Assembly (NCBI GenBank): GCA_015660855.1
Contig: JACSDG010000027.1
Location: 5,305 to 69,304 of the forward strand
Direction of reading: 5' to 3'
Length of the DNA: 64,000 nucleotides
From: Magnetococcales bacterium
Lineage (GTDB): Bacteria; Pseudomonadota; Magnetococcia; Magnetococcales; UBA8363
Numbering within the stretch: the stretch's first letter is position 1; every line of letters begins with the position of its first letter. This document shows positions 1 to 64,000 of the stretch, one piece after another. The position numbers were made by a program, and so were the translations under genes. The notes under the pieces were generated by a model, which made no database searches, was not told the DNA's origin, and worked only from the letters and a program-made list of their open reading frames with translations.

Positions 1-2
1 TG

Positions 3-191
3 CTGACCATCTTGCACAATGACATGCGGACCATCTTCGAGCGTTACATGAGTACCCAGCGCAAGCAGATTGTCGCCGCCTTTGAGAATTGGTGGGACAA
101 GTATCGGGTGACCCTGACCGAGATCGAGAGTAAGCGAGATGCGGCGGCAGAGGCATTGCGGGGGTTTTTGAAGGGTCTCGGTTATGTGTGA
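3..191 (+). CDS. hsdM: Type I R-M methyltransferase subunit HsdM, C-terminal fragment (5' end outside window)
   Basis: Own translation of frame 3: ...AAFENWWDKYRVTLTEIESKRDAAAEALRGFLKGLGYV*. This looks like the helical C-terminal tail of HsdM. The stop at 189-191 overlaps the hsdS ATG at 184 (ATGTGTGA). Operon context with hsdS/hsdR. Confidence 0.7.
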   Translation: MTILHNDMRTIFERYMSTQRKQIVAAFENWWDKYRVTLTEIESKRDAAAEALRGFLKGLGYV

Positions 192-1482
192 CTCATCGCA
201 TCACTTTCTACCAAAAGGCTGGAAGTCAACCACTTTGGGTGAAGTCGCTGAATGTACGCTTGGGGGCACCCCATCAACAGAGGTACCGCAATTTTGGGGA
301 GGGTGCATTCCCTGGATGGCATCAGGAGATGTGCATTTGCGTAGAGTTTATGACGTACCTGGTCGCATAACTGAATCAGGACTTGCTGCTTCGAACGCAA
401 CTCTAACACCACCCCCTGCGGTCGCAGTGGGTCTTGCTGGTCAGGGAAAGACTCGTGGAACTGTTGCTCTAACGCTTTGTACATTAAGCACAAACCAGTC
501 TATTGCGCTATTGTGTGGCAACGCAACTGAGCTACAGACCGAGTACCTATTTCACAACTTGGATCTTAGGTATGAGGAACTGCGCGCTCGATCGTCTGGC
601 GGTGGTCGCGGAGGTCTATCAAAAACGATTTTGACATCGATACCGATCGACCTACCACAGATAGATGAACAAAGCCGAATTACGCAAATCCTCGACACCC
701 TCGACACCGCCATCCGTGAAACCGAGGCGATTATCGCCAAGCTCAAGGCCGTCAAGCAGGGCATGCTGCACGACCTGCTGACGCGAGGGCTGGACGCCAA
801 CGGCGAACTGCGCCCACCCCAAGCCGAGGCCCCGCATCTCTACAAGGAGTCGCCACTGGGGTGGATTCCAAAGGAGTGGGAAACAAAGCAGCTTGGGGAA
901 CTGGCGGAAGTATCGCGGGGTAAATTTACTCATCGACCGAGAAATGATCCGGCCTTTTTTGGCGGACTGTATCCGTTTATCCAGACGGGAGACGTTGCGG
1001 CTGCGCATGGAGAGTATATATCGACTTACTCGCAAACCCTCAGTGAGCGAGGCATTACGGTAAGTCAGGAATTTCCAGCCGGAACCATTGCCGTTACAAT
1101 CGCAGCCAATATTGCAGATACAGCGATATTAGCTTGCCCGATGTACTTTCCAGATAGCGTTGTCGGCGTAGTCGCATGCCCTGGAAATAACATTAGATTT
1201 ATCGAGTTGTCGATTCGACAGGCAAAGAGAACCCTGGATGCGCGAGCACCTCAAAGTGCTCAAAAAAACATCAATCTCCAAGACTTGCGTCCATTGATCG
1301 TCGCATTGCCTAACAAGCCTGAGCAGGATAAAATTGCAAAGCATTATGAAGCGATCCAATCCCGAATCATCAAAGAGCAAATCTTTGCTGACAAATTGCG
1401 CAAAAAGAAATCCGGCCTCATGGACGACCTCCTAACCGGTCGCGTCCGCGTCACGCCCCTGCTGGAAGGCTCTCCCCCATGA
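184..1482 (+). CDS. hsdS: Type I restriction enzyme specificity subunit HsdS (two target-recognition domains)
   Basis: 432-aa ORF. It has the central conserved spacer (IAKLKAVKQGMLHDLLTRGLD) and the repeated C-terminal spacer (LRKKKSGLMDDLLTGRVRV) typical of HsdS. Located between hsdM and hsdR. Confidence 0.9.
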   Translation: MCDSSHHFLPKGWKSTTLGEVAECTLGGTPSTEVPQFWGGCIPWMASGDVHLRRVYDVPGRITESGLAASNATLTPPPAVAVGLAGQGKTRGTVALTLCTLSTNQSIALLCGNATELQTEYLFHNLDLRYEELRARSSGGGRGGLSKTILTSIPIDLPQIDEQSRITQILDTLDTAIRETEAIIAKLKAVKQGMLHDLLTRGLDANGELRPPQAEAPHLYKESPLGWIPKEWETKQLGELAEVSRGKFTHRPRNDPAFFGGLYPFIQTGDVAAAHGEYISTYSQTLSERGITVSQEFPAGTIAVTIAANIADTAILACPMYFPDSVVGVVACPGNNIRFIELSIRQAKRTLDARAPQSAQKNINLQDLRPLIVALPNKPEQDKIAKHYEAIQSRIIKEQIFADKLRKKKSGLMDDLLTGRVRVTPLLEGSPP

Positions 1483-2537
1483 CCAACCCTCCCCCTGCCT
1501 CGCTCATCCCGCCGCCCAACGGTTACGCCGACTGGCTGGCCGAGTTGAAATCCCGTATCCACACGGCCCAGCAACGGGCGACACTGGCGGTCAACCGGGA
1601 ATTGGTGCTGCTTTACTGGCAAATCGGGCGCGACATTCTGGAGCGACAGGCTCGGGAGGGCTGGGGGAGCAAGGTGATTGAGCGGTTGGCGCATGATCTG
1701 CGCACCGCCTTTCCGGACATAAAAGGCTTTTCCACCCGGAATCTGAAATACATGCGTGCCTTTGCCGAGGCGTGGCCAGAGACCGAATTTGTGCAGCAGG
1801 CTGCTGCACAATTGCCGTGGTTCCACTTATGTACCTTGATCGACAAGCTGAAAACCCGCGCTGAACGGGATTGGTATCTGGCCAAAGCCGTGGAGCATAA
1901 CTGGTCACGCAATATTCTGGTAATACAAATTGAAGTCAATGCGCGTGGTCGATCCGGCCAAGCAGTAAACAATTTTGCACTATGTCTGCCCAAACCGCAA
2001 TCCGATCTGGCGCGGGAATCCTTGAAGGATCCGTACCGCTTCGATTTTCTTGGATTAACCAATGAAGCGCAAGAACGCGAAATCGAATCAGCCCTGGTGC
2101 AACACGTCACCCGCTTTCTGCTGGAACTGGGCGCGGGCTTTGCCTTTGTCGGGCGGCAGGTGCTGCTGGAGGTTGGCGACGATGATTTTTTTATCGACCT
2201 GCTATTTTACCATCTCAAGCTGCACTGTTATGTGGTAATCGAGCTTAAGGGGGGAAAATTCAAGCCAGAACACTTGGGACAATTGGGCTTTTATCTGACC
2301 GCCGTGGATGCGCAGGTCAAGAGCGAACAGGACGCCCCCACCATCGGCCTGCTGCTGTGCAAGAGCAAAAACAAGGTGGTGGCCGAGTACGCGCTGCGAG
2401 ACAGTGCCCAACCCATGGGGGTGGCCGAATATCAATTGCTGGAAAACCTGCCAACGGAATTGCAAACCAGCCTGCCGAGCATCGAGCAAATTGAACGGGA
2501 GTTGGCCGGTCTGCCGGACGATGCCGACGAGACTTAA
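1479..2537 (+). CDS. YhcG-like PD-(D/E)XK nuclease domain protein (DUF1016 family)
   Basis: 352-aa ORF whose ATG overlaps the hsdS stop (ATGA). The C-terminal core FFIDLLFYHLKLHCYVVIELKGGKFKPEHLGQLGFYL matches the D...E-x-K signature and context of DUF1016/YhcG proteins often embedded in type I R-M loci. Confidence 0.8.
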   Translation: MTNPPPASLIPPPNGYADWLAELKSRIHTAQQRATLAVNRELVLLYWQIGRDILERQAREGWGSKVIERLAHDLRTAFPDIKGFSTRNLKYMRAFAEAWPETEFVQQAAAQLPWFHLCTLIDKLKTRAERDWYLAKAVEHNWSRNILVIQIEVNARGRSGQAVNNFALCLPKPQSDLARESLKDPYRFDFLGLTNEAQEREIESALVQHVTRFLLELGAGFAFVGRQVLLEVGDDDFFIDLLFYHLKLHCYVVIELKGGKFKPEHLGQLGFYLTAVDAQVKSEQDAPTIGLLLCKSKNKVVAEYALRDSAQPMGVAEYQLLENLPTELQTSLPSIEQIERELAGLPDDADET

Positions 2538-2549
2538 GGGAGAAGGCTG

Positions 2550-5500
2550 ATGGGTTGGGAACTCGACGAGGTGGAAAAACCCTTTATCGCCCAGTTACAA
2601 AAACTGGGCTGGCAGCCTATCGAAGGCAGCCTGGACGATCCGCCCGTCACCCACCGCAGCAGTTTTACCGAGGTGATTCAGGAAAATGTACTGCGTGGGC
2701 AACTGCGTACCCTCAACCCCGGGCCGGACGGTCTGCCCTGGCTGGACGATGCCCGCATCTCTGAAGCGGTGGCGGCCATCACCCGATTGGGCACCCACAA
2801 ACTGATGGAGGCCAATGCCAGGGCCACAGAACTGTTGATCAAGGGGCTGACGGTGGAGGGTTTGCCGGGTTGGGACGGCGGGCGGGGCCGGACCATTTGC
2901 TATATCGATTGGGAGAATGCCAGCAACAACCAATTCACGGTCGTCAACCAATACCGGGTGGATTGCCTGCCCGGTTTCAACAGTGCCAAGGCGTTCATTG
3001 TCCCCGATTTGGTGCTGCTGGTGAATGGCTTGCCGCTGGTGGTGGTCGAGTGCAAAAGCCCCTCCATCCCGGAACCTCTGGCGGCAGCCGTAGACCAATT
3101 GCGCCGCTACAGCAACCAACGCCGCGCTGCCTTCGAGGTGAAGGAGAACGAAGGCAGTGAAGCCCTATTTGCCACCAACCAACTGCTGGTAGCCACCAGC
3201 CTTGACGCGGCCAGGGTGGGGTGTGTGGGTGCCCTTTTCGAGCATTTCGCCCAGTGGAAAACAGTGGTGGACCCGAACGGCTCGGGCAGCGAGTTGGAGG
3301 TGGCCACCAGCCTGGACCGCCCCACACTCTCCGAACAGGAGCGACTGATCGCTGGCCTGCTCGCCCCCACCCACCTGCTGGATGTGGTTCGCAACTTCAT
3401 GCTGTTCACGCAAAGCGACGGACAAACCATCAAGATGGTCTGCCGCTACCAGCAATACCGGGCGGTCAACCGGGCAATTGCCCGGCTCAAGAGCGGTCAA
3501 ACCCGTTTGCAACACGGCGAGTATGACCAGCGCGGCGGCATTATCTGGCATACCCAGGGGTCGGGTAAGTCGCTGACGATGGTGTTTCTGGTGCGCAAAA
3601 TGCGCAGGGATGCCCAGTTGCGCCGCTTCAAGGTGATGGTCATCACCGACCGCAAAGATCTGCAACGCCAATTGTCGGGAACCGCCACCCTGACCGGCGA
3701 AACGGTCGAAGTGGCCGACAGCACCACAGGCATCCAGGCCCTGGCGCGGCGCAAAGGTCCGGGGCTGATCTTTGCCACCATCCAGAAATACCGGGACAAC
3801 GATACCGCAGACGAGACACCGCCGACGGGAGAAGCCGCTTCGGTTCTTGCCAATAAAACCAAAGCCAAGAAAAAGCACAAGGCCAAAGAACAATTTGAGA
3901 TTTTGAACGAAGACGACAGCATTCTGGTACTGGTGGACGAGGCCCATCGTACCCAGGCGGGTGATCTCCACGCCAGCCTGCTGGCGGGTTTGCCCAACTG
4001 CGCCCGCATCGGCTTCACAGGCACCCCGATCATTATGGGCGAAAAAAAACGCACCCATGCCATCTTTGGCGCGTTCATCGACCGCTACACCCTCAAGGAA
4101 TCCGAAGCCGATGGGGCAACGGTGCCGGTGCTCTACGAAGGCCGCACCGCGCAGGGCGCAATCAAGGACGGTGCCAGCCTGGACGAATTGTTCGAGGATC
4201 TGTTCCGCCAGCACACGCCCGCCGAGTTGGAAGCGATCAAGCGAAAGTATGCCACCAGAGGCCACATCTTTGATGCCCCGGCACTCATCGCCGAAAAGGC
4301 ACGCGACATCCTCCGTCATTATGTGACCAACATTCTGCCCAACGGCTACAAGGCCCAGGTGGTGGCCTACAGCCGACTGGCAGCACTTCGCTATTTTGCG
4401 GCCTTGAAGCAGGCCCGCGACGAATTGCTGGCGGAAGCTGCGGCCCTGCCCGCCCTAGACAAGATAATGGACGACGAGGCCTTATGCCAACGCCCGCCCA
4501 GGGTACAGGCCGTGGTGCAGGCCTGGCGTTACCGCGACACCCTCGCCAAAATCGAGTTTGCGCCCATCATCTCTGGCAGCAACAACGACGATTCGGCATG
4601 GAAACCATGGACCGAAGGCACAGCCCAGGAGCAGTTGATCAAACGCTTCAAAAAGCCGCTGTCGCACGACAAACCGGACAAGGCTGACCCGTTGGCATTT
4701 TTGGTGGTCAAGTCGATGCTGCTAACCGGCTTCGATGCCCCCATTGAGGGGGTGATGTATCTGGACCGCCCAATCCGCGAAGCCGAATTGTTGCAGGCCA
4801 TTGCCCGCGTCAACCGTACCGGCTTTGGTAAGCGGTGTGGTATCGTGGTGGATTATTATGGGGTGGCCCGGCATCTGCGGGATGCCCTGGTTGCCTATGC
4901 CGAGGAAGATTTGGAGGGCACGCTCGCCAGTCTGAAAGATGAAATACCGGTACTGCGTGCCCGGCATCTGCGGGTGGTGGATCTGTTCCGGCAACAGGGG
5001 ATCGACTCCCTGGATGACGCGGAAGCCTGCATTGAGGCCCTGGGCAGTGAAAAGCTGCGTGCCGAGTTTTCGGTCAAGCTTAGGGAGTTTCTGGCCTCCA
5101 TGGACACGGTCCTGCCCCGGCCTGAGGGATTGCCCTTTGCCCGCGATGCCAAGCGACTGGCCTTCATCTACGACCGCGCCCGCAATCGCTACAAAGACAC
5201 GCCGGTTCTGGGCAAGGATGTGGGTGCCAAAGTGCGCAAACTGATCGATGATCATCTGATCTCGCTGGGTATCGATCCGAAAATTCCGCCGATCCAACTC
5301 ACCGATGCCGAGTTTGATACCCACTTGGCCAGTGCCGCCAACGACCGGGCCAAGGCTTCCGAGATGGAACACGCAATCCGCTCCCACATTCGCAAGCATC
5401 TGGATGAAGACCCGGTGCGGTTTCGCAAGCTGTCGGAACATCTGGACAAGATCCTGCAAAACCTGGGCAAGGAGTGGGACGCGCTGATTGCGCAACTGCA

Positions 5501-5882
5501 AAAGATGATCGACGAACTGCGCGTGGAGACCACCCGCGACGACACCACACCGGAGAATCTGCCTGAACACTATGCGCCCTTCCTGCGCACCGTGCTGGAT
5601 GTGGTGTATGGAGAGCAAATACCCGCCCCGGACGCACTGTTTCGCATAAAAGATGTGGCGGTCGAACTGGTAGATGGGTTGGTGCAGGAGCTGCAAAACA
5701 ACCGGGACATCTGGCAACCGCACCGGCGAGCTGCGCAGGAGGAACTGAATGGTTATCTGTTCGACCATCTGATGCGTCTGCGTCCGCCTCTGGTCGATAC
5801 CGACTTGGCGGGGGTGCTGGCCGACCGGTTGATGGAACAGGCCCGCGCCAATCATGACAAGCTGATACAGGTGTATGAATGA
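2550..5882 (+). CDS. hsdR: Type I restriction enzyme endonuclease/translocase subunit HsdR
   Basis: 1110-aa ORF. N-terminal nuclease motif PDLVLLVNGLPLVVVECKSP. Helicase motif I HTQGSGKSLTMVF, DEAH box LVLVDEAHRTQ, motif VI QAIARVNR. RBS-like GGGAGAAGG lies upstream. Confidence 0.95.
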   Translation: MGWELDEVEKPFIAQLQKLGWQPIEGSLDDPPVTHRSSFTEVIQENVLRGQLRTLNPGPDGLPWLDDARISEAVAAITRLGTHKLMEANARATELLIKGLTVEGLPGWDGGRGRTICYIDWENASNNQFTVVNQYRVDCLPGFNSAKAFIVPDLVLLVNGLPLVVVECKSPSIPEPLAAAVDQLRRYSNQRRAAFEVKENEGSEALFATNQLLVATSLDAARVGCVGALFEHFAQWKTVVDPNGSGSELEVATSLDRPTLSEQERLIAGLLAPTHLLDVVRNFMLFTQSDGQTIKMVCRYQQYRAVNRAIARLKSGQTRLQHGEYDQRGGIIWHTQGSGKSLTMVFLVRKMRRDAQLRRFKVMVITDRKDLQRQLSGTATLTGETVEVADSTTGIQALARRKGPGLIFATIQKYRDNDTADETPPTGEAASVLANKTKAKKKHKAKEQFEILNEDDSILVLVDEAHRTQAGDLHASLLAGLPNCARIGFTGTPIIMGEKKRTHAIFGAFIDRYTLKESEADGATVPVLYEGRTAQGAIKDGASLDELFEDLFRQHTPAELEAIKRKYATRGHIFDAPALIAEKARDILRHYVTNILPNGYKAQVVAYSRLAALRYFAALKQARDELLAEAAALPALDKIMDDEALCQRPPRVQAVVQAWRYRDTLAKIEFAPIISGSNNDDSAWKPWTEGTAQEQLIKRFKKPLSHDKPDKADPLAFLVVKSMLLTGFDAPIEGVMYLDRPIREAELLQAIARVNRTGFGKRCGIVVDYYGVARHLRDALVAYAEEDLEGTLASLKDEIPVLRARHLRVVDLFRQQGIDSLDDAEACIEALGSEKLRAEFSVKLREFLASMDTVLPRPEGLPFARDAKRLAFIYDRARNRYKDTPVLGKDVGAKVRKLIDDHLISLGIDPKIPPIQLTDAEFDTHLASAANDRAKASEMEHAIRSHIRKHLDEDPVRFRKLSEHLDKILQNLGKEWDALIAQLQKMIDELRVETTRDDTTPENLPEHYAPFLRTVLDVVYGEQIPAPDALFRIKDVAVELVDGLVQELQNNRDIWQPHRRAAQEELNGYLFDHLMRLRPPLVDTDLAGVLADRLMEQARANHDKLIQVYE

Positions 5883-6628
5883 TACCGGAACCGGTACGGT
5901 CGTGCGACACGCCACCCGCTGTGGTGGGTAACAGCCTGACTGTGGATGATCTGCAATTCACCCTCCGGCGCAGCCTGCGCCGCCGGACGCTACAGATTAC
6001 GGTGGAACGCGATGGTAAACTGGTGTTGAGCAGCCCACCAGATGTGGATGCGGCTAGGCTGGAAGCCTTTGTCCTGGAAAAACGGTTTTGGATCTATACC
6101 AAACTGGCCGAGAAAAAACAGTTGCGGCGGTGTGTGCCCACCAAAGAATATGTGGATGGCGAGGGTTTTTTCTATCTTGGACGCAGCTATCGGTTGCGAC
6201 TGGTGGACGGGCAGTGTGTGCCGGTTAAACTGCTGCATGGCCGCTTCCTGTTGCGCCGAGATTTGGTTGAGGATGGGCGCAACCATCTAATCCAGTGGTA
6301 CAGCAACCATGCCAAGGGATGGCTGTGGGGCAAAGCCCAGGAGTACCTGACGCGCATGGAAGTCAAGCCTGCGGGGATAAAAGTGCAGGATCTGGGCTAT
6401 CGCTGGGGATCCTGCGGGAAGGGCGACTGGCTCTATTTCCACTGGAAAACCATCCTGCTGCCAGCGCACATTGCCGAATATGTGGTGGTACATGAACTCG
6501 CACACCTGCACCAACCCCATCACACCCCGGAGTTCTGGCTGCGCGTTGAACGCGCCATGCCCGACTTCGAGCGACGGAAAATCTGGCTGGCGGAACACGG
6601 CATAGAGGTGGAAGGCATTTGGACATGA
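5879..6628 (+). CDS. DUF45/YgjP-like zinc metallopeptidase (M48-like, HExxH)
   Basis: 249-aa ORF whose ATG overlaps the hsdR stop (ATGA). HExxH motif in VVHELAHLHQPHHTPEFW. This family commonly terminates type I R-M operons. Confidence 0.85.
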   Translation: MIPEPVRSCDTPPAVVGNSLTVDDLQFTLRRSLRRRTLQITVERDGKLVLSSPPDVDAARLEAFVLEKRFWIYTKLAEKKQLRRCVPTKEYVDGEGFFYLGRSYRLRLVDGQCVPVKLLHGRFLLRRDLVEDGRNHLIQWYSNHAKGWLWGKAQEYLTRMEVKPAGIKVQDLGYRWGSCGKGDWLYFHWKTILLPAHIAEYVVVHELAHLHQPHHTPEFWLRVERAMPDFERRKIWLAEHGIEVEGIWT

Positions 6629-6636
6629 GGCCCTTA

Positions 6637-6820
6637 GGGCAAAAAAACAAAATCAAAACCCTGGGGCTGCGCCCCTAGCCCCCCCTTGGGGGGCAGTAAA
6701 ATCAAAGTCAAAGTCAAAAGAAAAACCTTGGTGGGCTGCCGCCTCTAAACCGCAGTACGGGGGGGATGATCCCCCCGCAACCCCCGCAGAAATTTTCGCC
6801 AAACCTTGATTTTTCCGATA
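6637..6820. repeat. Modular intergenic repeat, reverse orientation (modules F-C-B-A)
   Basis: It fills the convergent gap between the DUF45 gene and rne. 6641-6720 is the reverse complement of 39556-39645. 6721-6820 is the reverse complement of the element seen at 51657-51760 and 52117-52205. Confidence 0.9.
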
Positions 6821-6822
6821 CA

Positions 6823-9232
6823 TCAATGAGAATCGTTGGCATCGGAAGAGATCGGACTGTCGTTCAAAAACACATGCTGGTCCTGGAACTCCTGATTTTC
6901 CGTTTCCTGGGAAACAGCCCCCCGAGATGGCAACGGATCAGAATTTCCAATATTATTTCCCACATCCCCCTCTTCCCTGGCTCCGGCAACGAAACCCGGT
7001 TTTCTGCGCCCCCTGCCCCGACCACCACGACGCGGCCGCTTGCGCTTGGCAGCGACATCTCCCTTGTTGGACTGCCCCAAACCGGGATCATGGGCGTGCG
7101 GCCCAAGTTCCTGATCCTGGTCATCATCTTCATCGTCATCATCGGCAGACAGAGAACTCGATTCCCCGGTCGGTTTGCTATTGACATCATGCAGGGTGTA
7201 GAGACCGGGAAAACGCATGGCCAAAGCTTCCACATGGCGCATATCCTGCTGTGGCGTTGGTGGTACTTCGTTCTGACCACCATTGACCGTCTCCGAACCA
7301 CCCTGGCTGGCCTCGGTTGTCGGCGTCGCCAAAGCCTCGGGGGATCCAGGAATTTTCTTGCGCCGCCGCCTGCGCCGACGTTTCTTCTTCCCCGCTTCGC
7401 TGGACTCGGAAGTGACAGACTCCCGATTTTCGCTAACTTTGGCAGGCTCAACCTTAACCTCAACCGACTCCACTTCCTCCGGTGGACTGACAACCTTGAC
7501 CTTTTCGTCCCGAACTTTGTCTTTTTTGGATCTTTCCATATGGTTGGTATTGAATTCGGGAGGTTGCAGACGCATGTCGGCGTGGATGCCGAGCGTCACC
7601 TGGTTGGTCTCTTCCAACCGCACCAGGGAGGCACGCTTATGGTTGAAAAGATAATTGGCCACCTCTGGAGAAACCTGGTAGTTGAAAACGCCATATTTCC
7701 CCTGGGCAACATCTTCCTCGATGCAACGAAACGTATAGACGGCGGCGGATTCAACCGACCGGATGGTGCCCAACCCCTTGCAACGGGGACATTCGATGCG
7801 GTTGGTCTCGTTGAAGGTGGGCCGCAGGCGTTGACGTGACAATTCCAAAAGGCCAAACTGGGAAATGCGCCCAATCTGCACTTTGGCGCGATCGCTCTTG
7901 AAGGCATCCTTGACCCGCTTTTCCACCTCCCCGACGTGCTTGCGATCCTCCATGTCGATAAAATCAATCACCACCAACCCCCCCAGGTCGCGCAAACGCA
8001 ACTGCCGGGCAATCTCATCAACCGCCTGAAGGTTGGTCTTGAAGGCGGTGGATTCCACATCCTTTTCACGCGTGGATCGGCCAGAATTGATGTCGATGGT
8101 CACCAAAGCCTCGGTGCCGTTCGTGCATGGTCTCAATCTGACTTTCCACCTGGTAACGGGCAAAGAGGGGGATGCTCTCCCGATAGGGTTGAACCACCTT
8201 GACATATCTGGGCATCAACAGGCGCATGAAATCCTTGCCCAAACGATAACCCTCCTGCCCTTCGATAAGAATTTCCTCCATGTCGGTGGTATAAAGATCG
8301 CGAATGGTGCGGATGATCAGATCCCCTTCCTCGTGAATCAGACAGGGAGGCTTCCTGGTCTTGGCTCCTTCCAGAATCATTTTCCACAAACGGGTGAGAT
8401 AGCTGATGTCACGGCTGAATTCACGCTTGTTGCGCTCCATTCCGGCAGTACGGATGATCAGACTCATCTCGATGGGAATGGCAAGGCTGCTCAGGATGGC
8501 TTTTAAATTTTTACGTTCGGCAACATCGGTAATTTTGCGGGAGATGCCACCGCCTCCGGGATTCTCGGGTAAAAGTACAGTATAACGACCCGCCAACGAC
8601 AGATTGGTGGTGAGAGTGGCCCCTTTGTTGCCTCGGGATTCCTTGACCACCTGCACCAACACGGTTTGACCGCGTTGCAAAAATTTTTGGATGGGGGGGG
8701 GACGACGCCGGTGTTGGCGACGGATTTCTTCCACAGGGGGCCGGTCTTCTTCCTCTTCCCCATCCCCATCCTCCGGGGGAGAAACATCGCGCTCGACGGT
8801 AGTTTCCCCTTCACCAGCTTCGGCGACGGGAGGTCCGTTTTCAGCATCGATCAGGGAGGAATCTTGAATTTCGGGAGGGACTTCGGTGACATCAACCTCT
8901 GACTCTACCTCTACCTCCCCTTCCCCTTCGTCATCGAAGGATTCTTCGGTAAACTCCACCACCGGGACTTCCTTGGCGATCAGGCCCCCGGGGGTAAAAT
9001 ATTTGGGGTGGATGTCGTTGACCGAAAGAAAACCCTGGCGTCCATCATGAAAATCGACGAAAGCCGCTTGAAGCGAAGGTTCCACCCGCGAAACCCGACC
9101 CAGATAGATGTTACCCTTAATCTGTTCCTTGTTGGCGGTTTCAATGTCAAGATCCACGAGCCGGTTGTCCTGTATGATGGCAACACGGATTTCCTCAGGG
9201 TGGGTGGCGTCCACCAGCATGCGTCTGGTCAT
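6823..9232 (-). pseudogene. rne: Ribonuclease E (rne), reading frame broken by a short internal deletion near 8112-8126
   Basis: The N-terminal ORF (9232..8066) is MTRRMLVDATHPEEIRVAII...GNIYLGRVSRVEPSLQAAFVDF... (S1 domain with a long acidic insert). The C-terminal ORF (8205..6823) carries TEALVTIDINSGRSTREKDVESTAFKTNLQAVDEIARQLRLRDLGGLVVIDFIDM plus an Arg-rich/acidic tail. The two halves are in different frames, and the segment expected between ...QIETMHER and NGTEAL (x-V-x-L-x-SGG-x-x-V-I) is absent. Confidence 0.85.
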
Positions 9233-9433
9233 TCGTTATGGTTCCTTTGTGTTCGAAGTGCCGTCCGGCCACGGGCCGATTGCGGTAATCCGCTGGCGGG
9301 CGAAGCGGCAAGGTTCTAATATGTAAAGTGCTTGGAATAAAGAAAAAAATAGGGTATGCAGGCGGGATAACCAACAGTGCGTCCGAACATTTGAGATAAT
9401 CATTCATGCAGGTCATTATAGAAAGGGTTTGTC

Positions 9434-10420
9434 ATGAAAGCAAATGCGGTGATACCCACCAGTGAAAAAACCGGTGTTTCCCTGGTTTTGGTGCGTGATA
9501 CCGATGCAGGAATGCGTCTGGATCGATTTTTAAAACAGCAGCTTCCCGGTCTGCCGGCGGGGTTGATCCAAAAATTGTTGCGGACCGGACAGGTGCGTCT
9601 GGACGGTTGCCGCGTCAAGGGCGATCAACGTTTACAGGTTGGGGGGATGGTACGCATTCCTCCGGTTCGTCCCCCGACCCAACCTCAGCCAGGAGTCCCC
9701 CCGGTCCCACCCCAGGCCATGCTCAAAGCCCTCGACGGGTGTGTGTTGTTGGAAGGGGAAGGTTTCCTGGTCATCAACAAACCGCCGGGTTGGCCGGTCC
9801 ACGGCGGGACCGGGCAGGCGGTCGGGTTGATCGACGGTCTACGTCACCTTTGGAAAGAATCGCCCCATCGACCCGAATTATGTCACCGTCTGGATCGTGA
9901 CACCTCAGGATGCCTGTTGCTTGCGACCGATCGCAAGGCGGCAAGCCTGTTGACCGCTTCTTTCCGCGATGGCATGGTGGAAAAATCCTACTTAGCCCTG
10001 GTGCGGGGGACTCCCAACCCGCCCGAAGGGATCATCGTCGCATCTCTGGCCAAGGGGGTAGTCAAATCGGGTGAACGCATGGTCGTCACCGACGACTCGG
10101 GCCAGAATGCCTTGACCCGATACCGGGTCAGCGAAAGCTTTGGCAGAGTTGCCTTACTCGCGGTCACCCTGGAAACAGGACGCACCCACCAGGTACGCGC
10201 CCATCTTCAGGCTGCGGGCTTTCCCCTGGCGGGTGACGGCAAGTATGGGGATCGCGCCTTCAATCGCACCATGAAATCTCTGGGACTCAAACGCATGTTT
10301 CTGCACGCCCGACATTTAACCTTCCCCCATCCCAAAACCGGCGCGTCGGTCGAGGTCACCTGCCCGTTGGACCCTTCCTTGACAAAAGTTTTGGAAAGAC
10401 TGCGACAAGGGGACCAATGA
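9434..10420 (+). CDS. rluC: RluA-family 23S rRNA pseudouridine synthase (RluC-like)
   Basis: 328-aa ORF. N-terminal S4-like segment (RLDRFLKQQLPGLPAGLIQKLLRTGQVRLDG) and catalytic motif HRLDRDTSGCLLLA. Divergent from rne, as in the conserved rne-rluC arrangement. Confidence 0.8.
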   Translation: MKANAVIPTSEKTGVSLVLVRDTDAGMRLDRFLKQQLPGLPAGLIQKLLRTGQVRLDGCRVKGDQRLQVGGMVRIPPVRPPTQPQPGVPPVPPQAMLKALDGCVLLEGEGFLVINKPPGWPVHGGTGQAVGLIDGLRHLWKESPHRPELCHRLDRDTSGCLLLATDRKAASLLTASFRDGMVEKSYLALVRGTPNPPEGIIVASLAKGVVKSGERMVVTDDSGQNALTRYRVSESFGRVALLAVTLETGRTHQVRAHLQAAGFPLAGDGKYGDRAFNRTMKSLGLKRMFLHARHLTFPHPKTGASVEVTCPLDPSLTKVLERLRQGDQ

Positions 10421-10421
10421 C

Positions 10422-11135
10422 ATGGATCCACAGATGGACGCATGTCCTTATGACCTGATTATTTTTGATTGCGACGGCACCCTGATGGACAGTCTGGATG
10501 GAATCTGGCGTGGTGTGAACCTGGCCATGTCGGCACAGGGACTCGACCAGCAGTTCAGCCCTGCCGAGGTCGCCGGTATTGTCGGCTTGTCACTGGAGAC
10601 CGCCTTTGCCCAACTGCTGCCCAAGGCGGGAGAAAAAACCTGGCAGGCACTGACACAGGCCTACAAGGAACAATTTCGCAAACTGGCCAATGAAGGTATG
10701 GTCGAGCCGCCCCTGTATCCCGGAGTAAGGGCAACCTTGCAACGATTACACGCCGCCGGTCTGGTATTGGCCGTGGCCACGGGGAGATCCATGGCAGGCC
10801 TGGAAAGATCACTCCAGGCCCACCATCTGGGACATTTTTTCACCTTTCATCAAACCGCCGATACCGCCCCCAGCAAACCCCACCCCGCCATGGTGACCCG
10901 GATCCTGGCAGACAGCGGACTGACAGCCGCACGCGCCATGATGGTAGGGGACACCGATTTTGACATGCGCATGGGCCGCCATGCCGGGGTAACCACCTGC
11001 GCGGTCACCTTCGGCTGCCATGACCGTGAACGTTTGGCCAAGGCCAACCCCGATTTCTGGCTTGATCACATGGGGGATCTGCCAGATCTCCTGAAACTTG
11101 GACCGGAAAAGACCATTGGGACGGCGTCGGCCTGA
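10422..11135 (+). CDS. HAD-superfamily hydrolase (phosphoglycolate-phosphatase-like)
   Basis: 237-aa ORF. Motif I IIFDCDGTLMDS, motif IV MVGDTDFDMRMGRHAG. Confidence 0.8.
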   Translation: MDPQMDACPYDLIIFDCDGTLMDSLDGIWRGVNLAMSAQGLDQQFSPAEVAGIVGLSLETAFAQLLPKAGEKTWQALTQAYKEQFRKLANEGMVEPPLYPGVRATLQRLHAAGLVLAVATGRSMAGLERSLQAHHLGHFFTFHQTADTAPSKPHPAMVTRILADSGLTAARAMMVGDTDFDMRMGRHAGVTTCAVTFGCHDRERLAKANPDFWLDHMGDLPDLLKLGPEKTIGTASA

Positions 11136-11340
11136 AAATCGCCCCCAACCACATCTAAAACAGGCCAGCTTTTGGGCCAAAAATGAAAAAAAACGCCGTC
11201 GAATACCGGAAAATGCCCGGCAAGGGTGGAGAAAATTTCTGGATCGTGGCAAAATTCATCTTTTTGACGGATGCGTGGGGTCAGACAGGATCCAGAAAAA
11301 TCACAAACCCGGCGAGCGAATTTAAAAGCGAGAAAAAAAC

Positions 11341-12744
11341 ATGGGTGCCAGGACACTTTTTGAAAAAATATGGGACGAACACCAAATACGCCAGGATGCG
11401 GATGGCACCGCCCTGATCTACATCGACCGGCACCTGGTGCACGAAGTCACCTCGCCGCAAGCCTTTGAAGGTCTTAGGCTTAATCAACGCCAAGTGCGGC
11501 GGCCCAATGCCACCTTCGCCGTTCCCGACCACAACGTCCCCACCAAGAATCTGTCCCGTGGCATCTTGGATCCCGTGTCACGCCTCCAGGTGGAAACGTT
11601 GGAAAACAATTGCCGTGAGTTCGGCATTCGCATCTTTGGCATGGGCGATCCCCGCCAGGGTGTCGTCCACGTCATGGCCCCGGAACAAGGATTGATCCTC
11701 CCCGGCCTCACGGTCGTCTGTGGCGACTCCCATACCGCCACCCATGGTGCTTTCGGGGCACTGGCGTTTGGCATCGGCACCTCCGAAGTAGAACATGTGC
11801 TTGCGACACAAACCCTGACGCAAAAGCGTCCAAAAACCATGCGCATCACCCTGACCAATGCCCTGGGTACCGGAGTCACCGCCAAGGATATGGTCCTCCA
11901 TCTCATCGGCCAGATCGGCACCGCCGGTGGCACCGGCCATGCGGTGGAATTCGCTGGCGAGGCGGTAAAAACTCTCTCCATGGAAGGTCGCATGACCCTG
12001 TGCAACATGGCCATCGAAGCAGGTGCCCGCGCCGGCATGGTGGCAGTGGATGACCACACCATCGACTATCTGGCCGGTCGCCCCTTCGTGCCCAAGGGGA
12101 AAGATTGGATCGATGCGGTCATTCATTGGCGTCACTACGTCTCCGACCCCGGTGCCCGGTTTGATCGCGAAGTCAAACTGGATGCCGGTCACATCGAACC
12201 CCAGGTCTCCTGGGGAACATCGCCGGAAATGGTGGTCCCTGTTTCAGGAAAAGTACCCGACCCAGCCAGCGAAACCGATTCGGTGCGTCGAGGTTCCATG
12301 GAAAAGGCCCTGAACTACATGGGATTGAAACCCGGCGTGCCCATTACGGAAGTTCTTCTTGATAAAATTTTCATCGGCTCGTGCACCAACGGGCGCATCG
12401 AAGACCTCCGAGCGGCGGCGATGGTCATCAAGGGACGCCGAATCGCCAACAACATCAAACTGGCCCTCGTCGTCCCCGGCACAGGCCTGGTCAAACGCCA
12501 GGCCGAAGAGGAAGGATTGGACCGCATTTTCATCGACGCCGGTTTTGAATGGCGCGAGCCGGGTTGCTCCATGTGCCTGGCGATGAACAACGATGTCCTC
12601 CTGTCAGGCGAACGGTGCGCTTCCACCTCCAACCGCAACTTTGAAGGGCGTCAGGGGGCCGGGAGCCGAACCCACTTGGTCAGCCCTGCCATGGCGGCAG
12701 CAGCGGCCATTCATGGCCATTTTGTCGATGTCCGGGGGATGTAA
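11341..12744 (+). CDS. leuC: 3-isopropylmalate dehydratase large subunit
   Basis: 467-aa [12 protein letters not shown]...[44 protein letters not shown], and the Fe-S cysteines region IGSCTNGR...CSMCLAMN. Confidence 0.95.
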
Positions 12745-12787
12745 AACCTCACCAAACGGAAAACCACCAACCTAAGGAGCATGCCTA

Positions 12788-13456
12788 ATGGATTTGGAAC
12801 TGGTTTTGTTTAAAGCCTGCCCTTTTGCGCAACGGGTGGTGATCGTGCTGGATTATCTGGAGATTTCCTGCCGCAAAACGGTCATCAATCCCAGTGATCG
12901 CCCCGGTTGGCTGTTGGAAATCTCACCCATGGGGCAAGTCCCGGTGCTGAGAGTCGATGGATCGCACACCATTTTTGACTCGGTGGCCATCGCTGAATTT
13001 GCCAACGATCTCGCCGATGGCCGCCTGTTATCACGCGATCCGCTGCAAAAAGGGATGGAACGCGCCCTGGTGGAATGGGCCGGAACCTGCCAGCGCGCCT
13101 TCGGCGAGGTTATCGTGGCAACCGATGAGACCGCCTGGCAACGGGCACTGGGCGATTTGACCGGAAAACTTTACTGGTTTGAAAAACTCGCCCATGAATC
13201 CGGTCCTTTCCTCATGGGAGAGGGCTTCACCCTGGTGGACGCCGCCATGGCACCTTTGTTCATGCGCATGCGCGCCCTGCAAAAGGCAGTCCTCTGCTTC
13301 AACGCCGAAGCCACCCCAAAAATGGTCCGTGCCATGGATAGAATTTTATCCACGGCAGCGGTAACCCGATCGGTGGAGGGTGACTTTGACCGCATGTTCC
13401 GCATGGTCGTCAAAGCTCGTGGCAAAGGGGGGTATTGCGATTCCCGCATGGGTTGA
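12788..13456 (+). CDS. Glutathione S-transferase-like protein
   Basis: 222-aa ORF. Thioredoxin-like N-terminal domain pattern (LVLFKACPFAQRVVIVLDYLEI...ISPMGQVPVLRVDG) followed by a helical C-terminal domain. The family call comes from the motif only. Confidence 0.6.
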   Translation: MDLELVLFKACPFAQRVVIVLDYLEISCRKTVINPSDRPGWLLEISPMGQVPVLRVDGSHTIFDSVAIAEFANDLADGRLLSRDPLQKGMERALVEWAGTCQRAFGEVIVATDETAWQRALGDLTGKLYWFEKLAHESGPFLMGEGFTLVDAAMAPLFMRMRALQKAVLCFNAEATPKMVRAMDRILSTAAVTRSVEGDFDRMFRMVVKARGKGGYCDSRMG

Positions 13457-13506
13457 CCGCAAAGATGACGGCAATAAATATCTGATTTTTCAAGGAGAGC
13501 AGGATC

Positions 13507-14175
13507 ATGGAACCTTTCAGGGTAGTGAATGCCCTTGTCGCACCGATGGACCGGGCCAATGTCGATACCGATGCCATCATACCCAAACAATTTTTAAAGT
13601 CGATCCAGCGTGCCGGCTTTGGTCCCAACCTGTTTGACGAATGGCGTTATATGGACCGGGGTGAACCTGGTAAATCCTGCCAGGGACGCCCGGTCAATCC
13701 CGATTTCATCCTCAACCAGGCACGCTATCAGGGGGCGGGAATTCTCCTGGCCCGGGACAACTTTGGCTGCGGTTCCTCTCGTGAACATGCCCCTTGGGCG
13801 TTGCTGGACTTTGGCTTCCGGGTCATCATCGCACCAAGTTTCGCAGATATTTTCTTTAACAATTGCTTCAAGAATGGCATCCTCCCGGTCATCCTGGACG
13901 GCCAGACAGTGGAAGAGCTGTTCCAGGAGACGGTGGCGACGCCCGGGTATCGGCTGACGGTAGATCTTGAATCTTCGGTGGTCATCACCCCCAAAGGCCG
14001 AAGGTTGGACTTTACGATCGGGCCATTCCAAAAACACTGCCTGCTGAACGGACTGGATGATATCGGTCTGACCCTGGAACATGAGGACGAAATCAAAAAA
14101 TTTGAGGTCAAGCAGCGACAGAGCAGACCTTGGGTTTTTATTCCCGACGATGGTGATCGGCTCAGGCTGGTATGA
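13507..14175 (+). CDS. leuD: 3-isopropylmalate dehydratase small subunit
   Basis: 222-aa [63 protein letters not shown]. Confidence 0.95.
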
Positions 14176-14225
14176 ACAACGGTCGTGGGAAACGTGCAAA
14201 CACGACCTGGTGAGGGTGTAAAAAC

Positions 14226-15314
14226 ATGACAAGCAAAAACATATTGGTTTTGCCGGGTGACGGCATTGGCCGTGAGATTGTGGCAGAAGCCGTAAAAGTT
14301 TTGGGGTGGGTTGGGTCGCGCCCTGGTATTTCGTTGACCATCGAGGAAGGATTGATCGGCGGCAGTGCCTACGATGCCACTGGCGTACCTCTCCCCGAGG
14401 AAACCGTGGCGCGGGCCAAAAAAGCAGATGCCGTCCTTTTGGGGGCGGTGGGGGGACCGCAATGGGACAAACTTGATTTTTCCCTGCGCCCGGAACGGGG
14501 GCTTCTGGGGATCCGCAAGGCCCTGGACCTTTACTGCAATCTGCGTCCGGCCCAGGTATTTTCCCCGTTGATCGATGCCTCGCCCCTGAAACGGGAAGTG
14601 GTCCAGGGGATCGACATCATGGTGGTGCGCGAATTGTCTTCCGGGATTTATTTTGGTGAACCCAGGGGAGTGGAAACTTTGCCCGACGGTCGCCGCCGTG
14701 GCTTCAACACCCTGTCCTACACCAGCGATGAGATTGAACGGATCGCCCGTCGCGCCTTTGAAATCGCCCGCAAACGTAACCGCAAGGTGTGTTCCGTAGA
14801 CAAAGCCAACGTTTTGGAATCCACCGGTCTATGGCGCGAGGTGGTGAGCGAACTGGGTCGCCGTGACTATCCCGATGTCACTTTGAGCCACATGTATGTG
14901 GATAATGCCGCCATGCAACTGCTCCGCAACCCCCGGCAATTCGACTGCATCGTCACCACCAACATGTTTGGCGACATTCTGTCCGATGAGGCCAGCATGC
15001 TGACGGGATCCATCGGCATGCTCCCCTCCGCCTCCCTGGGAGACCACAACGCCCTCTACGAACCCATCCACGGTTCGGCCCCCGACATTGCCGGCAAAGG
15101 GATTGCCAATCCGTTGGCTACCGTGCTGTCGGTGGCCATGATGTTGCGTTACTCCCTCGCCCGCCCCGTGGAGGCCGATCTCATAGAGAAAGCGGTCAAC
15201 CAGGTGTTGGACCAGGGGTTGCGTACCGCCGACATCATGCAGCCCGGTGCCCACCAGGTGGGGACCGGGACCATGGGTGATGCGGTCATGCAGGCACTGC
15301 AAACGGAAAAATAA
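14226..15314 (+). CDS. leuB: 3-isopropylmalate dehydrogenase
   Basis: 362-aa [16 protein letters not shown]..., NLRP...[37 protein letters not shown]. Confidence 0.95.
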
Positions 15315-15329
15315 CCGGGTATCGGGATT

Positions 15330-15381
15330 TGGGGCAGTGCCCCAAGGTTTTGGTTCTTTGCCCGAAGGGCATCATGTTCTG
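15330..15381. repeat. Short copy of the intergenic repeat (modules C-D)
   Basis: GGGGCAGTGCCCCAAGGTTTTGGTTCTTTGCCCGAAGGGCATCATGTTCTGG lies between leuB and asd. It matches ...CCACCAAGGTTTTGGTTTTGTGCCCGCAGGGCATCATGTTCTG at 51743-51784. Confidence 0.8.
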
Positions 15382-15396
15382 GTTTGGAGAAGATGA

Positions 15397-16413
15397 ATGA
15401 AAAAGTTCAACGTAGCCATTGCCGGGGCCACCGGCAACGTCGGTCGGGAAATTCTTAAAATTCTTCAGGAGCGTGATTTTCCCATTCATGAGCTGCACCT
15501 CCTGGCATCGGAACGCAGTGCCGGCACGACCATGAGTTTCCAGGACAGGGAACTGGTCGTCAAAGACCTGTCCAAGTTTGATTTCAAGGGAGTCCATATC
15601 GGACTGTTTTCTCCGGGGGCTTCGGTTTCCTCACGCTATGCCCCCATTGCCGCCCAGGCAGGTTGCGTCGTGGTGGATAACACCTCCTTTTTTCGCATGG
15701 ACCCGGAGGTGCCACTGGTGGTCCCCGAAGTCAATCCCGCTGCCATCGCCGGCTATCGCAAAAAGGGAATCATTGCCAATCCCAACTGTTCCACCATTCA
15801 AATGGTGGTGGCCCTGAAGCCTATTCACGATGCGGCCACCATCAAACGGGTCGTGGTCGCAACCTACCAGGCAGTTTCCGGTGCGGGGAAAGAGGCCATG
15901 GATGAATTGTTTGAACAGACACGCTGCACCTTCATCCCCGGCAAGACCGTACCCCCGAAAAAATTTTCCAAGGAGATTGCTTTCAACGTATTGCCCCATA
16001 TCGACCAGTTTTTAGAAAACGGCTACACCAAGGAAGAAATGAAGATGGTCAACGAGACCAAAAAAATTCTCGACCCTTCCATCCGGGTCGCCCCGACCAC
16101 AGTAAGGGTACCGGTTTTCAATGGGCACTCCGAGGCCATCTCGGTGGAGACGGAAAGAAAACTTTCGGCCACCGAGGCGCGCCAACTGTTGTCTGCGGCC
16201 CCTGGCATTGAGGTCATGGACGACCCGTCCACCTTGACTTACGCCACCCCTCGACACGCCTCGGGAAAAGATATCACCTTTGTTTCCCGTATCCGCGAAG
16301 ATATAAGCTGCGATAATGGCTTGCAAATGTGGGTAGTTTCGGACAATCTGCGCAAGGGAGCGGCCTTGAACGCCGTTCAAATTGCCGAAGTGTTAATCCG
16401 CCAATATCTATGA
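15397..16413 (+). CDS. asd: Aspartate-semialdehyde dehydrogenase
   Basis: 338-aa ORF. VAIAGATGNVGRE, active-site region IANPNCSTIQMVVALKP, TYQAVSGAGK, WVVSDNLRKGAALNAVQIAE. Confidence 0.95.
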   Translation: MKKFNVAIAGATGNVGREILKILQERDFPIHELHLLASERSAGTTMSFQDRELVVKDLSKFDFKGVHIGLFSPGASVSSRYAPIAAQAGCVVVDNTSFFRMDPEVPLVVPEVNPAAIAGYRKKGIIANPNCSTIQMVVALKPIHDAATIKRVVVATYQAVSGAGKEAMDELFEQTRCTFIPGKTVPPKKFSKEIAFNVLPHIDQFLENGYTKEEMKMVNETKKILDPSIRVAPTTVRVPVFNGHSEAISVETERKLSATEARQLLSAAPGIEVMDDPSTLTYATPRHASGKDITFVSRIREDISCDNGLQMWVVSDNLRKGAALNAVQIAEVLIRQYL

Positions 16414-16472
16414 CCCGGTCCGTATCTCCTTGCCAAGGGGCGACACGATTCAGGGACTGTGTTGGCGGGGGC

Positions 16473-18743
16473 ATGGCATCACGGAATGGGGAACCAATCA
16501 TGTTTTGCAGTGCTCAACGGGAAAGGTTTCCCAGATGGCCGGCAGGGTTGTTCCTTACCGTTCTGCTTTTGCTGTCGGCGCCGCCCGCCTGGAGCTTGAC
16601 TCTGGGGGCCATGGATGTCCACAGCCATTTGGGAGAACCTTTCAGCGGCACGGTAGCCATTGATCTGTCGGAAAAAGATGTGAGCCTCACCCTTGAGGCC
16701 AGTAAGGCCCTCCCCCAGGACTATAAACATCTCGACCTGGATTATCAGGAGTTGACCTCCCGACTTCTCCTGAAAATGGAAGGACAAGGCAGCCAGCGTC
16801 GGTTGCTGTTGCGTTCCAAAGGGCCTGTCAACACCCCGTTTTTCAATTTTCTCCTGAAATTATCCACCGGCCAGGGAGACCATTTTCGCAACTACCCCGT
16901 ATTCCTTGAAGTCCGCCCCACCACCCTTTCAAAAGATTTCCAGCCCGTGGCTCCGGCTTTGACTCCTGCGACAGTCGCCATTGCCAATCTTGGCGAACAA
17001 CGGCCAGAGGAATACGGTCCGGTACGCCCGGGTGAGACCCTTTTTGGGATCGTTGACAGATTTGTCACTCCCCCGTTCACCCGACACCAGGTACTGGCGG
17101 CGTTCCATGAACTCAACAAGACGGTCTTTGTCAACGGCAATATGAACGGGCTGCCGGTGGGGGTGGTGCTCAAGGTTCCCTCCATGGAACGTATCAAAAC
17201 CCTGAGTTCAGAGGATGCAAAAGCCTTGGAGGTAGCCCAACGTCAGGACTGGATCAACAGGGGTGGCGGCAAAGGGGGGAGGTTGGGGGCGGTTACCAAA
17301 ACTTCCACCGATCCCGATCCTTCCCGAAAACCGGCAGCGGACAAACCAGGAAAAGCCCAGACCAAACCTCAGGAGGAACCGAGGGATGTCGTTGACATGC
17401 GTTTGACGGTGTCACCCTCAGAAAAAGATGACAACTTGGCAATGGCTCCGCATGTTGGAAAACTTGAAGAGCCGGATACAAAACCCAAAACTGATGAAAA
17501 GATAAACAAAGAAAAGGTTGTCCTTCCTGACGGCAAAGAAGATGCTGCAAAACCTCATGATGAAACAAGAAAAGATTCCGAACCTGCTTTGGAATTGAAG
17601 GCCAGTGGGTGGAACACAGGGATGGCCGATGTTGAAAATCTGAAAAAAGAAATGGCCGACCTTACGGATCAGATCGGTCAGGGCGAAGCGGCGCGATCCA
17701 AACTTCAGTCACAGTTGTCCGCGCTGGAGATGCGTTTAAAAAAAATGGAGCAAGAGCAAAAGAAGCAGATTCCTAATATTGAAAGCGGTCCTCCCTGGGA
17801 TTTGGTGGCAACCGGGGTGGGGGTTGTGGCTCTGGTGATTGGATTGTTAGCATGGATGAGCCGGCGCGGGCGTCGCAAGGCGTGGTCGCAGCATCCCAGT
17901 CTTTCCTCGGAGCCTGTTTTACCAATGACGCCGGTTCCCGGTACGTCAAACGCACCCGGCATCATTTCGGGTTCCCCCCCTGCCGAAAAGGTTGCAACCG
18001 CAGCACCTGCCCGCAGCGAAAACGACAGGATGAATGTTTTTAAGACCGAGGCGTTAGCAACGACCGCAGCGTCCCTGACGGACGATGCTTCGGGATCGGG
18101 TATTTTGGACCTGGGTGGAAGCGAAGAGGATACGAACACTATTTTCAACCTGGGAGGTGGCAAGAATACGCCACCAGAAACAGCCTCCATGGGGGGGGAA
18201 AAAGACGGTCCATCCCATAATTTTAACATGGGCGACGAACGAAGATCTTCGGGAATATTGGACCTGGGGCTTGAAGAGGAAGAAGCATCCGGGCCGTTGA
18301 ATTTTGATGTGCAGGGTAGAGAAACCTCGTCCCAGTTGGATGGAACGAATTTGGATAAACCGAGGCTTGGCCGTTTGGATTCCGCCATTGACGACCAGGG
18401 GCCGATCGATTCAGGACTGGACGTGGTGGCACAACCCATCCCGGAGAAAACGGAAACCAAAACCCTAACGAAAGAAAGTTCCTCTCTGGGTCTGGAGACT
18501 GTGACGTTTGAACCTTTGTCCATTGCCAAAGTGACGAGCAGACCACCAGCCCCGGTCGAAAGCAAGGCGGATCTGGAGACCATCACCTTCGACCTTGAAG
18601 AAACGCCAGCGAAAATGCCCAAAAGGTCTGCGGAGAGAGTGACCCCTGGTCAGAACAAAGCCTCCGACAGTCCGAAAAAACGGGTCGTTGAGGACAGCGA
18701 TGAGATACCCGAACTTGAATTGATCACCGAAGAGGAATCTTGA
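16473..18743 (+). CDS. FimV-like peptidoglycan-binding membrane protein
   Basis: Signal-like N-terminus, FimV N-domain pattern (LTLGAMDVHSHLGEPFSGTVAIDL) and LysM-like segment (YGPVRPGETLFGIVDRF). A coiled coil, one TM helix (VATGVGVVALVIGLLAWM) and an acidic repeat-rich tail follow. Sits downstream of asd as in the conserved leuB-asd-fimV order. The start is ambiguous (ATG 16473 or 16500); the listed 16329 start overlaps asd. Confidence 0.7.
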   Translation: MASRNGEPIMFCSAQRERFPRWPAGLFLTVLLLLSAPPAWSLTLGAMDVHSHLGEPFSGTVAIDLSEKDVSLTLEASKALPQDYKHLDLDYQELTSRLLLKMEGQGSQRRLLLRSKGPVNTPFFNFLLKLSTGQGDHFRNYPVFLEVRPTTLSKDFQPVAPALTPATVAIANLGEQRPEEYGPVRPGETLFGIVDRFVTPPFTRHQVLAAFHELNKTVFVNGNMNGLPVGVVLKVPSMERIKTLSSEDAKALEVAQRQDWINRGGGKGGRLGAVTKTSTDPDPSRKPAADKPGKAQTKPQEEPRDVVDMRLTVSPSEKDDNLAMAPHVGKLEEPDTKPKTDEKINKEKVVLPDGKEDAAKPHDETRKDSEPALELKASGWNTGMADVENLKKEMADLTDQIGQGEAARSKLQSQLSALEMRLKKMEQEQKKQIPNIESGPPWDLVATGVGVVALVIGLLAWMSRRGRRKAWSQHPSLSSEPVLPMTPVPGTSNAPGIISGSPPAEKVATAAPARSENDRMNVFKTEALATTAASLTDDASGSGILDLGGSEEDTNTIFNLGGGKNTPPETASMGGEKDGPSHNFNMGDERRSSGILDLGLEEEEASGPLNFDVQGRETSSQLDGTNLDKPRLGRLDSAIDDQGPIDSGLDVVAQPIPEKTETKTLTKESSSLGLETVTFEPLSIAKVTSRPPAPVESKADLETITFDLEETPAKMPKRSAERVTPGQNKASDSPKKRVVEDSDEIPELELITEEES

Positions 18744-18768
18744 ACTTGAAAGAGGGAAAGGTGACGTT

Positions 18769-19758
18769 GTGACTGTGCAAATAGCACTGCTGATGTTGCT
18801 GGGATGGTTGTGGAATGGTTCTGCCGCAGCCGAAGAAATTAGTTTCGGGCCGATTCAGGTGGCCAGTAGCATGGGGGATCCGCTACATGTCGAAATTCCT
18901 TTGCAGGCTGCGTCAGACAAACCTTTGAAAAATATGGAGGCCTTGTGGGGGGTTCCCACCGATTATACCCACCAGGGGGGGCCAGCCCTAGCCGTAGTCG
19001 CCAAGCGAGAGAATGGCAAGGACGTACTGCTGGTGGAGAGCGACCAGCGCATGACGATCCCTTTTTTCACCATTTTGATCAAAGTTGTTGCAGACGACCA
19101 TATCCTCCTGCGCAATTTTCCGGTCTGGCTGGGTGAACATGTCGGTGGAACGGCAGCAAAACTGGCCGATCCTTCTGTTGGTGCGTCGACAGACACGGTT
19201 GCATCCCCCCCGGCGGAATCACCTCCAGGGAAAAACGTCGTCCTGTGGTTAACGATGCTGATTCTTTTGTCAGGCGGCGTGTTTGTTTTTTGGAAAAGCC
19301 GGCAACGTATCCCCAGGGGAGTGATTTCACGAGGCTTAGCCCGTAAACGCCCCATGGCAACACCAGTTACGGTGCGGGAGACCGCCATTCCGGACCGGGA
19401 TCCCACGATTTCCGGTCGTGCAAGCCCATACGAGCCTGACACTTCCGGAATACGTTTAATAGAGTCGGAATCCCAGGTACCCACCGGCGGGGACAACAGC
19501 CCGGCCGCCCATGAACAACCCTTGCCCCCCCATCATTTCCCGATAGCCGAAGGGGCCGGACTGGACCCAATAGATTCGCCTGTTGGGCCAATAGTGACCG
19601 CCATCCCATCAGAACCTACCAATCCCGAACACATTGGTTTCACTTCCAGAAACACACCAGAACCGTCGGCAACCAAAGCGGTGAAGGGGGTAACGATCCG
19701 TTCCGTAACCCGAAAAAAAACGGCCTCGGGGCCAAATCGGGAAAAAACAGAAGAATAG
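18769..19758 (+). CDS. Membrane protein with a FimV-type N-terminal domain (short paralogue)
   Basis: 329-aa ORF with a GTG start and a signal peptide. ISFGPIQVASSMGDPLHVEIPLQAAS and FFTILIKVVADDHILLRNFPVWL mirror ...FFNFLLKLSTGQGDHFRNYPVFL of the preceding gene. One TM helix (VVLWLTMLILLSGGVFVFW). Confidence 0.5.
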   Translation: MTVQIALLMLLGWLWNGSAAAEEISFGPIQVASSMGDPLHVEIPLQAASDKPLKNMEALWGVPTDYTHQGGPALAVVAKRENGKDVLLVESDQRMTIPFFTILIKVVADDHILLRNFPVWLGEHVGGTAAKLADPSVGASTDTVASPPAESPPGKNVVLWLTMLILLSGGVFVFWKSRQRIPRGVISRGLARKRPMATPVTVRETAIPDRDPTISGRASPYEPDTSGIRLIESESQVPTGGDNSPAAHEQPLPPHHFPIAEGAGLDPIDSPVGPIVTAIPSEPTNPEHIGFTSRNTPEPSATKAVKGVTIRSVTRKKTASGPNREKTEE

Positions 19759-19798
19759 ATTTCAAAGACCTTGCCCCTTTCAATCAACGTGGTACAGA

Positions 19799-19823
19799 GT
19801 AACCATTCGGTCTCCCCCCCCCC
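19799..19823. repeat. Isolated repeat module E (GTAACCATTCGGTC-C run)
   Basis: GTAACCATTCGGTCTCCCCCCCCC is the reverse complement of GGGGGGACCGAATGGTTAC at 39791-39809. Related copies lie at 45226-45247 and 63958-63979. Confidence 0.7.
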
Positions 19824-19868
19824 TCTTCGTTGAAGGTTGATATCGGGTTTTGCGAAGGACTAATAGAA

Positions 19869-20825
19869 ATGAAACAACGGCGGTTTATCAGCTTTGATTG
19901 GGCTTTGAAACGGCTTTTGCGTAGCAAGGCCAATTTTGAAATTTTGGAGGGTTTCCTCTCCGAACTTCTTCGCGAGGATGTGCGCATCGTTGAAATCTTG
20001 GAGAGCGAAAGCAATCAGGAAGCTCGCAACAACAAATTCAACCGTGTCGATCTCAAGATCAAAAACACCCGGGATGAAATTATCATCGTTGAGCTGCAAT
20101 ATGAGCGAGAATGGGACTACTTGCAGCGGTTACTCTTCAGCACCGCCAAAGCCATCACCGAACACATGACAGAAGGCAAGCCTTACGCCAGTGTAATCAA
20201 GGTCATCACCATCAGCATTCTCTATTTTGATCTGGGGCGTGGCAGCGATTATGTCTACGTAGGTAATACCTCTTTCAGGGGGTTGCACACCCAGGAAGAA
20301 CTGGCCTTGGACGAGGGACAGAAAGCTTTGTTTCAACGCCCTTCGGTTGCCGCCATTTTCCCAGAGCATTACTTGATCAAAGTGAAAAATTTCGATGATA
20401 TCGCCCGAGATACCCTGGACGAGTGGGTTTATTTTTTGAAAAATTCCGATATCCGTGATGATTTTACGGCTCGTGGCCTAAAGAAAGCCAAAGAAAAGCT
20501 TGATGTCCTGCAATTACCAGAGACAGAGCGCAAGGCCTACGAACGCTATCAGGAAGAACTGCATGACCAGGCAAGCTTTGTACTCTCCACCTATGGTGCT
20601 GGTAAATGGGAAGGACGACAGGAAGGTGAGCAGATTGGCGAGCAGAAAGGCGAGCAGAAAGGCAAGGCAGAAATGCTGACCCGTCAGCTACAACGCCGTT
20701 TCGGCACCGTGCCCGACCGAACCCGTGAGAGAATTGCCAAAGCTGACCTGTCATCATTGGAGGAATGGAGCCTTCGATTCGTAGATGCACAGTCGCTGGA
20801 CGATATTTTCTTGGACAAGGTGTGA
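19869..20825 (+). CDS. Rpn-family recombination-promoting nuclease / PD-(D/E)XK putative transposase
   Basis: N-terminus ISFDWALKRLLRSKANFEILEGFLSELL...NRVDLKIKNTRDEIIIVELQ is the Rpn/TIGR01784-type nuclease core. The C-terminal LTRQLQRRFGTVPDRTRERIAKADLSSLEEWSLRFVDAQSLDDIF resembles the DUF4351 tail. ATG 19869 is preferred over the TTG at 19830. Confidence 0.75.
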   Translation: MKQRRFISFDWALKRLLRSKANFEILEGFLSELLREDVRIVEILESESNQEARNNKFNRVDLKIKNTRDEIIIVELQYEREWDYLQRLLFSTAKAITEHMTEGKPYASVIKVITISILYFDLGRGSDYVYVGNTSFRGLHTQEELALDEGQKALFQRPSVAAIFPEHYLIKVKNFDDIARDTLDEWVYFLKNSDIRDDFTARGLKKAKEKLDVLQLPETERKAYERYQEELHDQASFVLSTYGAGKWEGRQEGEQIGEQKGEQKGKAEMLTRQLQRRFGTVPDRTRERIAKADLSSLEEWSLRFVDAQSLDDIFLDKV

Positions 20826-20910
20826 CGCTGCCTTCGGAGTAAGTTTTCCAAAATCGTTGGGTACCCAGTCGTTACCAAAAACGAAGATTATCTTAACAGG
20901 TTTATAGTTG

Positions 20911-21006
20911 TTACATGGTTTCATCCCCACGTAGCGCAGCAATTGCAACTTTGGCCTTGAATTCTGGTTTGTGCTGTTTGCGCTGTTTGCTCACAATTCT
21001 CTCCAT
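20911..21006 (-). pseudogene. IS3-family transposase OrfA N-terminal remnant
   Basis: Own minus-strand translation gives MERIVSKQRKQHKPEFKAKVAIAALRGDETM*. The ...PEFKAKVA..ALRG(D/E)(E/K)T... pattern is the N-terminal HTH of IS3/IS911-type OrfA proteins. It is truncated after 31 codons and no OrfB follows. Confidence 0.45.
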
Positions 21007-21323
21007 GTTTGGTGTGAATTAGAGAGCATCATGTGCCAGGGAGAGGACTGAATGATTACGTTACATACAGGTGTTAATTTTGCTATTGACTTTTTGTCCA
21101 AAGGGCATCATCTTCCCCGGTCTAAATTGACGTACCAGCAGGACCTGCCAAAAGGCGACGACATCCATCCGTACCACACCGGTTGTCAGATGTCGCGTAA
21201 GGGCGGAAATGGCCGAAACGATGATCAAGGCCGTCAATGCTAAGTGGGGAGTAGGTTTGGAATATACTTAAATAAAAAGTAAATGTTTCATGTGAACTAC
21301 AAAAAAAAAGGAGACTTTCAGAC

Positions 21324-22991
21324 ATGACCATGAAAAATAGAATTATTTTATCCTTTCTACTTGTTGTCGGAATATTTTTTGCGGCCGCTGTTTATCAATT
21401 CAGCGTCATGTCGAAATTGGGCGAGTATCAGGATGCCGGGGCTGGACGCTTTCGGGGTGCCATCGAGGTAAAGGAAATATCCCATCGCGCCAGCGATATC
21501 TATGTCATAGCCGCTGACGCCGCCATCAACCGCAATCTGGAGGAATCGCGGCGATCCCTGGAGCAGGCCACCCAGCAGATGGCAAAGGATATGGAACGTT
21601 TGAATGCCCTGGTGGATACCAAAGAGGAAAAGGATCGCGCAGCGGAAACAGCCCGGGTGTATAGAGACTATGTCACCATGGTTTCCGGGGAATACTTGTC
21701 TGCGGTTGCCAGCCTGGGTGAACATGCAAAGGGATCGAATGAGGAAAAATTACAACATTTGGATGGGAAAGTGGACAGCCAGAGAACCAAATTGATGGAA
21801 GAGATGGAACTTCTGGTGCAATCCTTGAACAAGGAGGCTGAAGAGTCGGATCGATTCTTTGATGCCACCAGGACGGAAGCCAAAATCTGGATCACCGTCA
21901 TACTGCTCATCGCTTTGGGCGTGGCGTTGGGTTTGGCAATAAGCATCACGTACAGCATCATGAATCAGGTCGGTGGCGAACCGAAAACCATATCGGAATT
22001 GACCTCCAAAGTAGCCGGTGGCGATTTGTCCATGCAGTTTGACTCTTCCCGGAAGGCGACAGGGATTTCCCTGGCCATACAAGACATGGTAGAGACGCTG
22101 CAGCGTGTCGTCAGCGACATTGCCACCGGGGCGGCACAGGTTGCTGTGGGAAGCGAGGAAATTTCCGCTTCCGCCCAGTCTCTTGCCCAGGGGTCAACAG
22201 AGCAGGCGGCCTCCTTGCAGATGACCACCTCGGCCATGGAAGAAATGACCGGGAGTTGCCAGTTGAACACCGACAGTGCCGACACGACGCAAAACATTGC
22301 CCAAAAGGCGGCCCGTGACGCCGCCAGCGGCGGCGAGGCGGTCAATCAGGCTGTTTCGGCCATGAAGGAAATTGCATCGAAGATCAGCATTATTGAAGAA
22401 ATCGCCCGGCAGACCAACCTGCTGGCTTTGAATGCCGCCATCGAGGCGGCACGGGCCGGTGAACATGGCAAAGGTTTCGCGGTCGTCGCCGCCGAGGTGA
22501 GAAAATTGGCCGAGCGCAGTCAGGTCGCCGCCAGGGAAATCGGGCAACTGTCGTCTTCCAGCGTTGACGTTTCCGAACAAGCGGGCACAATCATCGGAAA
22601 TCTGGTGCCCGACATACAAGACACCGCCAGCCGTATCCAGGGCATTGCCAATTGCAGCAGGATGCAACGTGAAGGGATTGCCAATATTGGTCAATCCATA
22701 CAGCAGCTTGACCAGGTGGTGCAGCGGAATGTGAGTGCTTCCGAAGAACTGGCGGCGACTGCGGAAGAAATGAGTGCCCAGGCGAGCCAGATGAATCAGA
22801 CACTGGCCTTTTTCAATCTTGGTCATAAAAGTTTGGCGACCCGATCCATTGCCAAACCCAGGCAACCCGTTGTTGCCCAGGCGGCCAAACAGGCGGCCAA
22901 AAAATTATCACCTCCCGATCAATCTGCGAAAGGGGTTAACTTGGCCATGGGATCGGACTCCCATGGGGAAGATGAATTTGAAAAGTTTTGA
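21324..22991 (+). CDS. Methyl-accepting chemotaxis protein
   Basis: 555-aa ORF. N-terminal TM helix, periplasmic helical domain, second TM and a HAMP-like segment. Highly conserved signalling hairpin [44 protein letters not shown]. Confidence 0.9.
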
Positions 22992-23187
22992 TCCAATCGC
23001 GTCAGATCAGCGAGAAATACCACCAAACGAGACATTGGTAAAAATAGGGGTGACACGGGAAAAAATTATTGGTAGGGTGGTTCGGGTTGGGTGCCGATGT
23101 GGGCATTTGCGGACGGTCGCTCTGAATCAATGGCAACCGGAAAACCAACTCAGACCAAAATTATAAAAGACAACCCCCGGTGGTGAC

Positions 23188-23412
23188 ATGCGCGAGCGCG
23201 TTGAAAAAGTCCTTGAGGAAATCCGCCCTTTTTTGCAAAGGGACGGCGGTGACGTGGAACTGGTGGGTATCACCCCGGCCAATGTGGTCAATGTGCGTCT
23301 GCGTGGTGCCTGCGGAACCTGCCCCGGGGCGACCATGACCCTCAAGGGGGGAATCGAACGGGTTCTCAAGGAACGAATCCCGGAAGTGGTCTCGGTGGAG
23401 AACGTGCCCTGA
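23188..23412 (+). CDS. NifU C-terminal-domain (Nfu-type) Fe-S cluster protein
   Basis: 74-aa ORF. IRPFLQRDGGDVELV...VRLRGACGTCPGATMTLKGGIERVLKE carries the CxxC motif typical of Nfu/NifU C-domains. Confidence 0.8.
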   Translation: MRERVEKVLEEIRPFLQRDGGDVELVGITPANVVNVRLRGACGTCPGATMTLKGGIERVLKERIPEVVSVENVP

Positions 23413-23468
23413 CGGTCCCAGCTTTTCGGTACTGCCCATCGCCCCATCACAACACCAGACCGGAAGGT

Positions 23469-23978
23469 GTGTTCGTCGATCTGCTGGTGGTGCACGCCAT
23501 CAGCCTGCCCCCCGGCGAGTTTGGCGGTCGTCACATCGACGCCCTGTTCATGGGGCGATTGGATCCGCAGCTGCACCCTTTCTTCCAAGAAATCGCCGCC
23601 CTCAAGGTCTCTGCCCATTTTCTCATTGATCGCAAAGGCGATGTCACCCAATATGTCCCGGTCCAGAGACGGGCGTGGCATGCCGGCGTCAGTGTCTGGC
23701 AAGGGCGCGAGGGGTGCAACGATTTTTCCATCGGCGTTGAATTGGAAGGCGATGCCAAAACCCCGTTTGAACCAAATCAATACGCGACGCTGGCCAGTTT
23801 GACCGCCCTGATCCAAACACGCTACCCCACCGTGAAAACCGATCGGATCGTCGGCCATGAGCATATTGCCCCGGGTCGCAAATGGGATCCGGGCCCCTTG
23901 TTCGACTGGCCCCGTTTGCAATTTATGCTCAAACAACCCCAACCCAACCCCAACTGGCCATTGATATGGGAGGCCTGA
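23469..23978 (+). CDS. ampD: 1,6-anhydro-N-acetylmuramyl-L-alanine amidase AmpD
   Basis: LLVVHAISLPPGEFGG...VSAHFLIDRKGDVTQYVP...RAWHAGVS.WQGRE.CNDFSIGVELEG...GHEHIAPGRKWDPGPLFDW is AmpD-like. 23469 is the first canonical (GTG) start. Homologous sequence (CPSPHHNTRPEG) continues upstream in frame to a CTG at 23409 (see findings). Confidence 0.85.
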   Translation: MFVDLLVVHAISLPPGEFGGRHIDALFMGRLDPQLHPFFQEIAALKVSAHFLIDRKGDVTQYVPVQRRAWHAGVSVWQGREGCNDFSIGVELEGDAKTPFEPNQYATLASLTALIQTRYPTVKTDRIVGHEHIAPGRKWDPGPLFDWPRLQFMLKQPQPNPNWPLIWEA

Positions 23979-23982
23979 AGTC

Positions 23983-25392
23983 ATGCCCCATCTGCACATC
24001 ATCGGAATTTGTGGAACCGCCATGGCCGGTCTGGCCGCACTGGCCAAGGAACGGGGATGGCTGGTCACAGGATCGGACCACGGCGTCTATCCCCCCATGA
24101 GCCATTTCCTGAAAGATTTGGGTATCCCTCTCCAGGAAGAATTTCGCGCCGAAAATCTACAACCACCCCCCGATATGATCCTGGTCGGCAACGCCATTTC
24201 TCGCGGCAATCCCGAACTCGAAGCCGCCCTGGAACGCGGCATCCCCTATCGCTCGGGGGGACAATGGTTGTTTGAAAATGTGTTGGAGGGACGGCATCCG
24301 GTCGTGGTCACGGGAACCCATGGAAAAACCACCACCACCAGCATGATCGCCCGCTTGATGGACACAGCGGGGTGGCGTCCTGGTTTTTTCATCGGCGGCA
24401 TCCCCAAAGATTTTGGACTTGGGGCCAGATTTCCTCAGAGTCCCTGGGTCGTCATCGAAGGAGATGAATACGATACGGCCTTCTTTGACAAAAGACCTAA
24501 ATTTTTACACTACCATCCAAAAACATTGATATTACACAACCTGGAATTTGACCATGGTGACATTTATCCCGACCTTGAAGCCATTCGGGTGCAATTTCGC
24601 CTGCTGTTGCGTCTGGTTCCGGCCAATGGCCAAATCATAGCCAATTGGGATGACGCCGAGATACGGGTGCTGGCCGGACACGCCTTTGCCCCGGTGGTGA
24701 CCTATGGAATCAACCGCGATGATGTCACCTATACGGCCCGTCTGAACAGTGCCGATGGTCAACATTGGAGCCTGTTTCACGCCCAGAAAGAACTGTTTCA
24801 GGTAAACTGGGAATTCTTGGGGCGGCACAATGTTTTGAATGGTTTGGCAGCGGCAGCGACCTGTTTGCACCACCGGATGGAACCGGCGATGGTGAAACAA
24901 GGACTGGAACAGTTTTTGGGGGTCGCGCGCCGATTGCAGGAACGGTTCGCCATCAACGACATCCATATCTACGATGATTTTGCCCACCATCCCACCGCTA
25001 TGGCCACGACCATCGACGGTCTAAAATGCAAGGTGGGGTCAAAACGGGTATGGGTGGTCGTGGAACCTCGTTCCAACACCATGCGTTCCCGGGCACACCA
25101 GGAAAAACTGGCACCTGCGCTACATCAGGCCGATTTTGTTTTGTTGACCCGACCGGCCGCCCGGGGTTTGTCTCCTGACAGGCTGTTGGATGTGGATACC
25201 GTAGCCAATACGTTAAACCAGGGGTATCATGGGGGGGAAGCCAGGGCCAGGGTCATCGCCAATGGTATCGAAGCCGCGGAATATTTGACAGGGCACCTTA
25301 AAAAAGGCGACCATGTCATCATCATGAGCAATGGCGGTTTTGATGGCATTCATGATCGGTTGCATGATAGTCTGAAAAAAATCTATTCATAA
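23983..25392 (+). CDS. mpl: UDP-N-acetylmuramate:L-alanyl-gamma-D-glutamyl-meso-DAP ligase (murein peptide ligase)
   Basis: 469-aa ORF. MPHLHIIGICGTAMAGLAALAKERGWLVTGSDHGVYPPMS and VVVTGTHGKTTTTSM (Mur ligase P-loop). Adjacent to ampD (peptidoglycan recycling). Confidence 0.9.
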   Translation: MPHLHIIGICGTAMAGLAALAKERGWLVTGSDHGVYPPMSHFLKDLGIPLQEEFRAENLQPPPDMILVGNAISRGNPELEAALERGIPYRSGGQWLFENVLEGRHPVVVTGTHGKTTTTSMIARLMDTAGWRPGFFIGGIPKDFGLGARFPQSPWVVIEGDEYDTAFFDKRPKFLHYHPKTLILHNLEFDHGDIYPDLEAIRVQFRLLLRLVPANGQIIANWDDAEIRVLAGHAFAPVVTYGINRDDVTYTARLNSADGQHWSLFHAQKELFQVNWEFLGRHNVLNGLAAAATCLHHRMEPAMVKQGLEQFLGVARRLQERFAINDIHIYDDFAHHPTAMATTIDGLKCKVGSKRVWVVVEPRSNTMRSRAHQEKLAPALHQADFVLLTRPAARGLSPDRLLDVDTVANTLNQGYHGGEARARVIANGIEAAEYLTGHLKKGDHVIIMSNGGFDGIHDRLHDSLKKIYS

Positions 25393-25407
25393 ACCGGGGG
25401 TGCGGGA

Positions 25408-25971
25408 ATGGATTCGAGTCAAAGTCTTGGGGGCAAATTTTTGATCGCCATGCCGAGCCTGACAGATCCCAATTTTGAGCGGGCAGTCCTTTTCGTCTGT
25501 TCTCACAGCGAGGAGGGGGCGTTGGGATTGGTCATCAACCAGGCCCATCCCGCCTCCATGCAGGAAATCCTGGCGCAATTGGGCTTGGACTGGAGCCGAC
25601 ACGAATCGGCCATCGTCTATCAGGGCGGGCCGGTCGCCATGGACCGGGGTTTTATCCTTTACGAAGATTTTTTGGAAATGCCCGGCAATTTAAAGGTTGA
25701 AGAAAACCTTTTCCTCGGCACCAGCCCCGATATTTTGCGCCATCTGGTTGAAGGACCCTCTTCGGGACGGTTTCTCTTTGCCCTGGGTTATTCGGGATGG
25801 GCGGGGGGACAATTGGAGATGGAACTCAAAGAAAACGCCTGGCTGGTCTCTGGTCTCAACCGCAACATTCTGTTTGAAACCCCCATCAACACCCGTTGGG
25901 AATCGGCACTGAAAATCATGGGAATCGATCCTGCCAAACTGGCGGGGTGGGGCAGTCACATGAGCAATTGA
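25408..25971 (+). CDS. YqgE/AlgH-family protein
   Basis: 187-aa ORF. LGGKFLIAMPSLTDPNFERAVLFVCSHSEEGALGLVINQ and ...ALGYSGWAGGQLEMELKENAWL are family hallmarks. Confidence 0.85.
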   Translation: MDSSQSLGGKFLIAMPSLTDPNFERAVLFVCSHSEEGALGLVINQAHPASMQEILAQLGLDWSRHESAIVYQGGPVAMDRGFILYEDFLEMPGNLKVEENLFLGTSPDILRHLVEGPSSGRFLFALGYSGWAGGQLEMELKENAWLVSGLNRNILFETPINTRWESALKIMGIDPAKLAGWGSHMSN

Positions 25972-26009
25972 TTTTCCTCGTACCCATGACTTCCCAATCC
26001 ATTGGTTCA

Positions 26010-26070
26010 CGTTTCGGAAAAATAAAGTTTGGAAAAAATTATTGCGGGGGTCCGGGGGAGATGATCCCAA
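26010..26070. repeat. Partial intergenic repeat, forward (modules A-B)
   Basis: CGTTTCGGAAAAATAAAGTTTGGAAAAAATTATTGCGGGGGTCCGGGGGAGATGATCCC matches 39468-39520 and 51657-51712. Confidence 0.85.
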
Positions 26071-26211
26071 TGCCATTAACTTCGCATACCCCAAGAAACT
26101 GTCCTGAAATAACGGAATGTTCACTTCAGTCCAAGGGAGATTTTCAAATGATACCAGAAGATCGTAACCACTAGGTTATCTGAAAAAATTTATAGCGTCA
26201 TAGCCAGACTT

Positions 26212-26348
26212 ATGGCTGATGTCCATTTTATTGCGAGACATCGCCAGAGTCCTGAGGATTTTACCCGATGTCGCATACTAACCTCTTGACGCAAAGCACT
26301 ACCCCGCGAACATTTTTCCTGATCTCTATCGGCAACACTGTGGGATAA
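26212..26348 (+). pseudogene. Possible IS4-like transposase N-terminal remnant (frameshifted, truncated)
   Basis: Own translation gives MADVHFIARHRQSPEDFTRCRILTS*, then in the +2 frame NLLTQSTTPRTFFLISIGNTVG*. The RHR.S..DFTR.R.L(T/P) pattern recalls the N-termini of some IS4-family transposases. This is recalled from memory only, so it is weak. Confidence 0.3.
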
Positions 26349-26400
26349 TCCCTCCCTTAACCCCCGCAATAGTTGTTTCTGGGGGCAAGGGGAGGTTCCG
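26341..26400. repeat. Partial intergenic repeat, reverse (module B and inner part of A)
   Basis: GGATAATCCCTCCCTTAACCCCCGCAATAGTT closely matches GGATGATCCCCCCTTAACCCCCGCAATAATT at 63910-63941. It is inverted relative to the copy at 26010-26070. Confidence 0.8.
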
Positions 26401-26515
26401 ACGCTTTGCCTGACCGGAATCAATGAAAAAACGTTTGGAATCCCTGGCAAAAAAAGGAAACTTGAGAAAATCTGTCTCTCCAAGCTGATCAGAGCAGGCA
26501 TTGGTTTGCATCGCA

Positions 26516-27982
26516 ATGCCTCAAAGAGGAAAAAAGATTGTTTACTCCATGGAGGTACAAAGCTTGATCGAATCCTCGAACGAGCCTGTGGCCAACGGGG
26601 TTGACATGAAACTCCATTCCCGCCGATTTCCCGAAGAACCCTTTCTCATCGATCTGTTTGCCGAATGGCAACGATTAAACTATCGCTACGCCGTCCTGCG
26701 CGATTATCAAACCTTGCCGGAAACGACCGATGGCCATGACCTGGACCTTCTGGTCGTGCCGGAAGATCTGGAACCCATGTTTCAAACGACGCGCAGGGTT
26801 GCCGCCCGGCATCGGGGCCAACTGCTTGCCTGCTACCGTCAATCGGGAATCATTGCCCGTTTCGCCGGCAAAGAGGGGGCGTGGTGGGGGGTTGCCATCG
26901 ATTTTTTTTCCGATTTGTCCTATCGTGGCCTCCCCTTTTTTGATGCCGCGAAGGTACTGGCCCATGCCATTTCGTGGCGCACCATTCCGGTCGCCACCCA
27001 GGGCGACGCCATGATTGTCGGATTTATCAAAGAGCTTTTGCATAATGGTTGTGACCGCAAAAACTATCGGGTTTTGGCTTCCCGCGAATTTTGCCAAGAT
27101 ATTCCTGGGTATTCCGTTATTCTGGAAAAATGTTTTGGTCCCAAGGGAGCCTTGGTGTTAACCCGTCTTTTCCAACAGGAACCGGACCGGGGGGAACCCC
27201 TCGAATCCGTGGCCAGGCATGTGCGCCGTCTTCATAAACAACAACACCGGCGTATCAGCCCTGGACAGTATTTCAAGCGACGAATCCACCATGCGTTGCA
27301 TCGTGGCCGGCGTCTTTTTTTCCCTCCCGGTTATTGTCTGGCCATGCTTGGCACCGATGGTTCCGGCAAATCGGCAATGATTGAATCCATCGAACAGGCA
27401 CTGGGATCTGCCCTGCATGGGGCCATCAAAACACGCCATTGGCGACCGGGGTTGTTGCCCAGTATTGTCGTCCTTTTGGGAGGCAAAGGGCCTGATGGTC
27501 CCGTAACCAATCCCCACCAGGCACCAGGTTCAGGAAAAATCGGCTCCCTCCTCAGGCTGGGGTATTATGCCCTGGACTTTTTGTTGGGCTATTGGCTTAT
27601 CGTGTTTCCCCAATTGGTGCGGCAACCGTGTTTGTGTATATTTGACCGGTATTTCTATGATTTCTATATGGATCCTTTGCGCAGCCGCGTCAATCTTCCC
27701 CCCTGGATTGTACGATTGTTCGATGGGTTTATTCCCAAACCCGATCTTGTCATCTGCCTTGGGGCCGAGCCTGAGGTGATCTTTGCCAGAAAACCGGAAC
27801 TTTCCCTCAAGGAAATCACCTTGCAAATGGACCGACTGCGCCGCTGGCAGCAAACATTTTCCCGATCTTTCTGGGTCGATAGCGGTCAATCCATGGAACA
27901 AACCAGGGATGAAGTCACAACCCTTTTGTTCCGCGCCATGGCCCGGAAAATGGAGCGGCACTATGGTATTTTCCCGGAATGA
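26516..27982 (+). CDS. Two-domain hypothetical protein with a C-terminal P-loop nucleotide-kinase-like domain
   Basis: Walker A MLGTDGSGKSAMIE and a downstream FDRYFYDF (dTMP-kinase-like DRY region). The N-terminal ~250 aa (YAVLRDYQTLPETTDGHDLDLLVVPEDL) is uncharacterised. The start is ambiguous (TTG 26501, ATG 26516, ATG 26549). Confidence 0.5.
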   Translation: MPQRGKKIVYSMEVQSLIESSNEPVANGVDMKLHSRRFPEEPFLIDLFAEWQRLNYRYAVLRDYQTLPETTDGHDLDLLVVPEDLEPMFQTTRRVAARHRGQLLACYRQSGIIARFAGKEGAWWGVAIDFFSDLSYRGLPFFDAAKVLAHAISWRTIPVATQGDAMIVGFIKELLHNGCDRKNYRVLASREFCQDIPGYSVILEKCFGPKGALVLTRLFQQEPDRGEPLESVARHVRRLHKQQHRRISPGQYFKRRIHHALHRGRRLFFPPGYCLAMLGTDGSGKSAMIESIEQALGSALHGAIKTRHWRPGLLPSIVVLLGGKGPDGPVTNPHQAPGSGKIGSLLRLGYYALDFLLGYWLIVFPQLVRQPCLCIFDRYFYDFYMDPLRSRVNLPPWIVRLFDGFIPKPDLVICLGAEPEVIFARKPELSLKEITLQMDRLRRWQQTFSRSFWVDSGQSMEQTRDEVTTLLFRAMARKMERHYGIFPE

Positions 27983-29447
27983 AGGGGGCGTCGATGAACG
28001 TGGTGTCTCCTGGAAAGTCTGTCTGGATCTTCCTGTGGATGGACGCATCCTGGCTTTGGGGGTGACTGCGGGGGATGTCCTGGGATTGGCCCGAACCTGG
28101 ACTCGGGTGGATTGGCTGCGGGACAATGAAAATGAAAACATCGGCCTTTCTTCGCCCGATGCCATGGCGGTCTGCGTCCGTACCCTCACCCATATTCACC
28201 AAATCGCGGCCCCTTATGATTTGATCGTCCTGGGAACCTGGAAGGGGAATCCTGTCTTTCTCCATGATTGCCTGGGGGAGGATGGTCTACTCGCCTGCAT
28301 GAATTTCAGGGGATGTGACCTGAAGGTGAAACAACTCAAACGGGCCGGTTTTGCGACAATCCATACCATCGCCGCCGTGCCAACCCGTCAACCCAGACTT
28401 TTCTTTCCCCAGCAAAACAATGGCCAAAAACAACGGGGATTGTCTTTCCATGTGCCGGGGCGATGGTGGCTGCGCTGGTTGTTGCGGGGGTTGCGTTGGA
28501 TTGTCGGTCTGGGTTGGCCAGTTTTTCCAGGGTGGCGTGGTTTGTATCTGGCCCACAAAAAAAAAGAATGCCACTCCATGGGGGGCGTTGCCCATGCCAT
28601 TGAAAAAAAACTGGGATGGGTCACTCAGGGATGGGTCGTGTATGCCGGATCGGACCTGCCCCGGCGCAAGGTGACTCTCCTGGCCTTCAACCAGGAAACA
28701 AACCGGGAATGGGTCATCAAACTGGCCGATTCTCCCTCCGGCCAAGGGGCGTTGCAACAGGAAACCCAGGCCCTTGAAACCCTCGCCAGATCATCGGTGT
28801 CGGGGCATGTCCCCACCCTCATTCTGCCCAATGGATCATGGATGGGACATGCTTTCATGGTGCAATCCATGCTGGCCAGATCCTACTCCAGCCAATCGAC
28901 GACATGGACGCCGGCACATCGGGAATTTTTACAAAAACTCAAATATATGGACATTCATCTTCGCCCCATGGGGCAAACCTCCTGTTGGCAACGGGTGGTC
29001 CGGGGTTTTCAAACCAGTACGACCTGGCCGGATGCGGTACGCAAGACTTATTCCTGCCTGACCCAGGACGATTTGTTGCGTCAAGAAATCCCTTGCTGTC
29101 GCAGCCATGGAGACTTTGCCCCTTGGAATATTCGCTGGGAGGATGGCAAACTTTTTGTGATTGATTGGGAGGAGAGTGAGCCGGATGGATTGATGATCGG
29201 TGATCTTTTTTATTTTTTCTATTGTCAACTGGGAAGAAATCCCCGGATACGCCCCATGGATGTGTTTTTATATTTTAATCATTCCATGGCCGTAATGGAT
29301 CAAAAAAAAGAAATTGGAACTCAGATCCTGGTCCTGATGCTACGCTTGTGGTTGTTGGAGCGTTTTATCCGTTCCGGTGAAATCCAGGCGATGCAACTGC
29401 TCGATTTTTTTGCCCCCGATGGGAGTCCGCCGTGGAAAAACGATTAA
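27963..29447 (+). CDS. Aminoglycoside-phosphotransferase/choline-kinase-fold kinase with an N-terminal Rossmann-like region
   Basis: Brenner motif HGDFAPWNI followed by FVIDWEE (APH/ChoK fold). The N-terminus has ILALGVTAGDVLGL...YDLIVLG. ATG 27963 is chosen because the listed 27783 start lies inside the previous gene. Confidence 0.55.
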   Translation: MVFSRNEGGVDERGVSWKVCLDLPVDGRILALGVTAGDVLGLARTWTRVDWLRDNENENIGLSSPDAMAVCVRTLTHIHQIAAPYDLIVLGTWKGNPVFLHDCLGEDGLLACMNFRGCDLKVKQLKRAGFATIHTIAAVPTRQPRLFFPQQNNGQKQRGLSFHVPGRWWLRWLLRGLRWIVGLGWPVFPGWRGLYLAHKKKECHSMGGVAHAIEKKLGWVTQGWVVYAGSDLPRRKVTLLAFNQETNREWVIKLADSPSGQGALQQETQALETLARSSVSGHVPTLILPNGSWMGHAFMVQSMLARSYSSQSTTWTPAHREFLQKLKYMDIHLRPMGQTSCWQRVVRGFQTSTTWPDAVRKTYSCLTQDDLLRQEIPCCRSHGDFAPWNIRWEDGKLFVIDWEESEPDGLMIGDLFYFFYCQLGRNPRIRPMDVFLYFNHSMAVMDQKKEIGTQILVLMLRLWLLERFIRSGEIQAMQLLDFFAPDGSPPWKND

Positions 29448-30679
29448 AGGTTGTGGTTTCCGCCTATGCTTGCGAACCGGGCCTGGGATCGGAACCGGAA
29501 GTGGGATGGCAGTGGGTGTTGCAGTTGGCCCGGTTTTACGATGTGTGGGTGTTTACCAGGGAAAACAACAGTGCCTCCATTCGGGCTTCGGGAGTTTTGG
29601 AAACATGTCCCGGGCTTCATTTTAAATTTTATGACCTTCCTTTGTGGTTGCGGTTTTGGAAAAAGGGGGGGCGTGGAGTCCATCTGTACTATCTGTTGTG
29701 GCAATGGGGGGCTTGGTTGCGGGCCTGGGGGCTGCACCGCCGGGAAAAATTTGATTTTTGTCACCATGTCACCTTCAGTGCCATGTACCATTTTCCCGTT
29801 TTTTCTCTCCTTCCCATCCCTTTTGTCTGGGGGCCGGTAGGGGGAGGGGAAACATTACCCTTTCGTTTTGTGGCGGGTTATCGTTGGCGGCATCGATTTC
29901 GGGAAGGTCTGCGCATCCTCCTTGGGATCGTTACCCGGATCAATCCGCTTTTCTACCTGGCCTGTTATCGCAGTCGTTTGATTTTGGCAGCGACCGAGCA
30001 AACCCGGATGACCATTCCCAGGGTGTTTCAAAATCGGGTGGTGTTGGAAGCTCAGATCGGGATGCCCGGTCACGCTTCCAACATCAAGATGGCCAACACC
30101 AAAGACGCCATCCGGTTTATCACGGCGAGCCGACATGTTTATTGGAAAGGGATTGATCTCCTCCTCTACGCTTTCCGCCATTATCTGGATGCGGGGGAGA
30201 CGGGCGGACGGTTGACCATCCTGGGACATGGTCCGGAGACTCCCCACCTCAAGGAGTTATGTCAACGGCTTGGGTTGGATGGTCACGTCCATTTTACCGC
30301 GCGTCTTCCTGCCAGGGAGATGGTATTGGATGCCTTTGCCCAGGCCGATGTTTTCGTCTACGCCAGTGTTTTGGAATGCGCCGGGTATGTGGTTTTGGAA
30401 GCTTTGTCCATGGGGACGCCGGTGGTCTGTCTTGATTTACCCGGTCCTGGTGAAATTGTCGATGACCAGTGTGGAATTCGGGTAGCGGCAAAAAATCCCC
30501 AGGAGGCCATTCAGGGGATGGCACGGGCCATGATTACCCTGACCCAGGATCGCCAACGCCTGGTCCGGTTGACCCGAGGGACAAAACAGCGGGTTGAAAA
30601 ACAGTTTTTGTGGAATCTTAAGGGAGAGCGTCTTTACCGCCTGATATTCCAGAAAGGTTATCGTTCACCCAATCCCTGA
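29432..30679 (+). CDS. Family 4 (GT-B) glycosyltransferase
   Basis: 415-aa ORF. N-terminal VVVSAYACEPGLGSEPEVGWQW. C-terminal EGYVVLEALSMGTPVVCLDLPGPGEIV (E-x7-E-type region). The GTG start overlaps the previous stop by 16 nt. Confidence 0.8.
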   Translation: MEKRLKVVVSAYACEPGLGSEPEVGWQWVLQLARFYDVWVFTRENNSASIRASGVLETCPGLHFKFYDLPLWLRFWKKGGRGVHLYYLLWQWGAWLRAWGLHRREKFDFCHHVTFSAMYHFPVFSLLPIPFVWGPVGGGETLPFRFVAGYRWRHRFREGLRILLGIVTRINPLFYLACYRSRLILAATEQTRMTIPRVFQNRVVLEAQIGMPGHASNIKMANTKDAIRFITASRHVYWKGIDLLLYAFRHYLDAGETGGRLTILGHGPETPHLKELCQRLGLDGHVHFTARLPAREMVLDAFAQADVFVYASVLECAGYVVLEALSMGTPVVCLDLPGPGEIVDDQCGIRVAAKNPQEAIQGMARAMITLTQDRQRLVRLTRGTKQRVEKQFLWNLKGERLYRLIFQKGYRSPNP

Positions 30680-30711
30680 ATGTATCGGAAAAGCAAAGCA
30701 ACCCACCCTGG

Positions 30712-31350
30712 TTATTTCGTTAAGGATTCCCATTTATTGCTGACCTGCAACATGCGTGGGTCTGAAACGATCAGGTGCCAGATGACCCCCTGAAATCCTT
30801 CGGAATGGGGGGTGACATTGGCCGGATTGACGGTTGGAACGATGACGCAGGCATTGGCAACGCGGGCGGTAAAGCCACCGTCCCGACCGACGATGCCCAG
30901 AATGGCTGCTTTTTGTTGCACGGCATATTCCAGGGCGTGGACAATGTTGGCACTGACATTTTTTTCTTTGTTGCCGCCGCCGACAGAGAGGACAAAGACG
31001 GCGTCTTTGTGATTCAAGTGACTGCCTTTTAACCATTCAACGAAAACGGTGGACCACCCTTCATCGTTGGTACGGGCGGTCAATTCCGCGACGTTATCGA
31101 CGGGGGTGTAGACTTCCATTCTGGCGAGTTTGCGAAAATCGTTGACGGCATGTGTACAATTGGCGGCACTCCCCCCGACTCCCAGAAAAAACAGCCGCCC
31201 TCCTTGTTCACGGATCGCCAGTAACTTTTGAATCATGGCTTCGATCTGTTTGCGATCAATCTGTTCCAGAATGGCAATAGCTTCGCTAAAATATTGGTCT
31301 ACATAGGAATGAGACATAGGGGTATCGCATCCTGTTTTCATTGGGTTCAT
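30712..31350 (-). CDS. SIS-domain sugar-phosphate isomerase (GmhA-like)
   Basis: GGRLFFLGVGGSAANCTHAVNDFRK and VFVLSVGGGN are SIS-domain motifs. The alternative start at ATG 31317 (MSHSYVDQYF...) is equally plausible. Confidence 0.75.
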   Translation of the reverse strand: MNPMKTGCDTPMSHSYVDQYFSEAIAILEQIDRKQIEAMIQKLLAIREQGGRLFFLGVGGSAANCTHAVNDFRKLARMEVYTPVDNVAELTARTNDEGWSTVFVEWLKGSHLNHKDAVFVLSVGGGNKEKNVSANIVHALEYAVQQKAAILGIVGRDGGFTARVANACVIVPTVNPANVTPHSEGFQGVIWHLIVSDPRMLQVSNKWESLTK

Positions 31351-31519
31351 TTTATAAGTGCGGGAGCGGCGACGCGCACGTCTGGCTGCGCCACTTGCCA
31401 GTGTTATCCTTCCATCATCGGCACATAGTTATCCGGACTGTCTCGCGACGCAAGGAAAAAATCAGTTGCGCCCAGACCAGGACGAAAAAGGTTGGTTGAT
31501 CTACCAAGCCATCTCCCCC

Positions 31520-33139
31520 TCACTTTGTTTTTCTGGATCGCATGAATATGCGCATGAGCGCATGCACAGAAATCCCAGTCAAGGTGAAGAGCACAAACCC
31601 TTTTCCTATGGTATGCAGCCATGGGTTGTTCTTGCGGCCAGGCATATAGATTCCCTCAACCCCATCCATACGTCCGCCATTCCGGTGACAATCCCGACAT
31701 TGGAGTGCCTGTTCCTTGGGTGCCACCATGTGGGTCAGCGGAAAATTCATGACCGCTCGAATGAAACCAACCTCACCACTGAAAGGGATTTCCACCGCTT
31801 TCATCCCCGCAGTGACCGATCGTTTCCAATCGGAGGAAACCTCAAAAGCCTCCTTATCGTCACTGTTGCTTTTATTCAGGTGATTGACCACCAGGTTTTT
31901 ATTGACCGGATCGTACGGCATCATCGCAAACATGCGCTTGAAAGGCCAAATTCTCGCATTGGGGTCATTGGCGTCGCCAAACACGCGATTGACATGGGCG
32001 ATGGCAACATCTCCCAGAGGATCCTTCGGGCTAAGGTATTCAACCTTGCCGTTAAACCAAGCGTATCGTGGCGTAATATTTCCAGCCCAGATGGAAGTTC
32101 CATGGGTGGAACTGTGCTTGAAACTCATTTTTTCGGAAAAATGCCCCGACTCTCGAAGAATGTCTGGAACCTCTGAGTTACCCTTTGCGTTGCCAGCGGT
32201 TCGCCAGTCCCAATGCACCATGGTATCCACACCGCCACGGGCCACAAAGGGGATATGACAGGTTTGGCAGGCCACCCGGTCTACATGATCGTCCAGTTTG
32301 AAATTGTTTGGGTGCGGCGAGTTACCATGGCAGGAGGCGCATGAGGTATACGTGGCATCCGATTTGCCGGGGCGGTCAATTCCCAGGGAATCGTGAGCCT
32401 TCATGGTATACCGTGATCCGGTGATACGATGTCCGTCGGCGTTGTGACACGCGGTGCATTGAAAATTAAGCCCACTCGCGTTCATATGCACGTCCAGAGT
32501 ACGACCGGGGTTTTCCAGTGACGAATCCAGATCCCCATGTTTGGCCCCATCGCCCGATCCCCCCCGAAAATGGCAGGAACCACAATTGGCACGACTTGGA
32601 CGATTCACACTCTTTGCCAAGGCAACGTAATCCGGGCGTTTGATGACCTTGTCCTTGAATTTTAATTCTGACCAGCCATAGTTGTATTTATTATATTTTC
32701 CCGTACCTTCATGACAAACCAGACAGTCCACCATGTCATCTTCAACCTGGGTGATGGTGGGATCCTGCCAACCATAACCAACGTGACAGGAGGTACATTC
32801 GCGCATGTTGCTCGTGGTCGCCCCACAAAAAGTGTTGAGAACATGCTTCTTGCCGTAAATCTTTCCTGTTAAAGGTTCAGTAAATTCCCATGTCCAGTGG
32901 ACACTTTTGCGAACCAGGGTCGATGCCTCGGTGTGACAACTCAGGCAGGCGCGCGTCACCTCACGACCCGATGCAAAGGGGCCATCCAGAATGGAAAGTT
33001 TGTCATGCCGGGTCGTTGAAATGGGATTGGCAAGTTGTTCTTCTCCTCGGGCTTTCGCCGAAGAGAAAAGGGCAAAACAGACTCCGAACGCCACGATGTG
33101 TGAACACCTGGACGCGACCTCACGAAAGATCACAGGCAA
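31520..33139 (-). CDS. Octaheme c-type cytochrome, tetrathionate-reductase (OTR) family
   Basis: 539-aa ORF with a signal peptide. Exactly eight CxxCH motifs (CLSCH, CTSCH, CLVCH, CGSCH, CTACH, CASCH, CQTCH, CRDCH). NCGSCHFRGGSGDGAKHGDL resembles the OTR-family signature. C-terminal hydrophobic helix (GFVLFTLTGISVHALMRIF). Confidence 0.85.
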   Translation of the reverse strand: MPVIFREVASRCSHIVAFGVCFALFSSAKARGEEQLANPISTTRHDKLSILDGPFASGREVTRACLSCHTEASTLVRKSVHWTWEFTEPLTGKIYGKKHVLNTFCGATTSNMRECTSCHVGYGWQDPTITQVEDDMVDCLVCHEGTGKYNKYNYGWSELKFKDKVIKRPDYVALAKSVNRPSRANCGSCHFRGGSGDGAKHGDLDSSLENPGRTLDVHMNASGLNFQCTACHNADGHRITGSRYTMKAHDSLGIDRPGKSDATYTSCASCHGNSPHPNNFKLDDHVDRVACQTCHIPFVARGGVDTMVHWDWRTAGNAKGNSEVPDILRESGHFSEKMSFKHSSTHGTSIWAGNITPRYAWFNGKVEYLSPKDPLGDVAIAHVNRVFGDANDPNARIWPFKRMFAMMPYDPVNKNLVVNHLNKSNSDDKEAFEVSSDWKRSVTAGMKAVEIPFSGEVGFIRAVMNFPLTHMVAPKEQALQCRDCHRNGGRMDGVEGIYMPGRKNNPWLHTIGKGFVLFTLTGISVHALMRIFMRSRKTK

Positions 33140-33648
33140 CGCCCCCCTGCCTCCTTGAGGATCATATCCACCGAGTCATGTCCCTTTTCTTTGGCCAGCA
33201 AACGGGCCGTCGCCCCTTCGTTGTTCATTGTGTTAATCGACGCATTGGCCCCCACCAAAACCATAACTGTCGCCTCATGGCCAAGCTGAGAGGCGAACAT
33301 TAACGCCGTCATTCCATCCTTGTTTTGGAGGTTAACATCGGCACCACGATCAACCAGCAACTGGGCGATGTCGTTTTTGCCCTTTTGCGCCGCGACCATC
33401 AGGGCGGTATTGCCGCCTTCGTCCCGACCGTTGATGGCCACACCCTGCTCAAGAAAAACTTTAACCTGTACCACCGATTCCGCAGCAACCGCATGGATCA
33501 GGGGAGAAGGTTGACCTACCACAGCCTTGACATCTTTTGTCGTACCCGCTGGCGTGTTGACGGCCTCGCCCGCCGTGGGTTCAGCCTGAATTTCAAGAGA
33601 GTACAAACTCACGCAGCAAAGTACAGATAACACCAAGCGCAATAACAT
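33130..33648 (-). CDS. Exported ankyrin-repeat protein
   Basis: Signal peptide MLLRLVLSVLCCVSLYSLEIQA. At least three ankyrin repeats (GNTALMVAAQKGKNDIAQLLVDRGADVN, DGMTALMFASQLGHEATVMVLVGANASIN, EGATARLLAKEKGHDSVDMIL). The stop overlaps the cytochrome start by 10 nt. Confidence 0.8.
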   Translation of the reverse strand: MLLRLVLSVLCCVSLYSLEIQAEPTAGEAVNTPAGTTKDVKAVVGQPSPLIHAVAAESVVQVKVFLEQGVAINGRDEGGNTALMVAAQKGKNDIAQLLVDRGADVNLQNKDGMTALMFASQLGHEATVMVLVGANASINTMNNEGATARLLAKEKGHDSVDMILKEAGGRCL

Positions 33649-33836
33649 GATCGTGTCCTTGCTATTATGTCCACAGGTAAGAAAAGTCCAGTGCCAGATT
33701 TTTTTTATCCACGATCGACGAACTGCGATCTCCACGCGATTAAGGAATCCGGCTTATGGAACATCCCAAAAGGGGAGACAATATAGAAAACTGGCCACGG
33801 GTTCAACAGGTGGAGAAACGTGACCTCTCTCTCAGA

Positions 33837-33877
33837 CTCCCGCAACAATTTTTTCCAAACTTTGTTTTTCCGATACG
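33837..33877. repeat. Isolated outer module A of the intergenic repeat (reverse)
   Basis: CTCCCGCAACAATTTTTTCCAAACTTTGTTTTTCCGATACG compares with CCCCCGCAGAAATTTTCGCCAAACCTTGATTTTTCCGATACA at 6781-6822. Confidence 0.7.
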
Positions 33878-34020
33878 TTGAAATCCAGGACCGCCGGAGC
33901 ATGGAAAAACTGTTTCGGTGTGATCCGACCTTAACGGGGTGGTCCTTGAAATATGGGCTTTTCTTTGTTACACATCCAAGGTAGAAACCAACCCATCCTC
34001 CCGATCACCATGATGTCATC

Positions 34021-34308
34021 ATGTCCATTCAAGCCGAAACCGTCAAGCAGGTTGCTGTTCTTGCTAGGCTGAAAATTGCAGACGAGGCACTGCCCGCCTT
34101 CGTCCAACAAATGTCCAATATCCTCAGCCTGGTGGAACAACTCAACGAACTGGATACCCAAAACATCGCCCCCATGTCCCACGCCCTGGATATGCCCATT
34201 CCCGAACGACCAGACATTGTTTGCAATGCGAATCGCAAAGAGGCCATGCTGTCCAACGCCCCCGACTGCGTTGATGGTTATTTCCAGGTTCCAAAAATCA
34301 TTGAATAA
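34021..34308 (+). CDS. gatC: Asp/Glu-tRNA(Asn/Gln) amidotransferase subunit C
   Basis: 95-aa ORF. VKQVAVLARLKIADEALPAFVQQMSNILSLVEQLNELDT. Followed by gatA and gatB. Confidence 0.9.
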   Translation: MSIQAETVKQVAVLARLKIADEALPAFVQQMSNILSLVEQLNELDTQNIAPMSHALDMPIPERPDIVCNANRKEAMLSNAPDCVDGYFQVPKIIE

Positions 34309-34332
34309 TCCTCCATAGATCGGAGTATCCCC

Positions 34333-35790
34333 GTGGATCCCAGCCAATTGACCCTTGTTCAGACCCAATCCATGTTACGCGCACGCCAAATCAGTGCCCG
34401 TGAACTGGCCATCGCCTTTCTCGACCGCATCGATCGTATCAATCCCGACATTAACGCCTTCATTACCGTGGATCGGGAAGGTGCCCTGCGTGCGGCGCAA
34501 CAGGCCGATGAGCGGTTACACCAGGGCAACGCGACTCCTATGACCGGTATTCCCATCGGGGTCAAGGATTTGTTCTGCACCGAAAATTTGCGTACCACCT
34601 GTGGCTCGAAAATGCTCTCCCGCTTTATCCCCCCTTACGAATCCACCGTCACCCGCAAACTGAAAGAGGCCGGAGCCGTCATCCTTGGTAAAACCAACAT
34701 GGACGAGTTCGCCATGGGTTCTTCCAACGAAACCTCCTGGTTTGGGCCGGTCAAAAATCCCTGGGATCCCCAGCGCATTCCCGGTGGCTCTTCTGGTGGT
34801 TCCGCTGCCGCCCTCGCCGCAGGCCTCGCCCTGGCAACCATCGGTACCGATACCGGAGGTTCCATTCGGCAACCGGCGGCACTCACCGGCATTACCGGGC
34901 TGAAACCCACCTATGGCCGCGTCTCCCGGTATGGAATGATCGCCTTCGCTTCGTCTCTCGACCAGGCCGGTCCCATGGCCAGGTCGGCGGAAGATGCCGC
35001 CGTGGTCCTTCAATGTATCGCCGGACACGATGCCCAGGATTCCACCAGCATCCGGGCCGACGTGCCCGATTATGCCAAAACCCTTTATCCCCGCATGGAC
35101 GCCATTCGTATCGGCATCCCCACCGAATACCGTCCCGACAACCTTCTGCCCGAAATCCAACAAGCCCTGGAAAAGGCCGAGCAGATTTTTCGTGATCTGG
35201 GGGCTGTCCTCGTGCCGGTATCGCTGCCCCATACCCGCTACGCCATCCCCACCTATTACATTATTGCCCCGGCTGAGGCATCTTCCAACCTAGCCCGCTA
35301 CGACGGCATACGTTTTGGTTATCGTTGCCAGGATCCGGTAGACTTGAAAGACCTGTATACCCGGACCCGGACCGAAGGTTTTGGTGACGAAGTCAAACGG
35401 CGTATCATGCTGGGCACGTATGTCCTGTCATCGGGATATTACGATGCCTACTATCGCAAAGCCCAAAAGGTGCGCCGCCTGATCGCTAACGATTTTCATG
35501 AGGCTTTCAAAAGTGTTGACCTGCTTTTGACTCCAACCACACCGACCACTGCTTTTCCCCTGGGAGATAAAATTGACGATCCCGTGGCCATGTATCTGTC
35601 CGACCTGTTTACCATCAACGTCAACCTAGCGGGTCTCCCCGGAATCTCCATTCCTTGCGGCACCGATGCGCAGGGTCTGCCCATCGGCATGCAATTGATT
35701 GCCCCCATCCTCAAGGAAGAAAATCTTCTGTCGGCGGCGCACGCTTTTCAGACCGCGACCACATGGCATCAACGCAAACCGGAACTGTGA
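34333..35790 (+). CDS. gatA: Asp/Glu-tRNA(Asn/Gln) amidotransferase subunit A
   Basis: 485-aa ORF. Amidase signature [51 protein letters not shown]. Confidence 0.95.
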
Positions 35791-35794
35791 ACCC

Positions 35795-37181
35795 ATGGCA
35801 CACGATCCCCTCTATGAAACCGTCATCGGCCTTGAAGTCCACGCCCAGATGCGAACGCAGTCCAAAATTTTTTGCGGCTGTTCCACCACCTTCGGGGCCG
35901 AGGCCAATACCCAGATTTGTCCTGTTTGCGCCGCATTGCCCGGTGTTTTGCCTGTCCTCAACACCGAACTGGTGCAAATGGCCATCAAAACCGGTTTGGC
36001 GATCCAGGGAAAAATTCGGGAAAGGTCGGAATTTTCCCGGAAAAATTATTTTTATCCCGACCTTCCCGCAGGCTACCAGATTTCCCAGTTTGAACTCCCC
36101 ATCATCGAACAGGGAGAGTTGCACGTTGTTACCGATGACGGCAACAAAAAAAAGATTGGGATTACCCGTATCCATATGGAAGTGGACGCCGGCAAAAGTT
36201 TGCACGAAGGGATTCAAGGATTTTCATGGATCGATCTGAATCGGACAGGGACACCGCTCCTGGAAATTGTCTCTGAACCGGATCTGCGTTCCTCCCAGGA
36301 GGCGGGGGCTTATCTGAAAAAATTACGTTCCATCCTGCGCTATCTGCAAGTTTGCGACGGTAATATGGAGGAGGGATCTTTTCGTTGCGATGCCAACGTG
36401 TCGGTACGCAAACAGGGTCAAACCCGACTGGGGACACGTACCGAACTGAAAAATCTTAACTCCATCCGTAGGTGTCGTTGTCCAGGAAACCCGACTTTGG
36501 GACGCCACCTTGAACACCACCCGTCCCATGCGCGGCAAGGAAGAGGCCCACGATTATCGTTATTTCCCAGAACCCGATCTCCCCCCGCTGGTGATTCATC
36601 AGGACCGCATTGATGCCATGGCGCAGCAATTGCCGGAACTGCCCGATGCCAAAGCCCAACGCTTCAGTTCTGAACTTGGACTGTCGGAATACGACGCTGG
36701 CGTTTTGACCGCCAGTCGGGAAATGGCTATCTACTTTGAAGAAACTGTCCATTTGGGGGCGCACCCCAAAACGGCTGCCAACTGGATCACCGTGGAATTA
36801 TTGGGGCGACTCAATCGCGAAGGATTGGATATTGATCAGTCGCGGGTGTCCCCAAACCATATGGGTCGATTGATCAACCTGATACAAAACAATGAAATCT
36901 CTGGAAAAATTGCCAAACAGGTCTTTGATGTCATGTTTGAAACCGGGGACGATCCTGAAACCATTGTCCAAAAACGAGGTCTCAAACAGGTCAGCGACAC
37001 CGGGGCCATCGAAGCCGTGGTCGATAAAATTTTGGCCGACAATCCTCTCCAGGTGCAACAATACCGGGAAGGAAAAACAAAGGTGATTGGTTTTCTTGTG
37101 GGGCAAATCATGAAGGCGACTCAGGGAAAAGCCAATCCGGCCGCAGTCAATGCCATACTGCAAGACAGACTTTCCGGATGA
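35795..37181 (+). pseudogene. gatB: Asp/Glu-tRNA(Asn/Gln) amidotransferase subunit B (gatB), frame broken by a short internal deletion at ~36470
   Basis: Frame 1 (35795..36613) reads [31 protein letters not shown]...[12 protein letters not shown] and then nonsense. Frame 2 (from ~36471 to 37181) reads [42 protein letters not shown]...GFLVGQIMKATQGKANP. The ~20 residues normally between NLNSxR(F) and GGxVVQETR are missing. Confidence 0.85.
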
Positions 37182-39421
37182 TCCGCTTTTTCTCTTTTAT
37201 CCTTTTGCTTTTAATTCTGGTTCTGGCGTTCGTGCCATTGGAAACGCTGTCTATCTTCGATGTGGACCGGCATCGGGGTCGCATTCGGCAAATAGTGGAA
37301 AATATTACGGGGCACAAAGTGCAAATCGAAAGGGTGGACTACAATCCTTTTAACGGATTGTTTACCCTGGAGGTGATTGATTTGGAAGTGGAGGCCAGCG
37401 ACCCCGACAATCCGCCGTTGTTGCTGGCTCCCAAGGTACTTCTGGGAATTAGTGTGTGGTCGCTCCTGTTGCGCCAGCCTGAATTGGCGACCATTACCTT
37501 CGTCAATCCGCAGATCAACGTCGTTGCCCATCGCAGCCAAAAATGGATCGATCAGGCCCAGGACAAGGCATTGGCCAGTGATCGTAACATGACTCAGGAA
37601 CTTGGCAGTGGTCTGACTGGACTGACCCTCGGCAAAATTTCGATCCAAAATGGTATTTTTACCTTCATCGACCGTGCCCGCCTGACCGAAGGTACTCTGA
37701 TCGTTGATCACATCCATCTTGGTTTGCATGCCCTCTCACCCAATCGTGCCTCACCATTGACCGCCACCGCCCGGATTCACAATATTCCATTTGTCGTCAA
37801 TGGTCAGGTGGGACCTCTGCCCGATTCGTTGGATCCCCTGGAAATGCCTTTGCTGTTGAGCCTGGATGCAAAATCCTCGGGTCTGGCCGATTTTAACGAT
37901 ATGTTTCCCGACAGCCATGTTCAGGCCCGATTGTCGCGGGGATATTTGACTACCATGCTCCATGGAACCCTGAATTCCGGGTTGGAAACTTCAAGTTGGA
38001 TCCAACTGGACGGGTTGGAACTGGTGAACACAGACAAATTGGTGGCCAATGAAAAAAAATTTTTCTGGAATTTTGGGGTGGCGCGCGCCATCAAGGAGGG
38101 GCCTAGATTCATGGATGTCGCTTTTCGCCAAAAATCCAAACTGATTCTGAATCGCGATCACAAGTCAACATTGGCGTTTGAAGAATGTTTTGTTTATCTC
38201 AATGGCACTCCAATTATTGAAATGCAGGGCAATGTTATTGGCGGCCTGAGCGGGATTTTGGATTTTGAGTTTAATTTCTTGGACAGTGTCAGTTTTCAGC
38301 GTCTGCCAGGCTCCCAGTTTTTTCCCCTGGGAGGTGGTACGCCAACGGGGAAAATCTTTGTGAAAGGTTCCTGGCCCGAAGGGGTGGAAATTCGCAGTCA
38401 ACTGGATCTGTCCCCAACGACCATTCATCTGCCGCCCTTCGTCAAGAATGAGGCGGTTCCATTGAGTATGACCGCCACGGCGCAATTTTCCAATGAGCGG
38501 TTTCATATCCAAAACAGCCGATTTTCCAACCCTGGCGATGCAACATCGGCCATGGAATTTTCCGGATTGATTTTACCTACTTTGGCGTTACAGGGGATAG
38601 GTCGTTGGCCATTGGCGCAACTCGCCGATTATTTTCCCATCATTGCCCCATGGAGTCCCTTCGGGGAAATGGATTTGGAAATGGTGATGACGACTGCCAA
38701 AAACGACATGCAGCCTGACCGGGCTTCTGGAATTTTGCGGGTCAAAGGGGGCAGAATCAATAATTTTTCTTTTGAAAAACTTGAAGTTCCATTTCGATGG
38801 ATTGATCCGGAATTACGTCTGTCCCATGTGCTTGTGGATATGGGGGATGGGCGTTTGGATGGTTTTTTCACCGTTGTGTCCAATGAAGGATCCCCGTGGT
38901 TTTATTCTGCCATGATCAATCCGACGGGTATTGCCATGGACAAATTGCCCACGGCATGGATTGAGAGTGAGGCCAGGCTTGAGGGGTTGGTGTTTGGTTC
39001 TTTGAATTTCCAGGGCACGCTCAACAATTTTTTTATTCCCGAACCCGACACCATGACGGGTCATGGTTATTTATTTATTCAGCCGGGTCGATTGGGGGGT
39101 ATTGATCCGATCACCCTTTTCAAACCGCCCACAGAAAAGACGACCATTTCCAGTTCAGAACAATGGCTGTATTGGGATCGTGCCCAGGCGGGATTGCGAT
39201 GGAATCGCCAGGGGGTCCAGTTGGAAAAGTTTCAGATTCAGGGGGTTGATTTTCTTATGAAAGGGCAGGGACAGTGGAATTTCAAAGACAAACACTGGTT
39301 TGATCTTCAGGTTTTCAATGATTCCTCCCAGGAAGGGGGGGATGGTTTTCTGGTTCATGTGGAGGGTGATGACATTACCAAGGGATTGCGGATGATGCCG
39401 TTGTTGAAAGCACCGCCCTGA
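37178..39421 (+). CDS. AsmA-family outer-membrane biogenesis protein
   Basis: 747-aa ORF. N-terminal TM anchor (FFSFILLLLILVLAFVPL), then DVDRHRGRIRQIVENITGHKVQIERVDYNPFNGLFTLEVIDLEV, typical of the AsmA N-domain. Long beta-rich remainder. The ATG overlaps the gatB stop. Confidence 0.6.
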   Translation: MIRFFSFILLLLILVLAFVPLETLSIFDVDRHRGRIRQIVENITGHKVQIERVDYNPFNGLFTLEVIDLEVEASDPDNPPLLLAPKVLLGISVWSLLLRQPELATITFVNPQINVVAHRSQKWIDQAQDKALASDRNMTQELGSGLTGLTLGKISIQNGIFTFIDRARLTEGTLIVDHIHLGLHALSPNRASPLTATARIHNIPFVVNGQVGPLPDSLDPLEMPLLLSLDAKSSGLADFNDMFPDSHVQARLSRGYLTTMLHGTLNSGLETSSWIQLDGLELVNTDKLVANEKKFFWNFGVARAIKEGPRFMDVAFRQKSKLILNRDHKSTLAFEECFVYLNGTPIIEMQGNVIGGLSGILDFEFNFLDSVSFQRLPGSQFFPLGGGTPTGKIFVKGSWPEGVEIRSQLDLSPTTIHLPPFVKNEAVPLSMTATAQFSNERFHIQNSRFSNPGDATSAMEFSGLILPTLALQGIGRWPLAQLADYFPIIAPWSPFGEMDLEMVMTTAKNDMQPDRASGILRVKGGRINNFSFEKLEVPFRWIDPELRLSHVLVDMGDGRLDGFFTVVSNEGSPWFYSAMINPTGIAMDKLPTAWIESEARLEGLVFGSLNFQGTLNNFFIPEPDTMTGHGYLFIQPGRLGGIDPITLFKPPTEKTTISSSEQWLYWDRAQAGLRWNRQGVQLEKFQIQGVDFLMKGQGQWNFKDKHWFDLQVFNDSSQEGGDGFLVHVEGDDITKGLRMMPLLKAPP

Positions 39422-39427
39422 TGTAAT

Positions 39428-39810
39428 TATTCAGTCCCCACCCCGCCTTTTTTTCTTGACGTTTCGGAAAAACTAAAGTTTGGCAAAAAATTTTGCGGGG
39501 GTCCGGGGGGGATCATCCCCCCCGGCGGAGGTTTGGAGGCAGCAGCCCACAAGATTTTTCTTTTGACTTTGACTTTGACTTTGACTTTACTGCCCCCCAA
39601 GGGGGGTCTAGGGGCGCAGCCCCAGGGTTTTGATTTTGTTTTTTTGCCCGCAGGGCATCATGTTCAACATGATGCCCTGCGGGCACAAAGTCAAAACCAA
39701 AACCTTGGTGGGCTGCCGCCTCCAAACCTTCGCCGGGGGAGATGACCCCCCCGGACCCCCGCAATAGTTTCACCCCCAAAGCAGAGAGGAGGGGGGACCG
39801 AATGGTTACG
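39428..39810. repeat. Composite head-to-head (palindromic) double copy of the intergenic repeat, with a (GACTTT)4 insert
   Basis: The left arm has modules E'-A-B-C-F-D and the right arm D'-C'-B'-A'(inner)-E. Perfect 20-nt arms TGCCCGCAGGGCATCATGTT / AACATGATGCCCTGCGGGCA flank the central C at 39664. The GACTTT x4 run lies at ~39563-39588. Confidence 0.9.
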
Positions 39811-39817
39811 AATCGAG

Positions 39818-39904
39818 TGGTGCCGGGAGAGGGAATCGAACCCACATGGGGTTGCCCCCGCCAGATTTTGAGTCTGGTGCGTCTACCAATTTCGCCATCC
39901 CGGC
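39818..39904 (-). tRNA. tRNA-Leu (anticodon CAA)
   Basis: The reverse complement reads GCCGGGATGGCGAAATTGGTAGACGCACCAGACTCAAAATCTGGCGGGGGCAACCCCATGTGGGTTCGATTCCCTCTCCCGGCACCA. Acceptor stem GCCGGGA/TCCCGGC; anticodon stem CCAGA/TCTGG with loop CTCAAAA. Long variable arm (GGGG..CCCC), GGTTCGATTCC T-loop, and an encoded CCA. Confidence 0.9.
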
Positions 39905-40055
39905 ACACACAAGACCCATTTTGGCAAAAATGAGATGTAAAGTCAAATGGCCCCTTGGCAATTCGCTTGTTTTTTAGCAGAATCTGGTTCTGGGAGACGG
40001 TACCCTAAAATCTCCCCCCCAAAAATCATCGTCGTTATTACAGGAGGACGTACTT

Positions 40056-40478
40056 ATGGCGAATCATCCTGCCGCCAAGAGATTTATCGTGGCCATCACC
40101 CTGGGAGCGGCCTCCGGCTTGCTTTGCATTTTCCTGGCTGCCCAAGGACAACCGCAACTGGCCAGTTTTTCCCATCCCATCGCTTGGGCCATTTTCACCG
40201 ACCGCATTTTGATCGGCATGGTCGTAGCGTTTGCGGGGGCTTACACGGTTCATCCCATCCTGGGCTTTGCCTATCGACCATGGTTGCGGGGTAGCTGCAT
40301 GGGAGCTGTGGTGTCGCTGCCCATCGCGGCGGGGGCACTCGGTGGCCCAACGCCCGAATCCATGTCCGCTTGGACGATCTTCACGGCTACCGTCTTGGTC
40401 GGGACGTTGTATGGGGCCGTCATCGACGTAATTGCCACAAAAATCGGCGGCGAAGGGGCCAGCCTGCTGCCATCCTGA
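40056..40478 (+). CDS. Small hydrophobic membrane protein (about 4 TM helices), function unknown
   Basis: 140-aa ORF preceded by the RBS CAGGAGGA. Consecutive hydrophobic helices (FIVAITLGAASGLLCIFLAA, ILIGMVVAFAGAYTV, CMGAVVSLPIAAGAL, IFTATVLVGTLYGAVIDVIA). Confidence 0.45.
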   Translation: MANHPAAKRFIVAITLGAASGLLCIFLAAQGQPQLASFSHPIAWAIFTDRILIGMVVAFAGAYTVHPILGFAYRPWLRGSCMGAVVSLPIAAGALGGPTPESMSAWTIFTATVLVGTLYGAVIDVIATKIGGEGASLLPS

Positions 40479-40536
40479 CGACTTCGCAAACCAGAGTGGG
40501 GGGGGGGCATGTGGCTCCCTCTCCCCCCATGGATCC

Positions 40537-43500
40537 CTAGCCGAGGGCCATGGTTTTTATGGCAACATAGTCCAGTTTTCCGGTGCCCAGCACGGGAACT
40601 TTATCGACGATCATGATTTTTTTCGGAACCATCAATTCGGGGATTCCCTTTTTTCTGGCATCCTCCAGCCAATCGTTGCGGTTGGCCCCGGGGTCGTCGG
40701 TGACCAGAACCACCTGTTCTCCTTTTTTTGGATCGGCCACGGCGACAACGGCGTGCACACGACCGGGCCACAAGGTGGCCGCCTGGTTTTCCACCGCCGT
40801 CAGGGAAACCATCTCCCCTGCCAGTTTGGCAAAACGTTTGACCCGACCTGCGATGGTGACATACCCTTGATCGTCCACTTCCACGATGTCTCCCGTGTCG
40901 TACCAACCATCCTTGGGAGGTTCCAGAACGCCGGGATGCTCGGTACGCAAATAGCCCTTCATGACGTTAGGCCCCGAAACCAACAATTGGCCGCCGTTTT
41001 CAATCCCGGGGATTTTTTCCAAGCGGTAATGAATGCCCGGTAAAAACCGTCCCACCGTGCCGGGTCGATAGTGCATGGCGGTATTGGTGGCAAGGGCGGG
41101 GGCCGTTTCGGTGGCACCATACCCCTCGAAAATGCGCAACCCAAACCGATCCATCCACATCCTGCGGGTATCTTCCTTGACCTTTTCGGCCCCGGCAAAA
41201 ACATACCGGACACTGTAATAATCATAAGGGTTGGAAACCCGGGCATAACCTTTGAGAAACGTATCGGTTCCAAACATAATGGTGGCGTTACAGTCGTAAA
41301 CCATCTCCGGGACAATGCGATAATGCAGAGGCGAGGGATAGACAAAAGATTTGATCCCCGACAAGACCGGCAATAACAATCCCGCCGTCAATCCGAACGA
41401 ATGAAAGATCGGCAAAGCATTAAAGACGATGTCGGTGGGATTGTAGTCGATGCGGGCACTGAGTTGGCGACAATTGGCCATCAGGTTGCGATGACTCAAA
41501 ACCACCCCCTTGGGCGTTCCCTCGGACCCGGAGGTGAACAGTACCACCGCAGCGGCATCGGGATCCCCTTTTCTTCCCCCCAGCACCAGATCCCTACGCC
41601 CCCGCAGCCATCCCCACATTTTTTCTACTTTCCCCAACCTTTGGAAAATATCCTCCAGGTAGAGAATGCGGATGGATGCGTCCAATTCACCCAGAACCTC
41701 TTGCAAGCGGGCCATGGCAACAAACCGTCGGGAGGTCAGTATGGTTTGTACTTGGGCCGCGATGCAGGCATTGCGTATGTTATTGAGTCCAGAGGAAAAA
41801 TTAAGCATTGCCGGGACCATGCCCGCAGCTTGAAGACCAAAAAAGGCCGATACCCCTGCGACCGAATTGGGCATTAACAGGCCTATTGTCGCACCCGGGT
41901 TGGCATAACCGCGAAAACGCCGACCCAATATTCGGCTGATTGTAATAAGGCGATCATAGGTAACAGGTTGGCGCTGAATATCTTCCAGTACATGGAAACC
42001 GCCGCCATAGATGATGCGGGCTTCCAGCAGGGCATGATCCAGGGTTTGATCCCAGCAACTGGTTGCAAAGACCATTCCGCTAAGAAGGTCATACAATTGT
42101 TGCCCCAAAATCTGGCGACGTTGCCGTCCCTTGATTTCCCGATCCACTTCAAAACGCCGGGGAGGCAGCATGGTTAAAACAATTTTGGGAAACCAGCGCA
42201 ATCGCACTTTGCCTTTCAGGCGGGAAAAGGGGGTAAATTGTGCGCCGTCGATGCGGATGGGAACCACAACGGCGTCGGCCCGATCCGCGATCAATCCCGG
42301 TCCTTCATAGATTTTCATCAGGGCACCGGTGACGGTTATTCTGCCTTCGGGAAAAATGACGCACCTGCGCCCCTCCTTGACCCATTTGGCCAACGATTTG
42401 ATGGCGAATGGACTGGACGGATCGAGCGCAAAGGCATCGATTAAGCGGAGAAAAGGGCGAACCCACCATTTTCCCGCCATATGGGTATTGATGGCGAAGG
42501 TTGGTTTTCCAGGCATGTAGGTCGCCAGCAATGCCGCATCCAGAAAGGAGACATGATTAACCACAATGACTGCGCGTTCTCCCACCGACTCCCAATGGTG
42601 CCAACCTTTAAGTTCAACCCGGTACAAAAGCCCAAACAGGCGCGCAAGCAGCGTTTTGACCAAGGCGTCGGGCAGAAGTTTGCAGATATAAGAGGCCACC
42701 AAAAGGTTGGCCACGGCCATGGCGAGGAAAATACCCGGAATGGTAAAACCCAGGGCGAGCAAAACAACGGTTGACAAGGCCGATACCACCATGAAAAGGG
42801 CATTCATGATATTGTTGCCGGCAATGACCTGGGAGCGATTTTCCACACTGCTTGATGTTTGCATGATGGCATAGAGTGGGACGATATAGATTCCGGAGGC
42901 GATGGCCATGCCCAACAGATCGACCAGGATGCGCCAGTTGGCGACGTGCCCCAGGAACGTTGTCACTCCGATGAGTTCTCCCGGGATGACTCTTTGGCTG
43001 GCGGCCACCAGGTCGATGGAAAACAGGGCCATTCCCAAAGCTCCCAACGGGACATATTGCGCACTCACCCGACCCGCCAACAATCGATTGCACATCAGCG
43101 ACCCCAGGCCGATCCCCACGGAAAAAACTGTGAGAAACAGCACCACCACTTCTTCGTTGCCGCCGATGATGTCTTTGGCAAAGGTGGGAAACTGGGTCAA
43201 ATAGGTAGCCCCCGTCAACCAAAACCAGGAGATACCCATAATGGACAGAAAAACCTCACGCTGCTTTGCGGACTGGCGCATGATGGACCAGGTGCTGCTG
43301 ATGAGGTTGGTTTCGATAACCAGGGAAGGACAGGCAGCGGCGGCCTGGGGGATGAACCGGCTGGAATACCAGCCACCGACGGCAATCAGCATGATGGCCA
43401 ACATGATGAGTTCAACGCCATTTTCCTTCAGGACGACCAGACCACTGGCAATGGTTCCCAACAGAATGGCCAAAAATGTTCCTGCCTCCACGAAGGCGTT

Positions 43501-43983
43501 ACCGGCGATCAATTCTTCCTTGGCCAGATGATTGGGGAGGATGGCGTATTTTACGGGGCCGAAAAAGGTGGCTTGGGCACCCAACAAAAACAACACCGTG
43601 AGGAGAAACCACAGGTTGCCGAGGACAAATCCCAGACAGGCCAGCCCCATGATGGCGATTTCGGCCAGTTTGATCCGGCGGATCAACTGCGATTTTTCCG
43701 ATTTGTCGGCCCACTGCCCGGCAAGGGCGGAAAAAAGAAAAAAGGGAAGAATGAACAATCCACCCGCCAGACTGACCAGGATGCGTCCATCCATGTTTGC
43801 TTCGGCGGCAATGCGATAGGTGATCAGCATGACCAGCGCATTCTTAAATACATTGTCGTTCAGGGCACCCAAAAACTGGGTGACAAACAGCGGGCCTAGG
43901 CGTTTACTTTGCAATAGTTCAATATTTCCGCCATGAATCATGGCATTCTCCTGAAAGACGGGTGCGGCCATGGACTGTTCCAT
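40537..43983 (-). CDS. Fusion protein: LplT-like MFS lysophospholipid transporter + PlsC-type acyltransferase + acyl-ACP synthetase (Aas)
   Basis: 1148-aa ORF. N-terminal MFS region (LGPLFVTQFLGALNDNVFKNALVML, ~12 TM helices). Acyltransferase motif VVNHVSFLDAALLA...FPEGRIT. AMP-binding motifs LFTSGSEGTPKGVVLSHRN, YGATETAP, GWYDTGD, GRVKRFAKLAGEMVS. Confidence 0.85.
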   Translation of the reverse strand: MEQSMAAPVFQENAMIHGGNIELLQSKRLGPLFVTQFLGALNDNVFKNALVMLITYRIAAEANMDGRILVSLAGGLFILPFFLFSALAGQWADKSEKSQLIRRIKLAEIAIMGLACLGFVLGNLWFLLTVLFLLGAQATFFGPVKYAILPNHLAKEELIAGNAFVEAGTFLAILLGTIASGLVVLKENGVELIMLAIMLIAVGGWYSSRFIPQAAAACPSLVIETNLISSTWSIMRQSAKQREVFLSIMGISWFWLTGATYLTQFPTFAKDIIGGNEEVVVLFLTVFSVGIGLGSLMCNRLLAGRVSAQYVPLGALGMALFSIDLVAASQRVIPGELIGVTTFLGHVANWRILVDLLGMAIASGIYIVPLYAIMQTSSSVENRSQVIAGNNIMNALFMVVSALSTVVLLALGFTIPGIFLAMAVANLLVASYICKLLPDALVKTLLARLFGLLYRVELKGWHHWESVGERAVIVVNHVSFLDAALLATYMPGKPTFAINTHMAGKWWVRPFLRLIDAFALDPSSPFAIKSLAKWVKEGRRCVIFPEGRITVTGALMKIYEGPGLIADRADAVVVPIRIDGAQFTPFSRLKGKVRLRWFPKIVLTMLPPRRFEVDREIKGRQRRQILGQQLYDLLSGMVFATSCWDQTLDHALLEARIIYGGGFHVLEDIQRQPVTYDRLITISRILGRRFRGYANPGATIGLLMPNSVAGVSAFFGLQAAGMVPAMLNFSSGLNNIRNACIAAQVQTILTSRRFVAMARLQEVLGELDASIRILYLEDIFQRLGKVEKMWGWLRGRRDLVLGGRKGDPDAAAVVLFTSGSEGTPKGVVLSHRNLMANCRQLSARIDYNPTDIVFNALPIFHSFGLTAGLLLPVLSGIKSFVYPSPLHYRIVPEMVYDCNATIMFGTDTFLKGYARVSNPYDYYSVRYVFAGAEKVKEDTRRMWMDRFGLRIFEGYGATETAPALATNTAMHYRPGTVGRFLPGIHYRLEKIPGIENGGQLLVSGPNVMKGYLRTEHPGVLEPPKDGWYDTGDIVEVDDQGYVTIAGRVKRFAKLAGEMVSLTAVENQAATLWPGRVHAVVAVADPKKGEQVVLVTDDPGANRNDWLEDARKKGIPELMVPKKIMIVDKVPVLGTGKLDYVAIKTMALG

Positions 43984-44357
43984 CCAGGGCCAATGAGATC
44001 ATTAAAGACCGGACCATGGGCCATTTCTTCCATGGACTAGGGATGTTACTACCCCAAGCTGGCGGGTCAACGCCAGGGAAATGATACCATGGCGCATCAT
44101 TCGCGCATCGTGGGTTCCCAGATTTCAAACTTTTTGAGTGGTCCCCGATTGTCCGGACAGAAAAATAAACATTTCTAAAGAATATTATCTTGCGCCAGGG
44201 ATGAATTCAAATTATCATCGAAACGCACGCTTAGTTTGGAGTGCGCGTCTGGACCATACCTTCGGTATTTCTTTCAGATCCGTGGGTTTTGCAGGAGGAT
44301 GTGCGTCCGAGTAGTCTATGGGAAATGATCCGAAACGATAACCACAGGGGGCTTCAA

Positions 44358-45158
44358 ATGAACTTCAATCCTATGACTTCCATTTACAGTAAAGGAAATG
44401 CTTGTTTTTTAGCAAACATTTCAAATCTTGTGTATGAAAAAGATGAAAAAAAAATTGAAACTGCGGCGACCTTGCTCGGATACAAGGCCAAATCTTTTTC
44501 AATAGAAAAAGAGTCAATTTATGACACAGAGTGCACAGTATTCTACAATGATAGCTGCGTCATCGTCGCCTTTCGTGGGACGGAACCCGGTAGTTTGAAA
44601 GATTGGTTGACTGATGCGCAGATTACCTTTGCGTCCTACTTGAACGTCCACGTTCACCATGGGTTCAGTCATGCCCTGAGTTTGATATTTGAGGATGTGC
44701 TTAAGTTTCTCGACTCTTTGCGAATGGATCCGCATCCGAGGACATATTGGTTCACTGGGCACAGCCTGGGGGCGGCACTCGCAACCTTGATGGCCACACG
44801 TCTTTGCCTTGAAAAAAAATGGCCTGTCAATGGTGTCTATACCTATGGCTCACCACGCGTTGGCGATGGTGATTTTGCCAGAATGTACAACAGCCATCTC
44901 CTTCAAGTCACCTTCAGACATGTCAACAACAATGATGTCGTAACTCGGGTTCCATCAAGAGTTTTTTCATACGATCATGTGGGGCAGTTGCGTTATTTTG
45001 ATAGTTCTGGAAATTGTCACACCGATATCACCCATTGGAACTTGTTTTTGGACCGCATCAATGGTGATTGGAAAGGTTTTTTTATACTTGATCATTTTAA
45101 AGATCACTTGATGAAAAATTACTGTGCTTTAAGCTGTAATGACAAGCCGTGTGAATAG
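44358..45158 (+). CDS. Class 3 (fungal-type) lipase family protein
   Basis: VVAFRGTEPGSLKDWLTD...GFSHA and the nucleophile elbow WFTGHSLGAALATL, then YTYGSPRVGD. ATG 44358 (RBS AGGGGG upstream) is preferred over the GTG at 44241. Confidence 0.75.
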   Translation: MNFNPMTSIYSKGNACFLANISNLVYEKDEKKIETAATLLGYKAKSFSIEKESIYDTECTVFYNDSCVIVAFRGTEPGSLKDWLTDAQITFASYLNVHVHHGFSHALSLIFEDVLKFLDSLRMDPHPRTYWFTGHSLGAALATLMATRLCLEKKWPVNGVYTYGSPRVGDGDFARMYNSHLLQVTFRHVNNNDVVTRVPSRVFSYDHVGQLRYFDSSGNCHTDITHWNLFLDRINGDWKGFFILDHFKDHLMKNYCALSCNDKPCE

Positions 45159-45220
45159 AGGATTCTCAATCGGGAATACTCAGGCTGGTTGAAATTCAGA
45201 AAAAATGAATGAATAGATTC

Positions 45221-45392
45221 AGGGGGTGACCATTCGGTCCCCCCCTGGCATGTGATGCCCTTCGAGCAAGAACCAAAAACCTGGGGGCTTTGCTCCCAGA
45301 CCTCCATAGGCAATGATTTTTTTCATTTTAATCCAAAAGCAAAACCTTGGAGGCAGCAGCCTCCAAGGTTTTGCTTTTTGCCCGGAGGGCAT
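45221..45392. repeat. Intergenic repeat variant (modules E'-D'-C'...C-D) with a perfect 14-bp-stem hairpin
   Basis: AGGGGGTGACCATTCGGTCCCCCCC...; AAAACCTTGGAGGC-AGCA-GCCTCCAAGGTTTT at ~45342-45373; TTTGCCCGGAGGGCATCATGTTCC. Confidence 0.85.
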
Positions 45393-45521
45393 CATGTTCC
45401 TGGTTATCTTGTAACTCCGGAAGAAGTCCTTAAACATTACCTGGACTCCCTTGACATGACCCAGACTCAGCTGGCATCGCAGTCTGGATTGGCTCAAACA
45501 GCCTACCTGGAAAGGAAGTAA
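45390..45521 (+). pseudogene. XRE-family helix-turn-helix fragment (both ends truncated)
   Basis: ...LVTPEEVLKHYLDSLDMTQTQLASQSGLAQTAYLERK* resembles the first two-thirds of an XRE/HigA-type HTH (L(T/S)Q.ELA..SG.....I...ERGK). It has no start codon of its own; the upstream in-frame sequence is the repeat element. Confidence 0.3.
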
Positions 45522-45687
45522 TAAAATTTGCCTTGCCATCCCTTCATGCTGTAGGGTTCCCTGGGGTGCGATAACACGGATTTCGATCCGGACTGCGGAC
45601 ATGTTCGCCAGTGGATGCGGTTTCCTAATAGTGTAACCATCCCATTAACCGTAACCGTCGATTGACTTACAGATTGGAAAGACAACC

Positions 45688-46524
45688 ATGAGAATTCTCT
45701 ACTTTTTTGTCGTTTTTTTTCTCTCCCTGACTTTCATGCCGACGCCATGGGCCAGTGCCGGACTTTTCGATGACATCCTCAAGGAAGCCGCGCGAGGCCA
45801 AGTTCCCGCCAACCAGAATCCGGGCTTTCCCCAAAACCAGTCCATCATACCTACCGGCCCCGTTCCCGCCCGCCACATCATCGTTTCCGTCCCCGATACC
45901 CGTTCCTTCGGTCTGGGTAAACAAACCGATCAGTGGAGTTGCGGTGCCCATGTGGCAGCGCGTCTGGCCCGTTTTTATGGACGCAATGTGACCTACCAAC
46001 AAGCCATGATGGACCGCTTGGCCATCGGTATTCCCACCATGGAAAAACTGTCCCGATTCGATCCCAGTGCCAACATGATATTCAAAAGCGCGGCGGCGGC
46101 CTACGGTCAGGATTCCCTGGTCAAATTTTTCGGCAGTTCCGCCGAAGAGGAAAAAATGCTGCTCAGTCGCCAGTTTGGTGGGGTCAACCTTAAAGAAATG
46201 GCTACCTTTGATGATCTGAAAACCATACTGGCGCAAAATAAACCCGTGGCCGTCATGATCACCAACGGGATTCGTCAGGAACCCATGCTTGACAAGCTGC
46301 TCAAAAAAGAAGTCAAACTCAACTATTACCACTGGGTTTTAGTGTTCGGCTATGACGATTCCAGCCGCTCCATCCACTATGCCGATTCCTACGCCGATCA
46401 ACACCAGGTGATCTCCTACGATGATTTTCAAAATCGCTGGAACACCAGGGAACGTGGTTTTTTCCTCAACATCGGCACCGGAATGTTTGTTTCCGAACGC
46501 ACCATGGTCTGGGTCGATGGTTAA
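45688..46524 (+). CDS. Secreted papain-fold (peptidase C39-like) protein
   Basis: Signal peptide MRILYFFVVFFLSLTFMPTPWASA. Candidate nucleophile in QTDQWSCGAHVAARLARFYG and a candidate His in NYYHWVLVFGYDD, as in C39-like domains. Confidence 0.5.
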   Translation: MRILYFFVVFFLSLTFMPTPWASAGLFDDILKEAARGQVPANQNPGFPQNQSIIPTGPVPARHIIVSVPDTRSFGLGKQTDQWSCGAHVAARLARFYGRNVTYQQAMMDRLAIGIPTMEKLSRFDPSANMIFKSAAAAYGQDSLVKFFGSSAEEEKMLLSRQFGGVNLKEMATFDDLKTILAQNKPVAVMITNGIRQEPMLDKLLKKEVKLNYYHWVLVFGYDDSSRSIHYADSYADQHQVISYDDFQNRWNTRERGFFLNIGTGMFVSERTMVWVDG

Positions 46525-46637
46525 AAATTGTTAAACCCTCTTGCGGGAGGTACCCACGCTACCTATCTTAATCGGCGGCGTCGCATCCGTGGCATTCCAG
46601 GGATGCTTTTCTCATAAAAATTTGGGGAGTGTGAAAC

Positions 46638-47564
46638 GTGATCGAAGTCAAAGGCCTGTCCCGGCACTACGGCGGTCTTGCCGTTGTGGATGACGTATCC
46701 TTCCACATAGGACGCGGTGAGGTGGTCGGCCTGTTGGGACATAATGGTGCCGGAAAAACCACCATCATGCGCATGGTTACCGGATTCCTTGAACCTACTT
46801 CCGGTCGGATTACCATTGATGGTCTTCATATCGGCCCCTCCACCCGGGAAATCCAGAAACGCATCGGTTATCTCCCGGAGAACTGCCCACTCTGGCCCGA
46901 AATGACCGTGGTGGATTTTCTCGATTTTCAAGCCACGCTGCATGGCCTGGCCGACGATGACCGACCGCGGGCGTTACGGGAAACCATCGCCCGTACCGGA
47001 CTCAAAGAAAAAGCCCTGGCCCCGATTTATACCTTATCGCGTGGTTATCGTCAGCGTGTCGGGGTCGCCCAGGCGATTTTGCATCATCCAAAAATTGTCA
47101 TCCTTGACGAACCCACCAACGGTCTCGACCCGACCCAGATTCGCCACATGCGTACCCTGATCGGCGAATTGGCCAAAGAGGCCACGGTGATTGTATCCAC
47201 CCACATTTTGCAGGAAGTCCAGGCGATATGTGCGCGGGTTTTAATCCTTCGTTCGGGACGCTTGGTGGTGGATGCCAGGCTGGATGCCCTGGAATCGGAT
47301 TCCCGTCTATTGGTGACCATCGACCAGGAAGGGGAATCCATCCTCAAGGCGATTCCCGGTGTTGCTTCGGTGCGGAAAACCTCTGCCAGTCAGGGGCAGC
47401 ATGGATACATTCTCAATGCCGCATTCGCAACTGCCCCCATGGTGGCCAAAAGATTGGCAGAAGCCAATATCGCCCTGTTTGCCCTGCAACCGGAAAAACG
47501 CGATCTGGAAACCGTATTCGCAGAGGCTAATGATATTCACCAACCAGAGGGAGGGGTGAAATGA
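46638..47564 (+). CDS. ABC transporter ATP-binding protein (ABC-2/GldA-like)
   Basis: Walker A GHNGAGKTT, signature LSRGYRQRV, Walker B IVILDEPTNGLD. GTG start after the RBS GGGGAG. Confidence 0.9.
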   Translation: MIEVKGLSRHYGGLAVVDDVSFHIGRGEVVGLLGHNGAGKTTIMRMVTGFLEPTSGRITIDGLHIGPSTREIQKRIGYLPENCPLWPEMTVVDFLDFQATLHGLADDDRPRALRETIARTGLKEKALAPIYTLSRGYRQRVGVAQAILHHPKIVILDEPTNGLDPTQIRHMRTLIGELAKEATVIVSTHILQEVQAICARVLILRSGRLVVDARLDALESDSRLLVTIDQEGESILKAIPGVASVRKTSASQGQHGYILNAAFATAPMVAKRLAEANIALFALQPEKRDLETVFAEANDIHQPEGGVK

Positions 47565-50446
47565 GGGAGTTACAGCGCGTTGCACAGAAAGAGTTTTCTG
47601 TTTTTTTTGCATCCCCCGCAGCCTTGCTTTTTCTTGGGGCCTTTCTGGCCATCACCCTGTTTGTCTTTTTTTGGGTGGAAACCTTTTTTGCCCGCAATAT
47701 TGCCGATGTCCGGCCTTTGTTTTCCTGGATGCCCATCCTCCTGATTTTTCTGGTCGCTGCATTGACCATGCGCTCCTGGTCGGAAGAACGACGTTCCGGT
47801 TCTCTGGAAACATTGCTGACCAGTCCCACCAGTCCCATCGCCCTGGTATTGGGTAAATTTGCCGCTGGCATGGCCCTTGTTGGCGTCGCCATGGCACTGA
47901 CTCTCCCTCTTCCCTTGACCGTCGCCTTTATCGGTCCCATGGATTGGGGTCCGGTTTTTGGGGGGTATCTGGCGACGCTGTTTCTTGCCGCCGCCTACGT
48001 CAGTATCGGACTCTATTTGAGCACCCGTACCGATAATCCCATCGTCGCCCTCATTATGACGGCCCTGGTATGCAGCGCGTTCTATCTCGTCGGCTCTCCC
48101 ACCCTGACCAACCTGTTTGACCATTCCATGGCCAACTTTTTGTCTCTCCTGGGAACCGGGTCGCGTTTTGAATCCATTACCCGTGGGGTGTTGGATTTTC
48201 GTGACCTTTATTATTATCTGTCCATCGTCGGAATCTTTTTAACCCTGAACCTGTACTCCCTGGAAAAACTGCGCTGGGTGGATAACCCCAGGAGCAGCCA
48301 CCATCAACAATGGGGCCTGCTTACCCTTTTGGCCGTTGCCAATCTGGTGGTCGGTAACTTTTGGTTGACCTCTATCGGTTGGGCGCGTGTCGATATGACC
48401 CAGGGAGCCATTTATTCTCTCTCACCAGCGACCTCCAGCTACCTTGAACGCTTGCGGGAACCTCTCCTTATCCGCGGTTATTTTTCCGCCAAAACCCATC
48501 CCTTGCTGGCACCGCTCGTCCCCCGGCTTAAGGATCTCCTCAAAGAATATGCCGTCATGGGCCACGACCAGGTGCGGGTGGAATTTGTCGATCCACAACA
48601 GGATCCCGCATTGGAAGAGGAAGCAGCATCACGCTATGGTATCCGCCCTGTCCCTTTCCAGATGGCCAATCGGTATCAGGCTTCGGTGGTCAACGCCTAT
48701 TTTGACATCGTTGTCGCTTATGGTGACCAATACGAAGTCCTGGGCTATCGTGAGCTGATTGAGATCAAGGCGGAAAGCGAAAAAGAGTTGGATGTGGAAC
48801 TGAAAAACCCGGAGTATGCCATCACCGGGGCCATTCGCAAAACGTTGACCGCCTATCAGGCTGGCGGCAATCCTTTTGAAACTTTTGCGCGCAATATCAC
48901 CTTTACCGGATATATGTCGGCCGACGACAAACTTCCCAAAAGTCTTGTTGATTTTAAAGGTGATTTAAACAGTCTGTTGGAAGACCTGAAGCAAAAATCC
49001 CATGGGCGTCTTGCATTTCAGTTCATGGATCCCGAAGCCAACGGCGGGCAGTTGGGGAGTGAGCTGCAAAAACGTTTTGGCTTCGGACCCCAGATAGCCA
49101 GTCTGTTTGACCCGAAACCATTCTGGTTTTACATGGTCATGGAATCGGACAAGGATGCCCAGCAGGTGCCTTTGCCCCAGGAGTTGACCAAACAGGCCCT
49201 GGGTAAATCCATCGAGGCCACCATCAAACGGATGGCCCCAGGATTTTTGAAAACGGTCACTCTTCTGCACCCCGAACGATCCTTCAACCCAGGTGTGCCC
49301 AGCAAGGATTACACCCGTATCAAGGAAATTTTGGGAGAAAACTCTCGTATCATCGAAAACAATCTGACCACCGGCCAGGTTCCCGAAGAGACCGACCTTC
49401 TCATGGTCCTTGGCCCCAATGGTTTGCAGGAGCAACAGGTTTTTGCCATCGACCAGTTTTTGATGCAGGGAGGGAGTGTCGTTCTGGTCACGTCTCCCTT
49501 CGATGTGGAAGTTGGTCGCAGTTTGACGGCATCCAAGATTAATTCCGGCTTGAAGGAATGGTTGACCCACATGGGGATCACCATGGAAGAAAGTATGATC
49601 CTAGATGCACAGAATGGTGCCTTGCCCATTCCGGTGCAGCGCCAGATTGGACCGATCACGGTCCAGGAAATTCGCATGCTTCCCTATGGTTTTTTCGCCG
49701 ATATTCGCCACAACGGTCTTGGCAAAGACAATCCCATCACCTCCGGCTTGGGGCAGCTGACCATCAACTGGGCTTCACCCATCGAAGTTGACGTTCAAAA
49801 GAACAAAGATCGCAAGGTGGTTCATCTTCTGACCTCGTCGGATAAAACATGGATTTCAAATGAACTCAATGTTGTCCCCGATTACAGAACCTTTCCGGAA
49901 GTTGGGTTTTCCACGGCCGACAAACCCAAGTCCCGGGTCGTAGCCGCCCTGATCGAAGGAAAGTTTGATTCCTTTTTCAAGGGCAAACCATCGCCGCTGA
50001 TGAAAAAGGATGAACCGGGAAAAGAGGAGAAAAATGCCGATGGCCAAGAGAAAAAAGAGGCCAAGCCCGAGGAGAAAAAAACCATTGCCGGGGTTATTGA
50101 ACGTTCTGGGGAATCGGCAAAAATTATACTTATCGCAAGTCAAGGATTTGCCGAAGACAATATCCTTGATCTGGCTTCCCAGGGGATGGGGACGGTCTAT
50201 ACCAAACCTTTGGAACTTTTGCAGAATGTCGTTGATTGGTCGTTGGAGGATCGTGGTTTGTTGAGTATTCGTTCCCGTGGGCATTTCAGCCGCACTTTGG
50301 AGCAAATGGAACAATCGCAACGCATGGCTTTGGAGTATCTGCATTATGGCATTGCGATTTTTGGGTTGGTGTCGGTTTGGTTTTGGCGGCGGAAGGCCAA
50401 GATTAAGAGCCATTCACGTTATCAGTCCATTTTGGCGGAGGTTTGA
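47561..50446 (+). CDS. ABC-2 permease fused to a GldG-like (ABC-type uncharacterised transport system) domain
   Basis: 961-aa ORF. The N-terminal ~240 aa are a multi-TM ABC-2-type permease. They are followed by a large extracytoplasmic domain and a terminal TM helix (GIAIFGLVSVWFW), the GldF+GldG arrangement. The ATG overlaps the ATPase stop. Confidence 0.75.
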   Translation: MRELQRVAQKEFSVFFASPAALLFLGAFLAITLFVFFWVETFFARNIADVRPLFSWMPILLIFLVAALTMRSWSEERRSGSLETLLTSPTSPIALVLGKFAAGMALVGVAMALTLPLPLTVAFIGPMDWGPVFGGYLATLFLAAAYVSIGLYLSTRTDNPIVALIMTALVCSAFYLVGSPTLTNLFDHSMANFLSLLGTGSRFESITRGVLDFRDLYYYLSIVGIFLTLNLYSLEKLRWVDNPRSSHHQQWGLLTLLAVANLVVGNFWLTSIGWARVDMTQGAIYSLSPATSSYLERLREPLLIRGYFSAKTHPLLAPLVPRLKDLLKEYAVMGHDQVRVEFVDPQQDPALEEEAASRYGIRPVPFQMANRYQASVVNAYFDIVVAYGDQYEVLGYRELIEIKAESEKELDVELKNPEYAITGAIRKTLTAYQAGGNPFETFARNITFTGYMSADDKLPKSLVDFKGDLNSLLEDLKQKSHGRLAFQFMDPEANGGQLGSELQKRFGFGPQIASLFDPKPFWFYMVMESDKDAQQVPLPQELTKQALGKSIEATIKRMAPGFLKTVTLLHPERSFNPGVPSKDYTRIKEILGENSRIIENNLTTGQVPEETDLLMVLGPNGLQEQQVFAIDQFLMQGGSVVLVTSPFDVEVGRSLTASKINSGLKEWLTHMGITMEESMILDAQNGALPIPVQRQIGPITVQEIRMLPYGFFADIRHNGLGKDNPITSGLGQLTINWASPIEVDVQKNKDRKVVHLLTSSDKTWISNELNVVPDYRTFPEVGFSTADKPKSRVVAALIEGKFDSFFKGKPSPLMKKDEPGKEEKNADGQEKKEAKPEEKKTIAGVIERSGESAKIILIASQGFAEDNILDLASQGMGTVYTKPLELLQNVVDWSLEDRGLLSIRSRGHFSRTLEQMEQSQRMALEYLHYGIAIFGLVSVWFWRRKAKIKSHSRYQSILAEV

Positions 50447-50449
50447 GCC

Positions 50450-51595
50450 ATGGAAAAGACGATTCGAATCCTGGCGGTTGTGTTTGTGGTGCAATTGGTT
50501 TTGGCGGCAATTTTGGGTTTGACGGGATCTGGTTTGGGTACTCAGGCACCGGATACGACGTTTTTTTCCTTCAAGGTTACGGAAATAGATGATGTGACCA
50601 TTCATGGAGAAGGGCGTTCGCTTCACTTGGTGAAGAAGGACAATCGATGGATTCTACCCGATCAGAAGGGTTTTCCGGCCCATTCCGGACAGGTGCAAAC
50701 TTTGTTGGAGAGTCTTGGCCAACTGAAGCATGGGTTGCCGGTGGCTACGACGGCGGCGGCCCAGACGCGCTTCAAGGTGGCCGACAAGGAGTTTGAGCGT
50801 AAAATTGTGTTGACTCAGAATGGCCTGGCCAAGGCGGTGCTTTATACCGGGACTTCGCCGGGTTTACGGCAGGTGCATGCGCGTCTTGAGGGGATGGAGA
50901 CGACGCATTCGGTGGCTTTTGCCAATCACCAAGCTTCGGTCAAGGTGGATGATTGGATTGACAAGACCATTCTGGCGATTCCCATGGAGGAGATTGTTTC
51001 CCTTGATGTGGCCGGTTTGACGGTGACACCTGGGGAAGTCCCTGCCCAGGAGAAGAAAGATTCTGGGAAGGCCGCGTCGAAAGAGGAAATTGTTTGGCAA
51101 GTCAATCCTTTGGCTCAGGGAGAGTCGCCAAACCAAGCGGAATTGGTCAAGTTGATGCGGTCGATTGCACACTTGAGTGTTGACGGTTTGGAGGAGGCTG
51201 GGGGTGAAACTGCCGCAGCTTTGGAAAAGCCGGCGTTGGAACTGGCGGTGAAACGAAAGGATGGGTCACAGGTGGTTTACAAGGTGGCCAAGGTTGAGAA
51301 AAAGGGGGCTTTTTTGGTCAAGTCCTCGGCGAGAGAAGAAAATTTTCGGATTGCGGGTTATGTGGGTGAGCAGTTTTTGAAAAACAGTCGCAAAGAAAAC
51401 CTAGTCATTTCTCCGATGAAGGAAGGTGACAAAAAGGCACCCGAAGGTACGGAGAAAAAAGCGGATGCTTTGCTTGAGCATCGGCCACCGGAAATGGAGC
51501 CATCGGCCATTGTGGAAACGCCTATCGAAGCCGTTGGTGATATTATTCCGGGTGTCCTTCCCCCTGAAAAACCAGAGGAAGGTCGGTCAAGGTAG
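50450..51595 (+). CDS. DUF4340-like membrane-anchored protein (partner of GldG-type exporters)
   Basis: 381-aa ORF starting 3 nt after the previous stop. Single N-terminal TM helix (ILAVVFVVQLVLAAILGL). Its position after a GldG-like gene is typical of DUF4340. The family call is contextual. Confidence 0.55.
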   Translation: MEKTIRILAVVFVVQLVLAAILGLTGSGLGTQAPDTTFFSFKVTEIDDVTIHGEGRSLHLVKKDNRWILPDQKGFPAHSGQVQTLLESLGQLKHGLPVATTAAAQTRFKVADKEFERKIVLTQNGLAKAVLYTGTSPGLRQVHARLEGMETTHSVAFANHQASVKVDDWIDKTILAIPMEEIVSLDVAGLTVTPGEVPAQEKKDSGKAASKEEIVWQVNPLAQGESPNQAELVKLMRSIAHLSVDGLEEAGGETAAALEKPALELAVKRKDGSQVVYKVAKVEKKGAFLVKSSAREENFRIAGYVGEQFLKNSRKENLVISPMKEGDKKAPEGTEKKADALLEHRPPEMEPSAIVETPIEAVGDIIPGVLPPEKPEEGRSR

Positions 51596-51656
51596 AGTCC
51601 ATTGATTTTGTCCATGTTCGTGGCTATAATCGGGATAGGCTGTCGGGGTGTGCGCG

Positions 51657-51784
51657 TATCGGAAAAGCAAGGTTTGGCCGAAATTTGTGCGGGGGTCCGG
51701 GGGAGATCATCCCCCCCTTGCTGCGGTTGGGAGGCGGCAGCCCACCAAGGTTTTGGTTTTGTGCCCGCAGGGCATCATGTTCTG
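51657..51784. repeat. Intergenic repeat, complete forward copy (modules A-B-C-D)
   Basis: TATCGGAAAAGCAAGGTTTGGCCGAAATTTGTGCGGGGGTCCGGGGGAGATCATCCCCCCCTTGCTGCGGTTGGGAGGCGGCAGCCCACCAAGGTTTTGGTTTTGTGCCCGCAGGGCATCATGTTCTG. Confidence 0.9.
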
Positions 51785-51831
51785 CAGCGGATTTTCCATC
51801 TGCTTTGAGCGAGGGAAATGAGGACATAGCC

Positions 51832-52107
51832 ATGATGAAATCCAGTCGCAAAAGTACCCTTTCCAGTCTGGATGAGCCTGGGCCTGCACTCATGAACTTG
51901 GTGCGAAGGTATGGGACCAGACTGTTGGTTCTGGTGTTGTTTTTGGTTATGGCGTCCTACTTTCTTGGGGGTTCATCCGATGGTCCCCGCAAGCAAACGT
52001 TTATCACCCTTGAAATTCCCCCCCCTGTTCAAAGTGCCTCTACCACAAGCCAAGCGACTCCCGCTACCAATCAATCCGCCCCGCCCATTCCCGATGACCA
52101 GGATTGA
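51832..52107 (+). CDS. Small single-TM hypothetical protein
   Basis: 91 codons from ATG 51832 (GAGGA upstream). One TM helix (LLVLVLFLVMASYFLGG) and a Pro/Ser/Thr-rich tail. The listed 51685 start lies inside the repeat element. Confidence 0.35.
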   Translation: MMKSSRKSTLSSLDEPGPALMNLVRRYGTRLLVLVLFLVMASYFLGGSSDGPRKQTFITLEIPPPVQSASTTSQATPATNQSAPPIPDDQD

Positions 52108-52116
52108 TTTTTTTGT

Positions 52117-52233
52117 AGCGGAAAAATAAGGTTTGGCAAAAATTATTGTGGGGGGGATTATCCCCCCCGTGCTACGGTTTGGCGGCGGTAGCCCACCAAG
52201 GTTTTGTTTTTTGCCCGCAGGGCATGATGTTCG
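52117..52233. repeat. Intergenic repeat, complete forward copy (modules A-B-C-D)
   Basis: TAGCGGAAAAATAAGGTTTGGCAAAAATTATTGTGGGGGGGATTATCCCCCCCGTGCTACGGTTTGGCGGCGGTAGCCCACCAAGGTTTTGTTTTTTGCCCGCAGGGCATGATGTTCGG. It is a direct repeat of 51657-51784. Confidence 0.9.
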
Positions 52234-52239
52234 GTTAAG

Positions 52240-52725
52240 ATGGGAGAGCGGGCCATGCCTTGGGAATGGGACGGGGGCCATTTGATTGAAATTGAAGAGC
52301 GGGCCATACCTTGGAAATACGACCCTGGCGAGAAAAGAAAGAAGCACAAATGGTCAAAGGACGAGGCGGGCTTCCTGCCCCCTTCCGGGCGAAACATGCG
52401 TGGCCAGTGCCCGACATCGATTACCCATCATCCAACGCTCGCCGAAGATTTGCTTAACGATGGGATTCCATGGCCACCTGAAGCGAAAATACCGGAAGCT
52501 ATCTACAATGTTTATAAAGGCGTGATCTATCGGGCAGAAGAAACCGAACCTGGAAAATCCTATCACGGTTTTCCCGAATGCGAAAAAGTCCCTGATAAGG
52601 TTCTCCAGGAACTGGCCATCCGTGCTGAAAAATGCGGTTACCATCGTCAATTCAAGAAGTGGTTGAAACGCTACCTTCCCGAGGGATGGAACAGAATAAA
52701 GTGCCCGACCCTCAATCATGATTGA
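52240..52725 (+). CDS. Hypothetical 161-aa protein (no family recognised), first gene of a two-gene cassette
   Basis: N-terminal tandem motif ERAMPWEWD (aa 3-11) / ERAIPWKYD (aa 20-28). Basic patch EKRKKHKWSK. Cys/His-containing C-terminal half (QCPTSITHHP...SYHGFPECEKVP...KCGYH...IKCP). The stop overlaps the downstream ATG (ATGATTGA). Confidence 0.55.
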   Translation: MGERAMPWEWDGGHLIEIEERAIPWKYDPGEKRKKHKWSKDEAGFLPPSGRNMRGQCPTSITHHPTLAEDLLNDGIPWPPEAKIPEAIYNVYKGVIYRAEETEPGKSYHGFPECEKVPDKVLQELAIRAEKCGYHRQFKKWLKRYLPEGWNRIKCPTLNHD

Positions 52726-54187
52726 GTTGACTGCCATGATGCGATTTGAGTTCAGTCCCCTGTCCAATGACTCCACCGCATCCCCACCCACATTTTCGGG
52801 CCATGGTCGGCTGACTCTGTTGCTGAATGATCAGGACATCTGGAGTGACGAGGAGAGCGAAGAACTCCAGGGAGTCGATGCCTATTGGGACGGTCTTCTC
52901 CATCATTTGGCAAAATACTGGCACTATTTGATGATGGAAGACCCCTATCCGTTGCACTTCAATCCTGTTTCCCCCGCCGTATTTTTTGATGAAGCCATGC
53001 GCGAATTGCGGGCCATGGGGCTATCGGAGCGATCCTTCCTTGTGGAGGAGGCGCGAGTTTTTGCGTTCAATCGTCGGCACAATCTTGCAGCAGGTATGCC
53101 GGGCATCCACCTCCCCCCTGTGTTTGTACTTCGGGAAGGCCGCGACATACGGATCGTAGCCGAGTCCATGGATGTGCGCCTTCCCATGGAAAAGGTTCGG
53201 CGTACCCTGGAAAATCTGGGCAACACCATCGCCCAGTCCGTCCATCCCCTATCTCCACGGGGCAGGATCATCCGTGAGGCATGGGACAAACGCAACCAGC
53301 TTCCGTCCAGAGAAGAGACCTACGCCATGATCACCGGCATGTCCGTGGACAGCATCAAGGCACTGGCCGCGAATGACGATCCAGAAAAATTGTTTGGCCT
53401 GCCTTCCCTGGATGCGCCATCTTCCATGCTCCTGGCTGCGCGCATGACGCAGCACACATTGGACGTGGACGAAATCAGGAACGTCATTGCGCACATTGCC
53501 AAAGTCCGGTTGGGGCATCTCGACGAGGAATTTCTCGAACTTAGACGTAAAGCGCATTCGGAATTGGATGATCTCCACGATCAGAAGCACTATCGGCAGG
53601 GATATCATCTTGCCCAGTGGCTGCGCGGCCAATTGAAATACCGTGACGAACAATCCTTCGATCCAGAATCATGGCTGAAGGATCGTGGAGCCGTCATTGA
53701 GAAAAGCAAAAAAAATATTCCATCGGCAATAGATGCTCTCGCATGCTGGACGAACAAGGATGCAGCCATCGTCATAAACAAGAAAGGCACTCATGCCGGA
53801 AAGGACTGGGGAGAAAAGGCCTCTTTGGCACACGAAATTGCCCACCTTCTTGTAGACACGGATCACGCCTTGCCTTTGGTGGATATTCTTGGCGGAAAGA
53901 TGCCGGCTCTCGCGGAAAAACGCGCCAACGCCTTTGCCGCAGAACTTCTTGTTCCAAGAGACCAAGTAATGGCGCACCTTCCGAAAGTTTTGACTTGTGA
54001 CACTCTGAAGAAACTTATTGATCTGCTTGTAAATAAGTTCAAGGTTGGACGTGAGCTTACTGGCAATCAGATATCCAACTTATTGAAAGATAGAGGAGAT
54101 CTTACCCCTGTCATGAAAATGAATATTTATAGAGCGATTGGCAAACAAAGCAGGGACACGACCATAGGTTGGTGGTGGAGTGACTGA
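52718..54187 (+). CDS. Protein with a C-terminal ImmA/IrrE-type (M78) zinc metallopeptidase domain and a ~350-aa unrecognised N-terminal region
   Basis: HEIAHLLVD (HExxH at 53831-53845) followed by EKRANAFAAELLVPRDQV, the ImmA/IrrE signature. I could not recognise an HTH domain. Confidence 0.75.
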   Translation: MIELTAMMRFEFSPLSNDSTASPPTFSGHGRLTLLLNDQDIWSDEESEELQGVDAYWDGLLHHLAKYWHYLMMEDPYPLHFNPVSPAVFFDEAMRELRAMGLSERSFLVEEARVFAFNRRHNLAAGMPGIHLPPVFVLREGRDIRIVAESMDVRLPMEKVRRTLENLGNTIAQSVHPLSPRGRIIREAWDKRNQLPSREETYAMITGMSVDSIKALAANDDPEKLFGLPSLDAPSSMLLAARMTQHTLDVDEIRNVIAHIAKVRLGHLDEEFLELRRKAHSELDDLHDQKHYRQGYHLAQWLRGQLKYRDEQSFDPESWLKDRGAVIEKSKKNIPSAIDALACWTNKDAAIVINKKGTHAGKDWGEKASLAHEIAHLLVDTDHALPLVDILGGKMPALAEKRANAFAAELLVPRDQVMAHLPKVLTCDTLKKLIDLLVNKFKVGRELTGNQISNLLKDRGDLTPVMKMNIYRAIGKQSRDTTIGWWWSD

Positions 54188-54229
54188 CATGACCACTCGC
54201 ACCCACCCTATGTAAATCTGGAACTATCT

Positions 54230-55468
54230 ATGACATCTCCCTTCCCTGATGACGTCGTGAGCCATCGACTGGTGGCACTGGATGTTTTTCGGGGTCTGAC
54301 TTTTGCGGGTATGATGCTGGTCAATAATGCCGGTGACTGGAAACATTTTTACGCCCCACTGAGTCATGCTGCTTGGCACGGATGGACTTTTGCCGATTTT
54401 GTTTTTCCTTTTTTCTTGTGGATTGTTGGATTGTCCATGACGCTGTCTTTTTCCAGACGGCGGCAGCGGGGTGATGCGGTCGCGGCGATGGGGGGGCATG
54501 TGCTTCGGCGCGCCGCAGTTTTGTTTGGCTTGGGATTGTTTTTGTCGGGATTTCCGTTTGGTTTGGCTTTTGAGCATGTGTTTTCTTTGGCGACGATTCG
54601 GATTCCAGGAGTCTTGCAACGCATTGCCCTTTGCTACCTGTTCGTCGGCATCGTCGTTCTTTACACCCGTGTTCGCACCCAATGGATCCTGGCCGGATTG
54701 TTGTTATTCGTTTATTGGTGGTTGCTTACGTTTGTTTCGGTGCCAGGTTATGGGGCTGGGGTGTTAACACCCGAGGGCAATTTGGCCCGATATGTGGATT
54801 CCATGCTTTTGGCTGGGCATACCTGGTCGCACGCCCCCGCGCCGGGGTTTGATCCGGAAGGATTGTTGAGCACGTTGCCCGCCATGGCCACGACTTTGTT
54901 CGGAGTTCTCACCGGTCATTTTTTAAATGCAGGTTGGTCGTCGCGTGCACGTCTTTTGGGGTTGATGGGAGCGGGAATTTTTTTCACAGGTTTGGGGTTG
55001 TTTATTGATCCCTGGTTTCCCATCAACAAAAGCCTGTGGACCAGTTCCTATGTGTTTTTCATGGCAGGCATGGCCCTAGTCGTCTTTGCCGTTTGTCATT
55101 GGCTCGTGGACATCCAGGGGTGGCGGCGATGGTTCCGGCCTTGGGTCATCTATGGCACCCATACACTGTCCCTCTATTTTTTGTCAGGTTTGACAAGCAA
55201 ACTTATTCATACCATCAAAATTGTTGACGCCAACCAGCCACCTGTTTCCTTGAAGGTATTTTATTATCGCCGTCTTTTTCTCCCTTTTTTTGACCCCTGG
55301 ATGGCTTCCTTCCTTCATGCCATGGCTTTTGTTTGCGTTATGTATTTGATCGCTTGGTTGATGTACCGATGGCGGAGAGGTTTTTCCGGTATCTTAAGAG
55401 TCAGGGGAGGGGTTTCCCGGCCTGCAACATGCGCAACGCCAACATGTTGGGAGAAATCCACACCATGA
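54230..55468 (+). CDS. Multi-TM acyltransferase-like protein (DUF1624/DUF5009, heparan-alpha-glucosaminide N-acetyltransferase-like)
   Basis: N-terminus RLVALDVFRGLTFAGMMLVNNAGDW...LSHAAWHGWTFADFVFPFFLWIVG is characteristic of this family. About 10 TM helices. Confidence 0.7.
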   Translation: MTSPFPDDVVSHRLVALDVFRGLTFAGMMLVNNAGDWKHFYAPLSHAAWHGWTFADFVFPFFLWIVGLSMTLSFSRRRQRGDAVAAMGGHVLRRAAVLFGLGLFLSGFPFGLAFEHVFSLATIRIPGVLQRIALCYLFVGIVVLYTRVRTQWILAGLLLFVYWWLLTFVSVPGYGAGVLTPEGNLARYVDSMLLAGHTWSHAPAPGFDPEGLLSTLPAMATTLFGVLTGHFLNAGWSSRARLLGLMGAGIFFTGLGLFIDPWFPINKSLWTSSYVFFMAGMALVVFAVCHWLVDIQGWRRWFRPWVIYGTHTLSLYFLSGLTSKLIHTIKIVDANQPPVSLKVFYYRRLFLPFFDPWMASFLHAMAFVCVMYLIAWLMYRWRRGFSGILRVRGGVSRPATCATPTCWEKSTP

Positions 55469-56093
55469 TGTCGTCAAATGAATCTTCAGGGGTGTCCCGA
55501 TAATCGTCGAGGACAAAGGTTGCGTTATTGTCGCTGTTTTCCCGTTCGGATGTACTCTCTGCGGGTTTTTGGGGAAGGTTGGCGGAGTTGACGGCCCCCA
55601 GTCCGTTGTCGCCATGGCTGACAACCACCGCCGGAGTGTGGTCGATACCATGGGTTACGGTGATGTTTCCCTGCCGGGCACTGGTGAAGTTTGGCAACGG
55701 GGTCCGTTTGTCGTCAGCGAAAGCGGGATCGACAGCATAGGTAAAACGATTGTTCCAGGGATCCAGGCGGCCCAAACCCAGAGTGACATAGGGCAGCTGT
55801 CCGACAATGGCCCCACCTTGATCATCCCGACCGCTACACCCGTATGGGGTGCGATCCTCTCTGCCATCATTATCGAAGTCTGGACAGGGAAGGTAGCCAT
55901 GGGTGATGACAAACCCTATCATGGAATCGTGGATATTTTGCAACAAATGCCCGGCCTCCTGGCGTTTGTTGACCTCCTGGAGTACGGATAACGGGCCAAG
56001 GAATCCTCCCAGCAGGAGACCCAGAACCAGAACCACCATGGCCATTTCCAGGAGGGTGAAACCCAGGGGTGAGTGAAGGCAGGTTGATTTCAT
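55401..56093 (-). CDS. Prepilin-type N-terminal cleavage/methylation domain protein (orphan pilin/pseudopilin-like)
   Basis: MKSTCLHSPLGFTLLEMAMVVLVLGLLLGG carries the class III signal (G|FTLLE). ATG 56093 is preferred over the listed 56168. The 3' end overlaps the convergent acyltransferase gene by 68 nt. Confidence 0.7.
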   Translation of the reverse strand: MKSTCLHSPLGFTLLEMAMVVLVLGLLLGGFLGPLSVLQEVNKRQEAGHLLQNIHDSMIGFVITHGYLPCPDFDNDGREDRTPYGCSGRDDQGGAIVGQLPYVTLGLGRLDPWNNRFTYAVDPAFADDKRTPLPNFTSARQGNITVTHGIDHTPAVVVSHGDNGLGAVNSANLPQKPAESTSERENSDNNATFVLDDYRDTPEDSFDDIMVWISPNMLALRMLQAGKPLP

Positions 56094-56252
56094 GGAGGAA
56101 TGTGCCATAGGGGGGAATGTTGGTTCTGGTAACCATTGTCGGAGGCTACCCGTTCCAAGGTTAAACAAAAACTCCAGTTACGCCAACCTTTTTTTGGCAT
56201 GGAGCATCATTTCAGCCAAAACATTTTTTTTGCTCTGCCGGGATGCCGAATT

Positions 56253-57260
56253 ATGACCCTCGAAGAAGCACTCACGCGTTACATTGATGAGATCTCCAGA
56301 AAAAAATCATCGCAAGGGTTTGACCGGGATGTGCGCTTGTCACGCATTGTGTTGGATCGTCTGGACCGCGCACAGCCACTTGAGGATGTCAGCCCCCTGG
56401 TGCTTGGCCGCTATCGTGATCAACGCTTGAAGGAGGCGAGTGTATCTACCGTTGCCAAGGATCTGGACCTGCTGAAGGATTTGTTTCGGGTTGCCATGGT
56501 GCTTTGGAAAATCCCCATGGATGGCAATCCCGCCAATACTCTGGTGGAGCACGTTTCCAACATGGGACGATCCGGAGGTCTGGCTCCCGGGGAGAGGTTA
56601 CGCATGGTTGCCGCTTGTGATCACTATAAAAATCCCATCCTTGGATTGGTCGTACGCATTGTGCTGGAAACCGGACTGCGTAAGAATGAAATTTTGGGCC
56701 TCCGATGTGGGGACATCGATTTATCGCAGCGAATATGTCACGTTCCCAAAATTCATCTGAGTGCCCCCCGGCAGGTTCCTTTGACTAAAACGGCAGTGAA
56801 ACTGTTCCAGCGTGCTCTGGAACTGGAGGACCGGCCTGCGGATACCGAATGGTTGTTCTATGGAGACCCCAGCCGCTTTGGTGATCGCAAACCCTACGCC
56901 CTGGATCGCGTATTCAAAAAGGTGCTGTCCAAGGCGAGGTTGAAGCGTATAGCTTTTGACGATTTGCGTACCGAGGCCATGGTAACCATGGGTGAAGTAG
57001 GCTTGAGTGCAGGGGAAGTGGTCGCCATTACCGGCTCACGTCAGGTTCGCATATCCCGACGTGCCCCTGAGTATAGGGTAGAAAAATTGCTGGAAAGGCT
57101 GGATGCCGTTTGGCCCGATACCAACCTTCCCCCCCTGGTTGCCAGAGTGGAGGAGGAACCTCTTCCCGACGAGGTAGAAACAGAACCTGACGAAAAACCA
57201 ACCCCAAGGCGCAACTCCAGGCGCACAGGGGGTACCTTTGGCCAGCCCAGACGGTTTTGA
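56253..57260 (+). CDS. Tyrosine-recombinase (phage integrase) family protein with a degenerate catalytic set
   Basis: SAM-like N-domain (VSTVAKDLDLLKDLFRVA). Box I ETGLRKNEILGLRCGDIDL. Box II region reads AFDDLRTEAM instead of H-x-L-R-H, and AITGSRQV replaces the G-H. ATG 56253 is preferred over the TTG at 56136. Confidence 0.65.
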   Translation: MTLEEALTRYIDEISRKKSSQGFDRDVRLSRIVLDRLDRAQPLEDVSPLVLGRYRDQRLKEASVSTVAKDLDLLKDLFRVAMVLWKIPMDGNPANTLVEHVSNMGRSGGLAPGERLRMVAACDHYKNPILGLVVRIVLETGLRKNEILGLRCGDIDLSQRICHVPKIHLSAPRQVPLTKTAVKLFQRALELEDRPADTEWLFYGDPSRFGDRKPYALDRVFKKVLSKARLKRIAFDDLRTEAMVTMGEVGLSAGEVVAITGSRQVRISRRAPEYRVEKLLERLDAVWPDTNLPPLVARVEEEPLPDEVETEPDEKPTPRRNSRRTGGTFGQPRRF

Positions 57261-57296
57261 TTTTGATTCATTCTCAAAAATTATGGAGCCTTTTTC

Positions 57297-58577
57297 ATGT
57301 ACCTGGAAACGATTACTTTTAAATATTTAGTTGATTTCAAGTGCACAGGATCTGAATGTTCTGATATTTGTTGCAAGGGATGGTCGGTTCGTTTAATCCA
57401 GGAAGATTATCAAAAAATGGCCGATGAAATGTCGGGTTCTCCGAACATGCAGGAGGAACTGCTGAACAAAATCCATGTTTCTCAAACAGAAGACGGTCAG
57501 AAACGATATAGACTTAAAATAGGGGAGAACGGTCATTGTCTATTTCTCGGAGAGGATCGGCTCTGTTCGTTGCAGACCCGGTTTGGCGAAAAAAACCAAC
57601 CCCATATTTGCGTTGGTTTTCCTCGCATTGTCTCAATCATCGGCCAAAGGATGGAGATTTCCTCTACCTTGGCGTGTCCGGAAACGGCGCGTCGGTGTCT
57701 GCTCGACCCCGAGGCTATGACAATCGTGGATTTTCCGGTTGGAATGTTATCCGATTTCGTTAAACCAAATTTTATTGTTAACGCAAGAAATCCTCCACCC
57801 TATATTGGTCACTTTGATCTGATACGTGCAGAAATGTTTCTATTATGTGGCCTTAAAGGATTTACTGCGGCAACAAGGATTTTTTTCATCTGCTATTTTG
57901 TTAACCGCGTCGGGGCTTTTTTAAATCTTTCCACGACAGATCATGTTGCAGAACGGTTGGATAAAGAGATTAAATTTATTAACGATCCGGACGTGCGACA
58001 GGAGTTGCATTCGCAATTTTTAAAGATCAATCTGTCGGAGAAAAAGTGCATGAGTCTCATCGAGCAACTCATGAACGCCACATTTTCTTGTTTGGTTAAT
58101 TCTGAATTTGAGGCTTTGTTCGTTCAAGCTTTTCTTGGTCTTGGGGCCGTGATGACCAATGGACGCGTTGTTGCGGGACTTGATGAAATGATTGCAAATT
58201 ACCATCAGATAAAGCAAAAATGGAGTTCAGAATTCAATCATGAGATCGATCAGTATATCATCCACTACATCATGAACTCCATACTCAGTTTACCCTATCT
58301 GGAAAGTCAAAATTTGCTTTTGTATGTTCGCAATATTCTTATTGCTACCGATGTATTTAAATTATTATTGTTTGGTCTTTTGGGTAAAAATAAAGAGATT
58401 GATAATAAAACACATGATTTCCGAAAGGCTTATTTGGAAGATACGGTTGTCAAGGTTGTTCAAAGGTTTTCAAAATCAATCAATCATAACCAAAAAATAT
58501 TGGCTATCCTTCAGCAAGAGCTGGATCGGCAAAAGGTCGATACGCTTCCGCAAATGATATTTTTAATTCAATTCTAG
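57297..58577 (+). CDS. FliB-like (flagellin lysine-N-methylase family) Cys-rich protein
   Basis: FKCTGSECSDICCKGWSV, GHCLFLGEDRLCSLQ, CVGFPR and LACPETARRCLLDPEAM parallel the conserved Cys clusters of FliB/YkgJ-type proteins. The gene is visibly AT-rich. RBS GGAG upstream. Confidence 0.6.
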   Translation: MYLETITFKYLVDFKCTGSECSDICCKGWSVRLIQEDYQKMADEMSGSPNMQEELLNKIHVSQTEDGQKRYRLKIGENGHCLFLGEDRLCSLQTRFGEKNQPHICVGFPRIVSIIGQRMEISSTLACPETARRCLLDPEAMTIVDFPVGMLSDFVKPNFIVNARNPPPYIGHFDLIRAEMFLLCGLKGFTAATRIFFICYFVNRVGAFLNLSTTDHVAERLDKEIKFINDPDVRQELHSQFLKINLSEKKCMSLIEQLMNATFSCLVNSEFEALFVQAFLGLGAVMTNGRVVAGLDEMIANYHQIKQKWSSEFNHEIDQYIIHYIMNSILSLPYLESQNLLLYVRNILIATDVFKLLLFGLLGKNKEIDNKTHDFRKAYLEDTVVKVVQRFSKSINHNQKILAILQQELDRQKVDTLPQMIFLIQF

Positions 58578-58604
58578 AAATCTGGCGTAACACAGGAGGG
58601 GGTT

Positions 58605-61600
58605 GTGGATTCAGACTATCGTATTCTGAACGCCATCTACGAAAGTTCCAATTCGTTGATCTACCGGGCACAACGGATTGCGGATGATGCTTCAGTCATT
58701 CTCAAGGTGATCAATCGACAGTACCCGGAACCCAAAGACCTGGCCCGCTTTCGTCAGGAATACGAAATGACCCTAGGTTTGGAAAAAGAGGGGGTCGTCA
58801 AGGTTTTTGCCCTGGAGCCGTACCAGAATGGCCTGGCCATCGTGATGGAGGATTTCTCCGCCCAATCCCTGGATCACCACCTTGAAGCGGGGGCGATGAC
58901 GATGGAGCGTTTTTTTGAGTTGTCTATACCCATCGCCCAGATTCTCGGGAAGATTCATAACAGACATTGCATCCACAAGGACATCAACCCTTCCAACATT
59001 CTGTGGAATCCGCAAACCAACCAAATCAAACTGATCGATTTTGGTATCGCCACCTCCCTGGAATGGGAAACGCCAAGGTTGGTATCTCCCGAACAAATGG
59101 AAGGCACTTTGGCCTATATTTCTCCGGAACAAACGGGACGCATGAACCGCGACGTGGATTATCGCACCGATCTTTATTCCCTTGGAGCCACTTTTTTTCA
59201 TTTATTGACAGGACGCCTGCCCTTTGAATCCCGGGAACCCATGCAATTGGTGCACAGCCACATCGCCCGTCCGTTGCCGGTGTTGCACGAAACGACTCCC
59301 GGGATTGACCCCACGTTGTCCTGCATCGTCGCCAAGCTCATGGCCAAAGACCCAGAAGATCGTTACCAATCGGCTTTGGGATTGGAAACCGACCTTAAGG
59401 AATGCCGGCACCAATGGTTGACCCAAGGGAGTGTGGAGCCTTTTGCCTTGGGGCGTCTGGATGAATTGAGTCGTTTTCGGGTTGCGAAAAAATTGTATGG
59501 CCGGGAAAAGGAAATCGAGCAACTTTTACAAGGTTTCGCTCGCGCCAGTCACGGTGCGGCAGAACTGTTGCTGGTGGCTGGTTTTTCAGGAATAGGAAAA
59601 ACCAGCCTCGTTGGGGAAATCCATAAGCCGGTCGTCCAGAGCCATGGTCTTTTTTTGACGGGCAAATTTGACCAGTTCAACCGTAATACCCCTTACGCTG
59701 CCTTGGCCCAGGCGTGCCAGCATCTCATGATGCAGGTTTTGATGGCCAGCGAAACGGAAATCCATTCCTGGAGGGAGAAAATACTCAAGGCGGTGGGTGA
59801 TAACGGCGAGGTGCTTATCCGGATTGTTCCTGAATTGCAAATTTTGCTCGGACCACAACCCACCGTGCTTGCATTGGACCCCACCAGTGCTGAAAATCGG
59901 TTTCACCGTCTCTTCAGTCTGTTTTTGTCGGTGTTCACTTCTCAGACCGGCGGTCCCCTGGTCTTGTTCCTGGACGACCTGCAATGGGCCGACCCTCCCT
60001 CCCTCAGACTGCTCAATTATGTCCTCTCCGGAGGCCATGTCAACCATCTGTTGGTGATCGGTGCCTATCGGGATAACGAGGTGGGGCCAACCCATCCCCT
60101 GATGACCCTGCTGGAGGAATTGACCAAGTCGGATTGCCCCATCCAACGCCTGACCCTGACCCCGCTGACCCAGGAACAGGTCGCCCGACTGGTGGGCGAT
60201 ACGGTGCAGAATTCGGGTGCGGATGGGGCATCTTTAGCACGCCTTTGCCATGAAAAAACCGGTGGCAACCCGTTTTTCCTGAAACAATTTCTCATTACCT
60301 TGCATGAGACTGGCTTTATCAGGTTTTTGCATGGCCAATGGCACTACGACCTCCAGGCCATCCATCGCCAGGGGATTACCGACAATGTGGTTCAACTCAT
60401 GGAGCAGCGGATTCACCGCCTGCCCGAACCGACGCAACGGGTATTGCAACGCGCGGCCTGCATCGGTGCCGATTTTGATCTGCATACGTTGGCGACGGTT
60501 CTGGAAGCATCCCCCAGGGAAGTTTTTTCAGCACTGGCACCGGCTTTGGAAATCCAATTGATCATTGCCCTGGATCGGGATTACCAACTGGCTAAATATC
60601 TGGATGAAAGTCATTTTGTCTTTCGTTTCATCCATGACCGGGTGCAACAGGCCGCCTATCATCTGATCGACGCCCCTTCCAGGGAAAAGGTTCACTTGAC
60701 CGTAGGCCGTCTTTTGTTGGCCGAAAAGGGGAATGAACCGTTATCTGGAAACCTTCTACGCATTACCGATCATCTCAATCTGGCATCGAGGATCATCGTT
60801 GTCCCCGGGGAACGCCTTCAATTGGCCAAACTCAATCTTCAGGCGGGTCGCCAGGCCAAAGCCTCGGCGGCGTTTGCCCCCGCGTTCGCTTATTTCACGA
60901 TGGGGTTGACCCTGTTGGAAGATCAAGTCTGGAATGATCATTATGGATTGATGTCCAACCTGTATCAGGAAGCGGTGGAAGGGGCTTTGTTGATTGCCGA
61001 TATGGATGAAATGGAGCGATTGGCCGGAATCGCCTTGGAACACATGATCGATGTCCTTGATCGTGCTAAACTTCTAAAAGCCAAAGCAATTGCATATCAA
61101 GGGGTGAACCGGTTGACGGAAAGCCTCGCCTATGGCCTTGAAGCCCTGGCGGGTTTGGGTTTCCATTTTTCTGATAATCCAGGGGTCGATGAAGTTAGAA
61201 AAAGTGTTTTTGGGGGATTGGCGCGGATAGAGGGCAAATCGATTGCCGAACTTGTTGCAATACCGGAAACTACCGATCCCAAGTATTTGGTTGTCATGGA
61301 TCTTATGGTTATCACCGGAGTGACTGCTTTCTTCATCAAACAAAATCTGGCCCCCATTATTCATATAAAAGGTTTTGAATTAATTTTTGATCATGGAGCT
61401 GCACCCAGTGCTTCGGTACTCTTTGCCGGATGCGGAGTATTCCTGGCAGGCGAAGGTTATTATGAGGAAGCCTACAAACTGGGCCAGATAGCCTTGCGTT
61501 TGGTGGAACGGCCCAACGCGCGCCAACATTTGGCGCGTACACTGCAATATTCGTCCGGATTCACCATTTTCTGGAAAGAGCACGTCCATTTGGCGGTACA

Positions 61601-63743
61601 TAATATTAATAGAGTTTTTGATATTGCCGTTGAAAACGGTCAATTGGATGTCGCAGGTCTGGGTGGTGGGGGACGTACTTGGCATGGTTTTTTGGTTGGG
61701 TTCCCGTTGGAAGAGGCGGAAAGGAAAGCGGGTCACTATAACGACGCCCTCAGGAAAATAAAACAGTTTTATGTCCTTGATCAGGCCAGATCGACGCAGC
61801 AGGCCATGCAAAATTTGCTGGGTCAAAGCGATGAACCCCATGTTTTGGCGGGAAGGGTATGTGATGGTAGCCAAGTCCTTGATTCTGCCATCCAACTGAA
61901 CAACAGGCAAAATGCGTTTGCCATTGCCCTCAACCAACTCATTCTGGCTTATCTGTTTGGAAAATATGAAGAGGCGTTGGTGCACGCACTTCAGGCCGAT
62001 ATCTACATGGATGGCTCACCAGGATCTTATTCGGTGACGGTATTCACTTTGTATGATGCCTTGACCCGTTTGGCCCTTGTTTCTATTTCCCCTCCCGAGG
62101 TGTGCGAGAAATTGTTTGCCAGGGTTGCGTTCCATCAGCAACGGATGGCGCGCTGGGCCGATATGGCCCCCATGAATTTTGCCCACAAATACCATCTGAT
62201 CGAGGCGGAAAAACTTCGGGTCATGGATCGGGGGGATGTCGCGCGCGACCATTATGATCGGGCAATCCTGCTGGCCCATGAACATGGTTTTCTCAACGAG
62301 GAAGCCTTGGCATTGGAACTGGCGGGTTGTTTTTATCAAGGACGAAAATGGACTTCCCTGGCCCGCCATTATATGCGCGAAGCCCGTCACGCCTATGCCT
62401 GTTGGGGTGCTCTGGCCAAGGTTCGGGATTTGGAAGCCCGGTTTCCTGAATATCTGGCCGACCATGGCGTGACCGTGACGCCTCGGGCCACAATCACCCT
62501 CAGCACCAAAACGACAACTGCGTCACTCCTTGATCTCCCCGATGTCATGATGGCGGCCAAGGTATTGTTCAGTGAAACCAGTCTGGATGTGTTGCTGGAA
62601 AAATTGATGCGTCTGGCTATTGGCAACGCCGGTGCCCAGAAGGGAATCCTGGTTTTGTTGGAAGAGGGAGTGCCGGTGGTGAAGGTGGAAGCGGTGACGG
62701 AAAGGGTACGTCTGTTACCCTCGCTGTCGCTGGAAGCCCAGGGTGGAGAGGCTGGCATCGTTGCGGAAGAAATTGTGCGCTATCTTCTTCGGACCAAGGA
62801 AAATGTGGTTCTCGACAATGCCTGCGTGGAGGGAATTTTTGCTGCGGTTCCCTATGTAGCCTCCAGAAAAATACGTTCGGTCCTTGGCGTTCCCCTGGTG
62901 CATCATGACCAGGCCATTGGAGCCATTTATCTGGAAAACAATTTGACCACAGCCGCCTTTACCCATCAGCGGGTGGCGATGTTGCATCTCATCGGCACCC
63001 TGGCGGCACTCTCCATCACCAATGCCCAATATGTGGCCCGGCAAAAGAAGACTCAGGATTCTCTTGCCGTCTCCTACCAGCGTATTCGTGAACTGGCGGC
63101 GCATCAGGAGGAGGTCAGAGAGGCGGAAAAAAGGCGTATTGCCGGTGAAATCCACGATGAATTGGGGAGTGCCCTGACGCGTTTGAGTATGGACCTTCAC
63201 TGGCTGCAGCGTCACCCCCCGAAAGACAAGAAAAAGATGGGTACACATTTCGATGGATTAATGGGATTGACCGCCGACATTCATGAAACCGTGCGGCGCA
63301 TTTCCCACACCCTGCGTCCCCCGGTTTTGGACCAGTTTGGGCTGTTGCCGGCGTTGCAATGGCTGGCGGAACAGATGCAACGTCACGGGAATCTCAAGGT
63401 TGAAGTCACGACAGATTCGCAGGAGGTGATTTTGGATGATCAACGCAAAACCACCATGTTTCGCATCGGTCAGGAGGCTCTCACCAACGTGGTTCGTCAT
63501 GCCCATGCCCAACGGGCGGTGATCTCCCTTGAATTGGAAGAGGATGCCGTGGTCATGGTCATTCGCGATGATGGCATCGGCATCTCGCTCGATTTGATTC
63601 AGAAGGGTGGTTTTGGTTTGAGTGGCATGAAAGAACGGGCGTTGCGCTTTGGGGGGAATGTTGAAATTGAAACCGGTTCCCAGGGGGGGACTCGTGTGAC
63701 AGTGTTGCTGCCACGACTGGAATCGGACCATGTCGAAAAGTGA
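58605..63743 (+). CDS. Multidomain sensor: Ser/Thr protein kinase - AAA(STAND-like) ATPase - helical/TPR-like region - GAF - HisKA_3/HATPase_c histidine kinase
   Basis: 1712-aa ORF with a GTG start after the RBS AGGAGGGGG. Kinase motifs VILKV, HKDINPSNIL, IDFGIAT, GTLAYISPEQ. P-loop VAGFSGIGKTSL with Walker B LVLFLDDLQWAD. GAF-like region ~aa 1180-1330. H-box IAGEIHDELGSALT. N/G boxes EALTNVVRHA, IRDDGIGI, GFGLSGMKERA. Confidence 0.85.
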   Translation: MDSDYRILNAIYESSNSLIYRAQRIADDASVILKVINRQYPEPKDLARFRQEYEMTLGLEKEGVVKVFALEPYQNGLAIVMEDFSAQSLDHHLEAGAMTMERFFELSIPIAQILGKIHNRHCIHKDINPSNILWNPQTNQIKLIDFGIATSLEWETPRLVSPEQMEGTLAYISPEQTGRMNRDVDYRTDLYSLGATFFHLLTGRLPFESREPMQLVHSHIARPLPVLHETTPGIDPTLSCIVAKLMAKDPEDRYQSALGLETDLKECRHQWLTQGSVEPFALGRLDELSRFRVAKKLYGREKEIEQLLQGFARASHGAAELLLVAGFSGIGKTSLVGEIHKPVVQSHGLFLTGKFDQFNRNTPYAALAQACQHLMMQVLMASETEIHSWREKILKAVGDNGEVLIRIVPELQILLGPQPTVLALDPTSAENRFHRLFSLFLSVFTSQTGGPLVLFLDDLQWADPPSLRLLNYVLSGGHVNHLLVIGAYRDNEVGPTHPLMTLLEELTKSDCPIQRLTLTPLTQEQVARLVGDTVQNSGADGASLARLCHEKTGGNPFFLKQFLITLHETGFIRFLHGQWHYDLQAIHRQGITDNVVQLMEQRIHRLPEPTQRVLQRAACIGADFDLHTLATVLEASPREVFSALAPALEIQLIIALDRDYQLAKYLDESHFVFRFIHDRVQQAAYHLIDAPSREKVHLTVGRLLLAEKGNEPLSGNLLRITDHLNLASRIIVVPGERLQLAKLNLQAGRQAKASAAFAPAFAYFTMGLTLLEDQVWNDHYGLMSNLYQEAVEGALLIADMDEMERLAGIALEHMIDVLDRAKLLKAKAIAYQGVNRLTESLAYGLEALAGLGFHFSDNPGVDEVRKSVFGGLARIEGKSIAELVAIPETTDPKYLVVMDLMVITGVTAFFIKQNLAPIIHIKGFELIFDHGAAPSASVLFAGCGVFLAGEGYYEEAYKLGQIALRLVERPNARQHLARTLQYSSGFTIFWKEHVHLAVHNINRVFDIAVENGQLDVAGLGGGGRTWHGFLVGFPLEEAERKAGHYNDALRKIKQFYVLDQARSTQQAMQNLLGQSDEPHVLAGRVCDGSQVLDSAIQLNNRQNAFAIALNQLILAYLFGKYEEALVHALQADIYMDGSPGSYSVTVFTLYDALTRLALVSISPPEVCEKLFARVAFHQQRMARWADMAPMNFAHKYHLIEAEKLRVMDRGDVARDHYDRAILLAHEHGFLNEEALALELAGCFYQGRKWTSLARHYMREARHAYACWGALAKVRDLEARFPEYLADHGVTVTPRATITLSTKTTTASLLDLPDVMMAAKVLFSETSLDVLLEKLMRLAIGNAGAQKGILVLLEEGVPVVKVEAVTERVRLLPSLSLEAQGGEAGIVAEEIVRYLLRTKENVVLDNACVEGIFAAVPYVASRKIRSVLGVPLVHHDQAIGAIYLENNLTTAAFTHQRVAMLHLIGTLAALSITNAQYVARQKKTQDSLAVSYQRIRELAAHQEEVREAEKRRIAGEIHDELGSALTRLSMDLHWLQRHPPKDKKKMGTHFDGLMGLTADIHETVRRISHTLRPPVLDQFGLLPALQWLAEQMQRHGNLKVEVTTDSQEVILDDQRKTTMFRIGQEALTNVVRHAHAQRAVISLELEEDAVVMVIRDDGIGISLDLIQKGGFGLSGMKERALRFGGNVEIETGSQGGTRVTVLLPRLESDHVEK

Positions 63744-63761
63744 AAACCATCACCCTGTCCG

Positions 63762-63983
63762 AACAAGATGCCCTGCGGGCAAAAATCAAAGTCAAAAACA
63801 GTGAAGGAAGTTTTTTGTCCAAAGGATCAAAAAAAGAACCTTGGAGGCTCCGCCTCCAAACCGCAGCAAGCGTATAAACGGGGTCGGTAGGAGCTTAAGT
63901 TAATGACATTGGATGATCCCCCCTTAACCCCCGCAATAATTTCAACCTTAAAAAAAAGGGGAGGGACTGAATGGTTACCCTTG
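63762..63983. repeat. Intergenic repeat, reverse orientation with insertions (modules D'-F'-C'-B'-A'(inner)-E)
   Basis: GAACAAGATGCCCTGCGGGCAAAAATCAAAGTC..., AACCTTGGAGGCTCCGCCTCCAAACCGCAGC..., GGATGATCCCCCCTTAACCCCCGCAATAATTTCAACC..., AAAAAAAAGGGGAGGGACTGAATGGTTAC. It starts 19 nt after the sensor-kinase stop. Confidence 0.85.
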
Positions 63984-64000
63984 GGGGCGAGTGAATTGCG

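Follow-up and report, generated by a model that had tools for sequence, protein, structure and literature searches.

IS91-family elements have been studied mostly as plasmid carriers of resistance or virulence genes, and the end requirements and mechanism of the family are still being worked out. They have no inverted repeats and produce no target duplication; the target beside oriIS is 5'-GTTC or CTTG, with T always second, and terIS carries a single subterminal palindrome by the cleavage site, with 5'-GTTC in IS801 and IS1294 (PMC13181058). When TnpA is provided in trans, a laboratory mini-IS91 made up of 89 bp terIS and 82 bp oriIS is able to transpose (PMC13181058), and miniature mobile products of 229–679 nt are known for IS801 in its natural host (PMC3189936). 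Short two-ended elements are therefore credible substrates for transposases of this type, and the one-ended IS801 miniatures and the laboratory mini-IS91 are the closest published counterparts of the repeats described here.

The repeats were studied in a 64-kb stretch of DNA from a Magnetococcales bacterium (hereafter, the window: the whole stretch that was analysed), and very probably derive from an IS91-family insertion sequence (HUH/Y2, rolling-circle type), of which they are non-autonomous miniatures. A first-pass annotation of the same DNA had described short modules, A to F, recurring at 12 or more loci outside coding sequences. The motifs were indeed found at the positions it gave or a few bases off, including 6637–6820, and the recurrence was borne out, with about 15 loci in the window. 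When the module D pattern TGCCCNNAGGGCATNNTGTTC was searched allowing up to two mismatches, nine matches were obtained in the window compared with 0.04 expected from dinucleotide-preserving shuffles. Collectively, the repeats amount to ~ 1.5 kb and account for 2.4% of the window and for about one-fifth of its non-coding DNA. Every locus is intergenic or overlaps stop codons only, as had been claimed; overlapping long ORFs (39513–39908, 45219–45602) and a TTG start at 51685 were rejected as artefacts of mechanical ORF listing. Window bases 1–14068 are also present on the ENA contig ERZ27245799:k141_430700, and the Asd protein encoded in the window is 100% identical to one assigned by NCBI to a Magnetococcales MAG.

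Modules A, B, C, F and D had been regarded as independent units occurring in varying combinations. Their order and relative orientation are constant, however, and they are therefore segments of one oriented element of 61–207 nt, which runs from 5' ACGTWTCGGAAAAA... (A) through the GC hairpins B, C and F and (GACTTT)n to TTTT-TGCCCGMAGGGCA-TCAT-GTTC 3' (D). In full, module A reads ACGTWTCGGAAAAA-AAGGTTTGG..ATTGCGGGGG and module D reads TTTT-TGCCCGMAGGGCA-TCATGTTC 3' (short forms of the end sequences, ACGTTTCGGAAAA... and ...GGGCATCATGTTC), while module B is GGGGGGGATCATCCCCCCC and module C an imperfect GC hairpin followed by GGTTTTG. An optional part comprises (GACTTT)n, the hairpin CCCCCCAAGGGGGG and module F (GGGGCGCAGCCCC plus GGTTTTG). 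This block of ~ 75 nt distinguishes copies of 203–207 nt from those of 119–129 nt and is the main difference between the four complete copies of the window, which are 83–86% identical over aligned columns. The ‘varying combinations’ thus reduce to deletion and insertion variants of a single element, plus truncated copies and head-to-head pairs.

The window contains four complete and about ten partial copies of this short element, which are listed in Table 1 together with a different element, built on module E, that is discussed further below.

Table 1 Copies of the short element and associated features in the 64-kb window
Position	Strand	Feature	Details
6621–6823	-	Complete element, 203 nt	oriIS (A) at 6823; terIS (D) at 6621
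15319–15379	+	Mini element, 61 nt	Between leuB and asd
19799–21115		Different element	Inverted pair of module E: 19799–19817 (+), 21046–21066 (-)
21095–21115	+	Degenerate terIS	Adjoins the module E element 19799–21115
26009–26068	+	Truncated copy	oriIS end, flank GTTC followed by ACGTTTCGG; half of hairpin B
26342–26400	-	Truncated copy	Half of hairpin B, ATTGCGGGGG, degenerate E-like motif
30680–30703	+	Solo oriIS-like end, ATGTATCGGAAAAGCAAAG	Directly 3' of the stop codon of a glycosyltransferase gene
33837–33878	-	oriIS-end fragment, module A only	Upstream of gatC, in the spacer of two divergent genes
39459–39665	+	Complete element, 207 nt	CTTG beside oriIS; intact terIS ending GTTC
39665–39809	-	Head-to-head partner	terIS, C, B, distal part of A
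45226–45300	-	Degenerate copy	Hairpin, T-run, terIS-like hairpin TGCTCGAAGGGCA-TCACATGCC
45330–45399	+	terIS-side fragment	Perfect 20-bp hairpin (C) and intact terIS ending GTTC; without oriIS
51654–51782	+	Complete element, 129 nt (A-B-C-D)	Downstream of a DUF4340 gene
52113–52232	+	Complete element, 120 nt (A-B-C-D)	oriIS slightly degenerate, TTGTAGCGG
63761–63978	-	Composite copy	Intact terIS, C-like hairpin, interrupted hairpin B, distal part of A

Several copies fit closely against the neighbouring genes. The one at 6621–6823 takes up all of the spacer that separates two convergent genes: an RNase E/G gene ends, with its TGA stop, on the first base of the element, and the last codons and TGA stop of a YgjP-like gene lie inside its terIS end, which is degenerate (TGCCCTAAGGGCC-TCAT-GTCC). 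The copy at 52113–52232 starts 6 nt past a stop codon and ends 7 nt ahead of the next start codon, the terIS of the composite copy 63761–63978 is found 18 nt after the stop of a gene for a 1712-aa kinase, and the copy 39665–39809 sits just downstream of tRNA-Leu(CAA). With respect to internal structure, the 207-nt copy contains (GACTTT)4 and hairpin F, whereas the 61-nt mini element has a shortened oriIS (GTATCGG) and a single hairpin GGGGCAGTGCCCC with a T-run, followed by an intact terIS that ends in GTTC. Hairpin B of the truncated copy 26009–26068 is interrupted after its first half by AATGCCATTAACTT....

The description of the repeats as hairpin-rich holds for some local hairpins (folding z = -7.8 for 45330–45400) but not for the element as a whole: whole-element folding energy on the A-to-D strand was no better than that of shuffles (z = +0.4 to -1.9), so that this feature is partly an effect of composition, namely of G-runs and C-runs.

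Distribution of the repeats was assessed by scanning the D pattern against one genome per species, with per-genome copy numbers taken as lower bounds. Magnetococcus sp. DMHC-6 had more than 40 loci among the matches listed, and the other listed matches fell in further Magnetococcales, in Desulfocapsa and other Desulfobulbales/Thermodesulfobacteriota, in Leucothrix and Thiosymbion, and in a Roseivirgaceae MAG. The 5' end ATGTATCGGAAAAWCAAAGTTT and the 3' end TTTTGCCCGMAGGGCATYATGTTC are the same throughout these lineages, while the interior is lineage-specific. Because the ends are asymmetric and conserved from phylum to phylum although the interior varies, they were taken as likely recognition sites of a transposase.

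Full-length elements with the same ends were then found to carry a transposase gene. On a Desulfocapsa contig (L085), an ORF of 430 aa is flanked by the reverse complements of D and A, and its product matches the Pfam families Y2_Tnp (9.6e-36) and Zn_Tnp_IS91 (1.3e-13). An HUH/Y2 transposase with a zinc-binding domain is present at this locus as well as at L100–L115, L119 and L120, and the transposase scores 260–270 bits against the NCBIfam IS91 equivalog NF033538 (cutoff 125). The HxHxH motif, Y289-x3-Y293 and the zinc-binding Cys clusters are invariant in comparison with TnpA of Escherichia coli IS91 and of the IS801-like element of Pseudomonas syringae, at an overall identity of ~ 25%. All 16 metagenome loci with 72–90% identical relatives have a D-type end (GAACATAATGCCCTNCGGGCA) ~ 110–125 nt upstream of the transposase start, and nine of them also have an A-type end (AAACTTTGTTTTTCCGATACAT) ~ 190 nt after the transposase stop; at the remaining seven, a contig end intervenes or the gene is only partial. 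The autonomous elements are ~ 1.6 kb long, and near-identical full elements occupy at least three different flanks among the metagenome loci. A protein database search gave 561 transposase relatives at E ≤ 1e-20, mostly on contigs of insertion-sequence size.

Closer to the window, full elements of 1636–1642 bp were identified in Magnetococcales MAGs at L119 (one of three recorded places) and L120. Their oriIS is ATGTTTCGGAAAAAC or ACGTTTCGGAAAAATAAA, the latter identical to the first 18 nt of the window copy at 26009. Their terIS region, GGGGCGAAGCCCC..TTGACTTTTCCTTTGACTTTTTGCCCGAAGGGCATCATGTCC, ends in ...GGGGCGAAGCCCCACGGTTTGCCGTTGACTTTTCCTTTGACTTTTTGCCCGAAGGGCATCATGTCC and matches F, (GACTTT)n and D of the window, which together correspond to the final ~ 65 nt of terIS in the Magnetococcales insertion sequence. 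Only ~ 20–65 nt per end could be aligned between short and full-length elements, and the interior hairpins B and C had no alignable counterpart in any full-length element. No transposase gene was detected by tblastn in the 64-kb window or in 40 DMHC-6 loci.

The anatomy of the ends was compared with that of IS91 using 54 complete short elements (64–330 nt, median 151) for the flank statistics. Flanking direct repeats of at least 3 nt were absent from all 54, and the distribution equalled that of re-paired flanks. terIS (TGCCCGMAGGGCATCATGTTC) does not correspond to the reverse complement of the oriIS tip (ATG/ACGTWTCGGAAAA), and the elements therefore have no terminal inverted repeats. The tetranucleotide 5' of oriIS had T at position 2 in 51 of 54 cases, GTTC being the commonest and CTTG also present, while bases beyond ...GTTC on the terIS side were unconstrained. 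The tetranucleotides flanking oriIS in the window are CTTG (39459), GTTC (26009), ATTG (6823), GTGC (51654), TTTT (52113) and CTGA (30680); across 117 module-A-end sites the canonical GTTC or CTTG flank was seen at only 27, most sites having an A/T-rich NTTN. The terIS end follows the layout of a TGCCC-NNN-GGGCA hairpin, 4 nt and GTTC, and 612 of 625 stem positions in 125 distinct sites were Watson-Crick paired. Wobble pairs at the same 125 sites were uninformative as a signal of strand (six G-T versus three A-C variants).

The IS91 family likewise has two different ends without inverted repeats, no target duplication and a T-second tetranucleotide at oriIS. The oriIS of the IS801-like element, cttg followed by ATGCATAGGAA (cttg followed by ATGCATAGGAATTTC), and that of IS91, ACGTATAGGAAA (ACGTATAGGAAATTG), are both recognisably similar to the tip ATG/ACGTWTMGGAA of the repeats, and an IS91-like terIS from E. 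coli, GCAGCC-GCCA-GGCTGC-CGTG-GTTC, is likewise organised as a hairpin, 4 nt and a terminal GTTC. Since a transposase lies between the same ends, and since these ends have IS91-type anatomy, we identify A and D as oriIS and terIS. The first-pass annotation had not recognised a described family; no paper on the repeats was found, but at the family level their end modules are those of a known insertion sequence family. Its description of the repeats as REP/MITE-like was right in that they form a dispersed non-autonomous mobile repeat family, and they resemble MITEs in the broad sense in keeping the parental ends, having lost the transposase gene and showing many dispersed copies with shared internal structure. 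The likeness to REP/RAYT systems and to classical MITEs did not stand, the latter candidate being rejected by the absence of terminal inverted repeats and of target-site duplication. As selfish mobile DNA the repeats belong to a known kind, here in a miniature high-copy form.

Evidence for mobility comes from a conserved gene block, leuC-GST-leuD-leuB-asd. In the window, the leuB-asd spacer measures 82 nt and contains the 61-nt mini element; in relatives with 87–88% identical Asd, the element is absent and the two genes overlap by 4 nt (L121, L122) or stand 1 nt apart (L124), and L123 has an unrelated spacer of 66 nt. The one orthologous site compared thus shows a presence/absence difference between the window and its relatives. 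In the sampled DMHC-6 loci (~ 310 kb), 33 complete copies had a median identity of 88% and a maximum of 98%. Across the lineages scanned, head-to-tail abutting copies (...CATCATGTTC joined directly to ATGTATCGG...) were frequent. Where copies are nested in DMHC-6, the interrupted copy had always lost its 3' remainder, so that clean boundaries were not obtained.

The short copies might instead be independent decay remnants of full-length insertion sequences, never amplified as miniatures. In favour of this are the truncated and mosaic copies present in the window (26009–26068, 33837–33878 and 45226–45399), and partial IS801 fragments in P. syringae genomes have been judged to be mostly products of rearrangement (PMC3189936). 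Independent deletions, however, would produce differing breakpoints, whereas dozens of copies have the same internal junctions and filler hairpins, missing from the full-length elements; short copies also form head-to-tail arrays. These shared junctions argue for amplification as short elements, and we consider decay very unlikely. A second possibility is that the repeats are host-selected terminators or mRNA 3'-end stabilisers, their likeness to transposon ends being secondary or due to domestication. In several copies a T-run follows a GC hairpin on the A-to-D strand, many copies begin a few bases from a stop codon, and, according to crude ORF calls, the A-to-D direction agrees with that of the oriIS-side gene in 53 of 82 cases (p = 0.011) and of the terIS-side gene in 59 of 86 (p = 0.0007). 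This modest orientation bias could also arise from a preference for NTTN or T-run targets, or from strand-biased insertion into one replication strand. Moreover, it is the ends that are most conserved across phyla while the hairpin interior changes, which is the opposite of what selection for termination predicts, and whole-element folding does not exceed that of shuffles. A consensus terminator scan flagged no element, although it also missed the perfect hairpin and T-run at 45344–45377. A terminator origin thus appears highly improbable, while termination as a side-effect of the elements is possible, given the hairpins followed by T-runs in the A-to-D direction.

Asymmetric ends, a subterminal hairpin, the absence of target duplication and a short specific target are general traits of HUH single-strand transposition, and would also suit a REP/BIME-like system driven by a RAYT (TnpA-REP), IS200/IS605-derived palindromes or remnants of TnpB guide RNAs. 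Yet the protein encoded between these ends, in 19 instances, is of the Y2 IS91 type with a zinc-binding N-terminus and not a Y1 TnpA, RAYT or TnpB, and the repeats include no GTAG/CGTC-tagged palindromes of 20–40 nt, which makes this reading barely credible. Rfam includes IS605/TnpB-associated RNA families; at the gathering threshold only tRNA-Leu was matched in the window, and nothing in ten related loci. Sub-threshold miRNA-like Rfam matches reflect a long palindrome. Two further candidates were rejected: a sigma-54 promoter in TTGGCA-N-TTGC of module A, where the GG-to-GC spacing is 13 and not 11, and a Xer/dif-like site or integron attC at the junction of CATCATGTTC and ATGTATCGG, the same ends being found around a Y2 transposase.

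Module E (GTAACCATTCGGTCCCC), which had been counted as a member of the family, proved to be a separate repeat from another element. It has five copies in the window, the fifth at 21046–21066. The inverted E pair brackets an Rpn/PDDEXK_2 gene (19830–20825; PF12784, and TIGR01784 at 1.2e-19) and lies between the two units of an imperfect 8-bp direct repeat, GGTACAGA and GTTACATA, in which six of eight positions match. IS66-family elements have terminal inverted repeats starting with GTAA and an 8-bp target duplication. Module E is not part of the IS91-type element and resembles the terminal inverted repeats beside IS66-type transposase genes in L001 and L120. In the copy 39665–39809, module E (39791–39809) replaces the first ~ 20 nt of oriIS, and in the copy 63761–63978 it stands (63959–63978) where oriIS would be; another E (45226–45244) abuts the degenerate copy 45226–45300.

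For the IS91-type miniatures, a mechanism can be proposed by homology with IS91, IS801 and IS1294. Module A is the oriIS end, which in the 1.6-kb element lies ~ 190 nt past the transposase stop, beside the target tetranucleotide; F, (GACTTT)n and D are the terIS end, ~ 110–125 nt upstream of the transposase start in the full element; and hairpins B and C are lineage-specific filler between them. Transposase from a full-length copy elsewhere in the genome would act in trans, and the repeats were probably moved in this way. The enzyme is expected to nick the A-to-D strand 3' of NTTN at oriIS, with cleavage positions placed by homology, whereupon this strand would peel off as far as terIS, be cut directly 3' of GTTC and be joined to the 3' side of another NTTN site, leaving neither inverted repeats nor a target duplication. 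What the data show is the homology of the ends to those of autonomous elements, an anatomy that fits the family, a high copy number and the presence/absence difference at one site; the transposition chemistry, the mobilisation in trans and host effects such as termination are what we infer. The terminal GTTC and the T-runs of the elements would themselves create new targets, which would explain the head-to-tail arrays and nested copies, and recombination between copies together with deletion would account for the mosaic of partial copies in the window. The window copies may be old and immobile, as they are only ~ 84% identical to one another and several are truncated. Three composites with E in place of oriIS (39665–39809, 63761–63978 and the degenerate 26342–26400) are unexplained by simple transfer from oriIS to terIS.

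In the full-text literature, we found no description of the end sequences and no account of high-copy IS91-derived miniature families or of Magnetococcus repeats. Tentatively, then, the repeats might represent the first natural high-copy family of miniature, non-autonomous IS91-type elements in prokaryotes, an equivalent in bacteria of the non-autonomous Helitrons, with ends near-identical across Magnetococcales, Desulfobulbales, Bacteroidota and Gammaproteobacteria, an interior remade in each lineage, a preference for T-rich 3' ends of genes, and possible co-option by hosts, for which the elements may serve as terminators and as a source of stop codons. A natural family of 60–200 nt that keeps ~ 20–45 nt of oriIS and ~ 25–65 nt of terIS would define by evolution the minimal sequences needed by the transposase, would show mobilisation in trans at genome scale in the wild, and would extend the MITE concept to rolling-circle transposons. 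Rolling-circle miniatures escape MITE-finding software because they have no inverted repeats. For the annotation of magnetotactic and sulfate-reducing bacteria, the family explains about one-fifth of the non-coding DNA of the window, many spurious ORFs and gene ends that the element provides. No new biological principle is involved; the value of the family is moderate for specialists in mobile DNA, with a practical use in annotation.

Among other repeat systems, bacterial MITEs (Correia/NEMIS, RUP, ERIC, Nezha, Chunjie) are, like the repeats described here, small, high-copy, intergenic, structured and non-autonomous, and they can overlap gene ends and affect transcripts. Classical MITEs differ: they have terminal inverted repeats, and DDE transposases produce target-site duplications around them. 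REP/BIME sequences with RAYT are also intergenic palindromic repeats just past stop codons with a linked HUH enzyme, but REPs are single palindromes of 20–40 nt with a GTAG/CGTC tag and a Y1 RAYT, whereas the present elements measure 61–207 nt and have two distinct ends and a Y2 enzyme. Non-autonomous eukaryotic Helitrons are rolling-circle (HUH Y2) derivatives without a transposase gene, with asymmetric ends and no target duplication; a hairpin lies shortly before their 3' end, their copy number is high, and they contain micro- or minisatellites. The repeats have these traits in common with them, as a mechanistic analogy only. Helitrons differ in their Rep-helicase fusion proteins, their insertion between A and T and their 5'-TC...CTRR-3' ends.

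Within the IS91 family, the transposase of the autonomous relatives differs from TnpA of IS91 and of the IS801-like element by a ~ 31-aa insertion; orf121 is absent, and the target is relaxed to A/T-rich NTTN. Compared with IS91, IS801 and IS1294/IS1294b, the window copies are only 61–207 nt long and are without any transposase gene. The laboratory mini-IS91 and the IS801 miniatures show that short ends suffice when transposase is present in trans, and that miniature derivatives arise and move. The IS801 miniatures, however, are continuous right-end fragments without the terIS hairpin and have a very low copy number, whereas the elements described here keep both ends, carry filler of their own and occur by the dozen per genome in several phyla.

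Copies lacking one end recurred in Magnetococcus sp. DMHC-6, where an oriIS end and interior without terIS were followed directly by a second copy comprising oriIS, interior and terIS (loci L003, L032, L052, L053, L083, L095 and L097). The 3′ remainder expected of a nested insertion was never found in these structures, which suggests that they arose either by deletion between direct repeats or by skipping of terIS.

Variation was also seen inside and beside the elements. Two copies (window 26066–26090 and 63870–63908) had the GC-rich interior hairpin B broken at an identical position by a common sequence variant (AATGYCATTAACTT...), the interruption measuring ~ 39 nt in one and ~ 275 nt in the other, and this could be another small element targeting the GATC-centred palindrome. 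A hexanucleotide microsatellite, (GACTTT)n, adjoined the terIS end at window 6700–6718 and 39565–39590 as well as in loci L061 and L063; individual copies differed in repeat number, having 3 to 5 or more units. The microsatellite seems to derive from TTGACTTTTCCTTTGACTTTT of the full-length Magnetococcales insertion sequence in locus L120.

Two elements were arranged head-to-head at window 39459–39809, sharing base 39665. Jointly they form a palindrome of ~ 350 bp directly downstream of tRNA-Leu(CAA), which accounts for the sub-threshold matches to miRNA precursors in Rfam. For both a full-length IS91-type element (L120, 4263–4370) and a composite copy in the window (39791–39904), in which module E replaces oriIS, the distance to the 3′ end of the nearest tRNA gene was no more than ~ 20 nt. 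The terIS end of an element lay 18 nt beyond the stop codon of the 1712-aa kinase gene.

Features neighbouring the repeats, in window coordinates
Feature	Position	Strand	Description
Type I restriction-modification cluster	1–6628		HsdS, DUF1016/YhcG protein, 1110-aa HsdR, YgjP-like metallopeptidase
Module E inverted pair	19799–19817 and 21046–21066		Encloses Rpn/PDDEXK_2 gene
Rpn/PDDEXK_2 ‘putative transposase’ gene	19830–20825		Between two module E copies
tRNA-Leu(CAA)	39818–39904	−	
1712-aa protein	58605–63743		Ser/Thr kinase domain, AAA_16 ATPase, GAF domain, HisKA_3/HATPase_c histidine kinase

The end of the type I restriction-modification cluster coincided exactly with the reported element; its HsdM lay upstream, in the overlapping ENA contig (L099), and the cluster was not present at the corresponding position in the syntenic locus L123. 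The ENA contig was otherwise identical to the window, from which 41 bp (L099, 12239–12279) were missing at 8116/8117. This gap, either an artefact of the assembly or a difference between strains, split the RNase E/G gene, 816 aa long in L099, into two ORFs (6823–8205 and 8066–9232).

Module E, a repeat separate from the IS91-type element, formed an inverted pair with an imperfect 8-bp direct repeat on either side (GGTACAGA / GTTACATA). The whole segment (window 19799–21115) may be an inverted-repeat-bounded cassette in which the Rpn gene replaces the IS66 transposase genes, and module E itself is similar in appearance to terminal inverted repeats of the IS66 family.
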